Shown: positions 1 to 64,000 of the stretch, in pieces | Layout: each line of letters starts with the position of its first letter | Position numbering within the stretch: position 1 is the stretch's first letter | Origin: an uncultured Candidatus Saccharibacteria bacterium | GTDB taxonomy: Bacteria; Patescibacteriota; Saccharimonadia; Saccharimonadales; Saccharimonadaceae | NCBI GenBank assembly: GCA_963530635.1 | Contig: CAUSEJ010000001.1 | Span: 38,216 to 102,215, forward strand | DNA: 64,000 nt | Direction: 5' to 3' | Program-made: the position numbers and the translations under genes | Notes under the pieces: model-generated | Database searches by the model: none | Told to the model about the DNA's origin: nothing | The model's input: the letters and a program-made list of their open reading frames with translations, nothing else

Positions 1-132
1 GTCTTGAATAATATGAAGATGCGACAAGAGCATGAAAAATTTGAGTTCTTCTATATCAAGAAATATTATTCCTTCGTGCTGCACGACAAAACCGGCTCGA
101 TTTTCTCGAGCCGGTTTGTTTCGTTATGTACT

Positions 133-1161
133 CTACCTCACGTTTGCTTCAGTCGTTTCGGTTTTTTCTTTATCGACTTCAGCAAATTTGCGCTCCACTG
201 CCATGATGTATAGCTGCATAAAGATTGGGCGAGGTAAGATATCATACAGATACCACGCCAGTGTTTTCTTAGCATGCGGGAGCTCGGTGTTTTTCCACGG
301 AGTGAGTGCAAAGTACTTTTGCCACAGCAGCCGGTTCGGATGCTTGTTGCCAACTTCCCACGGTTTACCCTGAATGCCGTAGAGCGAGTGAATAATCTTG
401 GGGCTGTAGTAGTTGGTCATAATCTCGTCGTAACTATAGAAATACGGCTGCTTAAGATTATTAATGCGCAGCAGATCTTGCGGCCTATAGGCGTAAAATG
501 CACTGGAGAAATTATAGGCAATATCGAGCGTCTTGATCTGCCCGCGGAACATAACATTACAGAGGTCTTGATCGGCAATGACGTAGTCGCTTTTCTTCGA
601 CAGATGCTCGACGACTTGGCTCGACGCATCATCTTTGAGCCATTTTTTGTGATTGATGAGCATGATACCACAGTTGTAATAGCCATCGGTAGGCTGGAGA
701 CCAATCGTTGCTTTGTGCTGATTGGTGAGAGTGTCGTAGGCCAGTGCCATGATATTTTTCTCAAAATCAAGATCCAGTAAACCATCGAGCGAGCTGGTAA
801 TGATTGTGTGTGGGTTGAGGTAGAGCACACGATCGGTCTTGATTTCAAGATCGGCCAGTGCTAGCATCTTGAGCCACGTCACATACACACCATGCCACGG
901 CTTGACACCTAGCTTCTGTAGTTTCTTGTGGTACGCGTTAGGGTTGATGAATGTCAAATAGGCGTTGGGGTATTTTTCAACCAACTTTTTGAGGCGATCT
1001 TTGCTTTGCTTGCTTAGCTTATACCCACAATAAAAAATATGAATCTCGTCGAGCGTCTTGTTATTCTCAAGCAGTGATGCGATCGAAATCGCACTCACCA
1101 CTGCGTAGTTATCGTCACTTTGATACAAGACGTTTAAGATTTTCTTTTTGACTCTGGGCAT
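133..1161 (-). CDS. Glycosyltransferase family 8 protein (DxD motif replaced)
   Basis: SDDNY..SIASLLEN, YNCGIMLIN, ADQD and IIH...GKPW are GT8 motifs; YLNPH sits where YLDxD is expected. Confidence 0.85.
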   Translation of the reverse strand: MPRVKKKILNVLYQSDDNYAVVSAISIASLLENNKTLDEIHIFYCGYKLSKQSKDRLKKLVEKYPNAYLTFINPNAYHKKLQKLGVKPWHGVYVTWLKMLALADLEIKTDRVLYLNPHTIITSSLDGLLDLDFEKNIMALAYDTLTNQHKATIGLQPTDGYYNCGIMLINHKKWLKDDASSQVVEHLSKKSDYVIADQDLCNVMFRGQIKTLDIAYNFSSAFYAYRPQDLLRINNLKQPYFYSYDEIMTNYYSPKIIHSLYGIQGKPWEVGNKHPNRLLWQKYFALTPWKNTELPHAKKTLAWYLYDILPRPIFMQLYIMAVERKFAEVDKEKTETTEANVR

Positions 1162-1177
1162 GACCTGCCTCTCTCCT

Positions 1178-2035
1178 TTATTCCACCGCTGCTATGTTTT
1201 TTACGTAGTTTTCCAGTAATGGCTGGTAGCTCTCACTGATGAATCCGGTGTTGTGCAACTTCGACAAATTCATATCGCTATACATTGGTCGAGGCGCAAA
1301 CGGAATCTTGTCTTTACTATACTCTTGTGTTGACACTTTTACAACCCTATCGCGATCGTGCCCTGCATATTCGAATACATCCTCGGCAAGCTCTGCCCAC
1401 GATTTGATCGGCCCAGAGTTAGACACATGATACAAACCATACTCGGCCTTGGTGTCTAGTAAGTGCTTGGTGGCACGCGCAATCTCCGACGCAAAGGTTG
1501 GCCGACCATATTGATCATCCACAACCTTGGGATTAATACGCATGTCAGCCAAGCGCTTCATCGTCCGTGGGAAGTTGTGCCCATCGCCAATTACCCACGA
1601 AACACGCAGCACATAATGACGCAGCGCAAGGCTAACCAGTAGATCCCCTGCTGCCTTAACGTCGCCATAGACCGACAGTGGTGAGAGCGACTCATCCTCG
1701 CCATGGTTTTTGTTCGTCCCATCAAAGACATAGTCGGATGAATAGTGAACCAATGTAATATCGTGCTCCAGCGCTACCTTGACGAGATTGCGCGGGCCAA
1801 CGGCATTGACCTGCCAGGCTTTGGTGCGGCCCTCAATCGTTTCTGATCCATCGGCATTGACGAACGCTGCTGCGTTGATAATGACATCCACACCCGACCA
1901 ATCATACCCAAGCACCTGCTCTTCATCAGCAATGTCGAGCTGCTGGTGACCCAGCGCCGTTGCCTTTGGATATATCTCCTGGAGCGCCCGCCCCACCTGG
2001 CCATTACAACCCAATATTACAATCCCCTTGCTCAT
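1178..2035 (-). CDS. rmlD: dTDP-4-dehydrorhamnose reductase
   Basis: GCNGQVG Rossmann motif, HYSSDYVFDG, YGDVK (YxxxK), DDQYGRPT, APRP; AAAGGAGG RBS upstream. Confidence 0.9.
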   Translation of the reverse strand: MSKGIVILGCNGQVGRALQEIYPKATALGHQQLDIADEEQVLGYDWSGVDVIINAAAFVNADGSETIEGRTKAWQVNAVGPRNLVKVALEHDITLVHYSSDYVFDGTNKNHGEDESLSPLSVYGDVKAAGDLLVSLALRHYVLRVSWVIGDGHNFPRTMKRLADMRINPKVVDDQYGRPTFASEIARATKHLLDTKAEYGLYHVSNSGPIKSWAELAEDVFEYAGHDRDRVVKVSTQEYSKDKIPFAPRPMYSDMNLSKLHNTGFISESYQPLLENYVKNIAAVE

Positions 2036-2496
2036 ATACCCTCCTTTGTTTCTGCTATTATAGCACAGTTAGCGTAAGCTTTTTGAAATATCTGAAATCG
2101 CATGGTCGATGTAGGATAAAAAACACGCTTATGAGCTATTTTACTACTGTTAAGTGCTCATATAGTCTCGCTCAATCCCACCCCCTTGGGGTATCATTGC
2201 AATCAATTTTGCTACGTAGTAAGCTAGGAGAATCTGAATCTCACAGCCTCTCTTGGTGCTGGATTTTCTCTCGCACTTTGCTTCAATGATGTGTATAAAT
2301 CAATTATGATGATTGACTCCAGCTCTGGCACAAATGATCAGTGTCTCATACATGTTGACCCTTACAGCGATCTATCGGGGTGTGAAGCGTGATGACCTTT
2401 GAGGTTTTGATGGGAAATTAATAAAAAAACAAAAGTCTGGTGGTTCTCATAAGAATGGATAATGGCTCTACTTAGCGCAACACGCGACCACTCGCA

Positions 2497-3723
2497 CTAC
2501 GCAGCCATAGAGCGCAGTTGCTGGCGATAGACTACCGCGAGTAGCGCCGCTTGAATGATGCCTGCCACCATAAAACACAGCACACTGCCCAGCATCGCAT
2601 AGTGCTGCACCACACCATATGACACGACTGTGAGTACAATGTTACTCAGCAAAAGTATATAGAACTGCCCCTTAAATTCGCGCAGCACAGTGAGGATATT
2701 GATATAAATCGACACCAGCGCATTAGCCACCGCTCCCACGACCATGATGAGTAGCTCAGTGCGATAATCAGTAATGCGTGCATTGAAAATGAGCGTAAGA
2801 AGCGGTGCTCCAACCAGCCACGTCGCAATCAGTGTCAACGCACTAATGCCCAAGACGATAAGGATAATCTTGCTCACCAAAGCATGGAACTCGAGGCGCT
2901 TTTGCTGATGATAGAGCTCTGACAGCTGCACAATATTGGGCTGAATAATGAAGGTAATAAACAGCGAGAGTAAGGTAATAGGCATAGCCATGATACCAAA
3001 ATAAGCGATCTCGTGCGTGTGGAATGTATCGAGAAAATAGCGCGGAATATTAAGCGAAAACATTGTTAAAAATGTGGTAAGGAACACTGGTGCGCAGCGC
3101 CGCATGATCATACCAACATGGCGTAGCTTAGGCACGAGATGATCGATATGAAGTTGAATAGATTCATACCGCTGTACCTGTTGCCAATCGTACAACACAA
3201 GCATGAGAGCATTGACTATCACAATTGCTATTACCCCCCACAGCACACTGTGCACAAGCATATCGACGAGTAAAAATGCTCCAAAACCACCCACTGCCTT
3301 GATAGTAAGCGAATAGCCAACAACGTAGAGCCTGTGGTGGATTTGCAGCACACCATAGAGTGCATCAGCCACTGCCTCCAGCGCTTTGAAGAGTACAAGC
3401 GCAATGATAATACTCGACTTCACGACATCATAGTGATTTGCCGCGCAAAACAGCACCGCACCCACCATCATCACGATCGACGTCACGAGCTTAACGGCAA
3501 GGTAGCTGCTACTACTAAACTCTTTGCGCACATCCGACACCTGATAAGTACGCCCACCCCACAAACCAATCGCCCAAAACACCACCGAGAGCGATAACGC
3601 AAAGGAAAAAACCCCCGAGTCGGCAATGCCATTAAGCCGCGTAATAAGTAGCAGGAGCGCTGGCGAGATAGCACTTTGCAAAAAGGAGCCAATAGAGTTC
3701 CAGATATAATTTTTAGATTGCAT
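2497..3723 (-). CDS. Wzx-like polysaccharide flippase
   Basis: 408 aa polytopic membrane protein with many hydrophobic segments and NIPRYFL motif, within glycan locus. Confidence 0.75.
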   Translation of the reverse strand: MQSKNYIWNSIGSFLQSAISPALLLLITRLNGIADSGVFSFALSLSVVFWAIGLWGGRTYQVSDVRKEFSSSSYLAVKLVTSIVMMVGAVLFCAANHYDVVKSSIIIALVLFKALEAVADALYGVLQIHHRLYVVGYSLTIKAVGGFGAFLLVDMLVHSVLWGVIAIVIVNALMLVLYDWQQVQRYESIQLHIDHLVPKLRHVGMIMRRCAPVFLTTFLTMFSLNIPRYFLDTFHTHEIAYFGIMAMPITLLSLFITFIIQPNIVQLSELYHQQKRLEFHALVSKIILIVLGISALTLIATWLVGAPLLTLIFNARITDYRTELLIMVVGAVANALVSIYINILTVLREFKGQFYILLLSNIVLTVVSYGVVQHYAMLGSVLCFMVAGIIQAALLAVVYRQQLRSMAA

Positions 3724-3815
3724 AATCTTATTTAGTATACCACTGGTTGATTATTTCCTGCGATTTAGACCATAATTTGCTCTGTTGTGATTTGTGCTCT
3801 ATAATCAGGCGTGTT

Positions 3816-5252
3816 ATGAAGAAATATTGGGCATCATTCGAATCATTTATTGCACGGCCAGAGCAGGTTTTTCTTTCGCTGTGTTTGTTGTTTGGCTTAT
3901 TGTCGGCGTTTTTTGTGCCGCAGCTGTCGGTGAGTGATGAGAATATGCACTATTTGCGAGCGTATGCGCTGGCTGACGGGCGTCTCGAGTCCAAGCGCTG
4001 CACCTACCCAGTGGATGTTAATGGCCGGGCATCATCAGTGTATCATGGCAATATCAGCGCTGATTATTCGCGCCCTATCAACCGCTCAGAACTCAAGACA
4101 AGCAAATGTAACAGTGCCGTGGGCTACGCACCCATTATGCATGCGCCGCAAACGCTTGGTATTTTTATTGCTAATCTCTTCAACGGGTCGACAGGTTTGA
4201 CGATTCTCTTTGGGCGAATTGCAAACTTACTGTTTTATGCGCTGAGTGTATTTTTCATTATCAAGTGGGTGCGGGTTGGTAAGTGGGTTTTTGCAGTAGT
4301 GGGGCTGTTACCACTAATGGTTCATCTCGCCGCCTCACTCTCGAGCGACGTCATGACAAATGTAGCGATATTCCTCATTACCGCCATGACGCTCAATCTC
4401 TACGCCCAAGAAACGCCGATCCGCCGCAAGCAAGTTGCTGGCCTCTTAGCTATAGCGGCGCTGCTGGCGCTGACCAAGGCAGTTAATGGTTTGCTGCTCT
4501 TCCCACTGCTGTTTTTGCCAGGGCGACTCTTCATCCCAAACACGAGGCTGCCGAAGCTACCATCACTTTTCAAGAAGCTCCCCTTCAACCTGCATAAATG
4601 GGCGCTGATCGCGGGCGCTGGCATTGTGTCGCTGGCGGCACTACTTGTCTGGCAAAAGATCTATGATGGTGCGCTCCTTTCATCTGGTGCAGCCGATAAT
4701 CCATTGCATCACAACCCGCTTGGCTTTATCCGCATCCTCTTTAATACCTACATCAATCCAAACATTGGCTACACCGACATCGTGGTACGTGGGAGTGTGG
4801 GCGACTTCTCGAGCTTCAAATATCACCTGCCGCTCTTTGTTTTGATTCCACTCTTTTTGTTGGTGTTCCTTGCATTCATCAAGCGCGATAAGGCCGAGGA
4901 GCAAGCACTCGCGCCAGCTGCTGGCCGATTAGCCGTGGCTAACCTCACCACTATTGCCGTCTTTATTGCGGCGGTTTCGTACGCCATGTACACCGCCTGG
5001 GCACTGCTACCAATTCGCTTTGGTGCTGGTGCATACTACGCCGATGGAGTGCAGGGGCGTTACTTTACGGCACTACTCGTGCTCCTCATCCCCTGTGGGG
5101 TGTGGCTACGCAAGTATATTTGGTTCCATACTGCCTCGGCTAAGGTGTTTCATACCCTTATATTCTTTGGCTGCGGGGCAATTTTGCTGTACTATACCTT
5201 TGGCACCTATTGGGCTTACCACGCGCCGATACCGGTACCACCGGTGGCATAA
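3816..5252 (+). CDS. DUF2142-family membrane protein, probable GT-C fold glycosyltransferase
   Basis: P...SDE..H..RAY loop after first TM, GRIANLL, DGVQGRYF; start moved to ATG 3816 after TATAAT at 3800-3805. Confidence 0.75.
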   Translation: MKKYWASFESFIARPEQVFLSLCLLFGLLSAFFVPQLSVSDENMHYLRAYALADGRLESKRCTYPVDVNGRASSVYHGNISADYSRPINRSELKTSKCNSAVGYAPIMHAPQTLGIFIANLFNGSTGLTILFGRIANLLFYALSVFFIIKWVRVGKWVFAVVGLLPLMVHLAASLSSDVMTNVAIFLITAMTLNLYAQETPIRRKQVAGLLAIAALLALTKAVNGLLLFPLLFLPGRLFIPNTRLPKLPSLFKKLPFNLHKWALIAGAGIVSLAALLVWQKIYDGALLSSGAADNPLHHNPLGFIRILFNTYINPNIGYTDIVVRGSVGDFSSFKYHLPLFVLIPLFLLVFLAFIKRDKAEEQALAPAAGRLAVANLTTIAVFIAAVSYAMYTAWALLPIRFGAGAYYADGVQGRYFTALLVLLIPCGVWLRKYIWFHTASAKVFHTLIFFGCGAILLYYTFGTYWAYHAPIPVPPVA

Positions 5253-5569
5253 GAGAAAATATTCTCTGTCTCTCAAAGCTCTTTGTTTTTCTGCTTGTCT
5301 GGCCTGTGCTTCATCTGCTTAAATCTCAATGCTTTCTTTTAGCATCAATTCCTCCACTCCATTATTTCATCTGATTTGTCGTTATCCTAACGAATTTTAG
5401 CACTGGTACTGGGAGATTGGGTCTATAGGGTCTATAGGGTCTATCGTATCTTGAAGGAGGAATCATACAAAATATATGATTCTATAAAAGTTTTAAAATC
5501 CTTCTTTTTACCTTCCCCTTTCAATACGCTTATGCTATAGTGACATGGAACACTAATAGCACAAGCATT

Positions 5570-6145
5570 ATGAAATTATTACGTACTCTATCCAAAAAAC
5601 GTCTCACAGTCATCATTAGTATTGGCCTTGCGCTCATCGCCGCAGGTGGCTATGGTGCCTATATCGCAACACGCCCTGCCCCACTGCCACCCCTGTCAGA
5701 CGAGCCAACACCAGCCCAAAAACAAACGCAGCACAAGACCGATGCCGCCACGAAAGAATCATTTTTAGACAATAACACAGACCATAATACGACCAATACC
5801 AAAGATACTTCGCAGCAGCGCACCACCCAGGCTCAGCCCGCGCCAGTTCCAGCCTCGGCCAAGCACATCGAGCTCTCTGCCGAGCAGTCAGGCGAGACGG
5901 TCGTCGTGACTACCAAGCTAAGAGAGCACGGCTTTTCCTCTGGCCAGTGCGTGCTGACGATTACTAGTAGTGGGCAGCACTCCGAGCAGCACGCTGCCAT
6001 CATCTACCAACCAGAATACTCCACCTGCGCAGGATTCTCGCTGCCAGCTCGGTCGCTCCCCAAAGGTATGTGGCATATCTCCCTCGCTGTCACGCCGCTT
6101 GGTGGCAAGGCACTCACGAAGACACTTGATACGGAGATTCGCTAG
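5570..6145 (+). CDS. Membrane-anchored hypothetical protein with C-terminal beta-rich domain
   Basis: N-terminal TM helix, T/Q-rich linker, two Cys; stop abuts start of the ChW protein. Confidence 0.7.
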   Translation: MKLLRTLSKKRLTVIISIGLALIAAGGYGAYIATRPAPLPPLSDEPTPAQKQTQHKTDAATKESFLDNNTDHNTTNTKDTSQQRTTQAQPAPVPASAKHIELSAEQSGETVVVTTKLREHGFSSGQCVLTITSSGQHSEQHAAIIYQPEYSTCAGFSLPARSLPKGMWHISLAVTPLGGKALTKTLDTEIR

Positions 6146-8455
6146 ATGATGGCTCAATCACACTCCACTACTCGTCTCTTCTCGACATATTGGCGATATG
6201 TCCTTGCTGGTGTGTTGTGTGTGAGTTTATTTGCTGCGACTATCCTCTCCCGCCCAGCCCAAGCAGTAACAGCAGCCGATTGGCGAGCAGGCAATATCGT
6301 TGATGATTTGCTCTTTACCAATAGCGACGATATGTCGGTGGCAGATATTCAGGCGTTTCTCAATAGCCTCAACCCACAATGCGACACTTATGGCCGGCAG
6401 CCTGCTGCCGAACACGGCCGGCGCGATATCAGCCGAGCACAGTATGCCGCCGCTCGAGGTTGGCATGGGCCACCATATGTCTGCCTCAAGGACTATTATG
6501 AAGTGCCTAAATACACACCGGGCAATTACATCCCTGCCAATAACTTCGGTGGAACGATCCCCGCTGGAGCAGTCAGCGCCGCGCAGATTATCTATGATGC
6601 TGCCAAGCAAAACAATCTCAACCCTAAAGTCCTGCTAGTAAAGATCGCCACCGAGTCGGCTGGCCCACTCACCTCTGACACTTGGCCCCTCCAAAACCAA
6701 TACACCTATGCCATGGGCTCGCACTGCCCCGATAGTGGCCCGGGTGGCAGTGCCAATTGCGATCGCAACTATGCTGGCTTCTCGATGCAAGTCGCCTCAG
6801 GAGCACAGCTCATCCGCTGGTATCTGGATAGTATGCAGCAACCATGGTGGTCGTACAAAAAGCCGTTTGCGACCAATCGTATCCTATGGAATGTGGTGCA
6901 GCGAGGCTGCGGCGCTGGCGATGTGTATATCGAGAGCAAGGCCACAGCGGCACTCTACACCTACACACCCTACCAACCCAATCAAGCAGCCCTGGCTAAT
7001 ATGTATGGTTTAGGCGATCATTGCAGCGCCTATGGCAACCGCAACTTCTGGCGAGTGTGGAACGACTGGTTTGGCTCAACCCAGCATAGCCGGCCACTGA
7101 TCAGCTTCCGCTCACACAGCAGCTACATTGGCTGGACAGGGGTAATTCATAACCGTGGCATTACAGGCGTCACTGGCCAAAGCAAGGCAATGCAAGCTCT
7201 CACGATCGATGGTGAGGTAACTTATACCTCATACAGCAACGAGCGTGGTTGGCAGCCCACTGTGCAGGGTAGTATGCAATCGGGTACAACAGGGCTTGGC
7301 CGGCCAATCACTGCCGTCAAGATCCAGCCAACTGGTACTCTCGCCCAGGCGTACGACATCTACTATCGCGCCCACGTGAGCTACATTGGCTGGATGGGCT
7401 GGGCCAAGAATGGTGAAGTGGCTGGTGCAACTGGTGGAGCTAACAATGCTATCGAAGCGATCGAAATAAAGCTTGTACGCAAAGGAACGCCTGCGCCTGA
7501 GTCATCTGGAATGGCGTATAAAAATATTGCAACACATGACGACCCATCACCTCTTAGACTCTCACTCAGCTCACATGTCGGTATGGTTGGCTGGCAGCCA
7601 GAAGTACGCGATGAGATGATGAGCGGCACCACTGGCCAAAGCCGCCGCATCGAAGCAATCAAAGCATCGCTCCACAACACAACGGGCCTGCCAGGCAACA
7701 TCCAATATTCATCACACGTTAGCTACGTCGGCTGGCAAGATTGGAAACAAGCGGGCGACGTATCCGGCACCACAGGGCAGTTCCGCTCCATTGAGGCAGT
7801 CCGCTTCTTACTTACTGGCAAACTTGCCACTACATACGACATCTGGTACCGAGGTTACTCGCAATACGTCGGCTGGATGGGCTGGGCCAAGAATGGCCAA
7901 CCAGCTGGTTCGACTGGTGCCTACCGACAACTCGAAGCACTCGAGGTGCGCCTTGTGCCGAAGCATACACTCAGCCTGCCTGGCGGTGCCTTTTATAACC
8001 CAACCAATACTGCTGTGCCCGATCTCTACCAGCTGAGCTATGCTGCCCACGTAAGCTACATCGGCTGGATGCCCGATGTGTCGCACCCCATTATGGCTGG
8101 CACCACTGGCAAATCGCGCTACCTCGAGGCAATCCGTCTTGGCAAAGCCGTATCGCTGCGCGATGGTTCGCCCATTACCATCCAGTGCGAAGCAAAAACT
8201 GCTGGCCAGTGGCTCCCATCAGTCACTCTCTCACCATCGCAGCCCTGTGGCACGACTGGCCAGCGCAAAGCACTCGAAAGCCTTAAGCTTAGCCTCAGCC
8301 CTGCCGACGCCGCTCGCTACGATATTTATTACAACACTCACCTCTCCTGGGTAGGTTGGCAGGGCTGGAAAAAGAATGGCGAAGTAGCTGGTGACCGACC
8401 CGGTTCGCATATCGAAGCAGTGATGATTAAGCTCGTCGAGAAGAGTAACGAGTGA
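6146..8455 (+). CDS. Secreted protein with lysozyme-like N-terminal domain and ~9 ChW (clostridial hydrophobic W) repeats
   Basis: Signal peptide ending AQA; repeats of YxxHVSYxGWxxW..NG..xGTTG.S..IEA. Confidence 0.8.
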   Translation: MMAQSHSTTRLFSTYWRYVLAGVLCVSLFAATILSRPAQAVTAADWRAGNIVDDLLFTNSDDMSVADIQAFLNSLNPQCDTYGRQPAAEHGRRDISRAQYAAARGWHGPPYVCLKDYYEVPKYTPGNYIPANNFGGTIPAGAVSAAQIIYDAAKQNNLNPKVLLVKIATESAGPLTSDTWPLQNQYTYAMGSHCPDSGPGGSANCDRNYAGFSMQVASGAQLIRWYLDSMQQPWWSYKKPFATNRILWNVVQRGCGAGDVYIESKATAALYTYTPYQPNQAALANMYGLGDHCSAYGNRNFWRVWNDWFGSTQHSRPLISFRSHSSYIGWTGVIHNRGITGVTGQSKAMQALTIDGEVTYTSYSNERGWQPTVQGSMQSGTTGLGRPITAVKIQPTGTLAQAYDIYYRAHVSYIGWMGWAKNGEVAGATGGANNAIEAIEIKLVRKGTPAPESSGMAYKNIATHDDPSPLRLSLSSHVGMVGWQPEVRDEMMSGTTGQSRRIEAIKASLHNTTGLPGNIQYSSHVSYVGWQDWKQAGDVSGTTGQFRSIEAVRFLLTGKLATTYDIWYRGYSQYVGWMGWAKNGQPAGSTGAYRQLEALEVRLVPKHTLSLPGGAFYNPTNTAVPDLYQLSYAAHVSYIGWMPDVSHPIMAGTTGKSRYLEAIRLGKAVSLRDGSPITIQCEAKTAGQWLPSVTLSPSQPCGTTGQRKALESLKLSLSPADAARYDIYYNTHLSWVGWQGWKKNGEVAGDRPGSHIEAVMIKLVEKSNE

Positions 8456-8469
8456 TCAACATAGAAAAC

Positions 8470-8495
8470 ACTCCTCCCATATCTGTGGGAGGAGT
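8470..8495. terminator. Hairpin between convergent genes
   Basis: ACTCCTCCCA-N6-TGGGAGGAGT perfect 10 bp stem. Confidence 0.65.
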
Positions 8496-8522
8496 ATCAT
8501 ATGTTATAACAAGACAACAACT

Positions 8523-10739
8523 TTATTCGTAAATCGCTGCCACTTTCTCCTCAATATTCTTCCATTGATAGTCGTTGGCAGTTTGGCGGCCACCAGCGAT
8601 GAGCTTGTCACGCAGCGCTTTGTCTGCTACCAGGCGCTCTACGGCCGCGACACCAGCCGCTATATCACCCTGTTGGTAGAGGAGGCAGTTCTCACCATCC
8701 TTGAGGTATTCGACATTGCCGCCATTGGGCACCACTACTGCAAGACCACCAGTTGCCATCATCTCGAGCGGTGGGTAGGAGAAGCTCTCGAGGATGCTTG
8801 TCTTGATGAGAATGTCACAGCTAGCGTATACTTCGCCGACCTTCTCGGGCGCGATGCGATTGTAGAATGTATCGACGCGGTACCAGTCCTTGGGCTCTTT
8901 GCGGTACGATAAATATGAAATCTCATACTTCGCAGGGTCGAGTTGGTTGATGATGCGGAAGGCTTCGTCGGTGTTTTTATACTCGCTCTTACTATCGCCC
9001 TCAACGAGGATTTTTATCTTGCGACTACTGTTAAAATCGCGCTCGCGGTATGGATAATACTCGATATCGATGCCGTTCGAGACATACTTCGCATCCTTGC
9101 CAAACATATCTTTGAGCCACTTCTGGCACCAGAGCGACATCGTTACATAGCGCACACCCGACTGGTCGCAGTACGATGCGTTAGCCGCGAAGCGTGGCCC
9201 ACCCGTGCCAGGGATATAAAAATCAGTCTCGAAGTTCTGGACGAAGTAGAGCCGATTGCGTACATTAGGGTGCTTTTTGATAATCTCTACCGTTGACCAC
9301 AGCGTCGCCACTTGCGTGTCAAAGAAGGCCTCTATCTTCGTCTTGTGCGCTGTAATAACATTGAAGCCTGGCAATTCAGAGCGGTATTGGTAGGTCTTTT
9401 TGGCTTGCTTGAGGGCATGCTTACTTACTGAATCGATCAGCGTTACATCCCAGCCCGCCTTGCGGAGAATGTCAGCGTGTTTGACGGCAACGATCACTCC
9501 ACCCGAGATATCCGTCGAAGGCAAGACAAAGCCAATATTGCGCGCTAAGCGTTCCCGTATAAACGATGCAAGCGTGTAGCCAGTGTAGACCGTCGAATAA
9601 TCATTGGCGGCAATCTTGTGTGCATTTTCACCCAGCTGAGTGCGCAGTGTTTTGTCGGTAATGAGACGATCGAGCGCTGCATACCAATCGTTATCCGCGC
9701 CAACCAAGAGGCCTGTCTCACCGTCCTTCACTTGCTCGGCAAAGGCCCCCACCTGACTCGCCACCGTCGGCACTTTGACGAGGCCAGCCTCGAGCCATTT
9801 GTTTTCAGACTTCGCACGGTTAAAGATCGTATCGACCAGTGGTGCAAGAATAATATCGCAGTCCACCATCACCTTAGGCAACTCCCGCCAATCGACAAAG
9901 CCTGACGTCATCACCCGCTCTTTATACGGTTCAAGCGCGGCCGGTACGTCGAGAATACCAGCAATCTTGAGGTGGAGCTGCGGATACGTATCGAACAGCC
10001 GAATCAAGTCTGGGATCACCAGCTCAAAGTCCTCATTGTGCGTAATACTCCCGCTAAAGTACCCGATGATAATTTTGTCTGCATCCTTGGCAATCTTCCC
10101 TTCAGCCAAGTCTTCCAGCGCCATATTAGACGTCTTGATCATCTCATCAGAGGCAGCATTACGGTTGATGAGGACATCACCGGTGGTGTACTTTTGCAGT
10201 TCGTCACGCAGCTGCGTTGTGGTTGTCACAACGTGGTCGCAGAGCTTAAGCGTTTCACGCATACGGTTCACCCCATCGTCGTAGAGCTGCTTATCGGCCT
10301 GGTTCATCTGCTGGACGTATTTGATACCGTCGGTGTACGTTTGATCGATGACAAGATCGTCGATATCGAAGAAGCAGGTCTTGTTGAAAAACTTTGCTTG
10401 CTTGATAAACTCCCGCACCGTCTCTGTCACTGGGCAACGAAAGAAGACGAATCCACGATAATACTTGAGGTCATCCAGCGAAAGCCGATCATAAAACACA
10501 CTCTCCACCGTTAACCCCTGCGACATCAACTGCTCCATTTGGTGTGCCACGCGGTAGCGCTCAGGGTGCGGTAAGGTGCAGCCGTTGATAAAGAGGATAT
10601 CTTTGTAATACTTCTGTTTGCGCTCGGGAAATTTACGATAATAGGCATACTTCGTGGCGCGCTTACCAAAGCCAATCACTCCATCGTCTTTGATAATCTT
10701 CATGCTTTTCTTGGCGGCTTTGTGTACTTTACCGATCAT
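8523..10739 (-). CDS. Two-domain GT-B (GT4-like) glycosyltransferase
   Basis: Two GT-B modules: KSENKWLEAG and ESFSYPPLEMMA (Ex7E). Confidence 0.85.
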   Translation of the reverse strand: MIGKVHKAAKKSMKIIKDDGVIGFGKRATKYAYYRKFPERKQKYYKDILFINGCTLPHPERYRVAHQMEQLMSQGLTVESVFYDRLSLDDLKYYRGFVFFRCPVTETVREFIKQAKFFNKTCFFDIDDLVIDQTYTDGIKYVQQMNQADKQLYDDGVNRMRETLKLCDHVVTTTTQLRDELQKYTTGDVLINRNAASDEMIKTSNMALEDLAEGKIAKDADKIIIGYFSGSITHNEDFELVIPDLIRLFDTYPQLHLKIAGILDVPAALEPYKERVMTSGFVDWRELPKVMVDCDIILAPLVDTIFNRAKSENKWLEAGLVKVPTVASQVGAFAEQVKDGETGLLVGADNDWYAALDRLITDKTLRTQLGENAHKIAANDYSTVYTGYTLASFIRERLARNIGFVLPSTDISGGVIVAVKHADILRKAGWDVTLIDSVSKHALKQAKKTYQYRSELPGFNVITAHKTKIEAFFDTQVATLWSTVEIIKKHPNVRNRLYFVQNFETDFYIPGTGGPRFAANASYCDQSGVRYVTMSLWCQKWLKDMFGKDAKYVSNGIDIEYYPYRERDFNSSRKIKILVEGDSKSEYKNTDEAFRIINQLDPAKYEISYLSYRKEPKDWYRVDTFYNRIAPEKVGEVYASCDILIKTSILESFSYPPLEMMATGGLAVVVPNGGNVEYLKDGENCLLYQQGDIAAGVAAVERLVADKALRDKLIAGGRQTANDYQWKNIEEKVAAIYE

Positions 10740-12151
10740 ACGTCCTCCTCTGGCGTTACGTGCGGGTTATATAGTGTGTTGTATCCTTTACCACAGAGTG
10801 CAGCAGTTATCTGAGCACTGGTAAGCGGTGTATCTGGCGCAAGAGCGGCAAGTTTGGTACGCGCCACCACCACTGTTGGTGCGTCGATAGTACCAAGATT
10901 ATAGCGGGCTGTCAAGTAGATATGTTTGGTAAATGAGCGCCGACTGAGCTGCTGAAGCAGACCTACCACCGATGGCTGCAAAATCGACGACAAATTTGCA
11001 ATCACCTGCTGCTCATCAGTAATACGTGGTACCACTGCACCGATCATTGGGCGAGCAGCATCGGCAGCGAGGTGCTGCAGCGTGCTAGAAGGCAGCGCAT
11101 TATGCTGCGTGAGGCATATCATGTCGGCAGTAGTCGTCTCGAGCAGCTGACCAACAGTGGTCGACTCATCAAACGACTCGGTGTCAGTGCTATATGCTTG
11201 GCCTAAGATATAACTCATCTGCCACTGAGCACCATACTGCGGGTCGCGCTCTACCTGGGTCTGCACCTGGCGAGCGGCGCTATCCGCCTCGAGGGCGCGG
11301 CGCTGCGCATCGATGACGTAAGGCTTAGCATCAAGGTCTTTCGCTGTAGAGGCTTGGTGAACACGCCAATAGTAGAGGATCTGCGGCACATGAGCAATCT
11401 GCTCGGGCTGCAAAGCCCATGTCAGGCGCAAGAACAACTCCCAATCCTGCGTGCCATTATATGACCCATCTTCGCCGCCGACCTCTGTGAGTAATTGGCG
11501 CGACATGACGGCAAAGTGTGTAATGTAATTCACTGCGCGCAAAAAATCTTCGTTCCAGTCGGGCTTAAAGAACGGCTGATACGGCCGGCCATGTTCATCC
11601 ATCTTCGTCTCATCGGTGTAGACAAACTGCGCGCCAGTGCGGTCGATCGCGGCCGTAACCCACAGAAGTGCATCAGGGTGGAGAATATCATCATGGTCAA
11701 GCAGCGCAATGTATTCGCCCGTAGCCTGTGCGATGCCATAGTTGGTTGCACCAGCAATGTGACGGTTCCTGTCCAAAAAGAATGGCTTGAGCTGTGGTAT
11801 GTCCTCGGCTAAGTCACGGATCGCCTGACGAGTAGTCTCATTAGTCGAGGCATCGTCAACGAGGATGAGTTCCCAATGTGGGTACGACTGCGCCACCACC
11901 GACTGTACCATCTCTCGCAGAAATGGAATCGGCGTATTATACGTCGGTACGATAATGGAGATACGCGGCTGCTGAGCAAGCGAACTAAGTACTGGCGGCT
12001 GCTCAGTGTGCTGACGCTGCCATGCATCGTAGATGCGACGCTGGCGAGCATCAAGATAGGCCCGATACGGCGCTAGGAGGTAACGTACCGCGCGGTGGAG
12101 ATGGCGATTGGCTTTGATAAGGTGCGTCAAACGATGTAATATATACGACAT
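10736..12151 (-). CDS. Glycosyltransferase family 2
   Basis: ISIIVPTYNT, VDDAS, LLDHDD, QDWELFLR. Confidence 0.9.
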   Translation of the reverse strand: MSYILHRLTHLIKANRHLHRAVRYLLAPYRAYLDARQRRIYDAWQRQHTEQPPVLSSLAQQPRISIIVPTYNTPIPFLREMVQSVVAQSYPHWELILVDDASTNETTRQAIRDLAEDIPQLKPFFLDRNRHIAGATNYGIAQATGEYIALLDHDDILHPDALLWVTAAIDRTGAQFVYTDETKMDEHGRPYQPFFKPDWNEDFLRAVNYITHFAVMSRQLLTEVGGEDGSYNGTQDWELFLRLTWALQPEQIAHVPQILYYWRVHQASTAKDLDAKPYVIDAQRRALEADSAARQVQTQVERDPQYGAQWQMSYILGQAYSTDTESFDESTTVGQLLETTTADMICLTQHNALPSSTLQHLAADAARPMIGAVVPRITDEQQVIANLSSILQPSVVGLLQQLSRRSFTKHIYLTARYNLGTIDAPTVVVARTKLAALAPDTPLTSAQITAALCGKGYNTLYNPHVTPEEDV

Positions 12152-12157
12152 TTCTCC

Positions 12158-13318
12158 CTATTTCCAGGTATGCTTGAGCTTGGTAACACCACCCCACCGG
12201 CCATGATCATAATCACGTTGCACTGAGAAGTGCGGCCCCTCCTCAGTAAAGGCGATCGTCTTCGTGTCGTCCGCCCCCATCAAGCCAGCCTTGATGAAAT
12301 AACTCCCCTCGTTGAGGTTGAGCTGCACCGTGTAGGTCGCACGATTCTTGTCAGCAATCTTCACTTTTTCTTGGTACGTGTTAGGGCCATAGACATACTC
12401 ACCATTCTCACGGAAGATTGCCACGCCAACATGCTTGACCCCTGTTTGCTGCCACTCTAACTCCACCGTCATAGTTTCGTTATACTCATACACCGTCTGT
12501 TCGTTGCCATCACTGCCGCGCAGTGTAATGTCGAAATCGTCTGATATTTGCTCGTCTAGCCCTTCTGACTCGTTGTAACTCTTGATGTTGCTTCGGCTAT
12601 AGGCGGCGGCGATACGGTATGGCTTGCCGATCATCTTCACCTTCCCATCCTCGATAAACACTGCCTTGTTGCAAAAGCGCTCTACCGCCGACATATCGTG
12701 CGTGACGAGGATAACAGTGCGCTTTTCGCGCTTAAGCTTATCGAAGTAGGCGTAGCATTTCTTTTGGAAGGCTTCATCCCCCACTGCCAAAACTTCATCT
12801 AGCAGCAAGATATCGGCATGGGCACGAATGGCAATGGAGAAAGCCAGGCGCACCTGCATCCCACTGGAATAATTCTTGAGCCGCTCCTCCATAAAGTCAC
12901 CCAGCTCAGCAAAGTCGACGATTTTATCATACATTGCCTCCATCTCGTCATGACTAAAGCCCAGCAATGCACCGTTGAGAAAGACATTCTCGCGGCCAGT
13001 TAGCTCTGGGTTAAAGCCAACGCCCAGCTCGATGAACGGCACCAGCGAGCCACCCACCTCGACACTTCCGCTATTGGGGGTGTAGATACCAGCAATCGTC
13101 TTGAGCAGTGTGCTCTTGCCTGAGCCATTGCGCCCAACAATACCAAAGAAATCGCCTTCGTTGATGGTGAAGTCGATATCCTTAAGCGGAGTAAAGACCC
13201 GATACCCTTTGCGCCCCTTGAGGAGGTTAATGAGCTTTTGCTTGATGCCCGAACTCGCCTCCAGCGGGATCTTGAAGGACTTCGTGAGGTTATTGATAAC
13301 AACGATTGGTTGCGCCAT
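12158..13318 (-). CDS. wzt: Polysaccharide ABC exporter ATPase with C-terminal carbohydrate-binding domain
   Basis: GRNGSGKS, YSSGMQVRLAF, LLDEVLAVGD, C-terminal beta-rich extension. Confidence 0.9.
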   Translation of the reverse strand: MAQPIVVINNLTKSFKIPLEASSGIKQKLINLLKGRKGYRVFTPLKDIDFTINEGDFFGIVGRNGSGKSTLLKTIAGIYTPNSGSVEVGGSLVPFIELGVGFNPELTGRENVFLNGALLGFSHDEMEAMYDKIVDFAELGDFMEERLKNYSSGMQVRLAFSIAIRAHADILLLDEVLAVGDEAFQKKCYAYFDKLKREKRTVILVTHDMSAVERFCNKAVFIEDGKVKMIGKPYRIAAAYSRSNIKSYNESEGLDEQISDDFDITLRGSDGNEQTVYEYNETMTVELEWQQTGVKHVGVAIFRENGEYVYGPNTYQEKVKIADKNRATYTVQLNLNEGSYFIKAGLMGADDTKTIAFTEEGPHFSVQRDYDHGRWGGVTKLKHTWK

Positions 13319-14128
13319 CTAGATACTCTCCGCAAAATACTGTTGGTTGCGCCGGAAATAAAACACCGCCAACAGAATGATAATGATAATCGAAATAAAT
13401 GGAATGAGCACCCACGGGAAGGAAACAAGATCGTAGAGCTGGATAGTCTGGGGTGTTACGAGCACTTGGCGGACGTCTTGGATGATCTGGGCGGCTGGGT
13501 TGAGCATAAGATATGGCGCAGCAGCTGGCATGCGCTCCATTACCATCTGCAAAGGATAAATAACCGGCGTGGCATAGAAGGCAGCCTGCATAAAGATCTC
13601 CCATAGATAGCCAATATCGCGGTATTTCACATTGATCGTCGCAAGGAAAAATGCCACCGCCAAGGAAAGTACATAGAGTTCGAGGATGAGTGGAATAACT
13701 AGCAACCCCTCAAGCGACCACTGTACGCCATTAACCAAACAAAAACCCAAAATCACCACCATATTGATGGCAAGGTTAATAAAGGCCGAGATAGTACCAG
13801 AGATAACAATGATATATTTGGGGAAGTTGATCTTGCGGATAAGGTCGCCGCGCGAGACGATCGACTGCAGCCCTTGCACCGTCGCCTCACTAAAGAAGTT
13901 CCATAGCACAATTCCCACTAAAAGATACACCGGATAGTGCTCGACTTGCTTACCAAGGCCGAGGAATTTATCGAACACGATATACAAAATAATAAACAAA
14001 AATATCGGCTTGAGGATTGACCACAAATAGCCCAGCACCGAGCCCTGGTAGCGCAGCTTGAAGTCCGTTACGATCAACTCGCGCAGCAAGATGCGGTTTT
14101 TTCGTTGCAAAAGATTTGTTACTTTCAT
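13319..14128 (-). CDS. wzm: Polysaccharide ABC exporter permease
   Basis: DFKLRYQGSVLGYLWSILKP, YATPVIYP, LNP; adjacent to wzt; start moved to MKVT. Confidence 0.9.
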   Translation of the reverse strand: MKVTNLLQRKNRILLRELIVTDFKLRYQGSVLGYLWSILKPIFLFIILYIVFDKFLGLGKQVEHYPVYLLVGIVLWNFFSEATVQGLQSIVSRGDLIRKINFPKYIIVISGTISAFINLAINMVVILGFCLVNGVQWSLEGLLVIPLILELYVLSLAVAFFLATINVKYRDIGYLWEIFMQAAFYATPVIYPLQMVMERMPAAAPYLMLNPAAQIIQDVRQVLVTPQTIQLYDLVSFPWVLIPFISIIIIILLAVFYFRRNQQYFAESI

Positions 14129-14151
14129 AGTTTCTCTGGCCATTATATAAT

Positions 14152-15177
14152 ATGACCGTGGTAAAAAACAATCTTGCAATCATAGTTCTTAACTGGAACG
14201 GCGCCGATGATGCCCTAGAATGCATCGATTCGTTGGCGCAGCAGACGCTAGTGCCGACCATTATTGTAGTCGATAACGACTCGCATGATGACTCGGTGGC
14301 ACGCTTCCGCTCATATCAAGCTAAGCACCCCGCGCTCAGTCTCGTCATCATTGAGAATCAGCGCAACCTCGGCTTCGCCGGTGGTATTAACACAGGCCTG
14401 CGCTACGCACAGAAGCAGCAATTTCGCTTTGTTGGCGTGCTTAACCCCGACGCAGTTGCTAACACACACTGGTGCCAAGCCTTGGTGGATGAGCTACGAG
14501 CTCATCCGCACTGTGGTATTGCCACTGGACTACTCGCTCGCCGCGATGGGACGACTATTGATAGCTCGGGCGACTTCTATACCACCTGGGGTTTACCTGG
14601 CCCGCGCCACCGTGATGAGCCAATTAGCCATGCGCCAACAGAGGCCGGAGCAGTGTTTGGTGCAACGGGTGGTGGAGCAGTGTATCGCACGGCACTGTTC
14701 GACACTGTTGACCTTTTTGACGAAGCATTCTTCATGTACTACGAAGACGTCGATCTCAGCTTTCGCACGCAGCTAGCAGGCTGGACAGTGCGCTTCACAC
14801 CGCACGCCGTCGCATACCACAAGGTTGGTGCCAGCAGTAGCAAAGTCCCAGGGCTCGCGGTATACAATACCTTTAAGAACTTGCCGCTTATTTTTATCAA
14901 GAATGTGCCGGGGCGGCTATTTTGGTCGATTGGGGCGCGCTTTTGCCTCACCTATTGGCTGATATTCTTTAGTGCACTGCGCCATGGCAATGGTTGGCCA
15001 GCACTGCGTGGTATGCTCGCCTCTGTTATTCGCCAGCCAATGGCCTATCGCCAACGCTTTGCTATCCAGCGGCAGCGCAACGTATCGGTCGATTATATCC
15101 GTAGTATTATCCACAACGGCCCATTACCCAACCAGACAGGTCTACTCAAATTCCGGAAGTTTTTTACCGGTAAATAG
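14152..15177 (+). CDS. Glycosyltransferase family 2 (rhamnosyltransferase-like)
   Basis: IIVLNWNG, VVDNDS, NLGFAGG, LNPD, FMYYEDVD; real start may be GTG at 14158. Confidence 0.9.
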   Translation: MTVVKNNLAIIVLNWNGADDALECIDSLAQQTLVPTIIVVDNDSHDDSVARFRSYQAKHPALSLVIIENQRNLGFAGGINTGLRYAQKQQFRFVGVLNPDAVANTHWCQALVDELRAHPHCGIATGLLARRDGTTIDSSGDFYTTWGLPGPRHRDEPISHAPTEAGAVFGATGGGAVYRTALFDTVDLFDEAFFMYYEDVDLSFRTQLAGWTVRFTPHAVAYHKVGASSSKVPGLAVYNTFKNLPLIFIKNVPGRLFWSIGARFCLTYWLIFFSALRHGNGWPALRGMLASVIRQPMAYRQRFAIQRQRNVSVDYIRSIIHNGPLPNQTGLLKFRKFFTGK

Positions 15178-15444
15178 CTCGGCTTGAGATGACAGGTCAG
15201 TCCAAAGAAGCGAATTTTAAAGACCGGCTTTCGCATGATAACTGTACAAGAAAATATATGGAGGCCAGTAACCCAGCAAGCGGAAAAGCACTATATAAGA
15301 GTCTGGCCGGAACATTTTCGGTACAGTTATCGTGCGAAAGAAGTACACCATATTCTATTTGTATGCAATTAATCTACTCCGCCTTACCCCTGTTACGCGT
15401 GCAATCATTTTGCATATTCGCCATCTATGCGTACAATAATACCT

Positions 15445-16494
15445 ATGCGTCTTCTTGAATACCAAGCCAAGCAATGCTTGGCTGAGGCTGGAGTGGCAGT
15501 ACCGCAGAGTGATGTTGTACAATCTGCAACAGTAGTACCCACTGCCCCTATCGTCCTCAAATCACAAGTTCCGATCGGTGGCCGCGGCAAGGCAGGTGGC
15601 GTGGTGATTGTCCGCGAGCAATCCGCTGTTACGCCAACCATTCAGCGTCTCTTTGCTCTCGATATCGGTGGCTACACCCCCACGAAGCTTCTTGCCGAGG
15701 AAGTTCTCTCTATCGCCCGCGAGTGTTACATTTCGCTTACTATTAACCGTGAGCAATCATCCATCGAGCTACTCGCCCACACCAGTGGTGGCATTGATGT
15801 GGAAGAACACGATCGTGCAGCGTTCTTTCGCCAGGCTATTACGCCACAAACAGTTCATACTGTAGCCGAAGCACTAGCGGAGTATTTGTCGCTGCCAGAG
15901 CAAGCCTTTGCGCTTGAGGATATGATGGCGAATTGTTTGCGTTGCTTTATTGACAACGATTGTCTCTTACTCGAAATTAACCCACTCGTTGTGACGACAG
16001 ATGGCCAGCTCATCGCTGGTGATGCAAAGATGACGATTGACGATGCGGCGCTGTTTCGCCACCCGCAGTGGCACGAAGCAGCCCTAGAAGATCATAATTT
16101 TGTCACGCTCGACCATAATGGGACGGTTGCGACGATTGCCAACGGTGCAGGCCTGGCAATGGCAACTGTCGATGCGGTGACTGCCCGCGGTGTGCAGCCA
16201 GCTAATTTTCTTGACATTGGTGGCACAGCAACTCCAGAGAAGATCCTGGCTAGTTTTAAGCAGATTACCCGCTTCCCTGCCGTGGCGCTCATCATTATTA
16301 ATATCTTTGGTGGTATTGTACGCTGCGACGACGTAGCGGCGGCCATTATCAGTGCCAAGCAGCAGCTACCTGACCTCCCGCCACTCGCTGTCCGCCTAAC
16401 AGGTAATCGCGAGGCCGAAGCCAAGACGCTCCTTGCCCGCGAACACATTCCACTCTACGATAATCTCTCTCACATCCTGGAGGAGGCCGTATGA
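15445..16494 (+). CDS. sucC: Succinyl-CoA synthetase-family beta subunit
   Basis: MRLLEYQAK, KSQVPIGGRGKAGGV, LLEINPL, NGAGLAMATVD, PANFLDIGG, NIFGGIVRCD. Confidence 0.9.
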   Translation: MRLLEYQAKQCLAEAGVAVPQSDVVQSATVVPTAPIVLKSQVPIGGRGKAGGVVIVREQSAVTPTIQRLFALDIGGYTPTKLLAEEVLSIARECYISLTINREQSSIELLAHTSGGIDVEEHDRAAFFRQAITPQTVHTVAEALAEYLSLPEQAFALEDMMANCLRCFIDNDCLLLEINPLVVTTDGQLIAGDAKMTIDDAALFRHPQWHEAALEDHNFVTLDHNGTVATIANGAGLAMATVDAVTARGVQPANFLDIGGTATPEKILASFKQITRFPAVALIIINIFGGIVRCDDVAAAIISAKQQLPDLPPLAVRLTGNREAEAKTLLAREHIPLYDNLSHILEEAV

Positions 16495-17363
16495 TGACCC
16501 CTGATATCTTTCATGGTAAGCATGTTATTGTCCAGGGTATAACTGGCAAACATGGCTCATTTCATACCGAGCGTATGTTGGCAAGTGGTACACATATCGT
16601 TGGCGGCACGTCACCCAACCAATCGGTTACAGAGGTGCACGGCGTGCCTGTCTTCCGGACGATTCGCGAAATTCAGGCGCAGCAGCCTGTCGATATTTCC
16701 GTCATTTTTGTGCCAGCAGCCTATGCCAAAGCAGCGATTATGGAAGCAATTGATGCAGAGGTGCCACTTATTATTTGCATTACCGAGGGTGTGCCTGTCC
16801 ACGATATGTTGCATATAAAACAACGCCTGGCAACCGGTTCTTCGATTTTGATTGGCCCCAACTGCCCTGGCGTCCTCATTCCTGGTGTGCACAACCTCGG
16901 CATCATCCCTGCTGCGCTCGCCACGCCGGGCCACACTGCCATCGTTAGCCGTAGCGGCACTCTCACCTACGAAGCAATGAGCCTCCTTACCCAGGCGGGG
17001 ATTGGCCAGCGCTATGTGATTGGGATTGGCGGCGATATGATTGGTGGCAGCAGCTTTATTGATTGCTTGCAATTGTTTGAACAGGATGCGGCGGTAGAGC
17101 AGATTGTGCTGATCGGTGAGATTGGTGGCACGAGCGAGATTGCCGCAGCAGATTATATTAAGCACAATATAAGCAAACCCGTCTATGCTTACATTGCGGG
17201 CCACAGTGCACCGCCTGGGGTGCAGATGGGCCATGCTGGGGCGATCCTTGGCACAAACAAGCTGGAGTCGGCCCAGGCCAAAACGGCACGGCTCGAGGCC
17301 AGTGGCGCAGTGGTGGCATCGTCCATCCAGTCGCTCATCGCGCTCATACCAACCAATAAGTGA
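16491..17363 (+). CDS. sucD: Succinyl-CoA synthetase-family alpha subunit
   Basis: VQGITGKHG, CITEGVP, IGPNCPG, SRSGTLTYE, phospho-His motif MGHAGA. Confidence 0.92.
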   Translation: MMTPDIFHGKHVIVQGITGKHGSFHTERMLASGTHIVGGTSPNQSVTEVHGVPVFRTIREIQAQQPVDISVIFVPAAYAKAAIMEAIDAEVPLIICITEGVPVHDMLHIKQRLATGSSILIGPNCPGVLIPGVHNLGIIPAALATPGHTAIVSRSGTLTYEAMSLLTQAGIGQRYVIGIGGDMIGGSSFIDCLQLFEQDAAVEQIVLIGEIGGTSEIAAADYIKHNISKPVYAYIAGHSAPPGVQMGHAGAILGTNKLESAQAKTARLEASGAVVASSIQSLIALIPTNK

Positions 17364-17378
17364 TACAATAAGGCTACG

Positions 17379-18326
17379 ATGAAAACAATCACCATTCTTA
17401 TCCCTGCCTACAACGAAGCAGCTGTCTTGCCACAGCTGTTTGCCCGGCTCGAGGCGCTGCAGCGCAGTGTTGACCGCCGGCACTACCAGTTCGAATTCTT
17501 ATTTATTAATGATGGCAGCCAGGATCACACGCTCGAGCTCATTCAGATCGAGCAGCAACACAATCCCGCCATTGCCTACCTCAATCTCTCGCGCAACTTT
17601 GGCAAAGAAGCTGCTATGCTCGCTGGCTTCGACCACGCCGCGAGTGATGCTGTCGTGGTAATTGATGCCGACCTGCAAGACCCACCAGAGCTGATCCCGC
17701 AGATGATCGAGCTGTGGGAACAGGGGTACGATGACGTATATGCGCGGCGCCGAAGCCGCTCAGGCGAGACCTGGCTCAAGAAAAAAACTGCCGCTTGGTA
17801 CTACCGTCTCCTCCAGAGTACAACGCATATACCCGTCCAGATCGACACAGGTGACTTCCGCTTACTGAGCAAGCGCTGCGTCACTGCCATCACCCAGCTG
17901 CGCGAATCTCAGCGCAATACCAAAGCGATCTTTAGTTGGGTGGGGTATAAAAAGAAGGAGATTCTCTACGACCGCGACCCACGAGCTGCTGGCACCATCA
18001 AGCAAAGTCCACGCACACTCATCAATCTCGCCATCGATGGCATCACGAGCTTTACGACCGCGCCACTGCGTATCTCGGCTGTGCTAGGATTCCTCATCGC
18101 CTTCTTGGCCTCTATCTATATCCTCTATCTGCTCATTCGACCGCTGTTCGGTGTGCCAACTGGTGCAGGCTATTCGTCGCTCATGGCAGTGATTCTCTTC
18201 CTTGGTGGAGTGCAACTGCTGAGTTTGGGGGTGATTGGCGAATACATCGCCCGGATTTTTAGCGAAACGAAGCAGCGCCCACCTTATCTCGTCGAGGAAC
18301 ATCGTGAGGCTCGTCATCGCAAATAA
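17379..18326 (+). CDS. Polyprenyl-phosphate glycosyltransferase, GtrB-like GT2
   Basis: IPAYNE, LSRNFGKEAA, IDADLQDPP, TGDFRL, two C-terminal TMs, GEYIARI. Confidence 0.9.
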   Translation: MKTITILIPAYNEAAVLPQLFARLEALQRSVDRRHYQFEFLFINDGSQDHTLELIQIEQQHNPAIAYLNLSRNFGKEAAMLAGFDHAASDAVVVIDADLQDPPELIPQMIELWEQGYDDVYARRRSRSGETWLKKKTAAWYYRLLQSTTHIPVQIDTGDFRLLSKRCVTAITQLRESQRNTKAIFSWVGYKKKEILYDRDPRAAGTIKQSPRTLINLAIDGITSFTTAPLRISAVLGFLIAFLASIYILYLLIRPLFGVPTGAGYSSLMAVILFLGGVQLLSLGVIGEYIARIFSETKQRPPYLVEEHREARHRK

Positions 18327-18726
18327 CAGCGGTAAGTTGCTGCGGTTTGCGCTGGTTGGTGGAATTAATACAGCGATCGATATTGGCTTGCTCTTTGGGC
18401 TCACCACACTTGGCCTGCCAAAGCTCGCGGCTAATACGGTGTCAACGGGTCTGGCCTTTATTTTTAGTTTTTTTGCTAATAAGTCGTATACTTTTCGCGC
18501 TCAGGGTGATGTGCAGCGGCAGCTGATCTTGTTTGTCATCATCACCCTGGCAGGCTTGTGGGGGCTGCAAAATGCGGTTATTTTCTGCATCTCGCCCATC
18601 CTGACCTCTGTTATCAATGCTGAGCCGCTTGTGTTGCTGCTTGCAAAAATCATTGCTACTGGTGCATCGCTGGTGTGGAATTATTATTTGTACGATCGTG
18701 TTGTTTTTCGAACAACAGAGAGATAA
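18304..18726 (+). CDS. GtrA-family flippase
   Basis: RFALVGGINTAID, FFANKSYTF, WNYYLYDRVVF; about 4 TMs; probable GTG start at 18304. Confidence 0.85.
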   Translation: MRLVIANNSGKLLRFALVGGINTAIDIGLLFGLTTLGLPKLAANTVSTGLAFIFSFFANKSYTFRAQGDVQRQLILFVIITLAGLWGLQNAVIFCISPILTSVINAEPLVLLLAKIIATGASLVWNYYLYDRVVFRTTER

Positions 18727-18918
18727 GACTTTTATTTTAAAAATTTTAGCAATACAGCATAGCTACACTAGGTTGTATTCGATCCTCAAGAATATCAATA
18801 TCACGTACGCTTTAATCTATGACATCAATAATACCCAATCAGACAAAGTGTAAGCCGTTGTTTGTTTAAAAACCGGCCCATCCAGCAGTCGCAAACTCAC
18901 TATATGGTTATTAAGCAA

Positions 18919-19440
18919 CTATTGACGTTGGTAGTCATCTGCCACTCGCACAATATCATCCTCTGTAGATGGGTGCGTTGGGTCGGTGTGTTGCCAGAGC
19001 TCAGCAATGATCGTTGGGTGCTGGGCGTCACCACAGGCACGGTGGCGCTCCCCTGCCGCCAACCTTACGATATCGCCTGCCTGAGCTGGTATTGGCTGGG
19101 CTGGTAGCTCATCACTCATGTTGCAATAGTATGCACCAGCGGTCAGAAACCGCCACAGCTCCGCCCGCCGATGATGATATTGCCAGCTGAGGCGCGCCCC
19201 TGGCCGGACAAAGAGAATCTTAGGGCTGAGCGGTGCATCGGCTTCATCCTTGGTTTCTACCCCCGAGGCCGCAAAGAAATCCGCCGCAAACTGCCCTGCC
19301 TGTGCCGGATCAATACAAACAAACCCACCCCATGGCCGCTGGCTATCTGTCCCAGTGATATGGTAGCCGGCCTGGCGGAGAACGTGCTCGATTTGCGCCA
19401 CGCTTGTCTGAGCTGCTATGTGTTGCTGTAGTTCCGTCAT
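18919..19440 (-). CDS. Cupin, mannose-6-phosphate isomerase-like
   Basis: RPWGGF, PGARLSWQYHHRRAELW, GERHR, EDDIVRVADDY. Confidence 0.8.
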   Translation of the reverse strand: MTELQQHIAAQTSVAQIEHVLRQAGYHITGTDSQRPWGGFVCIDPAQAGQFAADFFAASGVETKDEADAPLSPKILFVRPGARLSWQYHHRRAELWRFLTAGAYYCNMSDELPAQPIPAQAGDIVRLAAGERHRACGDAQHPTIIAELWQHTDPTHPSTEDDIVRVADDYQRQ

Positions 19441-19556
19441 ATTATTTGTAATATGGGTATTATAACACTTTTATACAGAGTTGGGTTATTATTATCCGCC
19501 TTGACACATCCTCGCTCATCTGGCGCTTTCGGTACAAGAGCTGTATACTAGAAAGT

Positions 19557-20660
19557 ATGAGTTTTCATATTGCAATCGACGCCCGCGTGATCAATTCTGG
19601 CACGGGCACGTACGTCGTGAAGCTGCTTGAGCAGCTGGAGCGGCTTGATACAACCAACCGTTATAGCATCCTTGTCCCCACCAAGGATCGCGACTATTGG
19701 CAGCCACACAACCCCAACTTCACTATCCGCACGGTCGACTTTGCTAATTATTCGCTGGCAGAGCAACTTGGCTTCCGGCGCTACCTAGATGAGCTAGGGC
19801 CGGACTTAGTACATTTTTGCATGCCGCAGCAACCGGTCTTTTACAGAGGTAAACACGTCACAACGGTGCACGATATGACCCTCCTCAAGACGTATAATTC
19901 TGACAAAAATTGGCTGGTGTTTCATCTCAAGCAATTGGTGGGGCGCTGGGTGTTTCGGCGGATTGCCCGCACCAGCGAACACATCATCGCCATCTCCCAG
20001 ACGACCAAGCAAGAATATCAGAACTTTACTAAGATCCCCGATAGCAAAATCTCGGTCATCTACGAGGCGGGCGAGGTACACCCTGGGCAGCTCACGCCGT
20101 ATATTGACCTCCCCTTCAAGCGGTTCATTATCTACGTTGGGCAGCAGCCTGATTATAAAAATCTGCGTCGCCTCGCGGCCGCACATCAGCAGCTGCTAAG
20201 CCGCTGGCCCGACCTTGGCCTGGTGTTTGTGGGGCGAATGAACGAAGACACTAAGCGCAACCAAGCCTACTACCAGCAGCAGGGCTACCGCAATATCCAC
20301 TTCACCGGGTTCATCCCTGATGGGCAGCGCGATTGGCTGCTTAACAAAGCCGAGGCGTATGTCTTTCCGTCCCTCATGGAAGGGTTTGGCCTGCCACCAC
20401 TCGAGACGATGGCGTATGGCACGACCCCTGTTATATCGAGCAATACCTCGTGCATGCCCGAGATTTTGGGCGATGCTGCCGAGTACTTCGACCCACTCGA
20501 CGTCGATGCCATTGCGAGCGCAATCGACCGCGTCCTCAGCCAGCCAGCTCGCCGTCGCGAGCTCATCGTCAAAGGCAAAGCCCAAGCTGCCCGCTACTCG
20601 TGGGAGCGCTGCGGCAAGGAAACGTTGGCGGTGTATGAGCGAGCGCTGCAGCAATCATAA
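19557..20660 (+). CDS. Glycosyltransferase family 4
   Basis: IAIDAR, TTVHD, FPSLMEGFGLPPLE. Confidence 0.9.
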   Translation: MSFHIAIDARVINSGTGTYVVKLLEQLERLDTTNRYSILVPTKDRDYWQPHNPNFTIRTVDFANYSLAEQLGFRRYLDELGPDLVHFCMPQQPVFYRGKHVTTVHDMTLLKTYNSDKNWLVFHLKQLVGRWVFRRIARTSEHIIAISQTTKQEYQNFTKIPDSKISVIYEAGEVHPGQLTPYIDLPFKRFIIYVGQQPDYKNLRRLAAAHQQLLSRWPDLGLVFVGRMNEDTKRNQAYYQQQGYRNIHFTGFIPDGQRDWLLNKAEAYVFPSLMEGFGLPPLETMAYGTTPVISSNTSCMPEILGDAAEYFDPLDVDAIASAIDRVLSQPARRRELIVKGKAQAARYSWERCGKETLAVYERALQQS

Positions 20661-20882
20661 TCAGTTTATTTATAGCCAATCTAAGTGATGATTGTGGTAT
20701 CAGAACATAAAGTCTCACCCACCTTGGTGTGAGTCTATTCTCTCTTGCCTTATATAGGTGTAGTGTCATTTTATAATAATACTTTGCTTCTTCTCTGCAT
20801 CGCATACTATCAAAAAACGGTGGAATGGCACAAGAATTAGCACGCCACTATAAAGTAGATATTTAGTAGTAGTATTGCAAAA

Positions 20883-20908
20883 ATAACCGGCCATCACTGA
20901 CCGGTTAT
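20883..20908. terminator. Hairpin downstream of jag
   Basis: ATAACCGG...CCGGTTAT inverted repeat. Confidence 0.5.
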
Positions 20909-20930
20909 AAGATATATCATAGCGTAGCTT

Positions 20931-21395
20931 TTACTCAGCCTCTTCCAGCTGGATAATCACATGGCGCTCGCGGCCTTCACCTTCGGAGACGGTCGTGATG
21001 CCAGCTGCGTCGGCAGCAACTTGGTGGACGATGCGTCGATCGGCTGGGTTGAGGTGGGCGGTGTAGGGCTCGCCAGTTGCACGCACGCGCTCGATCCAGC
21101 CCCGCGCTTTGTCGGCAACCTTTTCTTCGTGCTGCTTTTTGTAGTCGGCAATATCAACACTCACACGCACTATGGCCGCGTGCTGCGCCCGCAATGCCGA
21201 CGAAACGATATATTGCAGCGCCCGCAGCGTCTCTGCCCCGCGGCCAATCAAAATACTATTGATATCCGACGACTCCACCCGGAGGGTCATTACTTCGCCA
21301 TCGTCCTCGCCCGATACCGCAATATTTTCGCCAAAAAACGAGATGATGTTCTGGAGATATTCTCGGGCAAATGTTACTGATTGGTATCGATCCAT
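20931..21395 (-). CDS. jag: KH/R3H RNA-binding protein (Jag/KhpB-like, short)
   Basis: LIGRGAETLRALQ KH motif, RRIVH R3H motif, SEGEGRER; follows yidC. Confidence 0.85.
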   Translation of the reverse strand: MDRYQSVTFAREYLQNIISFFGENIAVSGEDDGEVMTLRVESSDINSILIGRGAETLRALQYIVSSALRAQHAAIVRVSVDIADYKKQHEEKVADKARGWIERVRATGEPYTAHLNPADRRIVHQVAADAAGITTVSEGEGRERHVIIQLEEAE

Positions 21396-21412
21396 CGGGT
21401 TCTCCTCCTCTG

Positions 21413-22333
21413 TTATTCTTTGGCTTTGATGCGTGTGATGTTGGCTTCTGTAGCTGCTTTGGCGCGCTTTTTCGTCGTTTTTTTCTTGGCAGGCGTTGTA
21501 ATATCTACTTCATCGGCAATTGCTTCAAGCTCTTGTTTATCTTTGCGGAGGAGATACGACTGCTGCGCCACCGCTACTAAGTTGGACGCCGTGTAGTAGA
21601 GCGCCAACGCCCCTGGCAAGCCCATCATGATCATAAACATCATCACTGGCATAAACTTCGCCATATTGCGCATCATTGCGGCGTTCATCTCGGCGGGGTC
21701 GGCCTCTTTGCCAGCGGCCGTCTCTTTCATGATGTCGCGGAAACGCTTGGTACTCTTGCCAGTTGGCATGGTTTGCTTAGTCATCACATACTGGGTGAGA
21801 GCTGAGATGATTGCGAGAGCGAGAAGCGGCCAGACAATGCCATCCTTGCCAAGCGCTACCTTAGTGAGGTCGATAAAGCCCAGCATGGTGTGATTAAACT
21901 GCTCAGGGTGGTGAATGATCGTCTTGATGGCATCGATATTCTTAAGCGGCTCGTAGATGTAGCGTGCCACTTGGTCGCGGTGAAGCGAGATGATCATGAT
22001 CACCTGGTAGAGGCCGATAAAGATCGGAATCTGAATAAAGAGCAGGAGGATCGAGCGAAATGGCTTGATACCGTACTTCTTATACAGCTCCATCTGCTGC
22101 ATTGCCTCTACTTGGCGGTTACCATTAGCCGCTTTCTTGATCTTGGCCAGCTCAGGCTGCATCTTGCGCATCTGTTTGCTCTGGTGGAGTTGCCGCTTGA
22201 GCAGTGGATAGAGCAAAAAGCGGATGATGACCGTAAAGATAATCACCGCCACACCAAAGTCACCACCAGGGATGATACTATAGATGAGCAAAAGTGCGTT
22301 AAAAATGGGCTGTAAAATTATTGTCTCAAACAT
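21413..22333 (-). CDS. yidC: Membrane protein insertase
   Basis: FGVAVIIFTVIIRFLLYPL, QPELAKIKK, IQIPIF, LALYY; GGAG RBS before ATG 22333. Confidence 0.9.
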   Translation of the reverse strand: MFETIILQPIFNALLLIYSIIPGGDFGVAVIIFTVIIRFLLYPLLKRQLHQSKQMRKMQPELAKIKKAANGNRQVEAMQQMELYKKYGIKPFRSILLLFIQIPIFIGLYQVIMIISLHRDQVARYIYEPLKNIDAIKTIIHHPEQFNHTMLGFIDLTKVALGKDGIVWPLLALAIISALTQYVMTKQTMPTGKSTKRFRDIMKETAAGKEADPAEMNAAMMRNMAKFMPVMMFMIMMGLPGALALYYTASNLVAVAQQSYLLRKDKQELEAIADEVDITTPAKKKTTKKRAKAATEANITRIKAKE

Positions 22334-22644
22334 ATTGACTCCGATTACTGCATTTATTGTATCATAGGTGGCCACGGAAGATGAATTGTGGCGAAGTATT
22401 TTTTGGAAATCAATCGTTGATATATGCGATACACTACTGCCAATACTACATATAAGAGTATTTATAACCTTAGAAAAGAACACTCACCTAGCTTGCCCTT
22501 CATTGGTATAGAATGATAAGAAAAGATTTTGTATAAATGTTTTGAGTTCTAGCCTCCACTGTTTATATAGAACTATTTGGCATTGATTTGACTCAAAGCA
22601 CTATGAAGTAGATCGCGCAAAGAAGACTGAGAGGATATAAGATT

Positions 22645-23031
22645 TTATTCTGCCTTATCTCTTTCATCGCTTGGCGTTGCGTCGCCAGGGCAAATGCCAG
22701 CTCGTACAAGCAGATTTGTCACTACCAGCACTAGCTCATCGTGCGGTGTGACAAGCACCTCGCTTGAGGTAATGATGAGCGCAACGTCATACACCCCTGT
22801 AAAGTGCGGTACGTGCTGGCGCAGAATCTCGTAGACGCGGCGGCGAATGCGGTTGCGCCCCACCGCAGATTTGTGCACCTTTTTGCTCACCACCACGGCA
22901 ATGCGTGGCATGCGCCGACGGCGATTGGCCACGTACTTGACGGTTAGCAAACGCGATCGCTCAGCACTGGCATGGCGATACAAATAGCGCAGCCCACCAT
23001 AGCCATGAAACCGATATCGTTGCTGTAACAT
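22645..23031 (-). CDS. rnpA: Ribonuclease P protein component
   Basis: VVVSKKVHKSAVGRNRIRRR RNR motif; synteny with rpmH and yidC. Confidence 0.92.
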   Translation of the reverse strand: MLQQRYRFHGYGGLRYLYRHASAERSRLLTVKYVANRRRRMPRIAVVVSKKVHKSAVGRNRIRRRVYEILRQHVPHFTGVYDVALIITSSEVLVTPHDELVLVVTNLLVRAGICPGDATPSDERDKAE

Positions 23032-23067
23032 ATCTGTATTATAGCAAATCTGCCCGCAAGCAGAGAT

Positions 23068-23097
23068 AAAATAACCCACCAAGCAGTGGGTTATTTT
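23068..23097 (-). terminator. Intrinsic terminator after rpmH
   Basis: AAAATAACCCA...TGGGTTATTTT. Confidence 0.65.
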
Positions 23098-23118
23098 CGT
23101 CATTTTGCTATCATCTCA

Positions 23119-23259
23119 CTACGAGAGTGCGAGGCGAGCGCGACCCTTGGCGCGGCGGCGCTTGAGCACATTGCGGCCTGCCTTGGTGGCAATCCGTGCC
23201 CGAAACCCGTGCGTCCGAGCACGATGACGAGTGTGTGGTTGGTGAGTTCGTTTTGGCAT
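23119..23259 (-). CDS. rpmH: 50S ribosomal protein L34 (missed by ORF track)
   Basis: Manual translation [46 protein letters not shown]. Confidence 0.95.
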
Positions 23260-23361
23260 ATCATTGCTATTATACGCGATTGCCCGAGATCTTTCAACTT
23301 TTCACCCTTTTAGTGGATTTTTTACCCCAAGCAGCCTCCGTCATAAGCATAGCCAAATTGT

Positions 23362-23486
23362 TTATCCACATTTGTTCGCGAGTTATCCACACTTTAACAG
23401 AGGTAATACATTTTTGTGGAAAAACTCCACCCCTGTTGCTCTTTTCGGGTTTACCCCGTTGTTGTATTTCTCACGGTTGTGGAAAA
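23362..23486. promoter_or_regulatory. DnaA-box cluster upstream of dnaA (oriC left part / autoregulation)
   Basis: Perfect TTATCCACA at 23362 and 23383; TGTGGAAAA at 23415 and 23478. Confidence 0.85.
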
Positions 23487-23547
23487 GTCGGTTTTTTCTT
23501 ATACTAAAAAGAGTCATTGTATAACAAACAAGGAGCAGTAAAAGCCA

Positions 23548-24930
23548 GTGTACCACAGCCTGTGGAAGAGTGTTTTGGGTGAGATTGAAGTGTCGATACC
23601 AAGCGGTGTTTTTTCGACGTGGTTTGCCAATACTGAGATGCTCAGCAATAAAGACGGGGTGATCACCATTGGGGTAGCGAATATCTTTGCGATTCGTCAG
23701 TTTGAGGTGCGCTACGATAGCATCGTCAAAGAAGCGCTGCAGCACAGTGGTATTGAGGTGTCGCGTATTGCTTATGTGGTGAACAAACACGGCAAAAAAC
23801 GCACCGTGATCAGCCGCGAAACCACTGGCCAGCCAGCCGACCGCGTCGAGGAACGAGCGGCAGCACTCATCAGCAAGCCAACTACTCCTTCACACTCTGG
23901 CTCTCCGACACCAGCGACAAGCCTCAATGCGCGCTATACCTTCCAGAATTTCATCGTCGGCTCGAGCAACGACCTCGCCTACACCGCCTGCCAAGCAGTC
24001 GCACATAGCCCTGGCACCAAATATAATCCCCTCTTCATCTATGGTGGCGTCGGCCTCGGTAAGACGCACCTCATTCAAGCGGTGGGTAACGAGATCCTCG
24101 CGCGCGACCCAAGCAAAAAGGTCGCCTACCTGAGCTCGGAAACGTTTGTCAAAGAATTTATCGAGTCGATCCGCTTCAAAAAGGCAGGCTTTTCTGACCG
24201 GTACCGCAATGTCGATGTACTGATCGTCGACGACATGCAATTTATTGCTGGGCGCGAAAAGACTCAGGAGGAGTTCTTTCATACCTTCAATGCCCTCCAC
24301 CAAGCCAACAAGCAAATCATCATCGGTAGCGACAAGCCACCGCACAGCATCCCTACCCTGACGGAGCGCTTGCGCAGCCGCTTTGAGTGGGGGATGGCGA
24401 TCGATATCCAGATGCCCGACTTTGAGACGCGCTGCGCGATCGTCGAGACCAAAGCGAGCTTCGCTGGCGTGACACTTGAGCGCGACACCGTGGAATACCT
24501 TGCTAAGAACGTCAAGACAAATATTCGCGAGCTTGAGGGTGCGCTCAATCAGCTCCTTGCCTATGCTGAAATGCGCGGCGTCGCCCCTGATGTGATGACA
24601 GCAGAAGGTCTGCTTGGCAATGTCCGGCGCAGTCGCCCTCAGCATCTCACCGCCAAGCAGATTATCGACAAGACCGCTCGTCATTTCCAGATCGACAGCA
24701 AAGAAATCTGTGGTGCTAAGCGGGCTAAGCATATCGTTGTGCCGCGGCAGATTGCCATGTATTTACTGCGCAGCGAGCTTCACATGAGCTTCCCACAAAT
24801 TGCCAATGAGCTGGGCCGCAAAGACCATACTACCGCCATCCACTCAGTCGAAAAGATCGAAAAATCCATCAAGCTTGACTACCTCATCCGTGAGCAAGTC
24901 GCTGACATCCGGGATAAGCTCTATGCCTAG
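23548..24930 (+). CDS. dnaA: Chromosomal replication initiator
   Basis: YTFQNFIVGSSN, YNPLFIYGGVGLGKTHL, QEEFFHTFN, RELEGAL, RKDHTTAIH. Confidence 0.98.
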   Translation: MYHSLWKSVLGEIEVSIPSGVFSTWFANTEMLSNKDGVITIGVANIFAIRQFEVRYDSIVKEALQHSGIEVSRIAYVVNKHGKKRTVISRETTGQPADRVEERAAALISKPTTPSHSGSPTPATSLNARYTFQNFIVGSSNDLAYTACQAVAHSPGTKYNPLFIYGGVGLGKTHLIQAVGNEILARDPSKKVAYLSSETFVKEFIESIRFKKAGFSDRYRNVDVLIVDDMQFIAGREKTQEEFFHTFNALHQANKQIIIGSDKPPHSIPTLTERLRSRFEWGMAIDIQMPDFETRCAIVETKASFAGVTLERDTVEYLAKNVKTNIRELEGALNQLLAYAEMRGVAPDVMTAEGLLGNVRRSRPQHLTAKQIIDKTARHFQIDSKEICGAKRAKHIVVPRQIAMYLLRSELHMSFPQIANELGRKDHTTAIHSVEKIEKSIKLDYLIREQVADIRDKLYA

Positions 24931-24954
24931 GCCGTGTGTTTTTTTCGCTGCGCC

Positions 24955-25200
24955 TGTGGAAAAGTCGTGTATAGTGAGCCGTATAACCAGCGGACAGTTC
25001 GGGGGCAGTCATCCACAGCACCAAAAGCACACCACCCTCCAGCCTCATTGGCTGGTGGATAACCGCCACTTCTCCCCGGCTTATCCACGCCAGCGATCGC
25101 AGCGTTTTGCACAAGTAGTGAGCAGGTCGTACCTCTGTTATTCATTATGGTTTCCACAGTATCCACAGCACCTATTACTAGATTAATCAGATAAAAAGAA
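24955..25200. other. oriC unwinding region: DnaA boxes plus DnaA-trio-like/AT-rich element
   Basis: Near-consensus boxes at 24955, 25009, 25054, 25081, 25150, 25159, then GCACC-TATTACTAG-ATTAATCAGATAAAAA. Confidence 0.8.
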
Positions 25201-25212
25201 AGGATTGTTGAT

Positions 25213-26313
25213 ATGAAACTGTCTGTCACACAAGAAAATCTTGCCCGGGCGCTCGGGGTTGTCGGGCGAGTTGCGAGCAACCGAGCTGGCCTGCCAATCT
25301 TAAATAATATACTATTCCGTACTGAGGGTAATCGCCTTCTCTTGGCTGCGACCAACCTAGAGATCGCCGCGACCTACTATATTGGTGCAAAGGTAGAGAC
25401 GCCGGGGGTGATTACCCTACCAGCCAAGCTCGTGAGCGAATTTGTGGCGAATTTGCCGAAGGGACCAATCGAGCTTGAGACCGATGGCACGCGTATGACA
25501 CTGACGTCTGGCGGGTACACTTCGACGATTAATGGCGTAGTAGCAGATGACTTTCCGGAGCTACCGACGATTGATGAAGAACAATCGGTACGCTATAGCA
25601 TTGCTGCTACGGACTTCAAGCAAGCGGCAGCGCAAACCTTGGTGACGTGTAGTAATGACACGACTCGGCCTGTTCTGACTGGTGTGTATTGGCATACAGT
25701 GGATGGTGCGCTGTATATGGCGGCGACGGATGGCTATCGCCTGGCTGAGCGGCGTTTGATGGCAAGCCAGAGTCAGATTGCGGCCATCGTGCCAGCGAGC
25801 AGCTTGCAAGAAGCGCTACGCTCACTCAGTGACGGCACGGAAGAAGTGGAGGTGCTCTTTGATGAGACGCAGGTGCGCTTTCGGTTAGAGGAAGTGGAGA
25901 TTACCAGCCGCTTAATCGATGGTACCTACCCAAATTATCGGCAGCTCATCCCTACTCAATCAGAGACAAACGTGACACTTGCAGCAGGCGATTTCTCGCG
26001 CGTAGTAAAGGTGGCAGGGCTCTTTGCGCGTGAGTCGGGTGGCAGTGTCACGCTTACCGCCGACCATGAGGCGCAGAAATTGCGGATTCACTCCGTTGCG
26101 TCCGAGCTGGGCGAAAATACCTCCGAGGCAGAGGCTGAGGTGTCGAGTGATGGGCAGATTACGCTCAATTCGCGGTACATTAGTGATGCACTGGGCGTTC
26201 TCGATGGCGAGACGATCACCTTCCGCTTTAGCGGTAAGCTCTCGCCCTGCGTCTTAACAGTGGCTCAGCCCGAGCCAAACTATATTCATATTATTATGCC
26301 ACTGAAGAGCTAG
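25213..26313 (+). CDS. dnaN: DNA polymerase III beta clamp
   Basis: LPILNNIL, ATNLEI, DDFP, TRPVLTGV, AATDGYRLAE, LIDGTYPNY, IIMPLK. Confidence 0.97.
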   Translation: MKLSVTQENLARALGVVGRVASNRAGLPILNNILFRTEGNRLLLAATNLEIAATYYIGAKVETPGVITLPAKLVSEFVANLPKGPIELETDGTRMTLTSGGYTSTINGVVADDFPELPTIDEEQSVRYSIAATDFKQAAAQTLVTCSNDTTRPVLTGVYWHTVDGALYMAATDGYRLAERRLMASQSQIAAIVPASSLQEALRSLSDGTEEVEVLFDETQVRFRLEEVEITSRLIDGTYPNYRQLIPTQSETNVTLAAGDFSRVVKVAGLFARESGGSVTLTADHEAQKLRIHSVASELGENTSEAEAEVSSDGQITLNSRYISDALGVLDGETITFRFSGKLSPCVLTVAQPEPNYIHIIMPLKS

Positions 26314-26315
26314 TG

Positions 26316-27314
26316 ATGAAGATAACGCGGCTAGCAGTGCAGCATGTGCGAATCCATACACTCAAGACACTTAACCTTGAGCCAGGTACGACGCTGATTT
26401 CTGGCCCAAATGGCTCTGGCAAGACATCACTTATCGAGGCGATCCATATTGCGCTGCGTGGTACCTCCTTTCGCGGTAGTGATGAATCGGTCTGTCAACA
26501 TGAACAAAAAAATTATACAATCGATCTCGCGACGGATGAGCAACATTACCGCGTCCAGTACGATCGCCGCCATGAGACGAAGCGCAAGCGTTTTATCGTT
26601 GATGGCACAACCTATGGTCGCCTTCCCTATGGCAAAAAATATCCGATCGTCCTCTTCGAGCCAGATACGCTGCGAATTATCACTGGCTCGCCGCAGCGTC
26701 GGCGCGATTTTCTTGATACACTCATCCAGCAATATGATGCACACTATAGCCACGAGCTGAGCCGCTACCACCGAGCACTACAACAACGCAATAAATTACT
26801 CAAAGACCCTACCCTCAGCGAGGCGGCACTTTTCTCGTGGAATCTTATCTTGAGTCAGTATGGTGCGTCGATCATTGCCAAGCGCCAGCGGGTGCTACAT
26901 TATCTTAGTGCAAAAAGCAGTGCTATGTACCAAAGTATTGCAGGCGTGGCGGATAGCGTTACGCTACACTACTCAGAGGAGCGCAGCATGACCGCGCAGC
27001 AACTCCTTGCCGAGTATGAGCAAAAAACGGCGTATGATACAGTGGTCGGCGCGACGAGTGTTGGGCCACACCGGCACGATATCACGGTGCTATTCCGAGG
27101 CAATCCGGCCGCCAAGACTGCATCCCGCGGTGAAATCCGCACCATTGTGCTCGCTCTCAAATTTCTCGAAGCAGCCTACATCCAGCAGCAAACAGGTCAA
27201 GCACCACTTATTCTACTCGACGATGTCTTTGGCGAGCTCGATCAGCAGCGCCAGCAGCGCCTCCTTAGCGAGTTCGTCGATAACCAGATCGTGATGACGA
27301 GTGCGGTGGGGTAG
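26316..27314 (+). CDS. recF: DNA replication/repair protein RecF
   Basis: GPNGSGKT, RRRDFLD, GPHRHD, ASRGE, LLDDVFGELD. Confidence 0.93.
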   Translation: MKITRLAVQHVRIHTLKTLNLEPGTTLISGPNGSGKTSLIEAIHIALRGTSFRGSDESVCQHEQKNYTIDLATDEQHYRVQYDRRHETKRKRFIVDGTTYGRLPYGKKYPIVLFEPDTLRIITGSPQRRRDFLDTLIQQYDAHYSHELSRYHRALQQRNKLLKDPTLSEAALFSWNLILSQYGASIIAKRQRVLHYLSAKSSAMYQSIAGVADSVTLHYSEERSMTAQQLLAEYEQKTAYDTVVGATSVGPHRHDITVLFRGNPAAKTASRGEIRTIVLALKFLEAAYIQQQTGQAPLILLDDVFGELDQQRQQRLLSEFVDNQIVMTSAVG

Positions 27315-27330
27315 GCTTCTAGGCTTCGCC

Positions 27331-28059
27331 TTATATATCAGTGTACATATAACACCATGGTGGGTTATTGCCGCCGCACGGAACAACACGCTTCTTTTCT
27401 AGCTCTTCGGCGGTGGGATATATTTTGCCATTGATTTTTATGTCGTATTTATCAATATCTTTGTCGTGTTTTTTAATATAGTTGAGGGCTTGGTCGACTT
27501 GCGATTGGCTCGTTTTGTCTGTTGTGACGATGCACACACCAAGCCGATTTGACCGGTCGGTCGTGCGGTATGGGTTGCAGGTAACAATATAAAACCAACG
27601 CGAGTAGTAAGGTAGTTTATTAATAAGAGGGCTCTCTTGAGATATCTTTGCTCCGCCTTGTGTTGCTTCGTGACCGCCGATTGCTTCGCGGATATCGTTG
27701 TATTTTTCCTTCTTCGCTTCTCTCTTTCCTTCCTCAGTTAGTGGATTCATGGCAAAGAATAGCTTCTTTTCTTCGCCTGGCTTGAGGTCTAGCTTGACCT
27801 GGTGGTCGGCAAAGCCCTTAGCTCGGAATGTGTAGGTGTACGACCCGCTCTTTACGGCGTGCTTTGTCCGCGTTGTTACCTTTTGGTCTTTGATCGTATC
27901 ATACGAGACAGTGAGGCTATCGGGGATAGCATAGACGAGGATAGTGCTATCGTATTTGAGATTATCAACAAAGCGATATATCGTAAAGGCAATCATACCA
28001 ACGGCAAGCAGGGCAAATAGTGCGATAATTTGGTTACGTTTTTGATTGAGCATTTCCAT
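27331..28059 (-). CDS. Membrane-anchored hypothetical (PEGA-like beta domain), last gene of T4SS-like cluster
   Basis: N-terminal TM; GSYTYTFRAKGFAD resembles PEGA; overlaps upstream hydrolase gene. Confidence 0.6.
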   Translation of the reverse strand: MEMLNQKRNQIIALFALLAVGMIAFTIYRFVDNLKYDSTILVYAIPDSLTVSYDTIKDQKVTTRTKHAVKSGSYTYTFRAKGFADHQVKLDLKPGEEKKLFFAMNPLTEEGKREAKKEKYNDIREAIGGHEATQGGAKISQESPLINKLPYYSRWFYIVTCNPYRTTDRSNRLGVCIVTTDKTSQSQVDQALNYIKKHDKDIDKYDIKINGKIYPTAEELEKKRVVPCGGNNPPWCYMYTDI

Positions 28060-29422
28060 TGACTGTCCTCGCTAATACAACACCCGGGTTTCCAAGCATC
28101 CACTCGACTGTCCCTTGTTTAATGTAGGTTGGTGAGTAATCAAATTGCGATGCCTGTGCACCAACAAATCCATTACCAAGGTCACCAGTATAGATAAGAG
28201 TATGACCTTGCCCATTATTATAAATTAGAATATCACCAGGTTGTAAGTCGGACATTCCAGGAGACTCTTTAGTATAGAATTTTTCTGGGTGGCTTAAGAC
28301 ATATGGGCGCTGAACTGCCGTTCCGGCTGGTGGATAATTCGGATCTGCCCCACTCATGCGCATCACTGTTGCAACGTATTTGCCGCAATCGGTGTAGTCA
28401 CCACCCGCTTCTGGGTTATACTGCTGACGGGCTTGTTTATACTCTGGTTTTGCACCATCACTGTCGACATGTCGTCCGTCCTCCCAGGCAAGACTCTTGG
28501 CTGTCTCGACAATTGATCCACCGGCGGCACTCTTGCTACCGTTTGCGGTACAGCCTGTGGCTGACGCATTTTGGGCGTTGGCGCCATTGTTATTGCCACC
28601 TTCGACTTGGATTTGGGATGAAGGCGGAGACAAGTTCTCTTCCTTGACAATTTGCTCAATCTTATCAATATATTCGGTGACAGTCGAGACATATTGGCTG
28701 TCGGTCGCATAGCCAGCATTTTTGATCTCCTGGAGGTATTTGCGCGGGTCGCCAGGATATTTGAGGGCTTCGCTATAGCGTGAGTTGCTAGTAATGAACT
28801 CGCCATAGCCAAGCCAGCCAGCCTCGACGGTAGGATATTTGCGAAAGCCATCAACGATCGTTGTCCGTCCAGAAGCGTATTCCTCCTCGGTCTCCATATC
28901 GATCACCTCACCCGACCAGTTCCCACCAGCCTTGATGCCGTGGAAGTTATTTGCTTTGACAGTAAGCCCAGATTTGCCATAGCCAGACTCAATAACTCCC
29001 TGGGCGAGGACTGTCTCGTATGGTGTGCCGTATTTTTTGTTTGTTTCGACAGCCATCTTGACATATTTGCGGACGAAGTCTTTGAGGTCTTCTGCTCCAG
29101 TGGCGCTACTGCCATCGCTACTGCTGGTGCTGCTGGTAGAGCAGGTTGCTGCGTCGGGGTCAAAATGCTCGATATAGTTGCCAGAAAAGAACCTTGCGTC
29201 TAAAGCTGAAGCAGGAGTTGATACGAGAGAGAATACTATCGCAAAAATAAGAGAACTTATTCGATAAATAGTGGTGCAGTGAGAAAAGAGTTGTGTTGAT
29301 GGAGAAAAAAGAGACGAAAAGCGAAGCAGTTGTTGGTGGGTGTATATTTGGCAGCGAGTAACAAACACACAAAGAGAGTAGAAACACTGAGCAAAAATAA
29401 CATGAGTCCACCGTATGATCAT
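28034..29422 (-). CDS. Peptidoglycan hydrolase: GH73 glucosaminidase plus NlpC/P60-CHAP-like domain
   Basis: AQGVIESGYG, NNFHGIKA, GYATD (GH73); DCGKYV...GHTLIY Cys/His; ATGA overlap with upstream stop. Confidence 0.85.
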   Translation of the reverse strand: MIIRWTHVIFAQCFYSLCVFVTRCQIYTHQQLLRFSSLFSPSTQLFSHCTTIYRISSLIFAIVFSLVSTPASALDARFFSGNYIEHFDPDAATCSTSSTSSSDGSSATGAEDLKDFVRKYVKMAVETNKKYGTPYETVLAQGVIESGYGKSGLTVKANNFHGIKAGGNWSGEVIDMETEEEYASGRTTIVDGFRKYPTVEAGWLGYGEFITSNSRYSEALKYPGDPRKYLQEIKNAGYATDSQYVSTVTEYIDKIEQIVKEENLSPPSSQIQVEGGNNNGANAQNASATGCTANGSKSAAGGSIVETAKSLAWEDGRHVDSDGAKPEYKQARQQYNPEAGGDYTDCGKYVATVMRMSGADPNYPPAGTAVQRPYVLSHPEKFYTKESPGMSDLQPGDILIYNNGQGHTLIYTGDLGNGFVGAQASQFDYSPTYIKQGTVEWMLGNPGVVLARTVNGNAQSKT

Positions 29423-32370
29423 GATGACCCTCCAACACGTCGAGCATACTCCCAGTGCCATGCCTCTGGTTTGCTGCCGTTTGGTTCGGCCCATTCGGGA
29501 TGGACGTAGCCGTATTTATGTGCATTGGCTTTGAGCCAATTGTAGGTAGAAGAGCCAAAGTCTCCCACGCTGATATCTGCTGCAAGCCCCCAGCCATGGT
29601 TGGAGCTACATGGTGGCGCTGGCTTGGCTCGACCACCTTGGTAGAGTGGATCACTTGGTGTTGCGTATGCGATTTGCCGTTGGCAGTCTCGGTATGCTTC
29701 ATTGATACCGAAATCGGCACCAGTTTCTGCTTTGTATGCTTTGTTCATTTCTTCCATAGCGGCCGCAGCTTGCTTGTGCATCCTCTCGCCGGACGAAAAT
29801 GACAGAGCTACCAAGTCGCCTTCTGCTAATTCACCGTTTTTAAGGCCGTTCCATGTTGATATAGAATCGCCACCTTCTGCAGCAGGCTGGGCTTGGTCAA
29901 ATTCTGGCTCCCCGACTGCCGGGCCGCTGGGGGTACTGCTACTAGATTGGCTTGCACCACCTCCACCAGAGATTGGTTCATTATCCATGGTGTCGACGAC
30001 GCGTTGGTCAATTGTGAAGAGTGCCGCATTGACTTTTTCTTCAGAGTCAAACTTGCAATAACCGGTATCGACACCGTTCTCGCCATCAGTACCTTTGCCG
30101 CACTTCTCTTGCCATTCTTTGAGCGTGCCGCCAGTTGCTTGGCCTGTTTCTTCGTTGTATTGCCCAGCGAGAGATTGGGCAACTTCGTCGGGATCTTTAT
30201 CGAGATTGAGCGCACCATACGATATATTACAAAATGGCCCAGCAGCGACATCCTTGGGGATATTTGGGTCATCGCATGCCTGCCAAATTTTTTTCATGCG
30301 ATCTGTCTCGGTATTAGCGCTTACTTTATTACCAAAGAAAGCCGGTACGATATTCTTAGGGAGCGACACAAGATTATGAACAAAACTACTAAGATTAGAA
30401 AAGCTGCCCATATATGGAATAAACGAACTGTAGAGACTTCCCATAAAGGTATATGGCGACGTTGCGTCAAATGGGCTCCGCTCAACGCGTTGCTCAGCAG
30501 CATAGGCAAGGTTGAGACGAGCCGTCTCTCGTTCGTAGGCGATTGTTTGGTCGACATTGAGCATACCATTACCGCCCGCCGCTGCTGCTTCAGAGAACAT
30601 ATTTACTGCACCACTCGTGAGGGCATCTCCAGCATCCTCGCCAACAGTAGCGCTGCTCACAAGGGTGCCCGCCATAGAATTTATGAGCTTACTGAGAATC
30701 GGAGCAAACACAGCAGAAATAACAGGAGCAGCTAAGTTTGAGACCAACTCACCGACGACACTTGTCCACCCACCAGCAACACTCATGAGAAGCTGGCCAC
30801 CAGTGCTATTGATGAGTTTGCAGGATGTCTTCAGTGCACTAATATTAGATCCTAAGGCATTAGCAACGCCGCTCATCTTCCGAGCCCAGCCACCACCAGG
30901 GACGTATTCCGTCCAGTTGGAGGTACCAGTTGGAGCTATTTCTTTCATTAGTCCATATTTAAGACCCATTCCATCAGTAGCTGCTTTTTTGGTTACGTTG
31001 CCAGATTTGTTGACGAGCACGGTGGTTAGAATCGTCCCAAGCACAGCAACAGCCATATAGTCTGTTGAGCCAGCCTTAATGTTGTCTGCCATTGTAAAGA
31101 ACATCATGGCATAGCTAATGACCTGTGTCATTTGGATGAGGCGAATTGTTTTACTAATAGATTGAGCGCCATCCTGTACCATACAGAGGCCGCCAGCAAT
31201 CATGGCAATAATATTACCAGTCTTGCCCACACCATTTTTGATAATATTGGCTGCTGCTTCTTTGCTGATAGATTTTGTTGCTCCTTCGGCACCTTCACTT
31301 ACTGCTTCTTTAGCGGCTTTGCCAACATCGGTGTCTTCAGTAACCTTTTCTTTGCCTTCATCGTCATTTTCCTTGGCTTCGTATTTACCATTCATTTCTT
31401 TGCCTTTGGTATTTTTGTCGATGCTTTCGCGGACTTCTTTCTCGCTTTTGGCGCCAGCGAGTTTGTTCTTCTTAGTAAGAGAGAATTTTTTTATGACGCC
31501 ATTATTAAATACTTTATCGAAGAAAGCCACCCAACGTGGTGCATATGCGCGGTGCATAATTGCTCTGAGCTCGGGTTTCTCATAATATAATTTTTTGAAA
31601 TCTTTGGCGCTAATTGTCTCCTGAGTGCCATTAGGGTAGGTGACACGCAGATTTTCAATTTTTTCACCAATTGTGGATTTTTTTGCATCAAACCCATCGG
31701 AAGCTTTGACGACATTCCCTTCCTTGTCGAGGGCTTCAACATTATTTTTTTCAAATTGCTTTAGCAGCCGATTTGAAACACGATTATAGCGGCATCGTAC
31801 ATTCACAACCGAACAAAGGCCATCGGTTGCAGTGTTTTGGATGCGCTTGAACATTACCTTATTAGCACGCCGCTCGAAGCTGGTATTTTGTGAATTCCAG
31901 TGGTTGGTGAGGTTTTCTTTGATATGGAGTAATAACAGACTTGGCCCACCAAAAAACGATATCATTGAACCACCACCAAGCAAAATAGCGCCAAGGATTC
32001 CCATTGGCCCACCTTTCTTAGAGAATATCGCACTCCGCGCCTTGGCAAAACGAGATTTGGGCTCAGAGAGTTTGCTGTCTGGTGGAACTACCTTGTTAAA
32101 CCAGTTGTTATCGCTCCAGTTGCTTCCCGGCGCGCCCTCCTGGCCTCGGACGGAGTCGGCGTAGTCGCTGCTGCCAGCGTTGCTGCGTGACGATGAGCCA
32201 CTCCCGCTATTCTCGCGTGACTGGAGGTCTTGGGCGGTGTTGGATTGGCTATGATTACCACTGCCAGCGTGATTATTCCGACCAGCAAAGGTATCGTTGC
32301 TCCAATGCGTATTCCCCGGATTATGCCGGTCGAGGTCGGGTTTTTGCTGGGAGGGGATGGGGGTAGGCAT
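29419..32370 (-). CDS. Large membrane-associated protein with C-terminal M15 (VanY-like) Zn peptidase
   Basis: INEAYR, SNHGWGLAAD (SxHxxGxAxD), EAWHWEY; central hydrophobic helices. Confidence 0.8.
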   Translation of the reverse strand: MPTPIPSQQKPDLDRHNPGNTHWSNDTFAGRNNHAGSGNHSQSNTAQDLQSRENSGSGSSSRSNAGSSDYADSVRGQEGAPGSNWSDNNWFNKVVPPDSKLSEPKSRFAKARSAIFSKKGGPMGILGAILLGGGSMISFFGGPSLLLLHIKENLTNHWNSQNTSFERRANKVMFKRIQNTATDGLCSVVNVRCRYNRVSNRLLKQFEKNNVEALDKEGNVVKASDGFDAKKSTIGEKIENLRVTYPNGTQETISAKDFKKLYYEKPELRAIMHRAYAPRWVAFFDKVFNNGVIKKFSLTKKNKLAGAKSEKEVRESIDKNTKGKEMNGKYEAKENDDEGKEKVTEDTDVGKAAKEAVSEGAEGATKSISKEAAANIIKNGVGKTGNIIAMIAGGLCMVQDGAQSISKTIRLIQMTQVISYAMMFFTMADNIKAGSTDYMAVAVLGTILTTVLVNKSGNVTKKAATDGMGLKYGLMKEIAPTGTSNWTEYVPGGGWARKMSGVANALGSNISALKTSCKLINSTGGQLLMSVAGGWTSVVGELVSNLAAPVISAVFAPILSKLINSMAGTLVSSATVGEDAGDALTSGAVNMFSEAAAAGGNGMLNVDQTIAYERETARLNLAYAAEQRVERSPFDATSPYTFMGSLYSSFIPYMGSFSNLSSFVHNLVSLPKNIVPAFFGNKVSANTETDRMKKIWQACDDPNIPKDVAAGPFCNISYGALNLDKDPDEVAQSLAGQYNEETGQATGGTLKEWQEKCGKGTDGENGVDTGYCKFDSEEKVNAALFTIDQRVVDTMDNEPISGGGGASQSSSSTPSGPAVGEPEFDQAQPAAEGGDSISTWNGLKNGELAEGDLVALSFSSGERMHKQAAAAMEEMNKAYKAETGADFGINEAYRDCQRQIAYATPSDPLYQGGRAKPAPPCSSNHGWGLAADISVGDFGSSTYNWLKANAHKYGYVHPEWAEPNGSKPEAWHWEYARRVGGSS

Positions 32371-32376
32371 GGTGGA

Positions 32377-34212
32377 CTACGACCTCACTGGTTGCTGGTA
32401 TAAGCTGTTATTGGCCACCGGGTTGGTGGTAATGAATTGCGTCTCAGTCTCGCTGGCGAAGATACGGATATGGACGTGGTTTTGACCCGCAAAGAAGAGG
32501 CCATCGCCCACAGGGAAGTTGGACAAGCGCTTACGTTCTTCCTCGGTGAGCTTAAAGACCTCTGCCAACACATCCACTGCACTGGTCGATTGCTTGAGCA
32601 AGAGCTGGAGCGAGCTGTTTGCTACAATAGCCCGGCCCTTCTCGCTCCCCATAAAGTCCTCCACATCCTGCGTGATGGTCGTCAAACCAAGAGAGTACTT
32701 ACGAGCTCGCTTGGCTAGGCTATGGAGAAACTCCGCTGAGTCTTCATACTTCATTAGCTGCCAGGCCTCATCGACGATCAGCATCCGCCGGCGCTGTACG
32801 GTGCGAGCGATATTCCAGATGTGGCTTAGCACAATATACATCGCTACTGGCCGCAGGTCGTCCTCGAGGTCGCGGATATTAAACACCACCATGCTGTTAT
32901 TAATATCAACATTGCTCTGCTGGCTAAAGATGCCAGCAAAGGTACCTGTGGTGTATTTGCGCAGGCGTTGAGCCAGTGACGGCCCTGCTCCACCCATGTG
33001 AAGGAGAGTATCGTAGAGGTCGATGATCGTCGGTGGCTGAGAATTATGTGTTAGTGGATCGCTGGTAATACCAGCTCGGGCGTAGGTATCGATGAGCGCT
33101 TGATCAAGGTCAGCCTCCTCAGCTGGGCTGAGCAAGGCAATCTGCTGCCCACCCACCAGTGTGCCGCCCAGCATAAGCTTGAAGAGTCGCTGCAGGGTGA
33201 TGAGGTTGGCGCGCAGGGCGTCGGTTGCTTCGTCACTGTCGATTACTCGGGGGAGGTCGAAGGGGTTAATTCGCGTATCGCTACTGAGGCTGAGGCGAAT
33301 GTAACTACCGCCGACTGCATCGGCCAGCTTTTGGTACTCGTTCTCTGGGTCGATGACGAGAATGTCGGTGCCAAGCATCATACTGCGCAGCGCCTCGAGC
33401 TTAACGGTAAAGGACTTACCAGCACCAGACTTTGCAAAGACGACCATATTCGCATTCTCAAGGCTAAAGCGGTCGAAGATGACCAGCCCTTGGTTGTGCT
33501 GGTTCACGCCGTAGAGAATACCCTCGCCGTCACTAAGGTCGGCACTGGTAAAGGGAAAGCTTGTGCTCACCGCACCAGTGTTCATGTTGCGGCGGACTTG
33601 CAGCTGGTCGGTCATTTGGGGGATGGTACTGTTGAGGCCTTGCTCTTGTTGGTTACTGGCAGTTTTGCTGTAGACCATATTTTGGCCAAAGATTGTCTCG
33701 ATAACATGCTGAACGAAGCTCAATTCCTCGAGGCTATCGGCATAAAGCGTGACGTAAAGCCCAAAGCGGAAGAAGCGCTCCGCTCCAAGCTGTAGCTGGT
33801 CGCGCAGCTCCTCGGCATCAGCCAGGGCGGCCTCGCGGGCTGGGTCACGCACCTTGCCTTTTTCGGAGTTAAGTGCCATATCGGCCTCAAGCTGCGTCAC
33901 CTTCTTGCGGAGGTTGTTGAGGACGATCTCTGTCTCGACAGGGTAAATAAACATGCTAATATCAAGCACTTGGTCGATGTTAATCAGCCCTGATAGCCAG
34001 CCTGTGTAGAGTTCACGCGGGTAGCCATAAATGTAGAGTGTGCGGCCATATTTGGTGCCGATGCGGAAGTACGTGCTGTGGATCTCGAGGCTGCTGGGGG
34101 CGATTAGGTCGCGCAGCGTCGTCATCCCCTTGATAAAGGCTTCTTCTACCTCTGCTTGCTCGCGCTCGCGCTGCTGGGCAGCAATGTCGATTGGATCAGG
34201 TCGTCGTGCCAT
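32377..34212 (-). CDS. virB4: VirB4/TraC-family T4SS ATPase
   Basis: Walker A AKSGAGKS, VIDPENEY, INPFD, Walker B LIVDEAW, RARKY, ITQDVEDF. Confidence 0.9.
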   Translation of the reverse strand: MARRPDPIDIAAQQREREQAEVEEAFIKGMTTLRDLIAPSSLEIHSTYFRIGTKYGRTLYIYGYPRELYTGWLSGLINIDQVLDISMFIYPVETEIVLNNLRKKVTQLEADMALNSEKGKVRDPAREAALADAEELRDQLQLGAERFFRFGLYVTLYADSLEELSFVQHVIETIFGQNMVYSKTASNQQEQGLNSTIPQMTDQLQVRRNMNTGAVSTSFPFTSADLSDGEGILYGVNQHNQGLVIFDRFSLENANMVVFAKSGAGKSFTVKLEALRSMMLGTDILVIDPENEYQKLADAVGGSYIRLSLSSDTRINPFDLPRVIDSDEATDALRANLITLQRLFKLMLGGTLVGGQQIALLSPAEEADLDQALIDTYARAGITSDPLTHNSQPPTIIDLYDTLLHMGGAGPSLAQRLRKYTTGTFAGIFSQQSNVDINNSMVVFNIRDLEDDLRPVAMYIVLSHIWNIARTVQRRRMLIVDEAWQLMKYEDSAEFLHSLAKRARKYSLGLTTITQDVEDFMGSEKGRAIVANSSLQLLLKQSTSAVDVLAEVFKLTEEERKRLSNFPVGDGLFFAGQNHVHIRIFASETETQFITTNPVANNSLYQQPVRS

Positions 34213-35171
34213 TAATAATCTCCTTTGTGATATGCTGTCGAGGTTGGGACGGCTCCCTCACCCTTGCGGACGAAGGTGGAAGTCACGTTATTAAAGTCGC
34301 CCAGGGGCTCGCGCACCGCCGTGTCGGGGTTGTACATGTTGTAATAGAGGGTGCCGAGCTCTTTGGTCTTGAGCTGCACTGCCCGCACACCAATCTGCAT
34401 CAAGCCATTGAGAATGGTGTCAGCCCGGTTGCGAATCTCCTCGCGGGCTCGCTCGTAGGTTTCTTTGCTAATCTTCGTCACGGTGTTGGTGTTCTTAGGG
34501 GCGAAGAGCTTCGTGAAGAACCCTTTACTCTGGTCGAGAATCGTCCCCTCCCCTGCTGGGTAATACGGGATGACGACGTAGAAGCTCTTGTCCATGATGT
34601 TGGCATTTTGCGAGAGGTCGTCGATGAAGTTGATATAGTCCTCCATTAGCACACTCAGCAGCATGTTGTCTTGGGTGCGCTGGATGGCAACGAGCTTATC
34701 CAAATACGGGCCAATATCGACCCGCTGCGAGCGGATGCAGATCTGCACTGGGAAGTACAGCGCATTGAGGAAGTTCTGGTAGCTATACTCCACCCCCTCG
34801 CGCTCACGAGCGCTCATCAGGTCGAAGTTAATCGACTCACAGGCGATGACGGCGCGGAAGCTGCCATCACCCATGATGATCATATCATCGCGCAGCTCCG
34901 AGAGGAGGAGGCTATTCTGCGTGGTGGCGGGCTTGGGTGGAGCCTTTTTCTTGGTGTCTTGAGTAGGCTGATCATTCGTATTACCCTGCACAGCTGGTGG
35001 CTGAGCCGGGGCTTGCACGGCGGGGTAATTGCCCTGCGGCGGAGCAGGATACTGTGGATAATTAGCTGGTACCTGGCCCGCTGGCACAGCGCCCTGGCCT
35101 TGGTTATAACCAAACTGGCTGGGTGGCCCAGCTGGTGGCTGTTGATTGTTGGGTGAATTTGGCGACACCAC
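34212..35171 (-). CDS. VirB4-associated protein (resembles VirB4 N-terminal part) with P/Q-rich N-tail
   Basis: SINFDLMSAREREGVEYSYQNFLNALYFPVQI; TAATG coupling to virB4. Confidence 0.7.
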   Translation of the reverse strand: MVSPNSPNNQQPPAGPPSQFGYNQGQGAVPAGQVPANYPQYPAPPQGNYPAVQAPAQPPAVQGNTNDQPTQDTKKKAPPKPATTQNSLLLSELRDDMIIMGDGSFRAVIACESINFDLMSAREREGVEYSYQNFLNALYFPVQICIRSQRVDIGPYLDKLVAIQRTQDNMLLSVLMEDYINFIDDLSQNANIMDKSFYVVIPYYPAGEGTILDQSKGFFTKLFAPKNTNTVTKISKETYERAREEIRNRADTILNGLMQIGVRAVQLKTKELGTLYYNMYNPDTAVREPLGDFNNVTSTFVRKGEGAVPTSTAYHKGDY

Positions 35172-35186
35172 TCTCCTTCTTATTTC

Positions 35187-37046
35187 TTAGCGCAAAGGGA
35201 TGACAATCTCATCATCGTCATCATCCTGACTGGCCTGCTCTTGATGTTGAATCCGGTTGGCTTCATTGGCAATGGCAGCAACGGACAAATCAGAGTTGCT
35301 GGCTAGTCTAATTATATCAGGCGAGACAGTGTTTGTGCTAGTGTTTGGCGGTAGATTGTTGCGTTGCTGGGCGAGCCGCTCCTCACGCAGGCGTTCCTCG
35401 CGCGTGGGGGTTGTCTTGGCGTAATAACTGGGGTCGAGCGGCTGGATGACTGACTGATGAATGCTCGGGTATGGGTTGTAGCGTACGGCCATATCGATGA
35501 CATTTTTATCATCAGCCAGTGCTGAGCGCTCTCGGTAAGACACTGCGGCTGGGGTGGGTGCGAGAGCTTGTGTGGTTTGGGCTGGTGCGACGGGTGGCTG
35601 CTGAGTTGGTACTGGCTGCTGGGGAGGGTGTGGCGTAGGAGTGTGTGGATAATTGGGAGTTGGTGCTGCTGGGGTCGGTTGCTCTGCAGGTGTTGAAGTG
35701 AACGATGGCCGAGTGTCGGCAGGAGGCGCTTCAGCTGGTGGGTCGCTGGGCATAGTTGTCGTACGCGCGGCTGACTTTTGGGGTGGTACAAGCGGCACGG
35801 CATCGGTGGTGGGAGTGGCGTGCTGGCGCAGGTTGGCATAGATTGCCTCGAAGGATGGTATTTCTTTTGGCTTAGACTCTGGCGCAGCTTCTACTGTGGG
35901 CTTGGGCGGCGTGTAGGGTTTGCTCAGGGCATCGGGCAAGACCGAATCATGTGGAATAACGGCGGGCAGTGCCATTGGCAGAGATTGAAGCGTGTCACGC
36001 TCTCGCGGCATAGGCTGCGGCTCGGCAGCAGGCGTTTCGTCACGCAACGCATCATCCACTGGCGAGAGCTCGTATACCTCGGTAGATTGCTGAGGTGGGT
36101 ATGAGTTTGGTTGGTTTTGGTAGGCGCTAGTATCGGGTAAAGGAGCTTGCTGATGCGACGACGCAGTGCGGTTCTCAGGAAAGCTCGTGGACGAATACGA
36201 CACCGCTGGGCGCTGAGACTCTGGTGCTGGGTATGGCGGCTCAGGCATACGAGGCTGAGGTGGTGATACTGGCGCAAAGCCAGTGGCATCAATGGGTGGC
36301 TGGTACGGAGGTGTAGCCTGTGGTGGAGTATTTGGAGCTGCTTGCGGTGCTGCCTGGTATGGCTGCGGCTGAGCCTGTGGCCAAGCTGGCTGATATGGCA
36401 CGGGAGCTTGCTGGAGCGGTTGCCCGTCAGCTACGGCGGGTAGCGCCGCTGGTGGAGCCTGCATGCGCTCGATGGCGGCTCGGCGCCGAGCTTGGTTGGA
36501 TTGCTCGATGCGCCGCGTCATTGCTCGCGCTTCGCTACTGTTATCATCAAACATATCCGAGGTCTGCTGCGCCTCGAAGTATACATCACTAATCATCGAC
36601 CCCTGTGCATCGGGCACGCGGGTGTGGCGAATGGACCAGCCATGAGTATCGGCCAGCTGCGACAAGTATGCTAGGCGGCGCTCGGCCTCGTCTTGGCTGA
36701 GGTTCTTCGTCCGCTCGATCTCCACCTTCTCGGGTACTGTAATCTCGATGAGCGAATTAATGCCATCGGGCTGCCACATGCGCCGGCGTGGCTTGGTGTA
36801 GAATGATACCACCGCCGCGAGGTAAACCTCCATTGGCTGGTCCTTGCGCAGTGGCAGAGCTAGCGCACCAAATAATAGGATAATTGGCACTGGAATAACC
36901 GCCAGCGGCAAAAACACTTGCGACAATCCCCACGCCAACGCAATTCCTGCCGCCGCAACCAGCAGATAAATAAACTGGCGAAAGCTAAACGGCCCAAGAA
37001 TCTTATCCTCTGCCTCTACATCCTGTGCAACCTTATATCTCGACAT
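35187..37046 (-). CDS. PrgI-family (VirB3-like) protein with long P/Q/T-rich tail
   Basis: YKVAQDVEAEDKILGPFSFRQFIY followed by 2 TMs; upstream of virB4. Confidence 0.8.
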   Translation of the reverse strand: MSRYKVAQDVEAEDKILGPFSFRQFIYLLVAAAGIALAWGLSQVFLPLAVIPVPIILLFGALALPLRKDQPMEVYLAAVVSFYTKPRRRMWQPDGINSLIEITVPEKVEIERTKNLSQDEAERRLAYLSQLADTHGWSIRHTRVPDAQGSMISDVYFEAQQTSDMFDDNSSEARAMTRRIEQSNQARRRAAIERMQAPPAALPAVADGQPLQQAPVPYQPAWPQAQPQPYQAAPQAAPNTPPQATPPYQPPIDATGFAPVSPPQPRMPEPPYPAPESQRPAVSYSSTSFPENRTASSHQQAPLPDTSAYQNQPNSYPPQQSTEVYELSPVDDALRDETPAAEPQPMPRERDTLQSLPMALPAVIPHDSVLPDALSKPYTPPKPTVEAAPESKPKEIPSFEAIYANLRQHATPTTDAVPLVPPQKSAARTTTMPSDPPAEAPPADTRPSFTSTPAEQPTPAAPTPNYPHTPTPHPPQQPVPTQQPPVAPAQTTQALAPTPAAVSYRERSALADDKNVIDMAVRYNPYPSIHQSVIQPLDPSYYAKTTPTREERLREERLAQQRNNLPPNTSTNTVSPDIIRLASNSDLSVAAIANEANRIQHQEQASQDDDDDEIVIPLR

Positions 37047-37132
37047 AGTCTATGTATTTATTATAGCATGAGGGGGATAGATAGACAGTAAAGATGAGTG
37101 ATCGGTATTCTTTATAGAAGCAAGAGAGGATA

Positions 37133-39883
37133 TTAGATATCTTTCCATTTTCTCATTGCTTGTGCGTGATTGTTTACCATTGGATTACCAAGAATTTCTG
37201 GAGATAATTCTGGCGAATTAAGAGCAGCCTCGACAGCTTGTCCTGTTGATTTGCGTGCATCGAAAAGATCATCATAGCTAACACGTGGGTCTTTTGAGTG
37301 TCTTTTGTTGAGAGCTTCATGTAGATTCCTTGCTGCAGCTCCATCCATTTGTGCGACTTTAGACGCAGTAATTTTGCCAGCTTTTGCTGCATCAGTAACA
37401 GCTTTGTCAAAAGTGAAGCTACCAGACTCAATATCGGCAATTGCACGGCCTGTAAGCCAAGGGTTCTTGCTTGCGGCACCTGATTTTTGAAGACCCTCCG
37501 CTAATGTCTGGAGATCAAATGCATCGAGGTTTGATTTAGGCTCCATAGCCATTTCAGCAAGTTCTTTCAGCTGATCAGAATTTGCACCCTTACCTGCTCG
37601 ATCGAGAATAAAGCGTCTGTCATGTTTAGACATTTTAGCGCCATTAAGCACTTCCACGAGCTCACCTTTTTTATTTCTGCCCATTATTTTTCCACCTTGT
37701 GCAAGTGTGAAGTAGTCAGCTTGTGTAAGTACTTGTTGTTTACCGGCTGCATTTGTGTACTCTATGTTTTCGTATTTTGCTTCAGCGAGGTCCATTTCCT
37801 CTTTTGACTGCTGTTTTATAATATTGGCAGCATTCCCTTGGGCGCGTCGAGCTGTTTCTCCAATAGCCCCTGGGACTCTCCCGGCTATATTGTTGATACC
37901 GCCCATTGTTTTACTTCTTGCATTTCTGACCCAGTTTGTGGGGATCCAGTTAGAACCTCTATAGGTGCCCGCTTGTATTTGTGCCCGCCTACGCTCTTTG
38001 TTTCGTTTACGAGTGGCCATAAGTTGCCCATACATAGAATTATCTAGTCCAGACTGCAACTTCTTCTCAGTAGCTTTGCCAGCCAAGTTGCCCCACTTAT
38101 CAGCAATATTTGCTAGCCCCATCATTGAGGTCATAAGGCTTGTTAGGCGAGAGACTAAGAGGAGTGGGGTGAAGGTAAGAGCGGCAGCAATAATCTGTAG
38201 TAATACAGGTGATTCACCCTTCATACCATTAATGACCGTTGCCCCCAGATTGCATGCACCATAGAGTAAGCCAATTGCTGGATAGAGAAAGAGGAGTGTC
38301 TTGAAGAAGCCCCACCACTTCTTAAATAACCCTTCGGTACTTGGTAATAGCAGTGCTACAAAAGCAAGCGGCGATAGAATAATAGTAAAGATAACCAACG
38401 CTTGCCGTGCACCAAGAAGGAATACTGTAATAGTTGCAGTAACAACGACAAAAACAAGACCAGAAATAAGAGTACCTAACACAAAGAAAGCTGTAGCAGT
38501 ACCTAGAACGGTAGCAGCAGCACCCGTCCACCAGTTTCCTTTCGTTGCCCAGCCACCTTCTGGGCCGCTCCCGCCACCACCGAGTGAAGTAATGAAATTG
38601 AATGACGATGACCCAATAATATTAGAGATATCAACAAGAATACTACATATATAGAAAGATATATTGACGAGGACAATAGTCATAAGTAGCTTTGGTAAAA
38701 GCTTTTTAATGCCATAGTTGCTAATGCCAAGACCACTAACCTGCGAGTAGATGATGATCAAGAAAACAATAATAAAGACAATATTGGCAATGTCTCGAAT
38801 GCGCGACCAATAGTAGAAGGCAGAATCGGGGCCACGATCTGTGAGTATGATGGAATTGACTTCAAGCAACTTTGCCAAAATACCTGCAGAATCGTCTGAG
38901 ATATCGGCAAGGAGATTAACAACGGGGCAGATGAGCCAGCCAACACCATCGATAGCGCAGCGTGATTTGGATTCTTCCTTATCTTCGCCATCACCTTGCT
39001 GGGCAGATTCGCCTGTTCCAGCATCTACCTTGTTAGCATTCTTATCATCAGGGCTATTCTTGTTCTTGTTTGCATCATCAGATTTCTTTTTATTTTTTTC
39101 AGCTGCCTTGATCGCGGCTTGCGCATTTTTTGTAACAGTACTAGCTTTTAATCTACACGTATTTGTGGAAATGGAACCAGTCGTACTGTATTTAGCGATA
39201 GTCTTTTTGATAACATCGTTACCATTGGCATCTTTGCCAATTTTATCGTAAGATATAAATCCATCTTGACCTTTATCTGCTGCTCCCGCTTGAGAGTTGC
39301 TAAACTGAGATCGATCAGCTTCTCCTGATACAGGACAAGAAGTTGTAAAATCTTTGTAACTATAGCTATATAACTCACCAAGCCCAAGATAATCCGAAGC
39401 CCTGTTGTTTCCATCAATTCCTAGTTTTTTTCTAATAGCTTGATCAACACCAGCTTGTACACCACGTGTAGCGCCCCACCAGCCGTCCTTATTTACGTAA
39501 CCTGCTTGAGTTAGAAAATCCTCCGCATCCTTAAAGCCCCATAAAGGGATACCTTCTTCATAGATATCAGAACATCTTTTTTTCTCGCCATCAACCATAC
39601 CCTTAGCGTGCCCAAGACCGCTGCCACCCACTCTTGTTTTGCTAACATCTACAGCCCTAATATAGTCTATACCATCAAAGCAGCCAGTTTCTTTGAATCT
39701 TCCGGGCTCTTTATCTGTTTCATAACCTTGCTGTGCTCTATAGAGTGTCCACGCTCTTATTTTTTTATCATGATCATCAGCATAAGCCTTTTGGTCTATA
39801 AACACACTAGAACTAAGTACAAGAATAATAGCTAATGGAAAGAGTGAAAAGCGCTTTAGCTTAGATACAAGAGAGTTTGTCAT
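37133..39883 (-). CDS. VirB6/TrbL-like polytopic membrane protein with large N-terminal extracellular domain
   Basis: Signal peptide; W..IRDIAN..FI, IKKLLPKL...VLVNISFYIC, R......ILSPLAFVALLLP...FKKWW. Confidence 0.7.
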   Translation of the reverse strand: MTNSLVSKLKRFSLFPLAIILVLSSSVFIDQKAYADDHDKKIRAWTLYRAQQGYETDKEPGRFKETGCFDGIDYIRAVDVSKTRVGGSGLGHAKGMVDGEKKRCSDIYEEGIPLWGFKDAEDFLTQAGYVNKDGWWGATRGVQAGVDQAIRKKLGIDGNNRASDYLGLGELYSYSYKDFTTSCPVSGEADRSQFSNSQAGAADKGQDGFISYDKIGKDANGNDVIKKTIAKYSTTGSISTNTCRLKASTVTKNAQAAIKAAEKNKKKSDDANKNKNSPDDKNANKVDAGTGESAQQGDGEDKEESKSRCAIDGVGWLICPVVNLLADISDDSAGILAKLLEVNSIILTDRGPDSAFYYWSRIRDIANIVFIIVFLIIIYSQVSGLGISNYGIKKLLPKLLMTIVLVNISFYICSILVDISNIIGSSSFNFITSLGGGGSGPEGGWATKGNWWTGAAATVLGTATAFFVLGTLISGLVFVVVTATITVFLLGARQALVIFTIILSPLAFVALLLPSTEGLFKKWWGFFKTLLFLYPAIGLLYGACNLGATVINGMKGESPVLLQIIAAALTFTPLLLVSRLTSLMTSMMGLANIADKWGNLAGKATEKKLQSGLDNSMYGQLMATRKRNKERRRAQIQAGTYRGSNWIPTNWVRNARSKTMGGINNIAGRVPGAIGETARRAQGNAANIIKQQSKEEMDLAEAKYENIEYTNAAGKQQVLTQADYFTLAQGGKIMGRNKKGELVEVLNGAKMSKHDRRFILDRAGKGANSDQLKELAEMAMEPKSNLDAFDLQTLAEGLQKSGAASKNPWLTGRAIADIESGSFTFDKAVTDAAKAGKITASKVAQMDGAAARNLHEALNKRHSKDPRVSYDDLFDARKSTGQAVEAALNSPELSPEILGNPMVNNHAQAMRKWKDI

Positions 39884-39914
39884 ACACTACATATAATACA
39901 CAAAAATAAGTAAG

Positions 39915-39960
39915 AAAACCAGCCAAATAACTACAAGTTAATGTATGGTATTCGGCTGGT
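39915..39960 (-). terminator. Probable terminator
   Basis: ACCAGCCAAATA...TATTCGGCTGGT stem with T-run on minus strand. Confidence 0.45.
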
Positions 39961-39980
39961 CTTTGCTCCAACGAGACCTA

Positions 39981-41111
39981 TTATTCTTCGACGTCGTTGA
40001 GAGGCGCGGTAATCTCTGGTTTGATAGCGTGAGCCTCATCGCTTTTGGTGTCTGTTGGATAAAAGTAAGACACTCGAGGGAATGGATATTCCGTGTACTG
40101 GCCCGTCTTTCGATCGTTTTTAGTTATTTTCCTTTTAGTCTCAATAACTGTGTAGTATGTTTTGTTCTTATCTCCTACCTCTTGCACCTCACAATATGCT
40201 GCCGAATATACCTGGGGTTGATTGGTTTCTTTGCCATCATTGATCGGGAATGGGTCTTCGTATTCTGCCATGATCGCACACTTCGTAACGCGGAGAGCAA
40301 TGCGGTCTTCTTCCTTCGGTTTTTTGCCTTTCGTATGAGCTTCATCAGCGGCTTCGACAAGGCGGCCATAATAACCATGGGGTTTAAATTTATTTTTGTC
40401 ACTGTCATCTTTATTCTCATCATTGGAATCTCTGACGATATTAGAGTGTGGGACGTCTATATAATCGGCCAAACATTGCAGCACTGGCCATGCGTTGACT
40501 TCTCTACCATCTGCATTTGTGAATAAAGCCTTTGACTGAGCATCATCACAGAGATCACGGAAAAGTCGATCAACATTATCACACCACGCAATTGCCAACT
40601 CTTTTGACTGGTCAGCACGTGACTCGGTAAGAATTGTCATGACCTCTGGTTTTAGGTTATTACCAAAGAAGGTTTTACACGCAAGCCCTTTGTCATAATC
40701 ACTCATTGTTTTCCACTTTTCAGAGTCAAACTCACTAAGATTCGCGAAGTTATACGACCGGCGAGGTTCGGGCCGCTCATTGCTTGGTGCGCCAGGCTCC
40801 ACAGGCTCTTGTGTAGGTGATGAAGTTTCTGTCGCTGTGGCAGATGGGGTTGCTTCTGGGCTCGAGCTTGGAGACTCTGATGGTGAGGGTGTTTCTGAAG
40901 CAATATTATTCTCAGCAGAACCACGCCCAGCAAGGAACGCTATACTTGCTGCGGCAGCAACAGCAGCGGCACCAGCACTTAAAGCACCTATAAGAGTCCG
41001 TCGATCAACAACTCCTTCTCCGTCTTTGTTTTGTTGAGTGGCGGCACCGCTGAATATTTCGGGCTCGCTAGGCTCAGAATTTGCCGGATAGCTGTCATGT
41101 CTGTTTATCAT
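39981..41111 (-). CDS. Hypothetical membrane-anchored/secreted protein with S/P/T/E linker
   Basis: GGAGG RBS before ATG 41111; DRRTLIG followed by hydrophobic helix. Confidence 0.7.
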   Translation of the reverse strand: MINRHDSYPANSEPSEPEIFSGAATQQNKDGEGVVDRRTLIGALSAGAAAVAAAASIAFLAGRGSAENNIASETPSPSESPSSSPEATPSATATETSSPTQEPVEPGAPSNERPEPRRSYNFANLSEFDSEKWKTMSDYDKGLACKTFFGNNLKPEVMTILTESRADQSKELAIAWCDNVDRLFRDLCDDAQSKALFTNADGREVNAWPVLQCLADYIDVPHSNIVRDSNDENKDDSDKNKFKPHGYYGRLVEAADEAHTKGKKPKEEDRIALRVTKCAIMAEYEDPFPINDGKETNQPQVYSAAYCEVQEVGDKNKTYYTVIETKRKITKNDRKTGQYTEYPFPRVSYFYPTDTKSDEAHAIKPEITAPLNDVEE

Positions 41112-41547
41112 AAGCTTCAATCCTCCCCAATACAGGATTAGTGGTTATGTGTGCTTATTATCTGCGCACTTGCGTTTCATGCTACCATTGTTTGCGCGGC
41201 AGGTCAAATATTTTTTGGCCTCTGTTGAGGAAAATAGATAGCGAGCATAGACAGAGGTTACTATAGAAATATATTCGAACGATATTTTTTGGTAAAAAAT
41301 AAGAGATATTTTATACATATTGCATGATGGATGAAATATGATGGCTCGAATACGAGAAATTGGCCCTCAGCTATGTAGATATGATGATACCCTGTCCCTA
41401 TTATTAAAAAATATAGTTACACAAATTAACAATATACCTAATAAATACTCTGATAAGCTACATAATTTACACTAACAAACCACCACATATCCGAATCGCC
41501 TATATATATTGCCACCCCACCCCATATCCGCTATAATACAGAGGTAC

Positions 41548-41637
41548 GGAGAGGTGCAAGAGTGGTTGAATTGGCACGCCTGGAACGCGTGTGTGGCGGC
41601 AACGTCACCCAGGGTTCGAATCCCTGTCTCTCCGCCA
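41548..41637 (+). tRNA. tRNA-Ser(GGA)
   Basis: GGAGAGG/TCTCTCC acceptor stem, CACGC-CTGGAAC-GCGTG anticodon arm, long variable arm, TTCGAAT, encoded CCA. Confidence 0.95.
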
Positions 41638-41773
41638 TATCAGCGCCAGGCGGCACGCTGCCATAAGTGCGCTGCTGATTCGTCTTTTGGCATGATGCGT
41701 GGCTATACTGCATATTTTTGTGCAGATTGGGCTTGCAGAAATGTTTTTTGACAGTTTATACTAAAGGATAATT

Positions 41774-43054
41774 ATGGTACGATCTTCTACACCAGTTATA
41801 GAACTCCGAGGCCTCACCAAGCAGTATGGTCTGGGTGATGCTGCCCAAAACGCCTTGGACAACGTCGACCTGCGAGTCGAAAAAGGCGAATTCATCGTCA
41901 TCATGGGCCCCAGTGGCTGCGGTAAGACGACATTACTCAATATCATGGGTTTGCTCGACCGCGCCGACAGCGGCGAATATTTTCTTGATGGAACATCGGT
42001 CGCGACGCTGAGCAAGCGCCAACACGCTCGGATTCGCTCGCGGCAGATTGGCATTGTCTTTCAGAGTTTTAACCTGATTAATCGCCTAACGGTGCTTGAG
42101 AATGTTGCCCTACCCCTGAGCTATCGTGGGGGAATGCGCCGCGTCAAGCGCCTGGAGCAAGCTAGTGCAGTGCTGAAGAATTTCCACCTCCAAGAGCGCG
42201 AATATTACATGCCGTGGCAGCTTAGTGGTGGGCAGGTGCAGCGCGTAGCGATTGCTCGCGCCCTGGTAAATCACCCGTCGATTATCCTGGCCGATGAGCC
42301 AACTGGTAACCTCGATAGCCGCTCGAGCCATATCATTATGGAAGAGCTGGCTCAACTACACCGCCGAGGCAATACCATCATTATGGTGACGCACAACCCG
42401 AACCTCACGAGCTACGCCAGCCGCGTGATTAAGATGCTTGATGGGCAGATTGCCAGTGATGAGCAGATGCGCACCACTGCCGCTACGCCAACACCAGTGG
42501 CCCGCAAGCCACGAGTTCGTCGGGCAGCACCTGCTGGCAAGGCTGCGCCGACGATTGCGCAGAGCACGGCATCTGCCGCTCAGCCAGCTGCGCCAGTCAA
42601 GGCAATCGCTCGCGGTCGTCCCGCCAAGGCCCCTGCACCAGCAACGACAGCACCAACAGTAGTCGACTACGAAGATCCGCATACCCAAGATGGCCCGACC
42701 ATCGAGCCTATGCCAGTTGCTCCGCCAGAGGTGCCGCCAGCCTTGCCGGCTGCACAGCACGCTCCGTCGGCAGGGCAGCCCGTTCCACCACACTCCGCTG
42801 CGCCGGCTCAAGCAGCATCGGCTATTTCAGCTCAGGCTGCAACGCCTGCGTCAACACAGCCTGTAGCCGCACCACCCAAGCCGGTTGCACCACAACCCGC
42901 TAGTCAGTCGGCGCAGCCTGCAGCACCAGCAGCCCATGTTGCGGTGCAATCACCATCTGCAGCATCTGCTCAGCCAGCCAAGGCTACACCGGCCCAGCAG
43001 CCCGCTGCACCATCGTCTGCTCACCAATCTAGCACAAAGGAGCCCCAGGCATGA
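41774..43054 (+). CDS. MacB/LolD-type ABC ATPase with ~190 aa Pro/Ala-rich tail
   Basis: GPSGCGKT, LSGGQVQRVAIARAL, LADEPTGNLD, VTHN. Confidence 0.9.
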   Translation: MVRSSTPVIELRGLTKQYGLGDAAQNALDNVDLRVEKGEFIVIMGPSGCGKTTLLNIMGLLDRADSGEYFLDGTSVATLSKRQHARIRSRQIGIVFQSFNLINRLTVLENVALPLSYRGGMRRVKRLEQASAVLKNFHLQEREYYMPWQLSGGQVQRVAIARALVNHPSIILADEPTGNLDSRSSHIIMEELAQLHRRGNTIIMVTHNPNLTSYASRVIKMLDGQIASDEQMRTTAATPTPVARKPRVRRAAPAGKAAPTIAQSTASAAQPAAPVKAIARGRPAKAPAPATTAPTVVDYEDPHTQDGPTIEPMPVAPPEVPPALPAAQHAPSAGQPVPPHSAAPAQAASAISAQAATPASTQPVAAPPKPVAPQPASQSAQPAAPAAHVAVQSPSAASAQPAKATPAQQPAAPSSAHQSSTKEPQA

Positions 43055-44274
43055 TAATCATCGACCATTTCGAAAATGCAAGCAGTAGCTTCCGGCGCAA
43101 TCGCGGCCGTAATTTGCTGGCGACGCTGGGTGTGGCAATTGGTGTGGGTAGTATCGTGGCGATCTTGGCACTGAGCGGTGGCCTGCACAATATCATCTCC
43201 CAACAGGTGTCTGAGCTCAACAATAACCTCATTGTGGTGCGCCCTGGTGTGCAAGACAAGAGCTTCTCGTCGCTGGCGAGCTCGGTGGCGCAGTATAATT
43301 ACAACACCAGCACCATTACCGAGTCCGACGTCGAGGCAGTGCGCAAGATGCCACATATCCGCGCTGTAGCACCAATGATGACCTCTGAGAACAAACTCAA
43401 GAGCAACGACCGAGAAGCCACCACTACTGTTGTGGCGACCTCGCCAGACCTTGCTATCACGAGTCAGCTCGAACTACGTGAGGGTGACTTTCTCGAGGGT
43501 GGCACGCACGACGCTAAGCCAGCGGTGCTTGGCCCAAAGCTGTCGGTGCAGCTGTTTGGCACCGAGCAGTCGATTGGCCAGACCTTCAAGATTCGTGGCA
43601 AGGAGTTTATCGTGGTGGGGGTGATGCGTGCTACAGAAAATCCGCTGAATTATAACAACGTTGATTTCGACAACGCAGCTATCATTACCACCGAGGCAGG
43701 TAAGAAAATCCACAGTGGTCATACACAGATTCAGCAGATCAACATCCAGGCTGATGCGTCGCAGCAGGTAGGGCAGATTGCTCAGCAAGTTAAGGACAAG
43801 ATTAAGCAAAATCATCAAGGCGAAGAAGACTTTACCGTGGCCACGGGTGACGCGATTAGCCAGCCGACCAACCGGCTCTTTACCGCGCTGACCCAGGTGC
43901 TGACGCTAATTGCGGCGATCTCGCTGGTAGTTGGCGGTATCGGCATCATGAACATCATGCTGGTGAGTGTGGTGGAGCGTACGCGCGAGGTGGGTATCCG
44001 CAAGGCGGTTGGTGCGACCGATGGTAATATCATTACACAGTTTGTTATCGAGGCGTTGGCGATAAGCTTGCTTGGTGGTATCTTGGGCTACATCCTGGGC
44101 TACATAGTGGCGCTGAGCTTTAGCCTGTGGCTGTCCTTTGCGCCATCGCTGGAGTGGCAGACGGCGGTGATGGCAATTGGCCTCGCACTAGCGGTTGGCC
44201 TCACCTTCGGTCTCTACCCAGCCATTCGGGCCGCGCGCAAGAACACAATCGAGTCGCTACGGCAGTACCACTAA
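43051..44274 (+). CDS. MacB-type ABC permease
   Basis: LGVAIGVG, GGIGIMNIMLVSVVERTREVGIRKAVGA, GLYPAIRAA. Confidence 0.9.
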   Translation: MIIIDHFENASSSFRRNRGRNLLATLGVAIGVGSIVAILALSGGLHNIISQQVSELNNNLIVVRPGVQDKSFSSLASSVAQYNYNTSTITESDVEAVRKMPHIRAVAPMMTSENKLKSNDREATTTVVATSPDLAITSQLELREGDFLEGGTHDAKPAVLGPKLSVQLFGTEQSIGQTFKIRGKEFIVVGVMRATENPLNYNNVDFDNAAIITTEAGKKIHSGHTQIQQINIQADASQQVGQIAQQVKDKIKQNHQGEEDFTVATGDAISQPTNRLFTALTQVLTLIAAISLVVGGIGIMNIMLVSVVERTREVGIRKAVGATDGNIITQFVIEALAISLLGGILGYILGYIVALSFSLWLSFAPSLEWQTAVMAIGLALAVGLTFGLYPAIRAARKNTIESLRQYH

Positions 44275-44297
44275 ACAAGATAGTTATGTTGATACAG

Positions 44298-44324
44298 AAC
44301 CCGCCAGGAGAGTGGCGGGTTTTT
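44298..44324 (+). terminator. Intrinsic terminator
   Basis: AACCCGCCA-N6-TGGCGGGTTTTT. Confidence 0.75.
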
Positions 44325-44385
44325 ACTTGGCTTTCTATCCTACTCTACTCTAAATATAGAGTTTTGAAGTATGAAGTTTGACATT

Positions 44386-45402
44386 TCAAGACACACCGCT
44401 CTTCCCCTGTTTCACGCCATTCAACACGCCAAGGTAGCAGCTAGCAAATTCTGCTAGTATCATGCCGTGCAGCACCTGTTCTAACTCTGTCTTGCCCGCA
44501 AGCAAAACAGACTTTGCGTGGGGGCGGCGGCCACTGAGGCGGCGATCGAGCGCTGCCATGCGCTGCTGGGTAGTGGCGTCATTCTCCCCCGCGAGGTCGA
44601 AAAGCGCGAATGGCTTATCTACCGGATGGCTTAGCCAGCCATGAGCGCCGGCCTGCTCAGCCTCGGCAAGAGTGGTAGAAAAGGCCACATTGTGCGCTCG
44701 TTCCTGCCAGCACCACTGCCACCACTGGGCCACTGGCGCGAGCGCCCCACTGCCGCAAAACACCGCCGTCTTGCCTGCTGCTTGGCGTGCAATCTGCTTA
44801 GCGAGGTTACGAGCGGTCGGCACGGTAGCGCCCCACTGCTGCGCTGCATTCGCTGTGTACGCTGCGCCATCTGCTATCGCTTCCACAAGATCATCATCCA
44901 GCAACTGATAGGCCGTCAATAGCGCACTCAGTGTGCTGAGTATGCGTAGTGGTGCCACCTGCCCTTCTCTATTAGCAATTGGCATAATAGTGGCTGCAGG
45001 ATATGCTGTGGCGTACTCAGCCGCGGCAGCATCATGAGTGAGTAGAATAGCTAGAGCGGCATGCTGCTGTGTATAGCGCAGCATATTCGTCACCTGGTCA
45101 GGCGAGATGCTAGCCTCGATAATAATCACCAGGCTATGTGCGTCCACAAATGCGGGCACTGCTTCGCTACACAGCACAGGCACAGCTATGTGAGGCTGCA
45201 CGAGCTGCTGAGCGACGTGAGCAATCAATGCACTACCATCCGTTGCTATAATCACAACATTACGAATATCATGCTGGGCTGCTATATGTGAGAGCTGGCT
45301 AGATACCTCTGTTGGCAGCATCGTTTGTTTCCATAATGTTGCAATGTGGCGCAGCGTGGCTTCGGCACCGCGTTGGCGCAATATGGTCTGGTCATCAAGC
45401 AT
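44386..45402 (-). CDS. Degenerate SIS-domain phosphoglucose/phosphomannose isomerase-like protein
   Basis: IRNVVI..DGSAL, NLAKQIA...GKTAVF, GWLSHPVDKPF, ASCYLGVLNGV; AAGGAG RBS. Confidence 0.65.
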   Translation of the reverse strand: MLDDQTILRQRGAEATLRHIATLWKQTMLPTEVSSQLSHIAAQHDIRNVVIIATDGSALIAHVAQQLVQPHIAVPVLCSEAVPAFVDAHSLVIIIEASISPDQVTNMLRYTQQHAALAILLTHDAAAAEYATAYPAATIMPIANREGQVAPLRILSTLSALLTAYQLLDDDLVEAIADGAAYTANAAQQWGATVPTARNLAKQIARQAAGKTAVFCGSGALAPVAQWWQWCWQERAHNVAFSTTLAEAEQAGAHGWLSHPVDKPFALFDLAGENDATTQQRMAALDRRLSGRRPHAKSVLLAGKTELEQVLHGMILAEFASCYLGVLNGVKQGKSGVS

Positions 45403-45492
45403 AATCGTCTCCTTCTGCTTGCAAGAGTATACCCTCCCATGATACATTAATTAGCAGAGAATCATAAGCATATTTGGAGACAGGTGGGAACC

Positions 45493-45957
45493 ATGAATAT
45501 CAGCACTACATCACAATCAATTACCGACGATCAAGAGCTTGCCAAGGTGCTCGCTGGGATCGGCCCGCAGGTAGGCACAGCAGCGTCGCAGCGGTCGCAA
45601 GCGATGATGTCGGGGCAAGGTGCTGGCCGTTCGTCACTCTCGGGTATGTCGGGCAATATGGGCTCGTCAGTGCCAGTCATGTCTTCGCAGCAGCAATCGT
45701 CACAGCCTGCCCCCAGTGGTGAGGCGCTCAATGGCGTGAAGCAGTCAGCCATCAAAGAGCTGCGCCCACTGGTGGATAAACTCAACGTTAGCCCAGATGA
45801 GAAATTCGATACCTATCTGCTTTTGATCCGCTCGACGGACGACAAGAGTTTGATCGACCCAGCGTACCAAATCGCTAAATCTATTCGCGATGAAACCCGC
45901 CGCGCCCAAGCGCTGCTCGACATCATCAAAGAGATCGACTATTTGTCGCAGCGGTAG
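45493..45957 (+). CDS. Hypothetical protein with helical C-terminal domain
   Basis: Low-complexity N-half; ELRPLVDKLNVSPDEKFDTYLLLIRSTDD; terminator-like hairpin at 45984-46006. Confidence 0.75.
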   Translation: MNISTTSQSITDDQELAKVLAGIGPQVGTAASQRSQAMMSGQGAGRSSLSGMSGNMGSSVPVMSSQQQSSQPAPSGEALNGVKQSAIKELRPLVDKLNVSPDEKFDTYLLLIRSTDDKSLIDPAYQIAKSIRDETRRAQALLDIIKEIDYLSQR

Positions 45958-46045
45958 CGGATACTGCAATAAGAGCAAGCATTATCACCACTGATGTGGT
46001 GATTTTGTTATGGTACTAAAAATGATATATAATACAAACACAACC

Positions 46046-46963
46046 ATGGTAAAAACACGTCACTATAAGCCACATCGCCGTACACCCAAACATCATAGCA
46101 TTGATGCAATGCCATCACTTATATCGCCGAGCCAGTGGTCGACGTCTTCTTCGAACATCAAAAAGCAGCTTGTTACTGTTGATGCAGCGCTGAAGAGCCA
46201 AAAGCCACATCTCACCTACCTCGTCGAGCAGCAGGGTCGCAATTGGAGTGAGGAAAAACGCCGCCAGCGACGCTCAGCTGCCCTGGGAGAAAGTGCTGTG
46301 ACGCTTGTGCAGCACTATGCGAGCAAAGAACAGTGGTCGCATGTCGATATGGCGCGGCTGCTCGCAGCGTATCCTGGCTGGGTGGAGGCGACCGAACAAG
46401 ATGATACGGCGCTAACTCGGCAAGAAAAGAAGCAGCGGATCAAGAAGCTCACACACTTTAACCATGCCCTGCGCGATGTGATAGACAACGCCACACACTC
46501 CTGCGAGACATGGAAGTCGATACCGTCTGTATCGGATATAGTTAACGGCTTAGAAGCAGTGTATCCAGGCAAGAAGCATGCTCAAAACAAGCAAGATCGA
46601 ATAGGTATGTTGTATGCGACAGTAGCGGGCATTCGCAATGAAGTGCTCTTTATGCGGGTGCTGGATGAAGCGGGCATTGCCTATGAGCCAGGCACAGCCA
46701 ACCAGGATATGCGCGGGATAGATATGATAGTGAATGGTAAGCTTATCGATCTCAAGTCGTCTGAACACTACGAATACGATGCTCAGGAAGATGCTGCTGA
46801 GCATGATGATGACGGACGGATCTTTTTCTTCCCTGGTGTGGAGCGGTATGAATATCGCAATAAACTAATGCTGCCGAAGGAAAAAATTATCCGGGTTACG
46901 CCACGGGTGGTAGCCCGCATGTATAGCCATGGTATCCTAGATAAGCCAACGCAACAGAGGTAG
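46046..46963 (+). CDS. Hypothetical protein with PD-(D/E)xK-like motif
   Basis: GIRNE...QDMRGIDMIVNGKLIDLKS. Confidence 0.6.
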   Translation: MVKTRHYKPHRRTPKHHSIDAMPSLISPSQWSTSSSNIKKQLVTVDAALKSQKPHLTYLVEQQGRNWSEEKRRQRRSAALGESAVTLVQHYASKEQWSHVDMARLLAAYPGWVEATEQDDTALTRQEKKQRIKKLTHFNHALRDVIDNATHSCETWKSIPSVSDIVNGLEAVYPGKKHAQNKQDRIGMLYATVAGIRNEVLFMRVLDEAGIAYEPGTANQDMRGIDMIVNGKLIDLKSSEHYEYDAQEDAAEHDDDGRIFFFPGVERYEYRNKLMLPKEKIIRVTPRVVARMYSHGILDKPTQQR

Positions 46964-47014
46964 ATCTCACCACAGACATGCGACTATAACAGAGGTAAAG
47001 GAGGTGTATGCCAT

Positions 47015-47323
47015 ATGCCACACGAAATACCACAGCAGCCGTCAAATGAAGAGCATGAGAGACATGCGGTGCTCAAAGAGTCAATCGCTCAATCGATTCT
47101 CAAGAAAAGACCATGGCCCTATGGTGGATCTGAAGGCGAGCCGAGGCCGCTCTCTATCCAGTGGATGTCGCTACAGTATGCTGAGGATGGCTGGTCAGCA
47201 ACTGGCTTAACCACTGATGGGCGCTATGTAAGAGTAGACATCAGCAACAATGCAGACGATGTGATACTCGAAGTGGAGGCTGTGCAATCCGACGGAGAGA
47301 CAGATACCCCACAGAGTAGCTAG
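47015..47323 (+). CDS. Small acidic hypothetical protein
   Basis: Strong AAGGAGG RBS; 102 aa ORF. Confidence 0.55.
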   Translation: MPHEIPQQPSNEEHERHAVLKESIAQSILKKRPWPYGGSEGEPRPLSIQWMSLQYAEDGWSATGLTTDGRYVRVDISNNADDVILEVEAVQSDGETDTPQSS

Positions 47324-47336
47324 CCGTGTGCACACA

Positions 47337-48755
47337 CTAGCTCGCTGATGTCCGCTTGTTGTGACGCGAAGTTGGCTTTTTCTTGCGCTTGGCTTTAGCT
47401 TTGGGTTGAGGTTTGCTAGCGTCTTTTGTGCGCTTGCTCTTGCCTCGTGCTGGCTTTTTCTTCGATGCTTGCTGCTCGTGTATAGCGTTTCGTACCTCTG
47501 TTATTTCGTCCCAGGGGTGGGTTCCGTCGGCGCGTTCGATGGTTTTTTCGTGGCCTTTGCCGAGGAAGACGATGATGTCGCGAGCAGTGCGGGCACGGCG
47601 GACGGCAAAGCGGATGGCCTCAGCGCGGTCGTGGATGAGGAAGAGATCGGTGTCTTGGGTTTTGCCAGCAGCTTCTGCGCCTTTGGCAATTTGGGCGAGG
47701 ATGTGTTGCCCATCGACATCGCGGTCGTCTTCTTCGGTGAGAATAAGCTCGTCGGCGATTCGCCCTGCGATCTTGCCTTGGATGGCTCGCTTGGACTCAT
47801 CGCGCCGGCCAGCCGAGCCAAACAGGACGATCAGCTTGCCCTTGGTGCTGGCTCGCACACTGCCCAGCAGCCGCTCGAAGGCGTCGGGTGTGTGGGCAAA
47901 GTCGACAATAGCGGAGAATGGCTGCCCAGCATCCACCACTGTCATACGGCCCTCCACCCCGGTGAGTGCAGCCAGGCCCTGCTCGATCTGCGCCCGGCTC
48001 AGGCCTACCTCGTGCCCCACGGCTACCGCGGCCAGGCTGTTGGCGATGTTGAACTCACCCGGCATATTGATGGTGATGTGGTGCATCTCCCCCATTAGCC
48101 ACACATCGTAGCGGCTACCCAAGGCGGTTTGGGTGATGTTAGTAGCCCGGATGTTACCGTCAGCGATGCCGTAGCATAGGCTACGGGGCACGGCTTGCTC
48201 GAAGACTGCTGCTGATGGGTCATCCGCATTGATAATGCCAACCCGCCGCGCCAGCTTGAAGAGCCGTGTCTTGGTGGCGCGGTAGCGCTCAAATGTCTTG
48301 TGATAATCCAGATGCTCGTGTGTAACGTTGGTCATGACGGCAATGTCGATCGGGACGCCAAAGATGCGGTGCTGCGCCAATGCATGGCTCGTTACCTCTA
48401 GCACCACCCACTGCACATTACGCCGCCGAAACTCCGCCAAACGCTGCTGCAACAGGGGTGCAGACACGGTAGTCATGTGCTCGGTTTGCGATGTGATGTC
48501 GTCATTCACTCCATACGCCACCGTCGTCATCAGACCAACATTGTAGCCTGCTTCGACCAGCATGCGGTGAATCATAAAGCACGTCGTGGTCTTGCCGTTC
48601 GTCCCCGTTACGCCAATGACGTGCATGCCCTGGGCTGGGAAGCCTTGGTTAGCCGCTGCGGCAGTGGCTTCAAGCAGCCGATAGCCTGGCTCCAGCGCCG
48701 CCAGCACGCTGGGTGGGAGCGTATTCTTGAGTGTTTGTTTTAGAGAAAATGCCAT
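47337..48755 (-). CDS. murE: UDP-MurNAc-tripeptide ligase
   Basis: GVTGTNGKTTT, LEVTSHALAQ, TNVTHEHLDYH, VDFAHTPDA, GKGHE; Lys-rich tail. Confidence 0.92.
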   Translation of the reverse strand: MAFSLKQTLKNTLPPSVLAALEPGYRLLEATAAAANQGFPAQGMHVIGVTGTNGKTTTCFMIHRMLVEAGYNVGLMTTVAYGVNDDITSQTEHMTTVSAPLLQQRLAEFRRRNVQWVVLEVTSHALAQHRIFGVPIDIAVMTNVTHEHLDYHKTFERYRATKTRLFKLARRVGIINADDPSAAVFEQAVPRSLCYGIADGNIRATNITQTALGSRYDVWLMGEMHHITINMPGEFNIANSLAAVAVGHEVGLSRAQIEQGLAALTGVEGRMTVVDAGQPFSAIVDFAHTPDAFERLLGSVRASTKGKLIVLFGSAGRRDESKRAIQGKIAGRIADELILTEEDDRDVDGQHILAQIAKGAEAAGKTQDTDLFLIHDRAEAIRFAVRRARTARDIIVFLGKGHEKTIERADGTHPWDEITEVRNAIHEQQASKKKPARGKSKRTKDASKPQPKAKAKRKKKPTSRHNKRTSAS

Positions 48756-48966
48756 GACACATATTATACCACTTTTGGTAGTATTTAAAACCATGAGCTG
48801 ATCCTATCTATAGGAGTATCGACCTCTGATCGTCTCAGCAAAAGGAATGAAAGAAAAGAGCTTGAGAGTAGGTTAGCTCTTGAGGTTCAAACTCATGCAA
48901 TTTGATTTTTTATTATCACACTACTCTCTCATCTTCCTTGCTCTGCTATTCTGCTATAATAACTTT

Positions 48967-50061
48967 ATGAAGATTCTTGGGATTGAGAGCAGCTGTGACG
49001 AGACGGCGGCTGCGGTGGTGGCCGATGGGCGGCGCTTGCTGAGCAGTGTCGTGCACTCGCAGATAGACATTCACGCCCAGTATGGTGGTGTGGTACCAGA
49101 GGTAGCGGCACGGAGCCATATTGAGATGATTACCCCGGTGATTGACCGCGCCTTGGCCGAGGCGGCATGCAGCTGGGATGAGATTGATGGCATTGCGGTG
49201 ACGTATGCGCCTGGACTAGTGGGGTCACTGCTGGTCGGGACGCTGGCGGCGCGGACGTTGGCACTTGTGCACGAGAAGCCGCTCTACGCGATTCATCATG
49301 TGGAGGCGCATGTCTATGCTAACTTTGTGGTGGAGGATGGCCGGCCAAAGCCCGAGCCCGCCCTAATGCTCCCTACTGCGCAGCCGAGCTTCCCTATGTT
49401 GGCGCTTATCGTCTCTGGTGGGCATAGTCAGTTGGTGCTGTTTCGGGCGCATGGTGACTATACACTACTTGGCCAGACGCAGGATGATGCCGTGGGCGAA
49501 GCCTTCGACAAGGTAGCGAAAATCATTGGTTTGCCCTACCCTGGCGGCCCGGCCATTGCTGCTGCCGCTACGCACGGTGACCCGCAGCGTTACGCGTTAC
49601 CCAAGGCGCGGATGCATGGCCAGTACGATTTCTCTTTTTCGGGCCTCAAGACGGCCGTGCTGCGCCGAATGCAGGCCGAGGTGGGCAAAGATACCTCTTT
49701 CCCTTCGCACGAGCTCCCAGCGCTTGTCACGCCGCAGCAGCGCCATGATATGGCGGCGAGCTTTCAACGTGTGGCGGTAGAGACGTTGGTGGATAAGACG
49801 GTGCTGGCCTACAAGCACTATGCCCCACGCTCCGTCGTGATTGCTGGTGGTGTGGCGGCCAACCAAGAACTCCGCCGCCAGCTGCGCACCGCCCTGCCCT
49901 GCTCCATTAGCTACGCACCCATGGCCTTTTGTACAGACAATGCAGTGATGATCGCCACCCTCGCCTACTACTACGCCCAGGCTGGCCGCACAGTCGACCC
50001 ATACCTGCTCGAAGTTCAGCCAAGCTTGTCGATGCGCGAAGCGGTGTGGGCTGATAATTAG
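48967..50061 (+). CDS. tsaD: tRNA t6A threonylcarbamoyltransferase
   Basis: LGIESSCDET, GGVVPEVAARSH, HHVEAH, VSGGHS, DDAVGEAFDK, FSFSGLKT, TDNAVMI. Confidence 0.97.
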   Translation: MKILGIESSCDETAAAVVADGRRLLSSVVHSQIDIHAQYGGVVPEVAARSHIEMITPVIDRALAEAACSWDEIDGIAVTYAPGLVGSLLVGTLAARTLALVHEKPLYAIHHVEAHVYANFVVEDGRPKPEPALMLPTAQPSFPMLALIVSGGHSQLVLFRAHGDYTLLGQTQDDAVGEAFDKVAKIIGLPYPGGPAIAAAATHGDPQRYALPKARMHGQYDFSFSGLKTAVLRRMQAEVGKDTSFPSHELPALVTPQQRHDMAASFQRVAVETLVDKTVLAYKHYAPRSVVIAGGVAANQELRRQLRTALPCSISYAPMAFCTDNAVMIATLAYYYAQAGRTVDPYLLEVQPSLSMREAVWADN

Positions 50062-50549
50062 CCTTCTTTTGCGCGAATCTGCTTGGCTAGCGCTGTGGCA
50101 GCTACAACAGTTTCGTCGAGTGTGTGATAGATCGGGAGCTCTGGCCGCTCGAGGTGTGCTTGTGTTTCGATATCAAATGGTCGGTCGAAGCTTTTGTCAA
50201 TGCCAAGCACAATGGGCGAGCCGCGTCCGAGTTCCTTACCAAGCTCTAGTGGTGTAATGATGCCTGATCCCTTGACAAAGTAAAACATTACCACGCGTGC
50301 GAGCTGTAGATTCCGGTGTTCCCATGTGATCTGCTCCTTCGCAATATCACCAACGCGCGGTATTCCTTCCGGGCGTCGTGGGTTGGCGATGATTAGCTCA
50401 TCATTGTATGCTTCTGTTTGCTCAATATTTTCTAATAATTTCTCTGCTTGCTTTTGCCAATCTTCTGCCCCAGAAATAGGGCCTGCAACGAAGATGTCTG
50501 GTCGTAATTCTTGCATAGATAATTCTGATGTTGGGCGTTTGACGAGCAT
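50058..50549 (-). CDS. Nucleoside 2-deoxyribosyltransferase-like protein
   Basis: IFVAGPI...DWQ, ANPRR, QITWE, ITPLELG. Confidence 0.7.
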   Translation of the reverse strand: MLVKRPTSELSMQELRPDIFVAGPISGAEDWQKQAEKLLENIEQTEAYNDELIIANPRRPEGIPRVGDIAKEQITWEHRNLQLARVVMFYFVKGSGIITPLELGKELGRGSPIVLGIDKSFDRPFDIETQAHLERPELPIYHTLDETVVAATALAKQIRAKEG

Positions 50550-50704
50550 GGCAAAATAGTATCATGGACTACTGTAAAGATCAAATATCACAGACACGAA
50601 AAATAAGCTGAAGATCTGCAAGTCGCGGATTTTTTATCTCACCGTAAGGTGGTTCTATCCACCACGTTACCTAATAGTGTAGATATTGTTACGAAGGCAG
50701 TGCT

Positions 50705-51961
50705 CTACCGCGCTATAATCTTTCGCGCCGCACGCACACAGCGAATTACCTGGTGTATGAATGGCCGAGCGATATATTCATAGCAGCCAGCGCGTTCCTC
50801 CAGCTGACCACCAAAGCCTTTCTTGAAGTGGTACACCCCCTCTTGCTCGGGGAAGCCGTTGAAGTTTCCGCTTGTGCCATAGAAATTGTAGCGCTGAGCG
50901 CCAAGGTTGATGGCGCGGCGCATTGCTGCATATTGCAGTGCATATGAGCCAGAGAACTTGGCGTGCTTATCATCCGACCCACTGAGAAAATACACCACCT
51001 CGTTATCGCTCGTGTGCATAAATATGGCGGCAGCCAGCGGCAGAACGTCGCCATTGGCTGCCTGGCGCAACGTTTCGTAATCTGCCAAGCGTTTGGATAC
51101 CGCAGTGAGCTGGTTGTCGAGCTCCTTCACCTGTCCTTGCTTGTCTGGCTCAGTCGCTAGCATATCGCGCTCGGCTTGCAGGCTATCATGCTGAGCGCTG
51201 AGGCGGGCTTGGTAACCAGCAAGGTCGAGCTCGGCAATCAGGAACCACGCCTGCTTACGGTGAAAAGCGTGAAACAATTGCTGATAAAACGCTTCGCTGC
51301 GCCCTGAGAAGCCACGCCGCGTGCCGGTATCGATCAGCAACTTCGCAAATGGCGCAAGGTCGTCCACCGCAGTAATCTCGCGTACCGCCACACCATATTT
51401 GGTGGCCGCCTTGACGCAGCTGCGCGTCTTAGCGTCGAAGCTCTTGAGTAGTGCCGCATCGTCGTGGTAGGGCGAGAGATCTTTGGCAAAGAACCAGCGC
51501 ACATAGCGTGCGTTGTGGTCGGTCTGCTGCGGAGGGATAGCGCGGAAGCCTGCCTTTTCTAATTGTTGCAGCGCCTCGGCTGTACCGGCTACTTCGGTGA
51601 GCTGAGTAGGGTCACTTCCCTGCCGCAGGATGAGTGGCGGCTGCAGGCGAAGCAGAATACCTTTGTGTGCTTTGACATATTTCTTGAGCTTTGTCAATAG
51701 TGTACTGAGCACGGCTGGGTTGTGATAATCCACCAGCGGTCCTTGCAAACATTCAAACTCGCTATAGCCCAAGGTGCGCCATTCATATAACACGGCGGTA
51801 GCTACCAAGCGCTCACCCTCAGCAAACAGCCCCAAATAATGTGGCTGCCAGCCCAGCTGTGCCACTCGCTTGGCATTGGCGGCCGACTGGACGAAGCTCC
51901 CTAGCGGGTGCTGTGCGGCAAATTGTTCGAGAGTGGATGGGTGGATGGGCTTTAGCTGCAT
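50705..51961 (-). CDS. FemABX/MurM-family aminoacyltransferase (coiled-coil type)
   Basis: FVQS, GPLVDY, helical insertion, LAAAIF, YNFYGTSG, GVYHFKKGFGG. Confidence 0.85.
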   Translation of the reverse strand: MQLKPIHPSTLEQFAAQHPLGSFVQSAANAKRVAQLGWQPHYLGLFAEGERLVATAVLYEWRTLGYSEFECLQGPLVDYHNPAVLSTLLTKLKKYVKAHKGILLRLQPPLILRQGSDPTQLTEVAGTAEALQQLEKAGFRAIPPQQTDHNARYVRWFFAKDLSPYHDDAALLKSFDAKTRSCVKAATKYGVAVREITAVDDLAPFAKLLIDTGTRRGFSGRSEAFYQQLFHAFHRKQAWFLIAELDLAGYQARLSAQHDSLQAERDMLATEPDKQGQVKELDNQLTAVSKRLADYETLRQAANGDVLPLAAAIFMHTSDNEVVYFLSGSDDKHAKFSGSYALQYAAMRRAINLGAQRYNFYGTSGNFNGFPEQEGVYHFKKGFGGQLEERAGCYEYIARPFIHQVIRCVRAARKIIAR

Positions 51962-52171
51962 AATGATAGCGCTAGTATAGCATTTTTGAGTGGTGAGAGG
52001 AAGAGATGTGCATTAGCGATACATATCAGCCTTAGACTCTTCACAGCGCGCGTACCCCTGGGCTAGATCAATAATACTTTGTACCAATATTCATTATTTC
52101 ATCGTGGCGTGCATGGAACTTTCGCAACAATCATCAGTGAAAAACTGCCGCAAAGTTGCTATACTAATGTT

Positions 52172-53125
52172 ATGAAACATTTTTTACAGACTGAGGCATG
52201 GGAGGCCTTTCAACAAGCGCAGCAGCGCCACACGGTGCGGCGGGCAGACAAGGGGTGGCAGTATTATGGCATTATTGAGCACGGTCGGCTCAACCATCGG
52301 TTGTATGTACCCTATGGGCCTGAAGCAGATAATGATGCAGCCCAGGAAGCAGCGCTCAAGGATATCATTGCCACTGGGCGGCAATATGGTGCAGACTTTG
52401 TGCGGGTTGACCCCCGGACGACGCGGCTCGAGCAGTTGCAAAACCTCGGCTTTCGCAAGGCAAAGAGCCTCCAGCCAGATCGAACGATTATTAATGATGT
52501 GACGATGGATCACGACGCTATTTTGGCCAACGCCAAACAGGCGGTGCGCTACACCTGGCGCAAAAATCAGAAGGCAGGGGTGCGCTTCCATACCAGTTAT
52601 GAGCCGGCGGATATTGAGATCTTTCTTGATATGATCCACGACGTCGCTAAGCGCACTGGTATGCAGCCGCATAGTGATGGGTACTTTCGCCAAATGGCAG
52701 AAGTGCTTTTCCCGCGCAAGGCAGCTGGCCTGATGTATGCCACGCTGGAGGACAAACCGGTTGCTAGCCTGATATTCTTTAGTGACGGCACGACGATGGC
52801 CTATGCCCACGCTGCGTCGTATACCGCCCAGCGTAACCTCAGCCCAGCCACAGCACTGGTGGTGTCTGCCCTCTTCTATGCGCACGATACCGGGCACAAA
52901 TTCTTTGACTTTTACGGCATTGCGCCAGATGATGTGCCGAAGGATCACCCTTGGGCGGGCTTCACGCACTTCAAGAAGTCGTTTGGGGGTACGCCAGTGG
53001 ACTATATCGGCACCTGGGAAAAACCTCTCCATCCACTGCGCTACCGGCTGTATCATCTCTACCAAGCGCTATATCAGCACGTGCGTAGTCTGCGCCAGGC
53101 ATCGTATCGCCGCTCGCATAAGTAA
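52172..53125 (+). CDS. FemX-like lipid II aminoacyltransferase (short type)
   Basis: HFLQTEAW, YVPYGP, FDFYGI, HPWAGFTHFKKSFGG. Confidence 0.85.
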   Translation: MKHFLQTEAWEAFQQAQQRHTVRRADKGWQYYGIIEHGRLNHRLYVPYGPEADNDAAQEAALKDIIATGRQYGADFVRVDPRTTRLEQLQNLGFRKAKSLQPDRTIINDVTMDHDAILANAKQAVRYTWRKNQKAGVRFHTSYEPADIEIFLDMIHDVAKRTGMQPHSDGYFRQMAEVLFPRKAAGLMYATLEDKPVASLIFFSDGTTMAYAHAASYTAQRNLSPATALVVSALFYAHDTGHKFFDFYGIAPDDVPKDHPWAGFTHFKKSFGGTPVDYIGTWEKPLHPLRYRLYHLYQALYQHVRSLRQASYRRSHK

Positions 53126-53143
53126 GCGTGATATTGCTGAGAG

Positions 53144-53170
53144 AAAGGCGCTCGACGGGGCGTCTTTTTT
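53144..53170 (+). terminator. Intrinsic terminator
   Basis: AAAGGCGCTC..GGGGCGTCTTTTTT. Confidence 0.65.
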
Positions 53171-53272
53171 ATACTGCCCTCCCCTGCTCTATAGGTGCGA
53201 CTTTTAATGCAAGATGACAGGAGACGTGTGTTGGCTTACGCAAGATGGTTAGAATTGACGTGATTACCCGCA

Positions 53273-53788
53273 CTATTCACGTGAAACGTGGATGAATGCA
53301 GGTATAGAATTGGGCTAGAATTTTCCTGCCACATCTGAATTTCGACGGTAAATATGAGATTTTCACCTTTGATTTATCATTTTTTGCCCTTCTCTTGGTC
53401 ATTGATAGGCTGTGTCGATAAGGATAGAGACAGTAACGTGCGCTATATATAGAGCAAAAACCACCTCTTTCTCTTTGCTCACTTCCCTTTTCTGCACACT
53501 GCGTAGAATAAGATGGTGAGAGGTTAAGGCAGTAGCATAAGTTTGGTATATAGCACCTTCCACGTGAAAACCGTACAATAACGAATCATGATGAACAAAA
53601 CACTTAGCAATAGCAACCAATCTGCAAAGTTAGATAACAATCAGACCGCTACAACCCGCGATACTGCACTCTACCATTAACCCCTGTCACCCCTGCCATT
53701 GTGCCGCCAAACGTGCTATACTAGGTAGCTGAAGTTGCACCAAAAAATTGACCAGGCAGATGCTGCACACAGATTTTCACGTGAAGCA
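53273..53788. promoter_or_regulatory. Cluster of three parS-like palindromes
   Basis: CTATTCACGTGAAACG, CCTTCCACGTGAAAAC and ATTTTCACGTGAAGCA compared with TGTTTCACGTGAAACA. Confidence 0.5.
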
Positions 53789-53844
53789 TCGACCGCGCCG
53801 TTTTCGTGTGAAAAGTATCAATAACTTGTAAGGAAGCCACCGCC

Positions 53845-56394
53845 ATGAAACTTGCCAAGACCTACAACCCTAACGAATATGAGCCAAATATCTACGCTAT
53901 GTGGGAGAGCGCTGGCGTGTTTCGGCCAAAAGGGGAGGGCACACCGTATAGCATCGTGATGCCGCCGCCCAATGCCAATGGCAACCTGCACGTTGGGCAT
54001 GCGCTAGGCTCGGCCTTGCAAGATATTTTGGTGCGCTACCACCGGATGAAGGGTGATGATGCGGTGTTTATCCCTGGGGCAGACCACGCCGGCTTCGAGA
54101 CGTGGGTGGTGTATGAGCGCGAGCTCGAGAAGCAGGGCAAGACGCGCTTTGATTACTCGCGCGATGAGCTGTATGCGCAGGTGTGGGACTTTGTCGATAA
54201 AAAGCGGGGTGATATGGAGCTTCAGCTACGCGCCCTCGGCGTTGGGGCGGACTGGGAAGATATGGTCTTTACGCTTGACCCCAAGGTGGTGGAAACGGTT
54301 TATGGCACCTTCAATAAGCTGTGGCAGGATGGGCTGATCTACCGGGGTGAACGGATCGTCAACTACTGCACCAAGCACCAAACGAGCTTCGCCGACATCG
54401 AGGTGGTGCACAAGACGGAGAAGTCTAAGCTGTGGCGCATTGCCTACCCGCTGCTCGATCATATTGGTGAAATTATCGTCGCTACCACCCGGCCCGAAAC
54501 GCTACTGGGTGATACCGCCATCGCTGTCAACCCGGCAGATGAACGCTACAAGAAGCTAATTGGCACCAAGGCGCTGCTGCCGCTGGTAGGGCGCGAGATA
54601 CCGATTATTGCTGATGAATATGTTGATGCATCGTATGGCACCGGTGCGGTGAAGATCACACCGGCTCACGACCCAAATGACTTCGAGATGGGGCAGCGGC
54701 ATGGGCTGCCGGTGGAGCAGGTGATTGGCTTCGATGGGCGAATGACCAATGTACCCGCACCATTTGACGGCCTCACCACAGCGGAGGCACGCCAGCGAGT
54801 ACTGGAGGCGCTGGAGCGCGAAGAGCTCCGTCGTGGTGAGGAAGAGCTGGAACACTCGGTGGGGCATTGCTATAAGTGCGACACCGTCATTGAGCCGATG
54901 GTCAAGGAGCAATGGTTTATCTCGATGCGGCCCTTAGCGGATGCAGCGATTGCTGCCATCGAGCGCGGCGATGTGACCTTCACCCCCGCCAACAAAGGCG
55001 AGGTGGTCATTAAATACCTGCGCGAGATCAAAGACTGGAACGTCAGCCGGCAGATCCCGTGGGGTATACCCATCCCAGCCTTCCAGAGCACGACTGATCC
55101 AAGCGACTGGATCTTCAATACAAATGTCAACGAAAAAGAAATAGTTGTAGATGGCACAACATACCGCCGGGAAGAAGATACACTCGATACCTGGTTTAGC
55201 AGTGGGCAGTGGCCATTCATCACCACCGACTATCTGCAAGATGGGCCGCTAGCGAAATTCTACCCCAACGCAGTAATGGAGACGGCGGGAGATATCCTCT
55301 TCTTCTGGGTGGCGCGGATGATGATGCTTGGGTTGTACTGTACAGGGCAGGTGCCGTTCCGTCATGTGTACCTGCATGGGCTGGTGCTGGATGAGCATGG
55401 GCAGAAGATGAGCAAGAGTAAGGGTAATGTGATCAACCCGATGGAGGCAATCAGCCAGTATGGCTCAGACGCACTGCGCATGGGGATTATCGCCAGCCGC
55501 TCAGCCGCTCAGCCGCAAGCGTTTAACACCGGCAAGGTGGTGGCAGCGCGCAATTTCTGCAATAAATTATGGAACATCGCTCGCTTCATTGAGGCACAAG
55601 TGGGGGACACGCAGCCCGTGCATGTACCGACGCCGCAATCGATGGCCGACCATTGGATCATCCGCCAGCTGAGCCGGGCAGGGGAGACGATGGAGCAGCA
55701 GCTAGCGCAGTATCGCTTTGCCGAGGCGGCAGAGACCCTCTACCACACGGTGTGGGATGATGTGGCCGATTGGTATATCGAGGCAGCCAAGGTGGAGCAG
55801 CACGCTGATATGCTGGTGTGGGTGCTGGATACGTGTTTGCGCTTGGCTCATCCATTTGCGCCATTTGTGACGGAGACGATTTGGCAAAGCCTGAGCTGGC
55901 ACAATGACCTCCTGGCGGCGGCACGATATCCGCAGGCTGAGGATTATAATGAGCTGCAAGCGGCTGAGTTTGGCCGGCTCAAGCGGCTCGTGACCGAAGC
56001 GCGCTATGTGACGAGTGAACTGCCGGGCAATGAGCGCTACACACTGCTCTATATGGACGATGCGCTGGTGGCGGATAATGCTGAGCTGGTGCGGCGCTTG
56101 GCTGGCCTAGCGGCAGTGGAACATGCCGATGTAGCGCGGGGGCTACGCTTGGCTGCCAGTGGCCGCGATGCCTGGCTCGACGTAAGCGACGAAACGCTCT
56201 ATGAGCACCAGACGAATCTCGAGAAACGCTTGGTCGAAGCACGCAATGATGCCGCCAAGCTGGAGGCACGCCTAGCAAACGAACGTTACACCAGCCAAGC
56301 ACCCGCTCATTTGGTGGAAGAATCACGCCAGCAGCTGGCAAGCAAGCAGGCGTTGATCGAGCGGCTGGTGAAGGAATTGCAGGTGATCGAATAG
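53845..56394 (+). CDS. valS: Valine--tRNA ligase
   Basis: PPPNANGNLHVGH, ATTRPETLLGD, TGAVKITPAHD, DWNVSRQ, KMSKS, C-terminal coiled coil. Confidence 0.97.
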   Translation: MKLAKTYNPNEYEPNIYAMWESAGVFRPKGEGTPYSIVMPPPNANGNLHVGHALGSALQDILVRYHRMKGDDAVFIPGADHAGFETWVVYERELEKQGKTRFDYSRDELYAQVWDFVDKKRGDMELQLRALGVGADWEDMVFTLDPKVVETVYGTFNKLWQDGLIYRGERIVNYCTKHQTSFADIEVVHKTEKSKLWRIAYPLLDHIGEIIVATTRPETLLGDTAIAVNPADERYKKLIGTKALLPLVGREIPIIADEYVDASYGTGAVKITPAHDPNDFEMGQRHGLPVEQVIGFDGRMTNVPAPFDGLTTAEARQRVLEALEREELRRGEEELEHSVGHCYKCDTVIEPMVKEQWFISMRPLADAAIAAIERGDVTFTPANKGEVVIKYLREIKDWNVSRQIPWGIPIPAFQSTTDPSDWIFNTNVNEKEIVVDGTTYRREEDTLDTWFSSGQWPFITTDYLQDGPLAKFYPNAVMETAGDILFFWVARMMMLGLYCTGQVPFRHVYLHGLVLDEHGQKMSKSKGNVINPMEAISQYGSDALRMGIIASRSAAQPQAFNTGKVVAARNFCNKLWNIARFIEAQVGDTQPVHVPTPQSMADHWIIRQLSRAGETMEQQLAQYRFAEAAETLYHTVWDDVADWYIEAAKVEQHADMLVWVLDTCLRLAHPFAPFVTETIWQSLSWHNDLLAAARYPQAEDYNELQAAEFGRLKRLVTEARYVTSELPGNERYTLLYMDDALVADNAELVRRLAGLAAVEHADVARGLRLAASGRDAWLDVSDETLYEHQTNLEKRLVEARNDAAKLEARLANERYTSQAPAHLVEESRQQLASKQALIERLVKELQVIE

Positions 56395-56428
56395 CAATAC
56401 TGAAATTTAATACCTTGTGCTAATAGAG

Positions 56429-56462
56429 AAGGCTACCGTCGATGTGAAATGGTAGCCTTTTT
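56429..56462 (+). terminator. Intrinsic terminator after valS
   Basis: AAGGCTACC...GGTAGCCTTTTT. Confidence 0.7.
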
Positions 56463-56878
56463 GATGAGTAGAGACATTGAAAATGTTGATTTAACCTCTT
56501 GCGTTCTCAATGACAAAAGGGCACTTAGTGGCAAAAAGGGAAGCGCGAGCACAGACAAAGGGATTATCGTGTTGACGAGCTACATTAATTTGAAGCTGAA
56601 AAATCTAATCACTTCACAAATCTGTTCCTATTGTTCTTTTTTGAGGCCTTATGGCGAGTAATATTTACGAGAGTGTTTATCGTATGGATTTATATAAGTA
56701 TACATATGCTGCGACAAACAGCGTTCATATCTCATCAGGTGAGATGATAGAGGAGAGAGTTAATGAAGAAAAGAAGGGTATTCCTATATCTACACGAAAC
56801 ATACTTGACAGAAAAGAAACATCCTGCTACCATGAATATGAACAAAAATAGAACTAACGATAGTCACCAATATACACA

Positions 56879-57253
56879 ATGAAACACAAACACCACACTA
56901 CCTCATACAAAACCATCCTCGCGCAGGCGGCCGTGGCGGTCTTTAGCCTGGCGACTGCACTGGGGGTGTTCTTGCACGATGGGCAATTTGATAAGATCAC
57001 CACTGCGCTTCTTACGCTCGAGCCTGCTGCGCTGCATGGCCGTGGGGCACAGGGCTCGGCGGAGCTCGATAAGCTAACGGCCGACCCACACGTCCATCCG
57101 CACCATGCGTCGCTGGGACACAAGGCAGGGCACCATGGGCAGCACCACACGCCGGGTGTGCCACCGCGCGATGATGAATATAGATATCTGGCGCATAAGC
57201 AGCGGGGGACGCGCCATGCCTTTGATAATCAGTTCTTGCCGATTGTTGGTTAG
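56879..57253 (+). CDS. His-rich single-TM hypothetical protein
   Basis: TM LAQAAVAVFSLATALGVFLH followed by HVHPHH...HHGQHH. Confidence 0.6.
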   Translation: MKHKHHTTSYKTILAQAAVAVFSLATALGVFLHDGQFDKITTALLTLEPAALHGRGAQGSAELDKLTADPHVHPHHASLGHKAGHHGQHHTPGVPPRDDEYRYLAHKQRGTRHAFDNQFLPIVG

Positions 57254-57709
57254 TTATTGATGGTGATACGGATGCCCGGCGGCAATCTGCTGTGCCCGGT
57301 AGAGCTGCTCGGCCAAGATGAGTCGCACCAGCTGATGTGGAAACACCAGGCGAGACAGCGACCACACTAGATTAGCGCGCTCCATCACTACCTCTGTCAC
57401 ACCGTATGCTCCACCAATGATAAGTACGAGTGATTTGCCCTGCGCCATTGGCTGATGCAGGCTGCGCGAGAGGGTAGGCGAGTCAAGCATTGTGCCGCGC
57501 TCGTCCAGTAGTACAACATATGCTTGGGGCGAAAGCACTCGAAGAACCTGCTGCGACTCCTCACGGCGCGCCGCATCGTTACTATGCTGGCTAGCCGGGA
57601 TGAGCTTCCATTGTAGCTGCCAGGCACGAGTCATGCGTTGCTCATAGCGTGCAATGCCATCGACTAGCCAGGGCTCGTGCCGCTTGCCAACGGCGATGAT
57701 GGTGATCAT
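57254..57709 (-). CDS. rlmH: 23S rRNA m3Psi1915 methyltransferase
   Basis: IIAVGK, LDERG, IIGGAYG, LVFPHQLVRLILAEQLYRA..I..GHPYH. Confidence 0.95.
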   Translation of the reverse strand: MITIIAVGKRHEPWLVDGIARYEQRMTRAWQLQWKLIPASQHSNDAARREESQQVLRVLSPQAYVVLLDERGTMLDSPTLSRSLHQPMAQGKSLVLIIGGAYGVTEVVMERANLVWSLSRLVFPHQLVRLILAEQLYRAQQIAAGHPYHHQ

Positions 57710-58131
57710 GCGCTGGCGTCTTCACTACTGTTAGATACTGCTGTAGCAAGACGCTGGGCGGTGGTAGATAGGTGAGTATCGCTAGTGTTGGTTGGATAGC
57801 CATGATGGAGCTGTAGCACCTCGCGGTCATATAGCGGCACGAGATGAATGTGAGCGTGTGGCACATCAAAGCCCTCTACCACAACGCCGACCCGCTCAGG
57901 CTGGAGCGTCACCTCCATTGCGTGGGCAATCCGCTGCGCTACCGCCCAGAGGTGCTGATACACCTTAGTCGGGAGCGCCCACAGCGAGTCAATCTGCTGC
58001 TTGGGTACCACCAGCACATGGCCATCACTTAGCGGGTTGATATCAAGAAAGGCTATCGTGTGCTCGTCTTCATACACCGTATGGCTTGGTATTTCACCTT
58101 TGATAATCTTAGTAAAAATAGAATCCTGCAT
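57706..58131 (-). CDS. HIT-family hydrolase
   Basis: SIFTKIIKGEIP, FLDINP..GHVLVVPK, HAHIHL triad. Confidence 0.93.
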   Translation of the reverse strand: MQDSIFTKIIKGEIPSHTVYEDEHTIAFLDINPLSDGHVLVVPKQQIDSLWALPTKVYQHLWAVAQRIAHAMEVTLQPERVGVVVEGFDVPHAHIHLVPLYDREVLQLHHGYPTNTSDTHLSTTAQRLATAVSNSSEDASA

Positions 58132-58230
58132 GACTTTAGTATACGCGAAGGTGGGGCAAGATCTCAAGGATATCCGCTGCGCGATATTTTCGTTCGGCAG
58201 CGCATCTGTTATAATGAAGACAGACCACGT

Positions 58231-58318
58231 GGAGAGGTGCAGGAGTGGTTGAACTGGCCGCTCTCGAAAAGCGGTAAGCCGCAAGGCTTCGAGGGTTCGA
58301 ATCCCTCTCTCTCCGCCA
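58231..58318 (+). tRNA. tRNA-Ser(CGA)
   Basis: CCGCT-CTCGAAA-AGCGG anticodon arm, long variable arm, CCA end. Confidence 0.95.
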
Positions 58319-58445
58319 TATTTCTGATACTGGTAACCTGCAGGCTGATGATGCTTGTAGATTTTTTATTACGAAAAACATGTGATTACTTTTGTACGCC
58401 GTGCTTACTCTCTTTCTGTTTTTTGCAAACTTGGTCAAGAGCAAT

Positions 58446-58473
58446 AAAAAGCGCACACCGCGATGGTGTGCGC
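58446..58473 (-). terminator. Terminator after pilin gene
   Basis: GCGCACACC-GCGAT-GGTGTGCGC with T-run on minus strand. Confidence 0.7.
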
Positions 58474-58509
58474 ATATGTTTGTGTGAGAAGAGAGCCAAG
58501 TAGTATTGG

Positions 58510-58938
58510 CTAGGTGGTCGAAGCACCAGTGTTGCTGCTATTGGTAGTAGTGTTGATGTTACCACCAGGGATGATAGTGTTGATGACAAAGTTCACCGCC
58601 GCATAGGCTAGCAGCGCCACCACGACACCGACCAGAGCGTACATGATAGTATTCTTCGCGCCTTGTACTTGTGATGAATTACCGCCAGAGACAACATAAC
58701 GAATACCACCGAAGATGATCATAATGACCGCGATAGCACCAACGAGGAACAGCATGATGTTGCTTACCCGTGTGAAGATACCGGCGTCACCAAAGAGATC
58801 GGCAGGCTGGTCTTTGCCCCGTGAGCGGCTGGCACCATCTGACACGCCGCCGATTGCAGCGCTGGGCGGTGCAGCAGCAATTATCCCACCCCCGATGAGG
58901 GCAAGAGCACTGATAGATAGTAGACATTTTTTTAGCAT
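58510..58938 (-). CDS. VirB2/TrbC-like pilin
   Basis: Signal peptide, then NIMLFLVGAIAVIMIIFGGIRYVVSGGNSSQVQGAKNTIMYALVG; AAAGGAG RBS. Confidence 0.8.
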   Translation of the reverse strand: MLKKCLLSISALALIGGGIIAAAPPSAAIGGVSDGASRSRGKDQPADLFGDAGIFTRVSNIMLFLVGAIAVIMIIFGGIRYVVSGGNSSQVQGAKNTIMYALVGVVVALLAYAAVNFVINTIIPGGNINTTTNSSNTGASTT

Positions 58939-59306
58939 AATAAACTTAGCTCCTTTTATCTTGTAATTATACGATATGGCGTTTTTTTTGTCGAGAGGAA
59001 AGCGGTGAAATTTCTCAGCTTGTGGTGCTATGGTGGCTCGCTCCTTCATCTCTTTTGCCAGTAGCGTCTTGAAAACCTGCTAGTATGACGGTATTTTGAG
59101 CCCACGTGGCAAATTGGCGTTCTAGAGAGACACTCGATTGCATTTTTATTTACATTACTTGATAAAAGGAAGGGGAGTGCAAGATAATATATAGCTCACG
59201 ACACTGCGGCGAAGTAGGGATAAAATTGCACGCCACAAATGGCTAGCGCAATTGCCTGACCTATGCTACAATAGCCAGTGCACGTTGGTGCACAATCCGA
59301 CACGCT

Positions 59307-59399
59307 GGAGGAGTACCCAAGTGGCTGAAGGGGACGGTTTGCTAAATCGTTAGTGTGGGGAGACCTGCAGCGGGAGTTCGAATCTCCCCTCCTCCGCCA
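59307..59399 (+). tRNA. tRNA-Ser(GCT)
   Basis: GGAGGAG/CTCCTCC stem, ACGGT-TTGCTAA-ATCGT, long variable arm, CCA. Confidence 0.95.
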
Positions 59400-59856
59400 G
59401 GATTGTTAGAGCTATTGGCTATCAGCTCGGTGTGTATGACGAAAACTGTCGAGCAGTAGCATGTATAACTCAATAATGACAAGCTAAATGAGACGAATGC
59501 TGAGGTTGCTTAGCAGTCTATAGTTTTAGCATAAAAGCAGCACAAAGGCTAGATGAATGAATCATTGTAGATATTACAATGATATTTTTATTTGTGTGGA
59601 TCTTGGTGAAATAAGTGATGTATTCAATACATGCGAAGTATCAAATATGTCAAGAGCTCTATCTGGGGTATGGTCTATATATGTACGGTACAAGCGTGCG
59701 ACTGGCAAGAGAGGCGAAGTATGAGTGTTGTGCGAGGCGTACACCACAGGATTGCGCAGTTATGCGGGTTATGGTTAATTGACCAGCGCGGCCATTATGA
59801 TAGAATAGTTTTTGTAACGTAAATCTAACGCCAACCGACAAGGGGAGGAAAGAGCA

Positions 59857-62724
59857 GTGAAGATTAGACGTCAAAAACGTGGGATCGTCATGCGTATCGC
59901 ATCGGTTGTGGCTGTGAGTGGGCTCGCTATAGGCGGGCTTTTTTATGGCCTCAATTCGGTGAACGCAGCCGGTCTGAATAAAAACTATAATTATATCAAG
60001 GCAAATTACGCTGTGCCGAATGCCAACGTCGCCTGGGTGTCGCCCAACGGGGATGACAATAAGGGTAACGGAAGTGAGTCAGCACCATACAAGAGCTTTG
60101 GCCGCGCCGTCACGAAGATTAGCGACGGCGGAACAGTGGTGGCAAAGAGTGGTATCTACCGCGAGCCACACTTCTTTGTGACGAAGAAGAATGTCACCAT
60201 GCAGGCAGCACCGAACGCTGAGGTGTGGCTGAAGGGTAGTGATGTCGTGACTAACTGGTCGCGCGAAGGCAATATGTGGAAGGCCACTGGCAACTTCCAG
60301 AACTTCTGCCACGTCTGTACGACCAACATCAAGCCAGAAGTCGAAGGTATGGCTGCCTACCCAGAGCAGGTCTTTATTAACGACAAGCCACTGACGCAGG
60401 TCGGGAGCAAGGCTGAGGTCGGCCCGGGCAAGTTCTATGTAGAAGATGCCACCCAGACAACGCGTAGTGGTGGGCACTTCAATCCAGGTCGGCAAGACAC
60501 CGTCAGTTACTACCTAGGTTCTGACCCAACGGCTGGCACGACGGAGATCTCGCAGCGCACCCGCGCCTTTACCACAACAGGCGAGAACTTCAAGCTGCAG
60601 GGTATTAATATTGCACAATATGCACCAAACCAAACCTGGGGCTTTAAAGACCCTCAGCTAGACGACAAGGCTGGGCCAATCGCCATCTCCATCAACGGGA
60701 AGAACTCGCTGGTGCAAGATGTGATCGTGGCGCAGAACTCGAACTCCGGGCTATTCCTCGACAAAGCGTCGGGCAGTGTGGTAAAGAACAGCCAATTCCT
60801 CGACAACGGGGGTAATGGTGCTGGCGCAAACCGCATTGAGAATGCCGTATTTGAGAACAACACCTTTAGTAACAACAACGCCGCTGGTTTCGAAACCAAT
60901 GGTAGCTACTGTACCTCGTGGTGTGGTATGGCCGATGTGAAGGTGACTCACGCCGAGAACTTCACCTTCCGCAACAATGTGGTGGACTACTCGAAGTCTG
61001 GCTCGACCAACTCAGACATCGCTGTGGCCAAGCGTCACCAGCTGCCAGGCTTCTGGTGTGACGAAGGGTGTATCAACACCAACATCGTCAACAACTACTT
61101 TACTAACGTGCAGATGGCGATCTTCTACGAGGTATCACACACTGGTATCATCGCCTCGAACATTATTGAGGGTTCGGGCTCTGGTATCTTAGTGTCGGGT
61201 AGTAGCAAGACGAAGATCTACAACAACTCTATCTCACGCACCGCCTACCCAATTCGCGTCCGCGAGGACACCCGCAGCAAGGGTTGTAACGCTTACCAGG
61301 GCAGCACCTGTACTGCACCAGAGAGCTGGTCGCAAGCCAAAGGCCTGAGCTGGGACACGACGGGTACAGAGATGTACAACAACATCATCTCATCGCGTGC
61401 CGCAACTGCTAAGGATGGCGATAGCCCATACTGGGCATACGGTGTCCGCACCAAGGGTGGTGCCAACATTGGCGGGCCAAAGGTTGGTACAAACGAGATG
61501 TTTGCTGGCCTAGACTACAACGTCTACTACCGCAACGATACCAATGTCGACAAGACCGTCTTTACCTGGGACTTAGCTCAGACTGAGGCACCGATCGACG
61601 TCCTCTTTAGCAAGACATCAGACATTGCCAAAGATGGTCGGGTCAGCAAGGCGATTGATGGCCTCGAGCGCAATTCGCTCGACCAAGCTGGCTCACGCAG
61701 CGCCAACCCATTCTTCACCAGCGAAGCTGCGAACAACAACGACTACAACAAGAGTAACTACACCATCAAGGCTGGAAGCCCAGCTGCCAACAGTGGTAAG
61801 GAGCTGCCTGCCGACGTCGCGAAGGCAATCGACCCAAGTGGCGCAACTGTGAAGGCTGGCACCAAGGTGAACCGCGGTGCATTGGTCAATGCCAACATGA
61901 CTGGTGGCGAGCCAAACGTCAGCAGCAAGAGTAGTAGTACCCCACAACAAAATAACGCCAACGGCGCAACCACCAACGGGCAAGCAAACCCAAAAGCACC
62001 GGGCATGGGCAGCGCCAGTAAAGCTGACACTGCTCATGCAGCCCAAACCGCTGAGGCCGACACCAAGAGCGACAACAGCGTTGTGTCGGTCCCAGACGCT
62101 CGCCTCAAGGAGGCAATCAACAAGCGCCTGTCTGAGACCCTTGGCGCACGCCGCAGTGCCTCACAGGACGTGACAGCGGGTGAGATGCAAAAGCTAACTG
62201 GCTTGTCGCTCATCCTGCCAGGCGATGCGGCGGACGACCGCAAAGCTGCCGACCTAACTGGCCTCGAGGCAGCAACGAACCTCGACTGGTTAGCAATTGA
62301 TGGCAACAAAGTGAAGAGCCTTGCACCGCTCGCCAAGCTAACCAAGCTGACTTCGCTGACCGCTCATTCCAACCAGATTGAGTCGCTTGACCCAATCGCT
62401 GGCCTGGCAAACCTCAAGCTTGTAATGGTCTCGGGCAATCCAATTGCCTCCACCAAGCCACTTGCCAAGCTTGCGCACCTCAAGCGGGTCTCGCTCTCGG
62501 GCAAAGATGGCTTCGTGCTAGACGTTGCCGATGTTGCAGCTAGCAAGGGTAGCCTGGAGTCGCTCTCGCTCTACGACTACAGCCGCAAGACCACACTGGC
62601 CAACGGCAGCCAACTGGCGACATTTGGCAGCCTCAAGAAGCTTCGCCTCACAGGTGTCAAGCCAAGTGCTGCCGACAGCGCCGCCATTGGTCAGCTCAAA
62701 CTCGAACAGCGCCGCATCGACTAG
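59857..62724 (+). CDS. Secreted right-handed beta-helix protein with C-terminal internalin-type LRRs
   Basis: WVSPNGDD..G..SAPYKS, Asn ladders (FENNTFSNNN, IYNNSI), VPDARLKEAIN cap plus LxxLxxLxxLxLxxN repeats; GGGAGG RBS. Confidence 0.8.
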   Translation: MKIRRQKRGIVMRIASVVAVSGLAIGGLFYGLNSVNAAGLNKNYNYIKANYAVPNANVAWVSPNGDDNKGNGSESAPYKSFGRAVTKISDGGTVVAKSGIYREPHFFVTKKNVTMQAAPNAEVWLKGSDVVTNWSREGNMWKATGNFQNFCHVCTTNIKPEVEGMAAYPEQVFINDKPLTQVGSKAEVGPGKFYVEDATQTTRSGGHFNPGRQDTVSYYLGSDPTAGTTEISQRTRAFTTTGENFKLQGINIAQYAPNQTWGFKDPQLDDKAGPIAISINGKNSLVQDVIVAQNSNSGLFLDKASGSVVKNSQFLDNGGNGAGANRIENAVFENNTFSNNNAAGFETNGSYCTSWCGMADVKVTHAENFTFRNNVVDYSKSGSTNSDIAVAKRHQLPGFWCDEGCINTNIVNNYFTNVQMAIFYEVSHTGIIASNIIEGSGSGILVSGSSKTKIYNNSISRTAYPIRVREDTRSKGCNAYQGSTCTAPESWSQAKGLSWDTTGTEMYNNIISSRAATAKDGDSPYWAYGVRTKGGANIGGPKVGTNEMFAGLDYNVYYRNDTNVDKTVFTWDLAQTEAPIDVLFSKTSDIAKDGRVSKAIDGLERNSLDQAGSRSANPFFTSEAANNNDYNKSNYTIKAGSPAANSGKELPADVAKAIDPSGATVKAGTKVNRGALVNANMTGGEPNVSSKSSSTPQQNNANGATTNGQANPKAPGMGSASKADTAHAAQTAEADTKSDNSVVSVPDARLKEAINKRLSETLGARRSASQDVTAGEMQKLTGLSLILPGDAADDRKAADLTGLEAATNLDWLAIDGNKVKSLAPLAKLTKLTSLTAHSNQIESLDPIAGLANLKLVMVSGNPIASTKPLAKLAHLKRVSLSGKDGFVLDVADVAASKGSLESLSLYDYSRKTTLANGSQLATFGSLKKLRLTGVKPSAADSAAIGQLKLEQRRID

Positions 62725-62760
62725 GTTCCTCCCCATCAGCCAAGTCTGGTAGCGTACATG

Positions 62761-62789
62761 AAAAGCCGAGCAGAATCGCTCGGCTTTTT
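62761..62789 (+). terminator. Intrinsic (bidirectional) terminator
   Basis: AAAAGCCGAGC-N7-GCTCGGCTTTTT. Confidence 0.8.
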
Positions 62790-63106
62790 GCTGTCAAAAC
62801 TTTGTTGTGCCTGATTATGTAAAGATATGTATTTATGTATTGTGTTATGACGACACAGTTCTGGGTCTGAAGTGGTGAAGTATGAGGCGCGGTAAAAGGG
62901 AGCTCTTATCCTATAGCCTCTGCAGCACCTTTATATAGCCGAGAAGCACCCCAGAAGGCTAGCAGATAAGCAGAGACAACCTCTCTATATGGGAGATAGA
63001 GGTGAAATAGTGTCTGTAGCAGTGGGTGAGAGGTGCAGGGCCGTTTAATAGAGCCATGGTATAATACACTAGGCAGAACAAAGGAATACTATAGGAGCAC
63101 TCGAGT

Positions 63107-63367
63107 ATGAAAGAAAAGCATATGCAAACCCTTGGATGGGTTGCAACAGCAATGTCGGTGATGATGTACGTGTCATACATTCCACAAATCGTGGGTAATA
63201 TGAATGGGCACAAAGGTGACTTTCTTCAGCCAGCAGTCGCGGCAGTGAACTGTACGTTGTGGGTCATCTATGGCCTATGTAAAGAGAAGCGCGACCTACC
63301 GCTGGCTGCAGCTAACTTGCCTGGGGTCATCTTTGGCCTGATTGCAGCGACGACGGCACTTATGTAG
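63107..63367 (+). CDS. SemiSWEET (PQ-loop) transporter
   Basis: 86 aa, 3 TMs, YIPQI, LWVIYG, AAANLPG; AGGAG RBS. Confidence 0.85.
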   Translation: MKEKHMQTLGWVATAMSVMMYVSYIPQIVGNMNGHKGDFLQPAVAAVNCTLWVIYGLCKEKRDLPLAAANLPGVIFGLIAATTALM

Positions 63368-63407
63368 TGGCTACTTATGCTTTCTAGAGCAATACAATAT
63401 ATCAAAT

Positions 63408-63442
63408 GAGCGTCTCTCCATGGTGTATAGAGACGCTCTTTT
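63408..63442 (+). terminator. Intrinsic terminator
   Basis: GAGCGTCTCT...AGAGACGCTCTTTT. Confidence 0.75.
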
Positions 63443-63476
63443 GTAACTAGAATGAGACGAGTGGAATACTAACTGG

Positions 63477-64000
63477 TTGTGTGGTGCCCGCCTGCTCGTG
63501 CAGAACACGCGCAACAGCAAAGGCGATCTCTACCCCTACTTCATCTGCGCCAGGCGGCAGCGAACCCACGACTGCGCCTTCCGCGCCGTCCTGATCGACG
63601 TCGTCGAAGAGCGCATGAGCGCGCTGTACCAAACAATCCAGCTCAGCAGCCAGGATCGCCAGCTGGTGAAGCAGTATGTGCGGGAGGAGCTACGCCGCCT
63701 TGAGCGCGACAAAGACCGGACAATCCGCTCCCTGACGACACGGCGGACGAACATCGAAGACAAGCGCCGCCGCCTGATGCACGCCCACTACGAAGGAGCC
63801 GTTCCCCTAGAGCTCCTCAAAGAGGAACAGACCCAGCTCACGGCTGAGCTCGACCATATCGAGCGCCAGCTGACCGCCTACCAAGCCGACATAACCGAGG
63901 TGCGGCAGCGCCTTGCCCAAGCCCTTGATCTCCTCGAGGACTGCCACCGCCTCTACACCGCCGCGCCTGCCCACCTGAAGAAGCTGCTCAACCAAGTCTT
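63477..64000 (+). pseudogene. 5'-truncated large serine recombinase (Zn-ribbon and coiled-coil C-terminal part), runs off the window
   Basis: Manual translation CGARLLVQNTRNSKGDLYPYFICARRQRTHDCAF...RRRLMHAHYEGAVPLELLKEEQ; in-frame TGA at 63453; abrupt GC rise. Confidence 0.75.

Follow-up and report, generated by a model that had tools for sequence, protein, structure and literature searches.

Genes at the locus

We analysed a window of 64,000 nucleotides from an uncultured Candidatus Saccharibacteria bacterium (genome G000). The window holds a chromosomal type IV secretion (T4SS) locus of Saccharibacteria, kept beside oriC, of a kind that has already been published. The initial annotation had listed a co-oriented set of VirB6-like, PrgI, VirB4-associated, VirB4, M15, GH73 plus Cys-His and PEGA-like genes, and these were all recovered as seven minus-strand open reading frames (Table 1). 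An eighth co-oriented frame, omitted from that annotation, encodes a 379-aa protein. It has the position of SEML1_0012, which is non-essential in Ca. Southlakia epibionticum, and in groups B and C of the sister genomes described below both it and virB6-1 are replaced.

Table 1. Features of the T4SS locus and its origin-side context, in window coordinates.
Feature	Position	Strand	Remarks
dnaA-dnaN-recF with oriC signals	23548..27314	+	context, outside the T4SS machine
PEGA/Ig-like single-TM protein	27331..28059	-	gene travels with the hydrolase gene
Secreted-type hydrolase, GH73 + NlpC/P60-like Cys-His domain	28034..29422	-	Cys-His motif DCG...GH
983-aa protein, C-terminal M15B/VanY domain	29419..32370	-	
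983-aa protein, swappable tip, M15B Zn peptidase	29419..29820	-	motifs AYR, SNHGWGLAAD, EAWH intact
983-aa protein, N-terminal part	29971..32370	-	polar tail, TM at residues 123-141, ~660-aa Cys-containing "stalk"
VirB4 ATPase, CD1110/FATA type	32377..34212	-	NF045971, 381 bits (cut-off 325)
TrsD-like VirB4 N-terminal partner	34212..35171	-	NF041427, E 5e-5, weak
PrgI/VirB3-like, long Pro-rich insertion	35187..37046	-	PF12666, E 4e-12, residues 5-90
VirB6-1, extended VirB6-like	37133..39883	-	signal + 5 predicted TM
379-aa single-TM protein	39981..41120	-	upstream of virB6-1

The tight coupling proposed for the distal genes was confirmed: trsD and virB4 meet at TAATG, the M15 and GH73 genes at ATGA, the GH73 and PEGA genes overlap by 26 nt, and virB4 is separated from the M15 gene by 6 nt. 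Since the ATGA start gives the hydrolase an odd 49-residue leader ahead of its signal-like stretch, its true start is uncertain. The placement directly after recF also held, as the cluster ends 16 bp from the recF stop and is convergent with that gene. The genome-wide GC-skew minimum falls at window position 25177, with DnaA boxes at 23362-23478, 24955 and 25105. A promoter and terminator scan of the locus gave results at about chance level.

VirB4 retains both Walker A and Walker B. VirB6-1 had no Pfam or NCBIfam match in the profile search, and its putative VirB6 identity was assigned indirectly: its hydropathy and synteny fit, it has a paralogue, and it is weakly similar to a protein that matches TrbL. 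In the 983-aa protein, the stalk belongs to an unnamed family with 2317 representatives; it had no Pfam or PDB match, and nothing at 0.9 or above in the ESM Atlas. Its N-terminal membrane anchor is unlike a free pilus tip, which counts against the interpretation favoured below. Six VirB2-like pilins lie beyond the window (G000:C1:105650-108334), in an array that is found, together with a second VirB6 (VirB6-2), about 28 kb from the cluster. A single isolated T4SS pilin is present inside the window (58510-59049), as are one Mur ligase and two FemAB genes. That the genome builds its own wall with these genes, and that VirB1-type enzymes are normally self-acting, are likewise points against the favoured interpretation.

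Predicted wall-active domains

The GH73 glycosidase is well supported (PF01832, 98.6 bits against a cut-off of 30.2) and displays ES-G and YATD, which we take to be the GH73 motifs. It is preceded by a signal-like stretch and a conserved tag (FFSGNYIEHFDP...C). As its N-terminus resembles a signal peptide, the hydrolase is likely a Sec-exported VirB1-type part and not an injected effector. The neighbouring Cys-His domain had been called an amidase, a label that did not survive: the CHAP amidase profile (PF05257) scored 15-17 bits, under its cut-off of 26, while 21 of 24 homologues match NLPC_P60 (3 match CHAP; the domain itself is below the NlpC/P60 cut-off) and the best PDB matches are MepS/Spr. 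By this homology it is a probable endopeptidase. The M15 domain matched PF02557 only, and not PF13539 (the lytic M15C, Ply500/TagX type), and its PDB matches are D,D-carboxypeptidases and YodJ. It thus resembles the VanY/LdcB trimming carboxypeptidases and may not be lytic, so that the three wall-lytic activities initially described were an overstatement. Such a domain may merely trim peptides, a further point against the favoured interpretation.

Nor is the trio of enzymes distinctive, since PrgK of pCF10, an ordinary conjugative VirB1, is also described with three hydrolase domains. Only 8 of 80 complete loci have this same trio, counted after removal of three duplicates and one near-duplicate. 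The hydrolase domains change family between genomes, and the alternative tips include enzymes that do not act on peptidoglycan (GDSL, EEP and one alginate lyase). While the T4SS enzymes change family, the own-wall enzymes are nearly constant, with 92-97% identity for FemAB and 92-96% for the Mur ligase. Of 39 loci with an NlpC/P60-like domain, 34 have a PEGA-family gene next, and of 14 with a C39-like domain, 10 have a member of another family there; this pairing was not significant in an independent-pairs test, which had too few pairs (median p 0.5). The PEGA-like protein is a candidate anchor or inhibitor. Its ESM Atlas matches were saccharibacterial PEGA clusters only, and its single-sequence model was unusable (pLDDT 38).

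Distribution and mobility

virB4 was found in 40 of 41 genomes, including all 32 that are at least 90% complete, and VirB4 is 69-100% identical to its order-wide orthologues. recF or dnaN comes next after the T4SS module in 83 of 114 loci; 18 were too short for a call, and 13 had at least 8.9 kb downstream with no recF/dnaN link, several of these also without a large gene after virB4. The main virB4 loci of 5 of 39 relatives, situated on short contigs, were left out. The distribution is not patchy, and the position is shared across the order.

The initial annotation had seen no relaxase, VirD4, integrase or att site in the window. This stands for the relaxase, VirD4 and att site, but a serine-integrase fragment, about 23 kb distant from the cluster, starts at 63477. 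Genome-wide, none of seven Pfam relaxase families (PF03432, PF13814, PF08751, PF03389, PF01076, PF02486, PF07514; CONJscan/MOBscan profiles such as MOB-M fall outside this set) was detected in the 99%-complete genome, and the only two VirD4-like genes (C1:788346-791219 and C1:956766-959819) are distant and not linked to the cluster.

An ordinary integrative conjugative element (ICE) placed next to recF would account for the FATA-type VirB4, PrgI and TrsD, the tRNA-Ser found upstream of the cluster and the two VirD4-like genes elsewhere. We consider it extremely improbable and have rejected it, given the near-universal virB4 in a constant position, the lack of matches to the seven relaxase families and the fact that no att-like direct repeat was seen. 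The nearest tyrosine recombinase, the only one of the genome, is 130 kb away, and the true ICE-like virB4 loci of 6 of 41 genomes differ in appearance, with VirD4 linked to them. The description of the system as domesticated and not mobile is therefore supported by its distribution and by the relaxase search, and it has been published before.

Matched types in sister genomes

Fourteen sister genomes of a single genus, mostly draft assemblies, share an identical VirB4 protein despite 336 variable nucleotides. In all 14, the hypervariable VirB6-1 (25-36% identity between allele groups) and the 660-aa stalk fall into the same three types, A, B and C. Pilins 1-5, located 28 kb away, track these groups in 13 of 13 arrays (in G024 the array was not on the contig examined). 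No such tracking was observed for pilin 6, VirB6-2, the Mur ligase, tsaD, FemAB or a far region. The 4.7 kb between VirB6-1 and the stalk is unstructured (7.6% within groups versus 7.5% between, p=0.84), and the DNA directly flanking the pilins has no A/B/C grouping. The PrgI-TrsD-VirB4 motor is invariant, with replaceable parts on both sides. Separately from the matched types, the genomes exchange the enzyme tip and the pair of hydrolase and PEGA genes. A second lineage of three genomes provides a small replicate of the pattern. An apparent counterexample (L067/L071) vanished on a VirB6 tree, a quick tree with support of 82 and 93 from which the window's own VirB6-1 was dropped by the length filter. 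When VirB6 and the stalk were compared by a deep mirror-tree test, the partial rho was 0.02 over 69 loci; the nearest VirB6 was used, so paralogues were mixed.

The matched sets are possibly a new point, and the likely explanation is a host-facing pilus with parts that need mutual fit. They could instead be a neutral relic of three old clonal frames, in which small recombination tracts have homogenised ordinary genes and large divergent blocks escaped replacement because they were too dissimilar. Divergent blocks do resist homologous recombination, and some clonal structure remains, because two of five dnaN-recF windows separate the groups at p ~0.04 and one indel of G000 recurs in four of the seven other A genomes and in none of the six B/C genomes. 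In 12 of 14 genomes the hydrolase/PEGA block likewise agrees with the groups, but it crossed them twice (L002, L045). Other polymorphic blocks, judged by eye from hit coordinates, split the genomes across A/B/C, one of them with three alleles, and the ungrouped DNA beside the pilins also speaks against a relic. We hold the neutral origin, which concerns the matched sets only, to be unlikely.

Interpretation

On balance we lean towards a conserved chromosomal Saccharibacteria T4SS that likely assembles a VirB2-type pilus or conduit reaching the actinobacterial host; its wall enzymes are predicted to remove the peptidoglycan in the way, at least partly that of the host. VirB4 would power the assembly of pilins on VirB6-1. 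The same assembly would include the stalk protein, anchored in the membrane and carrying its peptidase at a distance of some 660 residues. For the GH73/NlpC-P60 enzyme, Sec export would be followed by docking through its conserved N-terminal tag, with the PEGA protein holding or restraining it, and the part types would be co-selected by mutual fit and by the host surface. The matched types favour a co-adapted outward-facing pilus with wall enzymes. The action on the host wall that we infer gains indirect support from the swapping of enzyme families against constant own-wall genes, and from the conduit reported by cryoET.

The same machine might carry hydrolases that are ordinary self-directed VirB1-type assembly enzymes, opening only the wall of the epibiont itself, their variation arising from escape from phage or host defence, or from interchangeable function. 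This is possible, but the less likely reading. PrgK, with its three domains, works for the donor's own T4SS (PMC11323569), TagX of the VanY superfamily is described as opening the producer's own wall for a T6SS, and hosts are reported to sense epibionts and mount a defence. The signal peptide and TM anchor are consistent with VirB1 topology, and own peptidoglycan genes are present in the window. Against this, the ICE-like second T4SS of relatives manages with a 178-aa CHAP protein, the enzyme family differs between genomes that share wall-synthesis enzymes at 92-97% identity, and GDSL, EEP or alginate-lyase domains occur among the tips. Aiming the system at other Saccharibacteria, for DNA exchange among kin or for antagonism, would turn the part types into self/non-self marks and PEGA into immunity, and the cassettes of enzyme and adjacent small gene do look like effector-immunity pairs (the 34/39 PEGA and 10/14 C39-like cases); the small genes are moreover described as essential in S. 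epibionticum. This is nonetheless improbable. The pairing may be plain adjacency, given the non-significant independent-pairs test, no relaxase was found among the seven families, and the whole machine is reported as essential in single-strain co-culture, which antagonism or gene exchange would not need.

The host-directed pilus can tentatively be taken further, to "pilotypes", although we are doubtful of the full proposal: interchangeable matched sets of five pilins, VirB6-1 and stalk, which selection would keep linked over 35 kb of chromosome despite recombination, would form the barbed conduit of the cryoET work and present a wall-enzyme cassette, itself mix-and-match and with a cognate partner, and pilotype and cassette together would set which host envelope can be pierced. 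A 2024 perspective calls the role of the essential T4SS "completely unknown", and host range is reported to differ among strains of one species without following phylogeny. The locus on its own adds nothing new, as its oriC position, missing relaxase, hydrolases behind virB4 and the effector/nutrient hypothesis are all previously in print. The matched types, if real, point to which of the two VirB6 paralogues and which five of the six pilins likely cooperate, suggest a structural role for a large, unnamed protein family, and offer natural alleles for direct swaps in a genetically tractable epibiont.

Comparison with known systems

The closest described counterpart is the T4SS locus SEML1_0004-0019 of Ca. 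Southlakia epibionticum ML1 (Wang et al., 2023; PMC10633639). In the passages of that paper drawn on here, SEML1_0005-0011, which match the window locus gene for gene, are all called essential by Tn-seq for growth on the host. Common to both, on the opposite strand after dnaA-dnaN-recF, are PEGA, a hydrolase with lysozyme-like and cysteine-proteinase domains, a large M15B protein and VirB4, followed in the same order by a 293-aa gene at the TrsD position, PrgI and a VirB6-like gene; as far as those passages go, neither locus has a linked coupling protein or relaxase. The window locus differs in having one small gene instead of two, two hydrolase domains (GH73 and NlpC/P60-like) instead of three, and its second VirB6 and six-pilin array relocated by about 28 kb.

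As the initial annotation noted, Patescibacteria T4SS homologues have been reported, and the locus shares with them the FATA-type VirB4, adjacent TrsD and PrgI, a VirB6-like gene and pilins. According to Quinonero-Coronel et al. (2025; PMC12102498), the Patescibacteria clade nests in MPF-FATA and has, as here, VirB4, TrsD, PrgI, VirB6 and pilin arrays near dnaA, with relaxases rare, T4CPs mostly distant, and a peptidase and lysozyme downstream of virB4. Its main text describes no strain-level cassette exchange or matched pilin/VirB6/stalk types.

The T4SS of pCF10 is mobile, with a relaxase and a coupling protein. Like the window locus it has a FATA core and a wall hydrolase of several domains that is anchored in the membrane and has a partner protein (PrgL), but there is one hydrolase gene, and of the M23-like, muramidase and CHAP domains of PrgK only the muramidase is reported to be active in vitro (PMC11323569).

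CryoET of a saccharibacterium revealed a conduit of 8.6 nm as well as a barbed lance, in passages that do not name the genes. The 983-aa protein was compared with VirB5: it has a TM at residues 123-141 and not an N-terminal signal, with no Pfam or PDB match, and no sequence or structural evidence likens its membrane-anchored stalk to VirB5. The label "pilus tip" was downgraded on account of this anchor, which a free tip would lack. In a solved T4SS VirB6 is described as recruiting pilins and carrying the tip protein, and in the VirB6-VirB5-VirB2 stalk of R388 VirB6 co-evolves with pilin and tip protein (PMC9259494), a coupling of the same kind as that among VirB6-1, pilins and stalk protein here.

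Results

The studied stretch (bases 38216-102215) belongs to a 99%-complete, single-contig genome of 1.00 Mb. On its minus strand a 379-aa ORF is followed by VirB6-like (VirB6-1), PrgI, TrsD-like and VirB4 genes, a 983-aa protein with a terminal M15B domain, a GH73 plus Cys-His protein and a PEGA-like protein. ORF calls, profile matches and junction sequences bear out the gene order, co-orientation and recF adjacency of the initial annotation, as well as its overlaps, which were located at trsD/virB4 (TAATG) and between the M15 and GH73 genes (ATGA). The convergent recF lies 16 bp from the cluster end. GC skew reaches its genome-wide minimum between dnaA and dnaN, and DnaA boxes flank dnaA on both sides. 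The remainder of the resident machine, including a second VirB6 (VirB6-2), was found about 28 kb beyond the cluster.

Coordinates of the features in the window, elsewhere on the contig (G000:C1) and in one relative
Feature	Window	Other position	Remark
Surface-polysaccharide cluster	133-20660		Glycosyltransferases, Wzm/Wzt-type ABC transporter, RmlD, ChW-repeat protein
Succinyl-CoA-ligase-like subunits	15427-17363		Split the polysaccharide cluster
Common breakpoints	near 27310, 29970, 32300, 37078		Sister genomes
49-residue leader	29273-29422		N-terminal to the signal-like segment of the GH73 protein, whose translation may really begin elsewhere than at the ATGA
PrgI	35187-37046		Pro/Gln-rich insertion of ~320 aa, missing in most relatives (619 aa vs 300-360 aa)
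Mur ligase and two FemAB-family genes	47337-53125
Lone T4SS-type pilin (PF18895)	58510-59049		94-98% conserved in 13 sister genomes
Large serine integrase, C-terminal fragment	63477-64000	G000:C1:101692-102810	Beside tRNA-Arg; phrog_95, E 1e-10, profile positions 382-559 of 651; looks like a relic unconnected with the cluster
Six pilins and VirB6-2		G000:C1:105650-111557
VirD4-like gene		G000:C1:788346-791219	Adjoins parA and parB
VirD4-like gene		G000:C1:956766-959819
Sole tyrosine recombinase		210 kb
PIN/RHH toxin-antitoxin pair		L029:5075-5751	Between module and recF in one relative

The proposal that the system is domesticated rather than mobile was upheld. virB4 is present in 40/41 genomes (32/32 of the near-complete ones), and at 83 of 114 fetched relatives' loci the virB4 module runs into recF or dnaN; 18 loci end too soon, and 13 that extend 8.9 kb or more downstream lack the link. 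Seven relaxase families were searched across this genome with no match, each search being paired with a positive control that did respond; both VirD4-like genes are far from the cluster, around which no att-like repeat was seen. A second virB4, 37-40% identical, belongs to a patchily distributed, ICE-like T4SS in 6/41 genomes (loci L035-L040, e.g. on G039:C2, G031:C3, G022:C24 and G001:C7), and all four such loci scanned have linked VirD4 and cargo genes. This second system comprises a pilin-VirB6 fusion, PrgI, TrsD, VirB4 and VirD4, with metal-transport or ABC-3C-like cargo and, in the single locus tested, a short CHAP protein; no relaxase was seen among the scanned ORFs. In relatives' loci L093-L120, several of them gut or rumen records, virB4 is often not followed directly by the stalk gene, judged by ORF size, and many have lost the link to recF.

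The value added here lies in matched allele types among 14 sister genomes (the studied one included), which encode an identical VirB4 protein despite 336 variable nucleotides and have flanks about 90-95% identical. VirB6-1 falls into groups A, B and C of 8, 3 and 3 genomes (identity 25-36% between and 51-100% within groups), and the stalk, the unnamed portion of the 983-aa protein before its enzyme tip, divides in the same way (25-59% between, 92-99% within); the chance of this agreement is 3e-5, assuming independence and ignoring kinship. The 4.7 kb separating the two lacks the group structure (p=0.84; ten windows p 0.20-0.99). The pilins provide a test that does not depend on how the groups were defined: in 13/13 arrays, at every position of pilins 1-5, the minimum within-group identity exceeds the maximum between-group identity, and five pilin windows gave p ≤0.003 in the group test. 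Pilin 6 is 90-100% identical throughout the 13 arrays. The adjacent VirB6-2, Mur ligase, tsaD and FemAB and nine far windows gave p 0.055-0.80, the remaining control blocks being judged by eye. Conservation across 13 sister genomes is 95-98% for VirB6-2, 96-99% for an adhesin-like protein, 92-97% for FemAB and 92-96% for Mur ligase. The hydrolase and PEGA pair switched groups in 2/14 genomes. Agreement between the VirB6-1 orthologue, the stalk and an ORF taken as a pilin by its size recurs in another lineage, represented by three genomes. Against the matched types, 2/5 dnaN-recF windows gave p of about 0.04, and one indel matches that of the studied genome in 4/7 further A genomes and 0/6 others. 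The sample is mostly draft assemblies of a single genus, and a deep VirB6-stalk correlation across relatives, a test confounded by paralogues, was null.

Of the three wall-lytic activities initially annotated, two probable lytic domains stand and one is uncertain. GH73 scores 98.6 bits (cut-off 30.2) with intact motifs. The Cys-His domain, previously called an amidase, scores under the CHAP cut-off; 21 of its 24 aligned homologues match NlpC/P60 and three CHAP, all weakly, and its top PDB matches are MepS/Spr. Going by the family, endopeptidase activity is therefore likelier than amidase activity. In the M15B domain the zinc-binding and catalytic motifs are intact, but its matches are D,D-carboxypeptidases and YodJ, enzymes that trim stem peptides without necessarily causing lysis. 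The GH73 protein begins with a signal-like stretch and then a short tag, whose strict pattern is present in 28/71 equivalent hydrolases, most others being similar by eye, independently of the catalytic domains; the 983-aa protein has a transmembrane segment at residues 123-141. Both would seem to be components of the exported VirB1 type rather than effectors in the cytoplasm.

Among 80 complete modules, this exact enzyme trio occurs in eight. At the tip of the large protein, 23 have M15B and 14 have M23; the rest carry a C39-like, GDSL or unnamed tip or none. In the second gene, NlpC/P60-like, C39-like, CHAP or M23 domains are combined with GH73, phage-tail lysozyme, amidase, GH3 or GDSL. The stalk family (2317 representatives) has no match in Pfam or PDB. 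Tips in its best 150 representatives include M23 (32), M15B (24) and none (15), and of the 72 whose tips were unassigned or unnamed, 44 were scanned against Pfam, which added CHAP 9, NlpC/P60 6, EEP 6, M23 4 and alginate lyase 1 (homologue P0096, terminal PF08787). The small downstream gene tracks the last catalytic domain (PEGA family after NlpC/P60-like in 34/39, another family after C39-like in 10/14); on independent pairs this is not significant, and it may be mere adjacency.

Discussion

In a solved T4SS, VirB6 binds pilins and the tip protein and is reported to co-evolve with both, and Gram-positive T4SS are also described as placing VirB2-like pilins on VirB6. On the simplest reading, VirB6-1, pilins 1-5 and the stalk protein would form a single outward-facing assembly on an invariant motor. 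CryoET of another saccharibacterium shows a barbed lance together with an 8.6-nm, 61-nm conduit that enters the host, structures which we would tie to these T4SS genes.

The hydrolases might act on the epibiont's own wall only: this organism likely makes its own, peptide-bridged wall, the multi-domain hydrolase PrgK of pCF10 (PMC11323569) and the VanY-like TagX of a T6SS are described as serving the producer's wall, and a need to evade phages or host defences could produce the same enzyme diversity. The enzyme families shift, however, while own-wall synthesis stays constant, which fits a variable outside substrate. We consider action on the own wall alone less likely and lean slightly towards a host-facing machine. 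A host-penetration role is a proposal, and not a new one. In Nie et al. (2022), the core genes listed as variable include one T4SS-secreted protein. We found no matched types in print, a scope beyond which the tables of Nie et al. and the supplements of Quinonero-Coronel et al. (2025; PMC12102498) could bear on the matter; the matched pilin, VirB6-1 and stalk types turn an open question into a testable one.

The closest known locus is that of Southlakia epibionticum (Wang et al., 2023; PMC10633639), whose Tables S1 and S2 place behind dnaA-dnaN-recF a PEGA protein, a lysozyme-like plus cysteine-proteinase protein, an M15B protein, VirB4, PrgI, two VirB6-like genes and six pilins; the T4SS genes listed are all essential save SEML1_0012, and the text notes the absence of a coupling protein and relaxase. 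A lone pilin is found there too (SEML1_0024), and is non-essential. Quinonero-Coronel et al. described a CPR-wide T4SS clade near dnaA, with peptidase and lysozyme behind virB4; translocation of nutrients or effectors was proposed by McLean et al. (2020), and a review restates the pilus-conduit idea. The finding as initially annotated is therefore a rediscovery: the locus, real and correctly read, has the same order behind dnaA-dnaN-recF as that of S. epibionticum, and is a further member of a known, already essential system.
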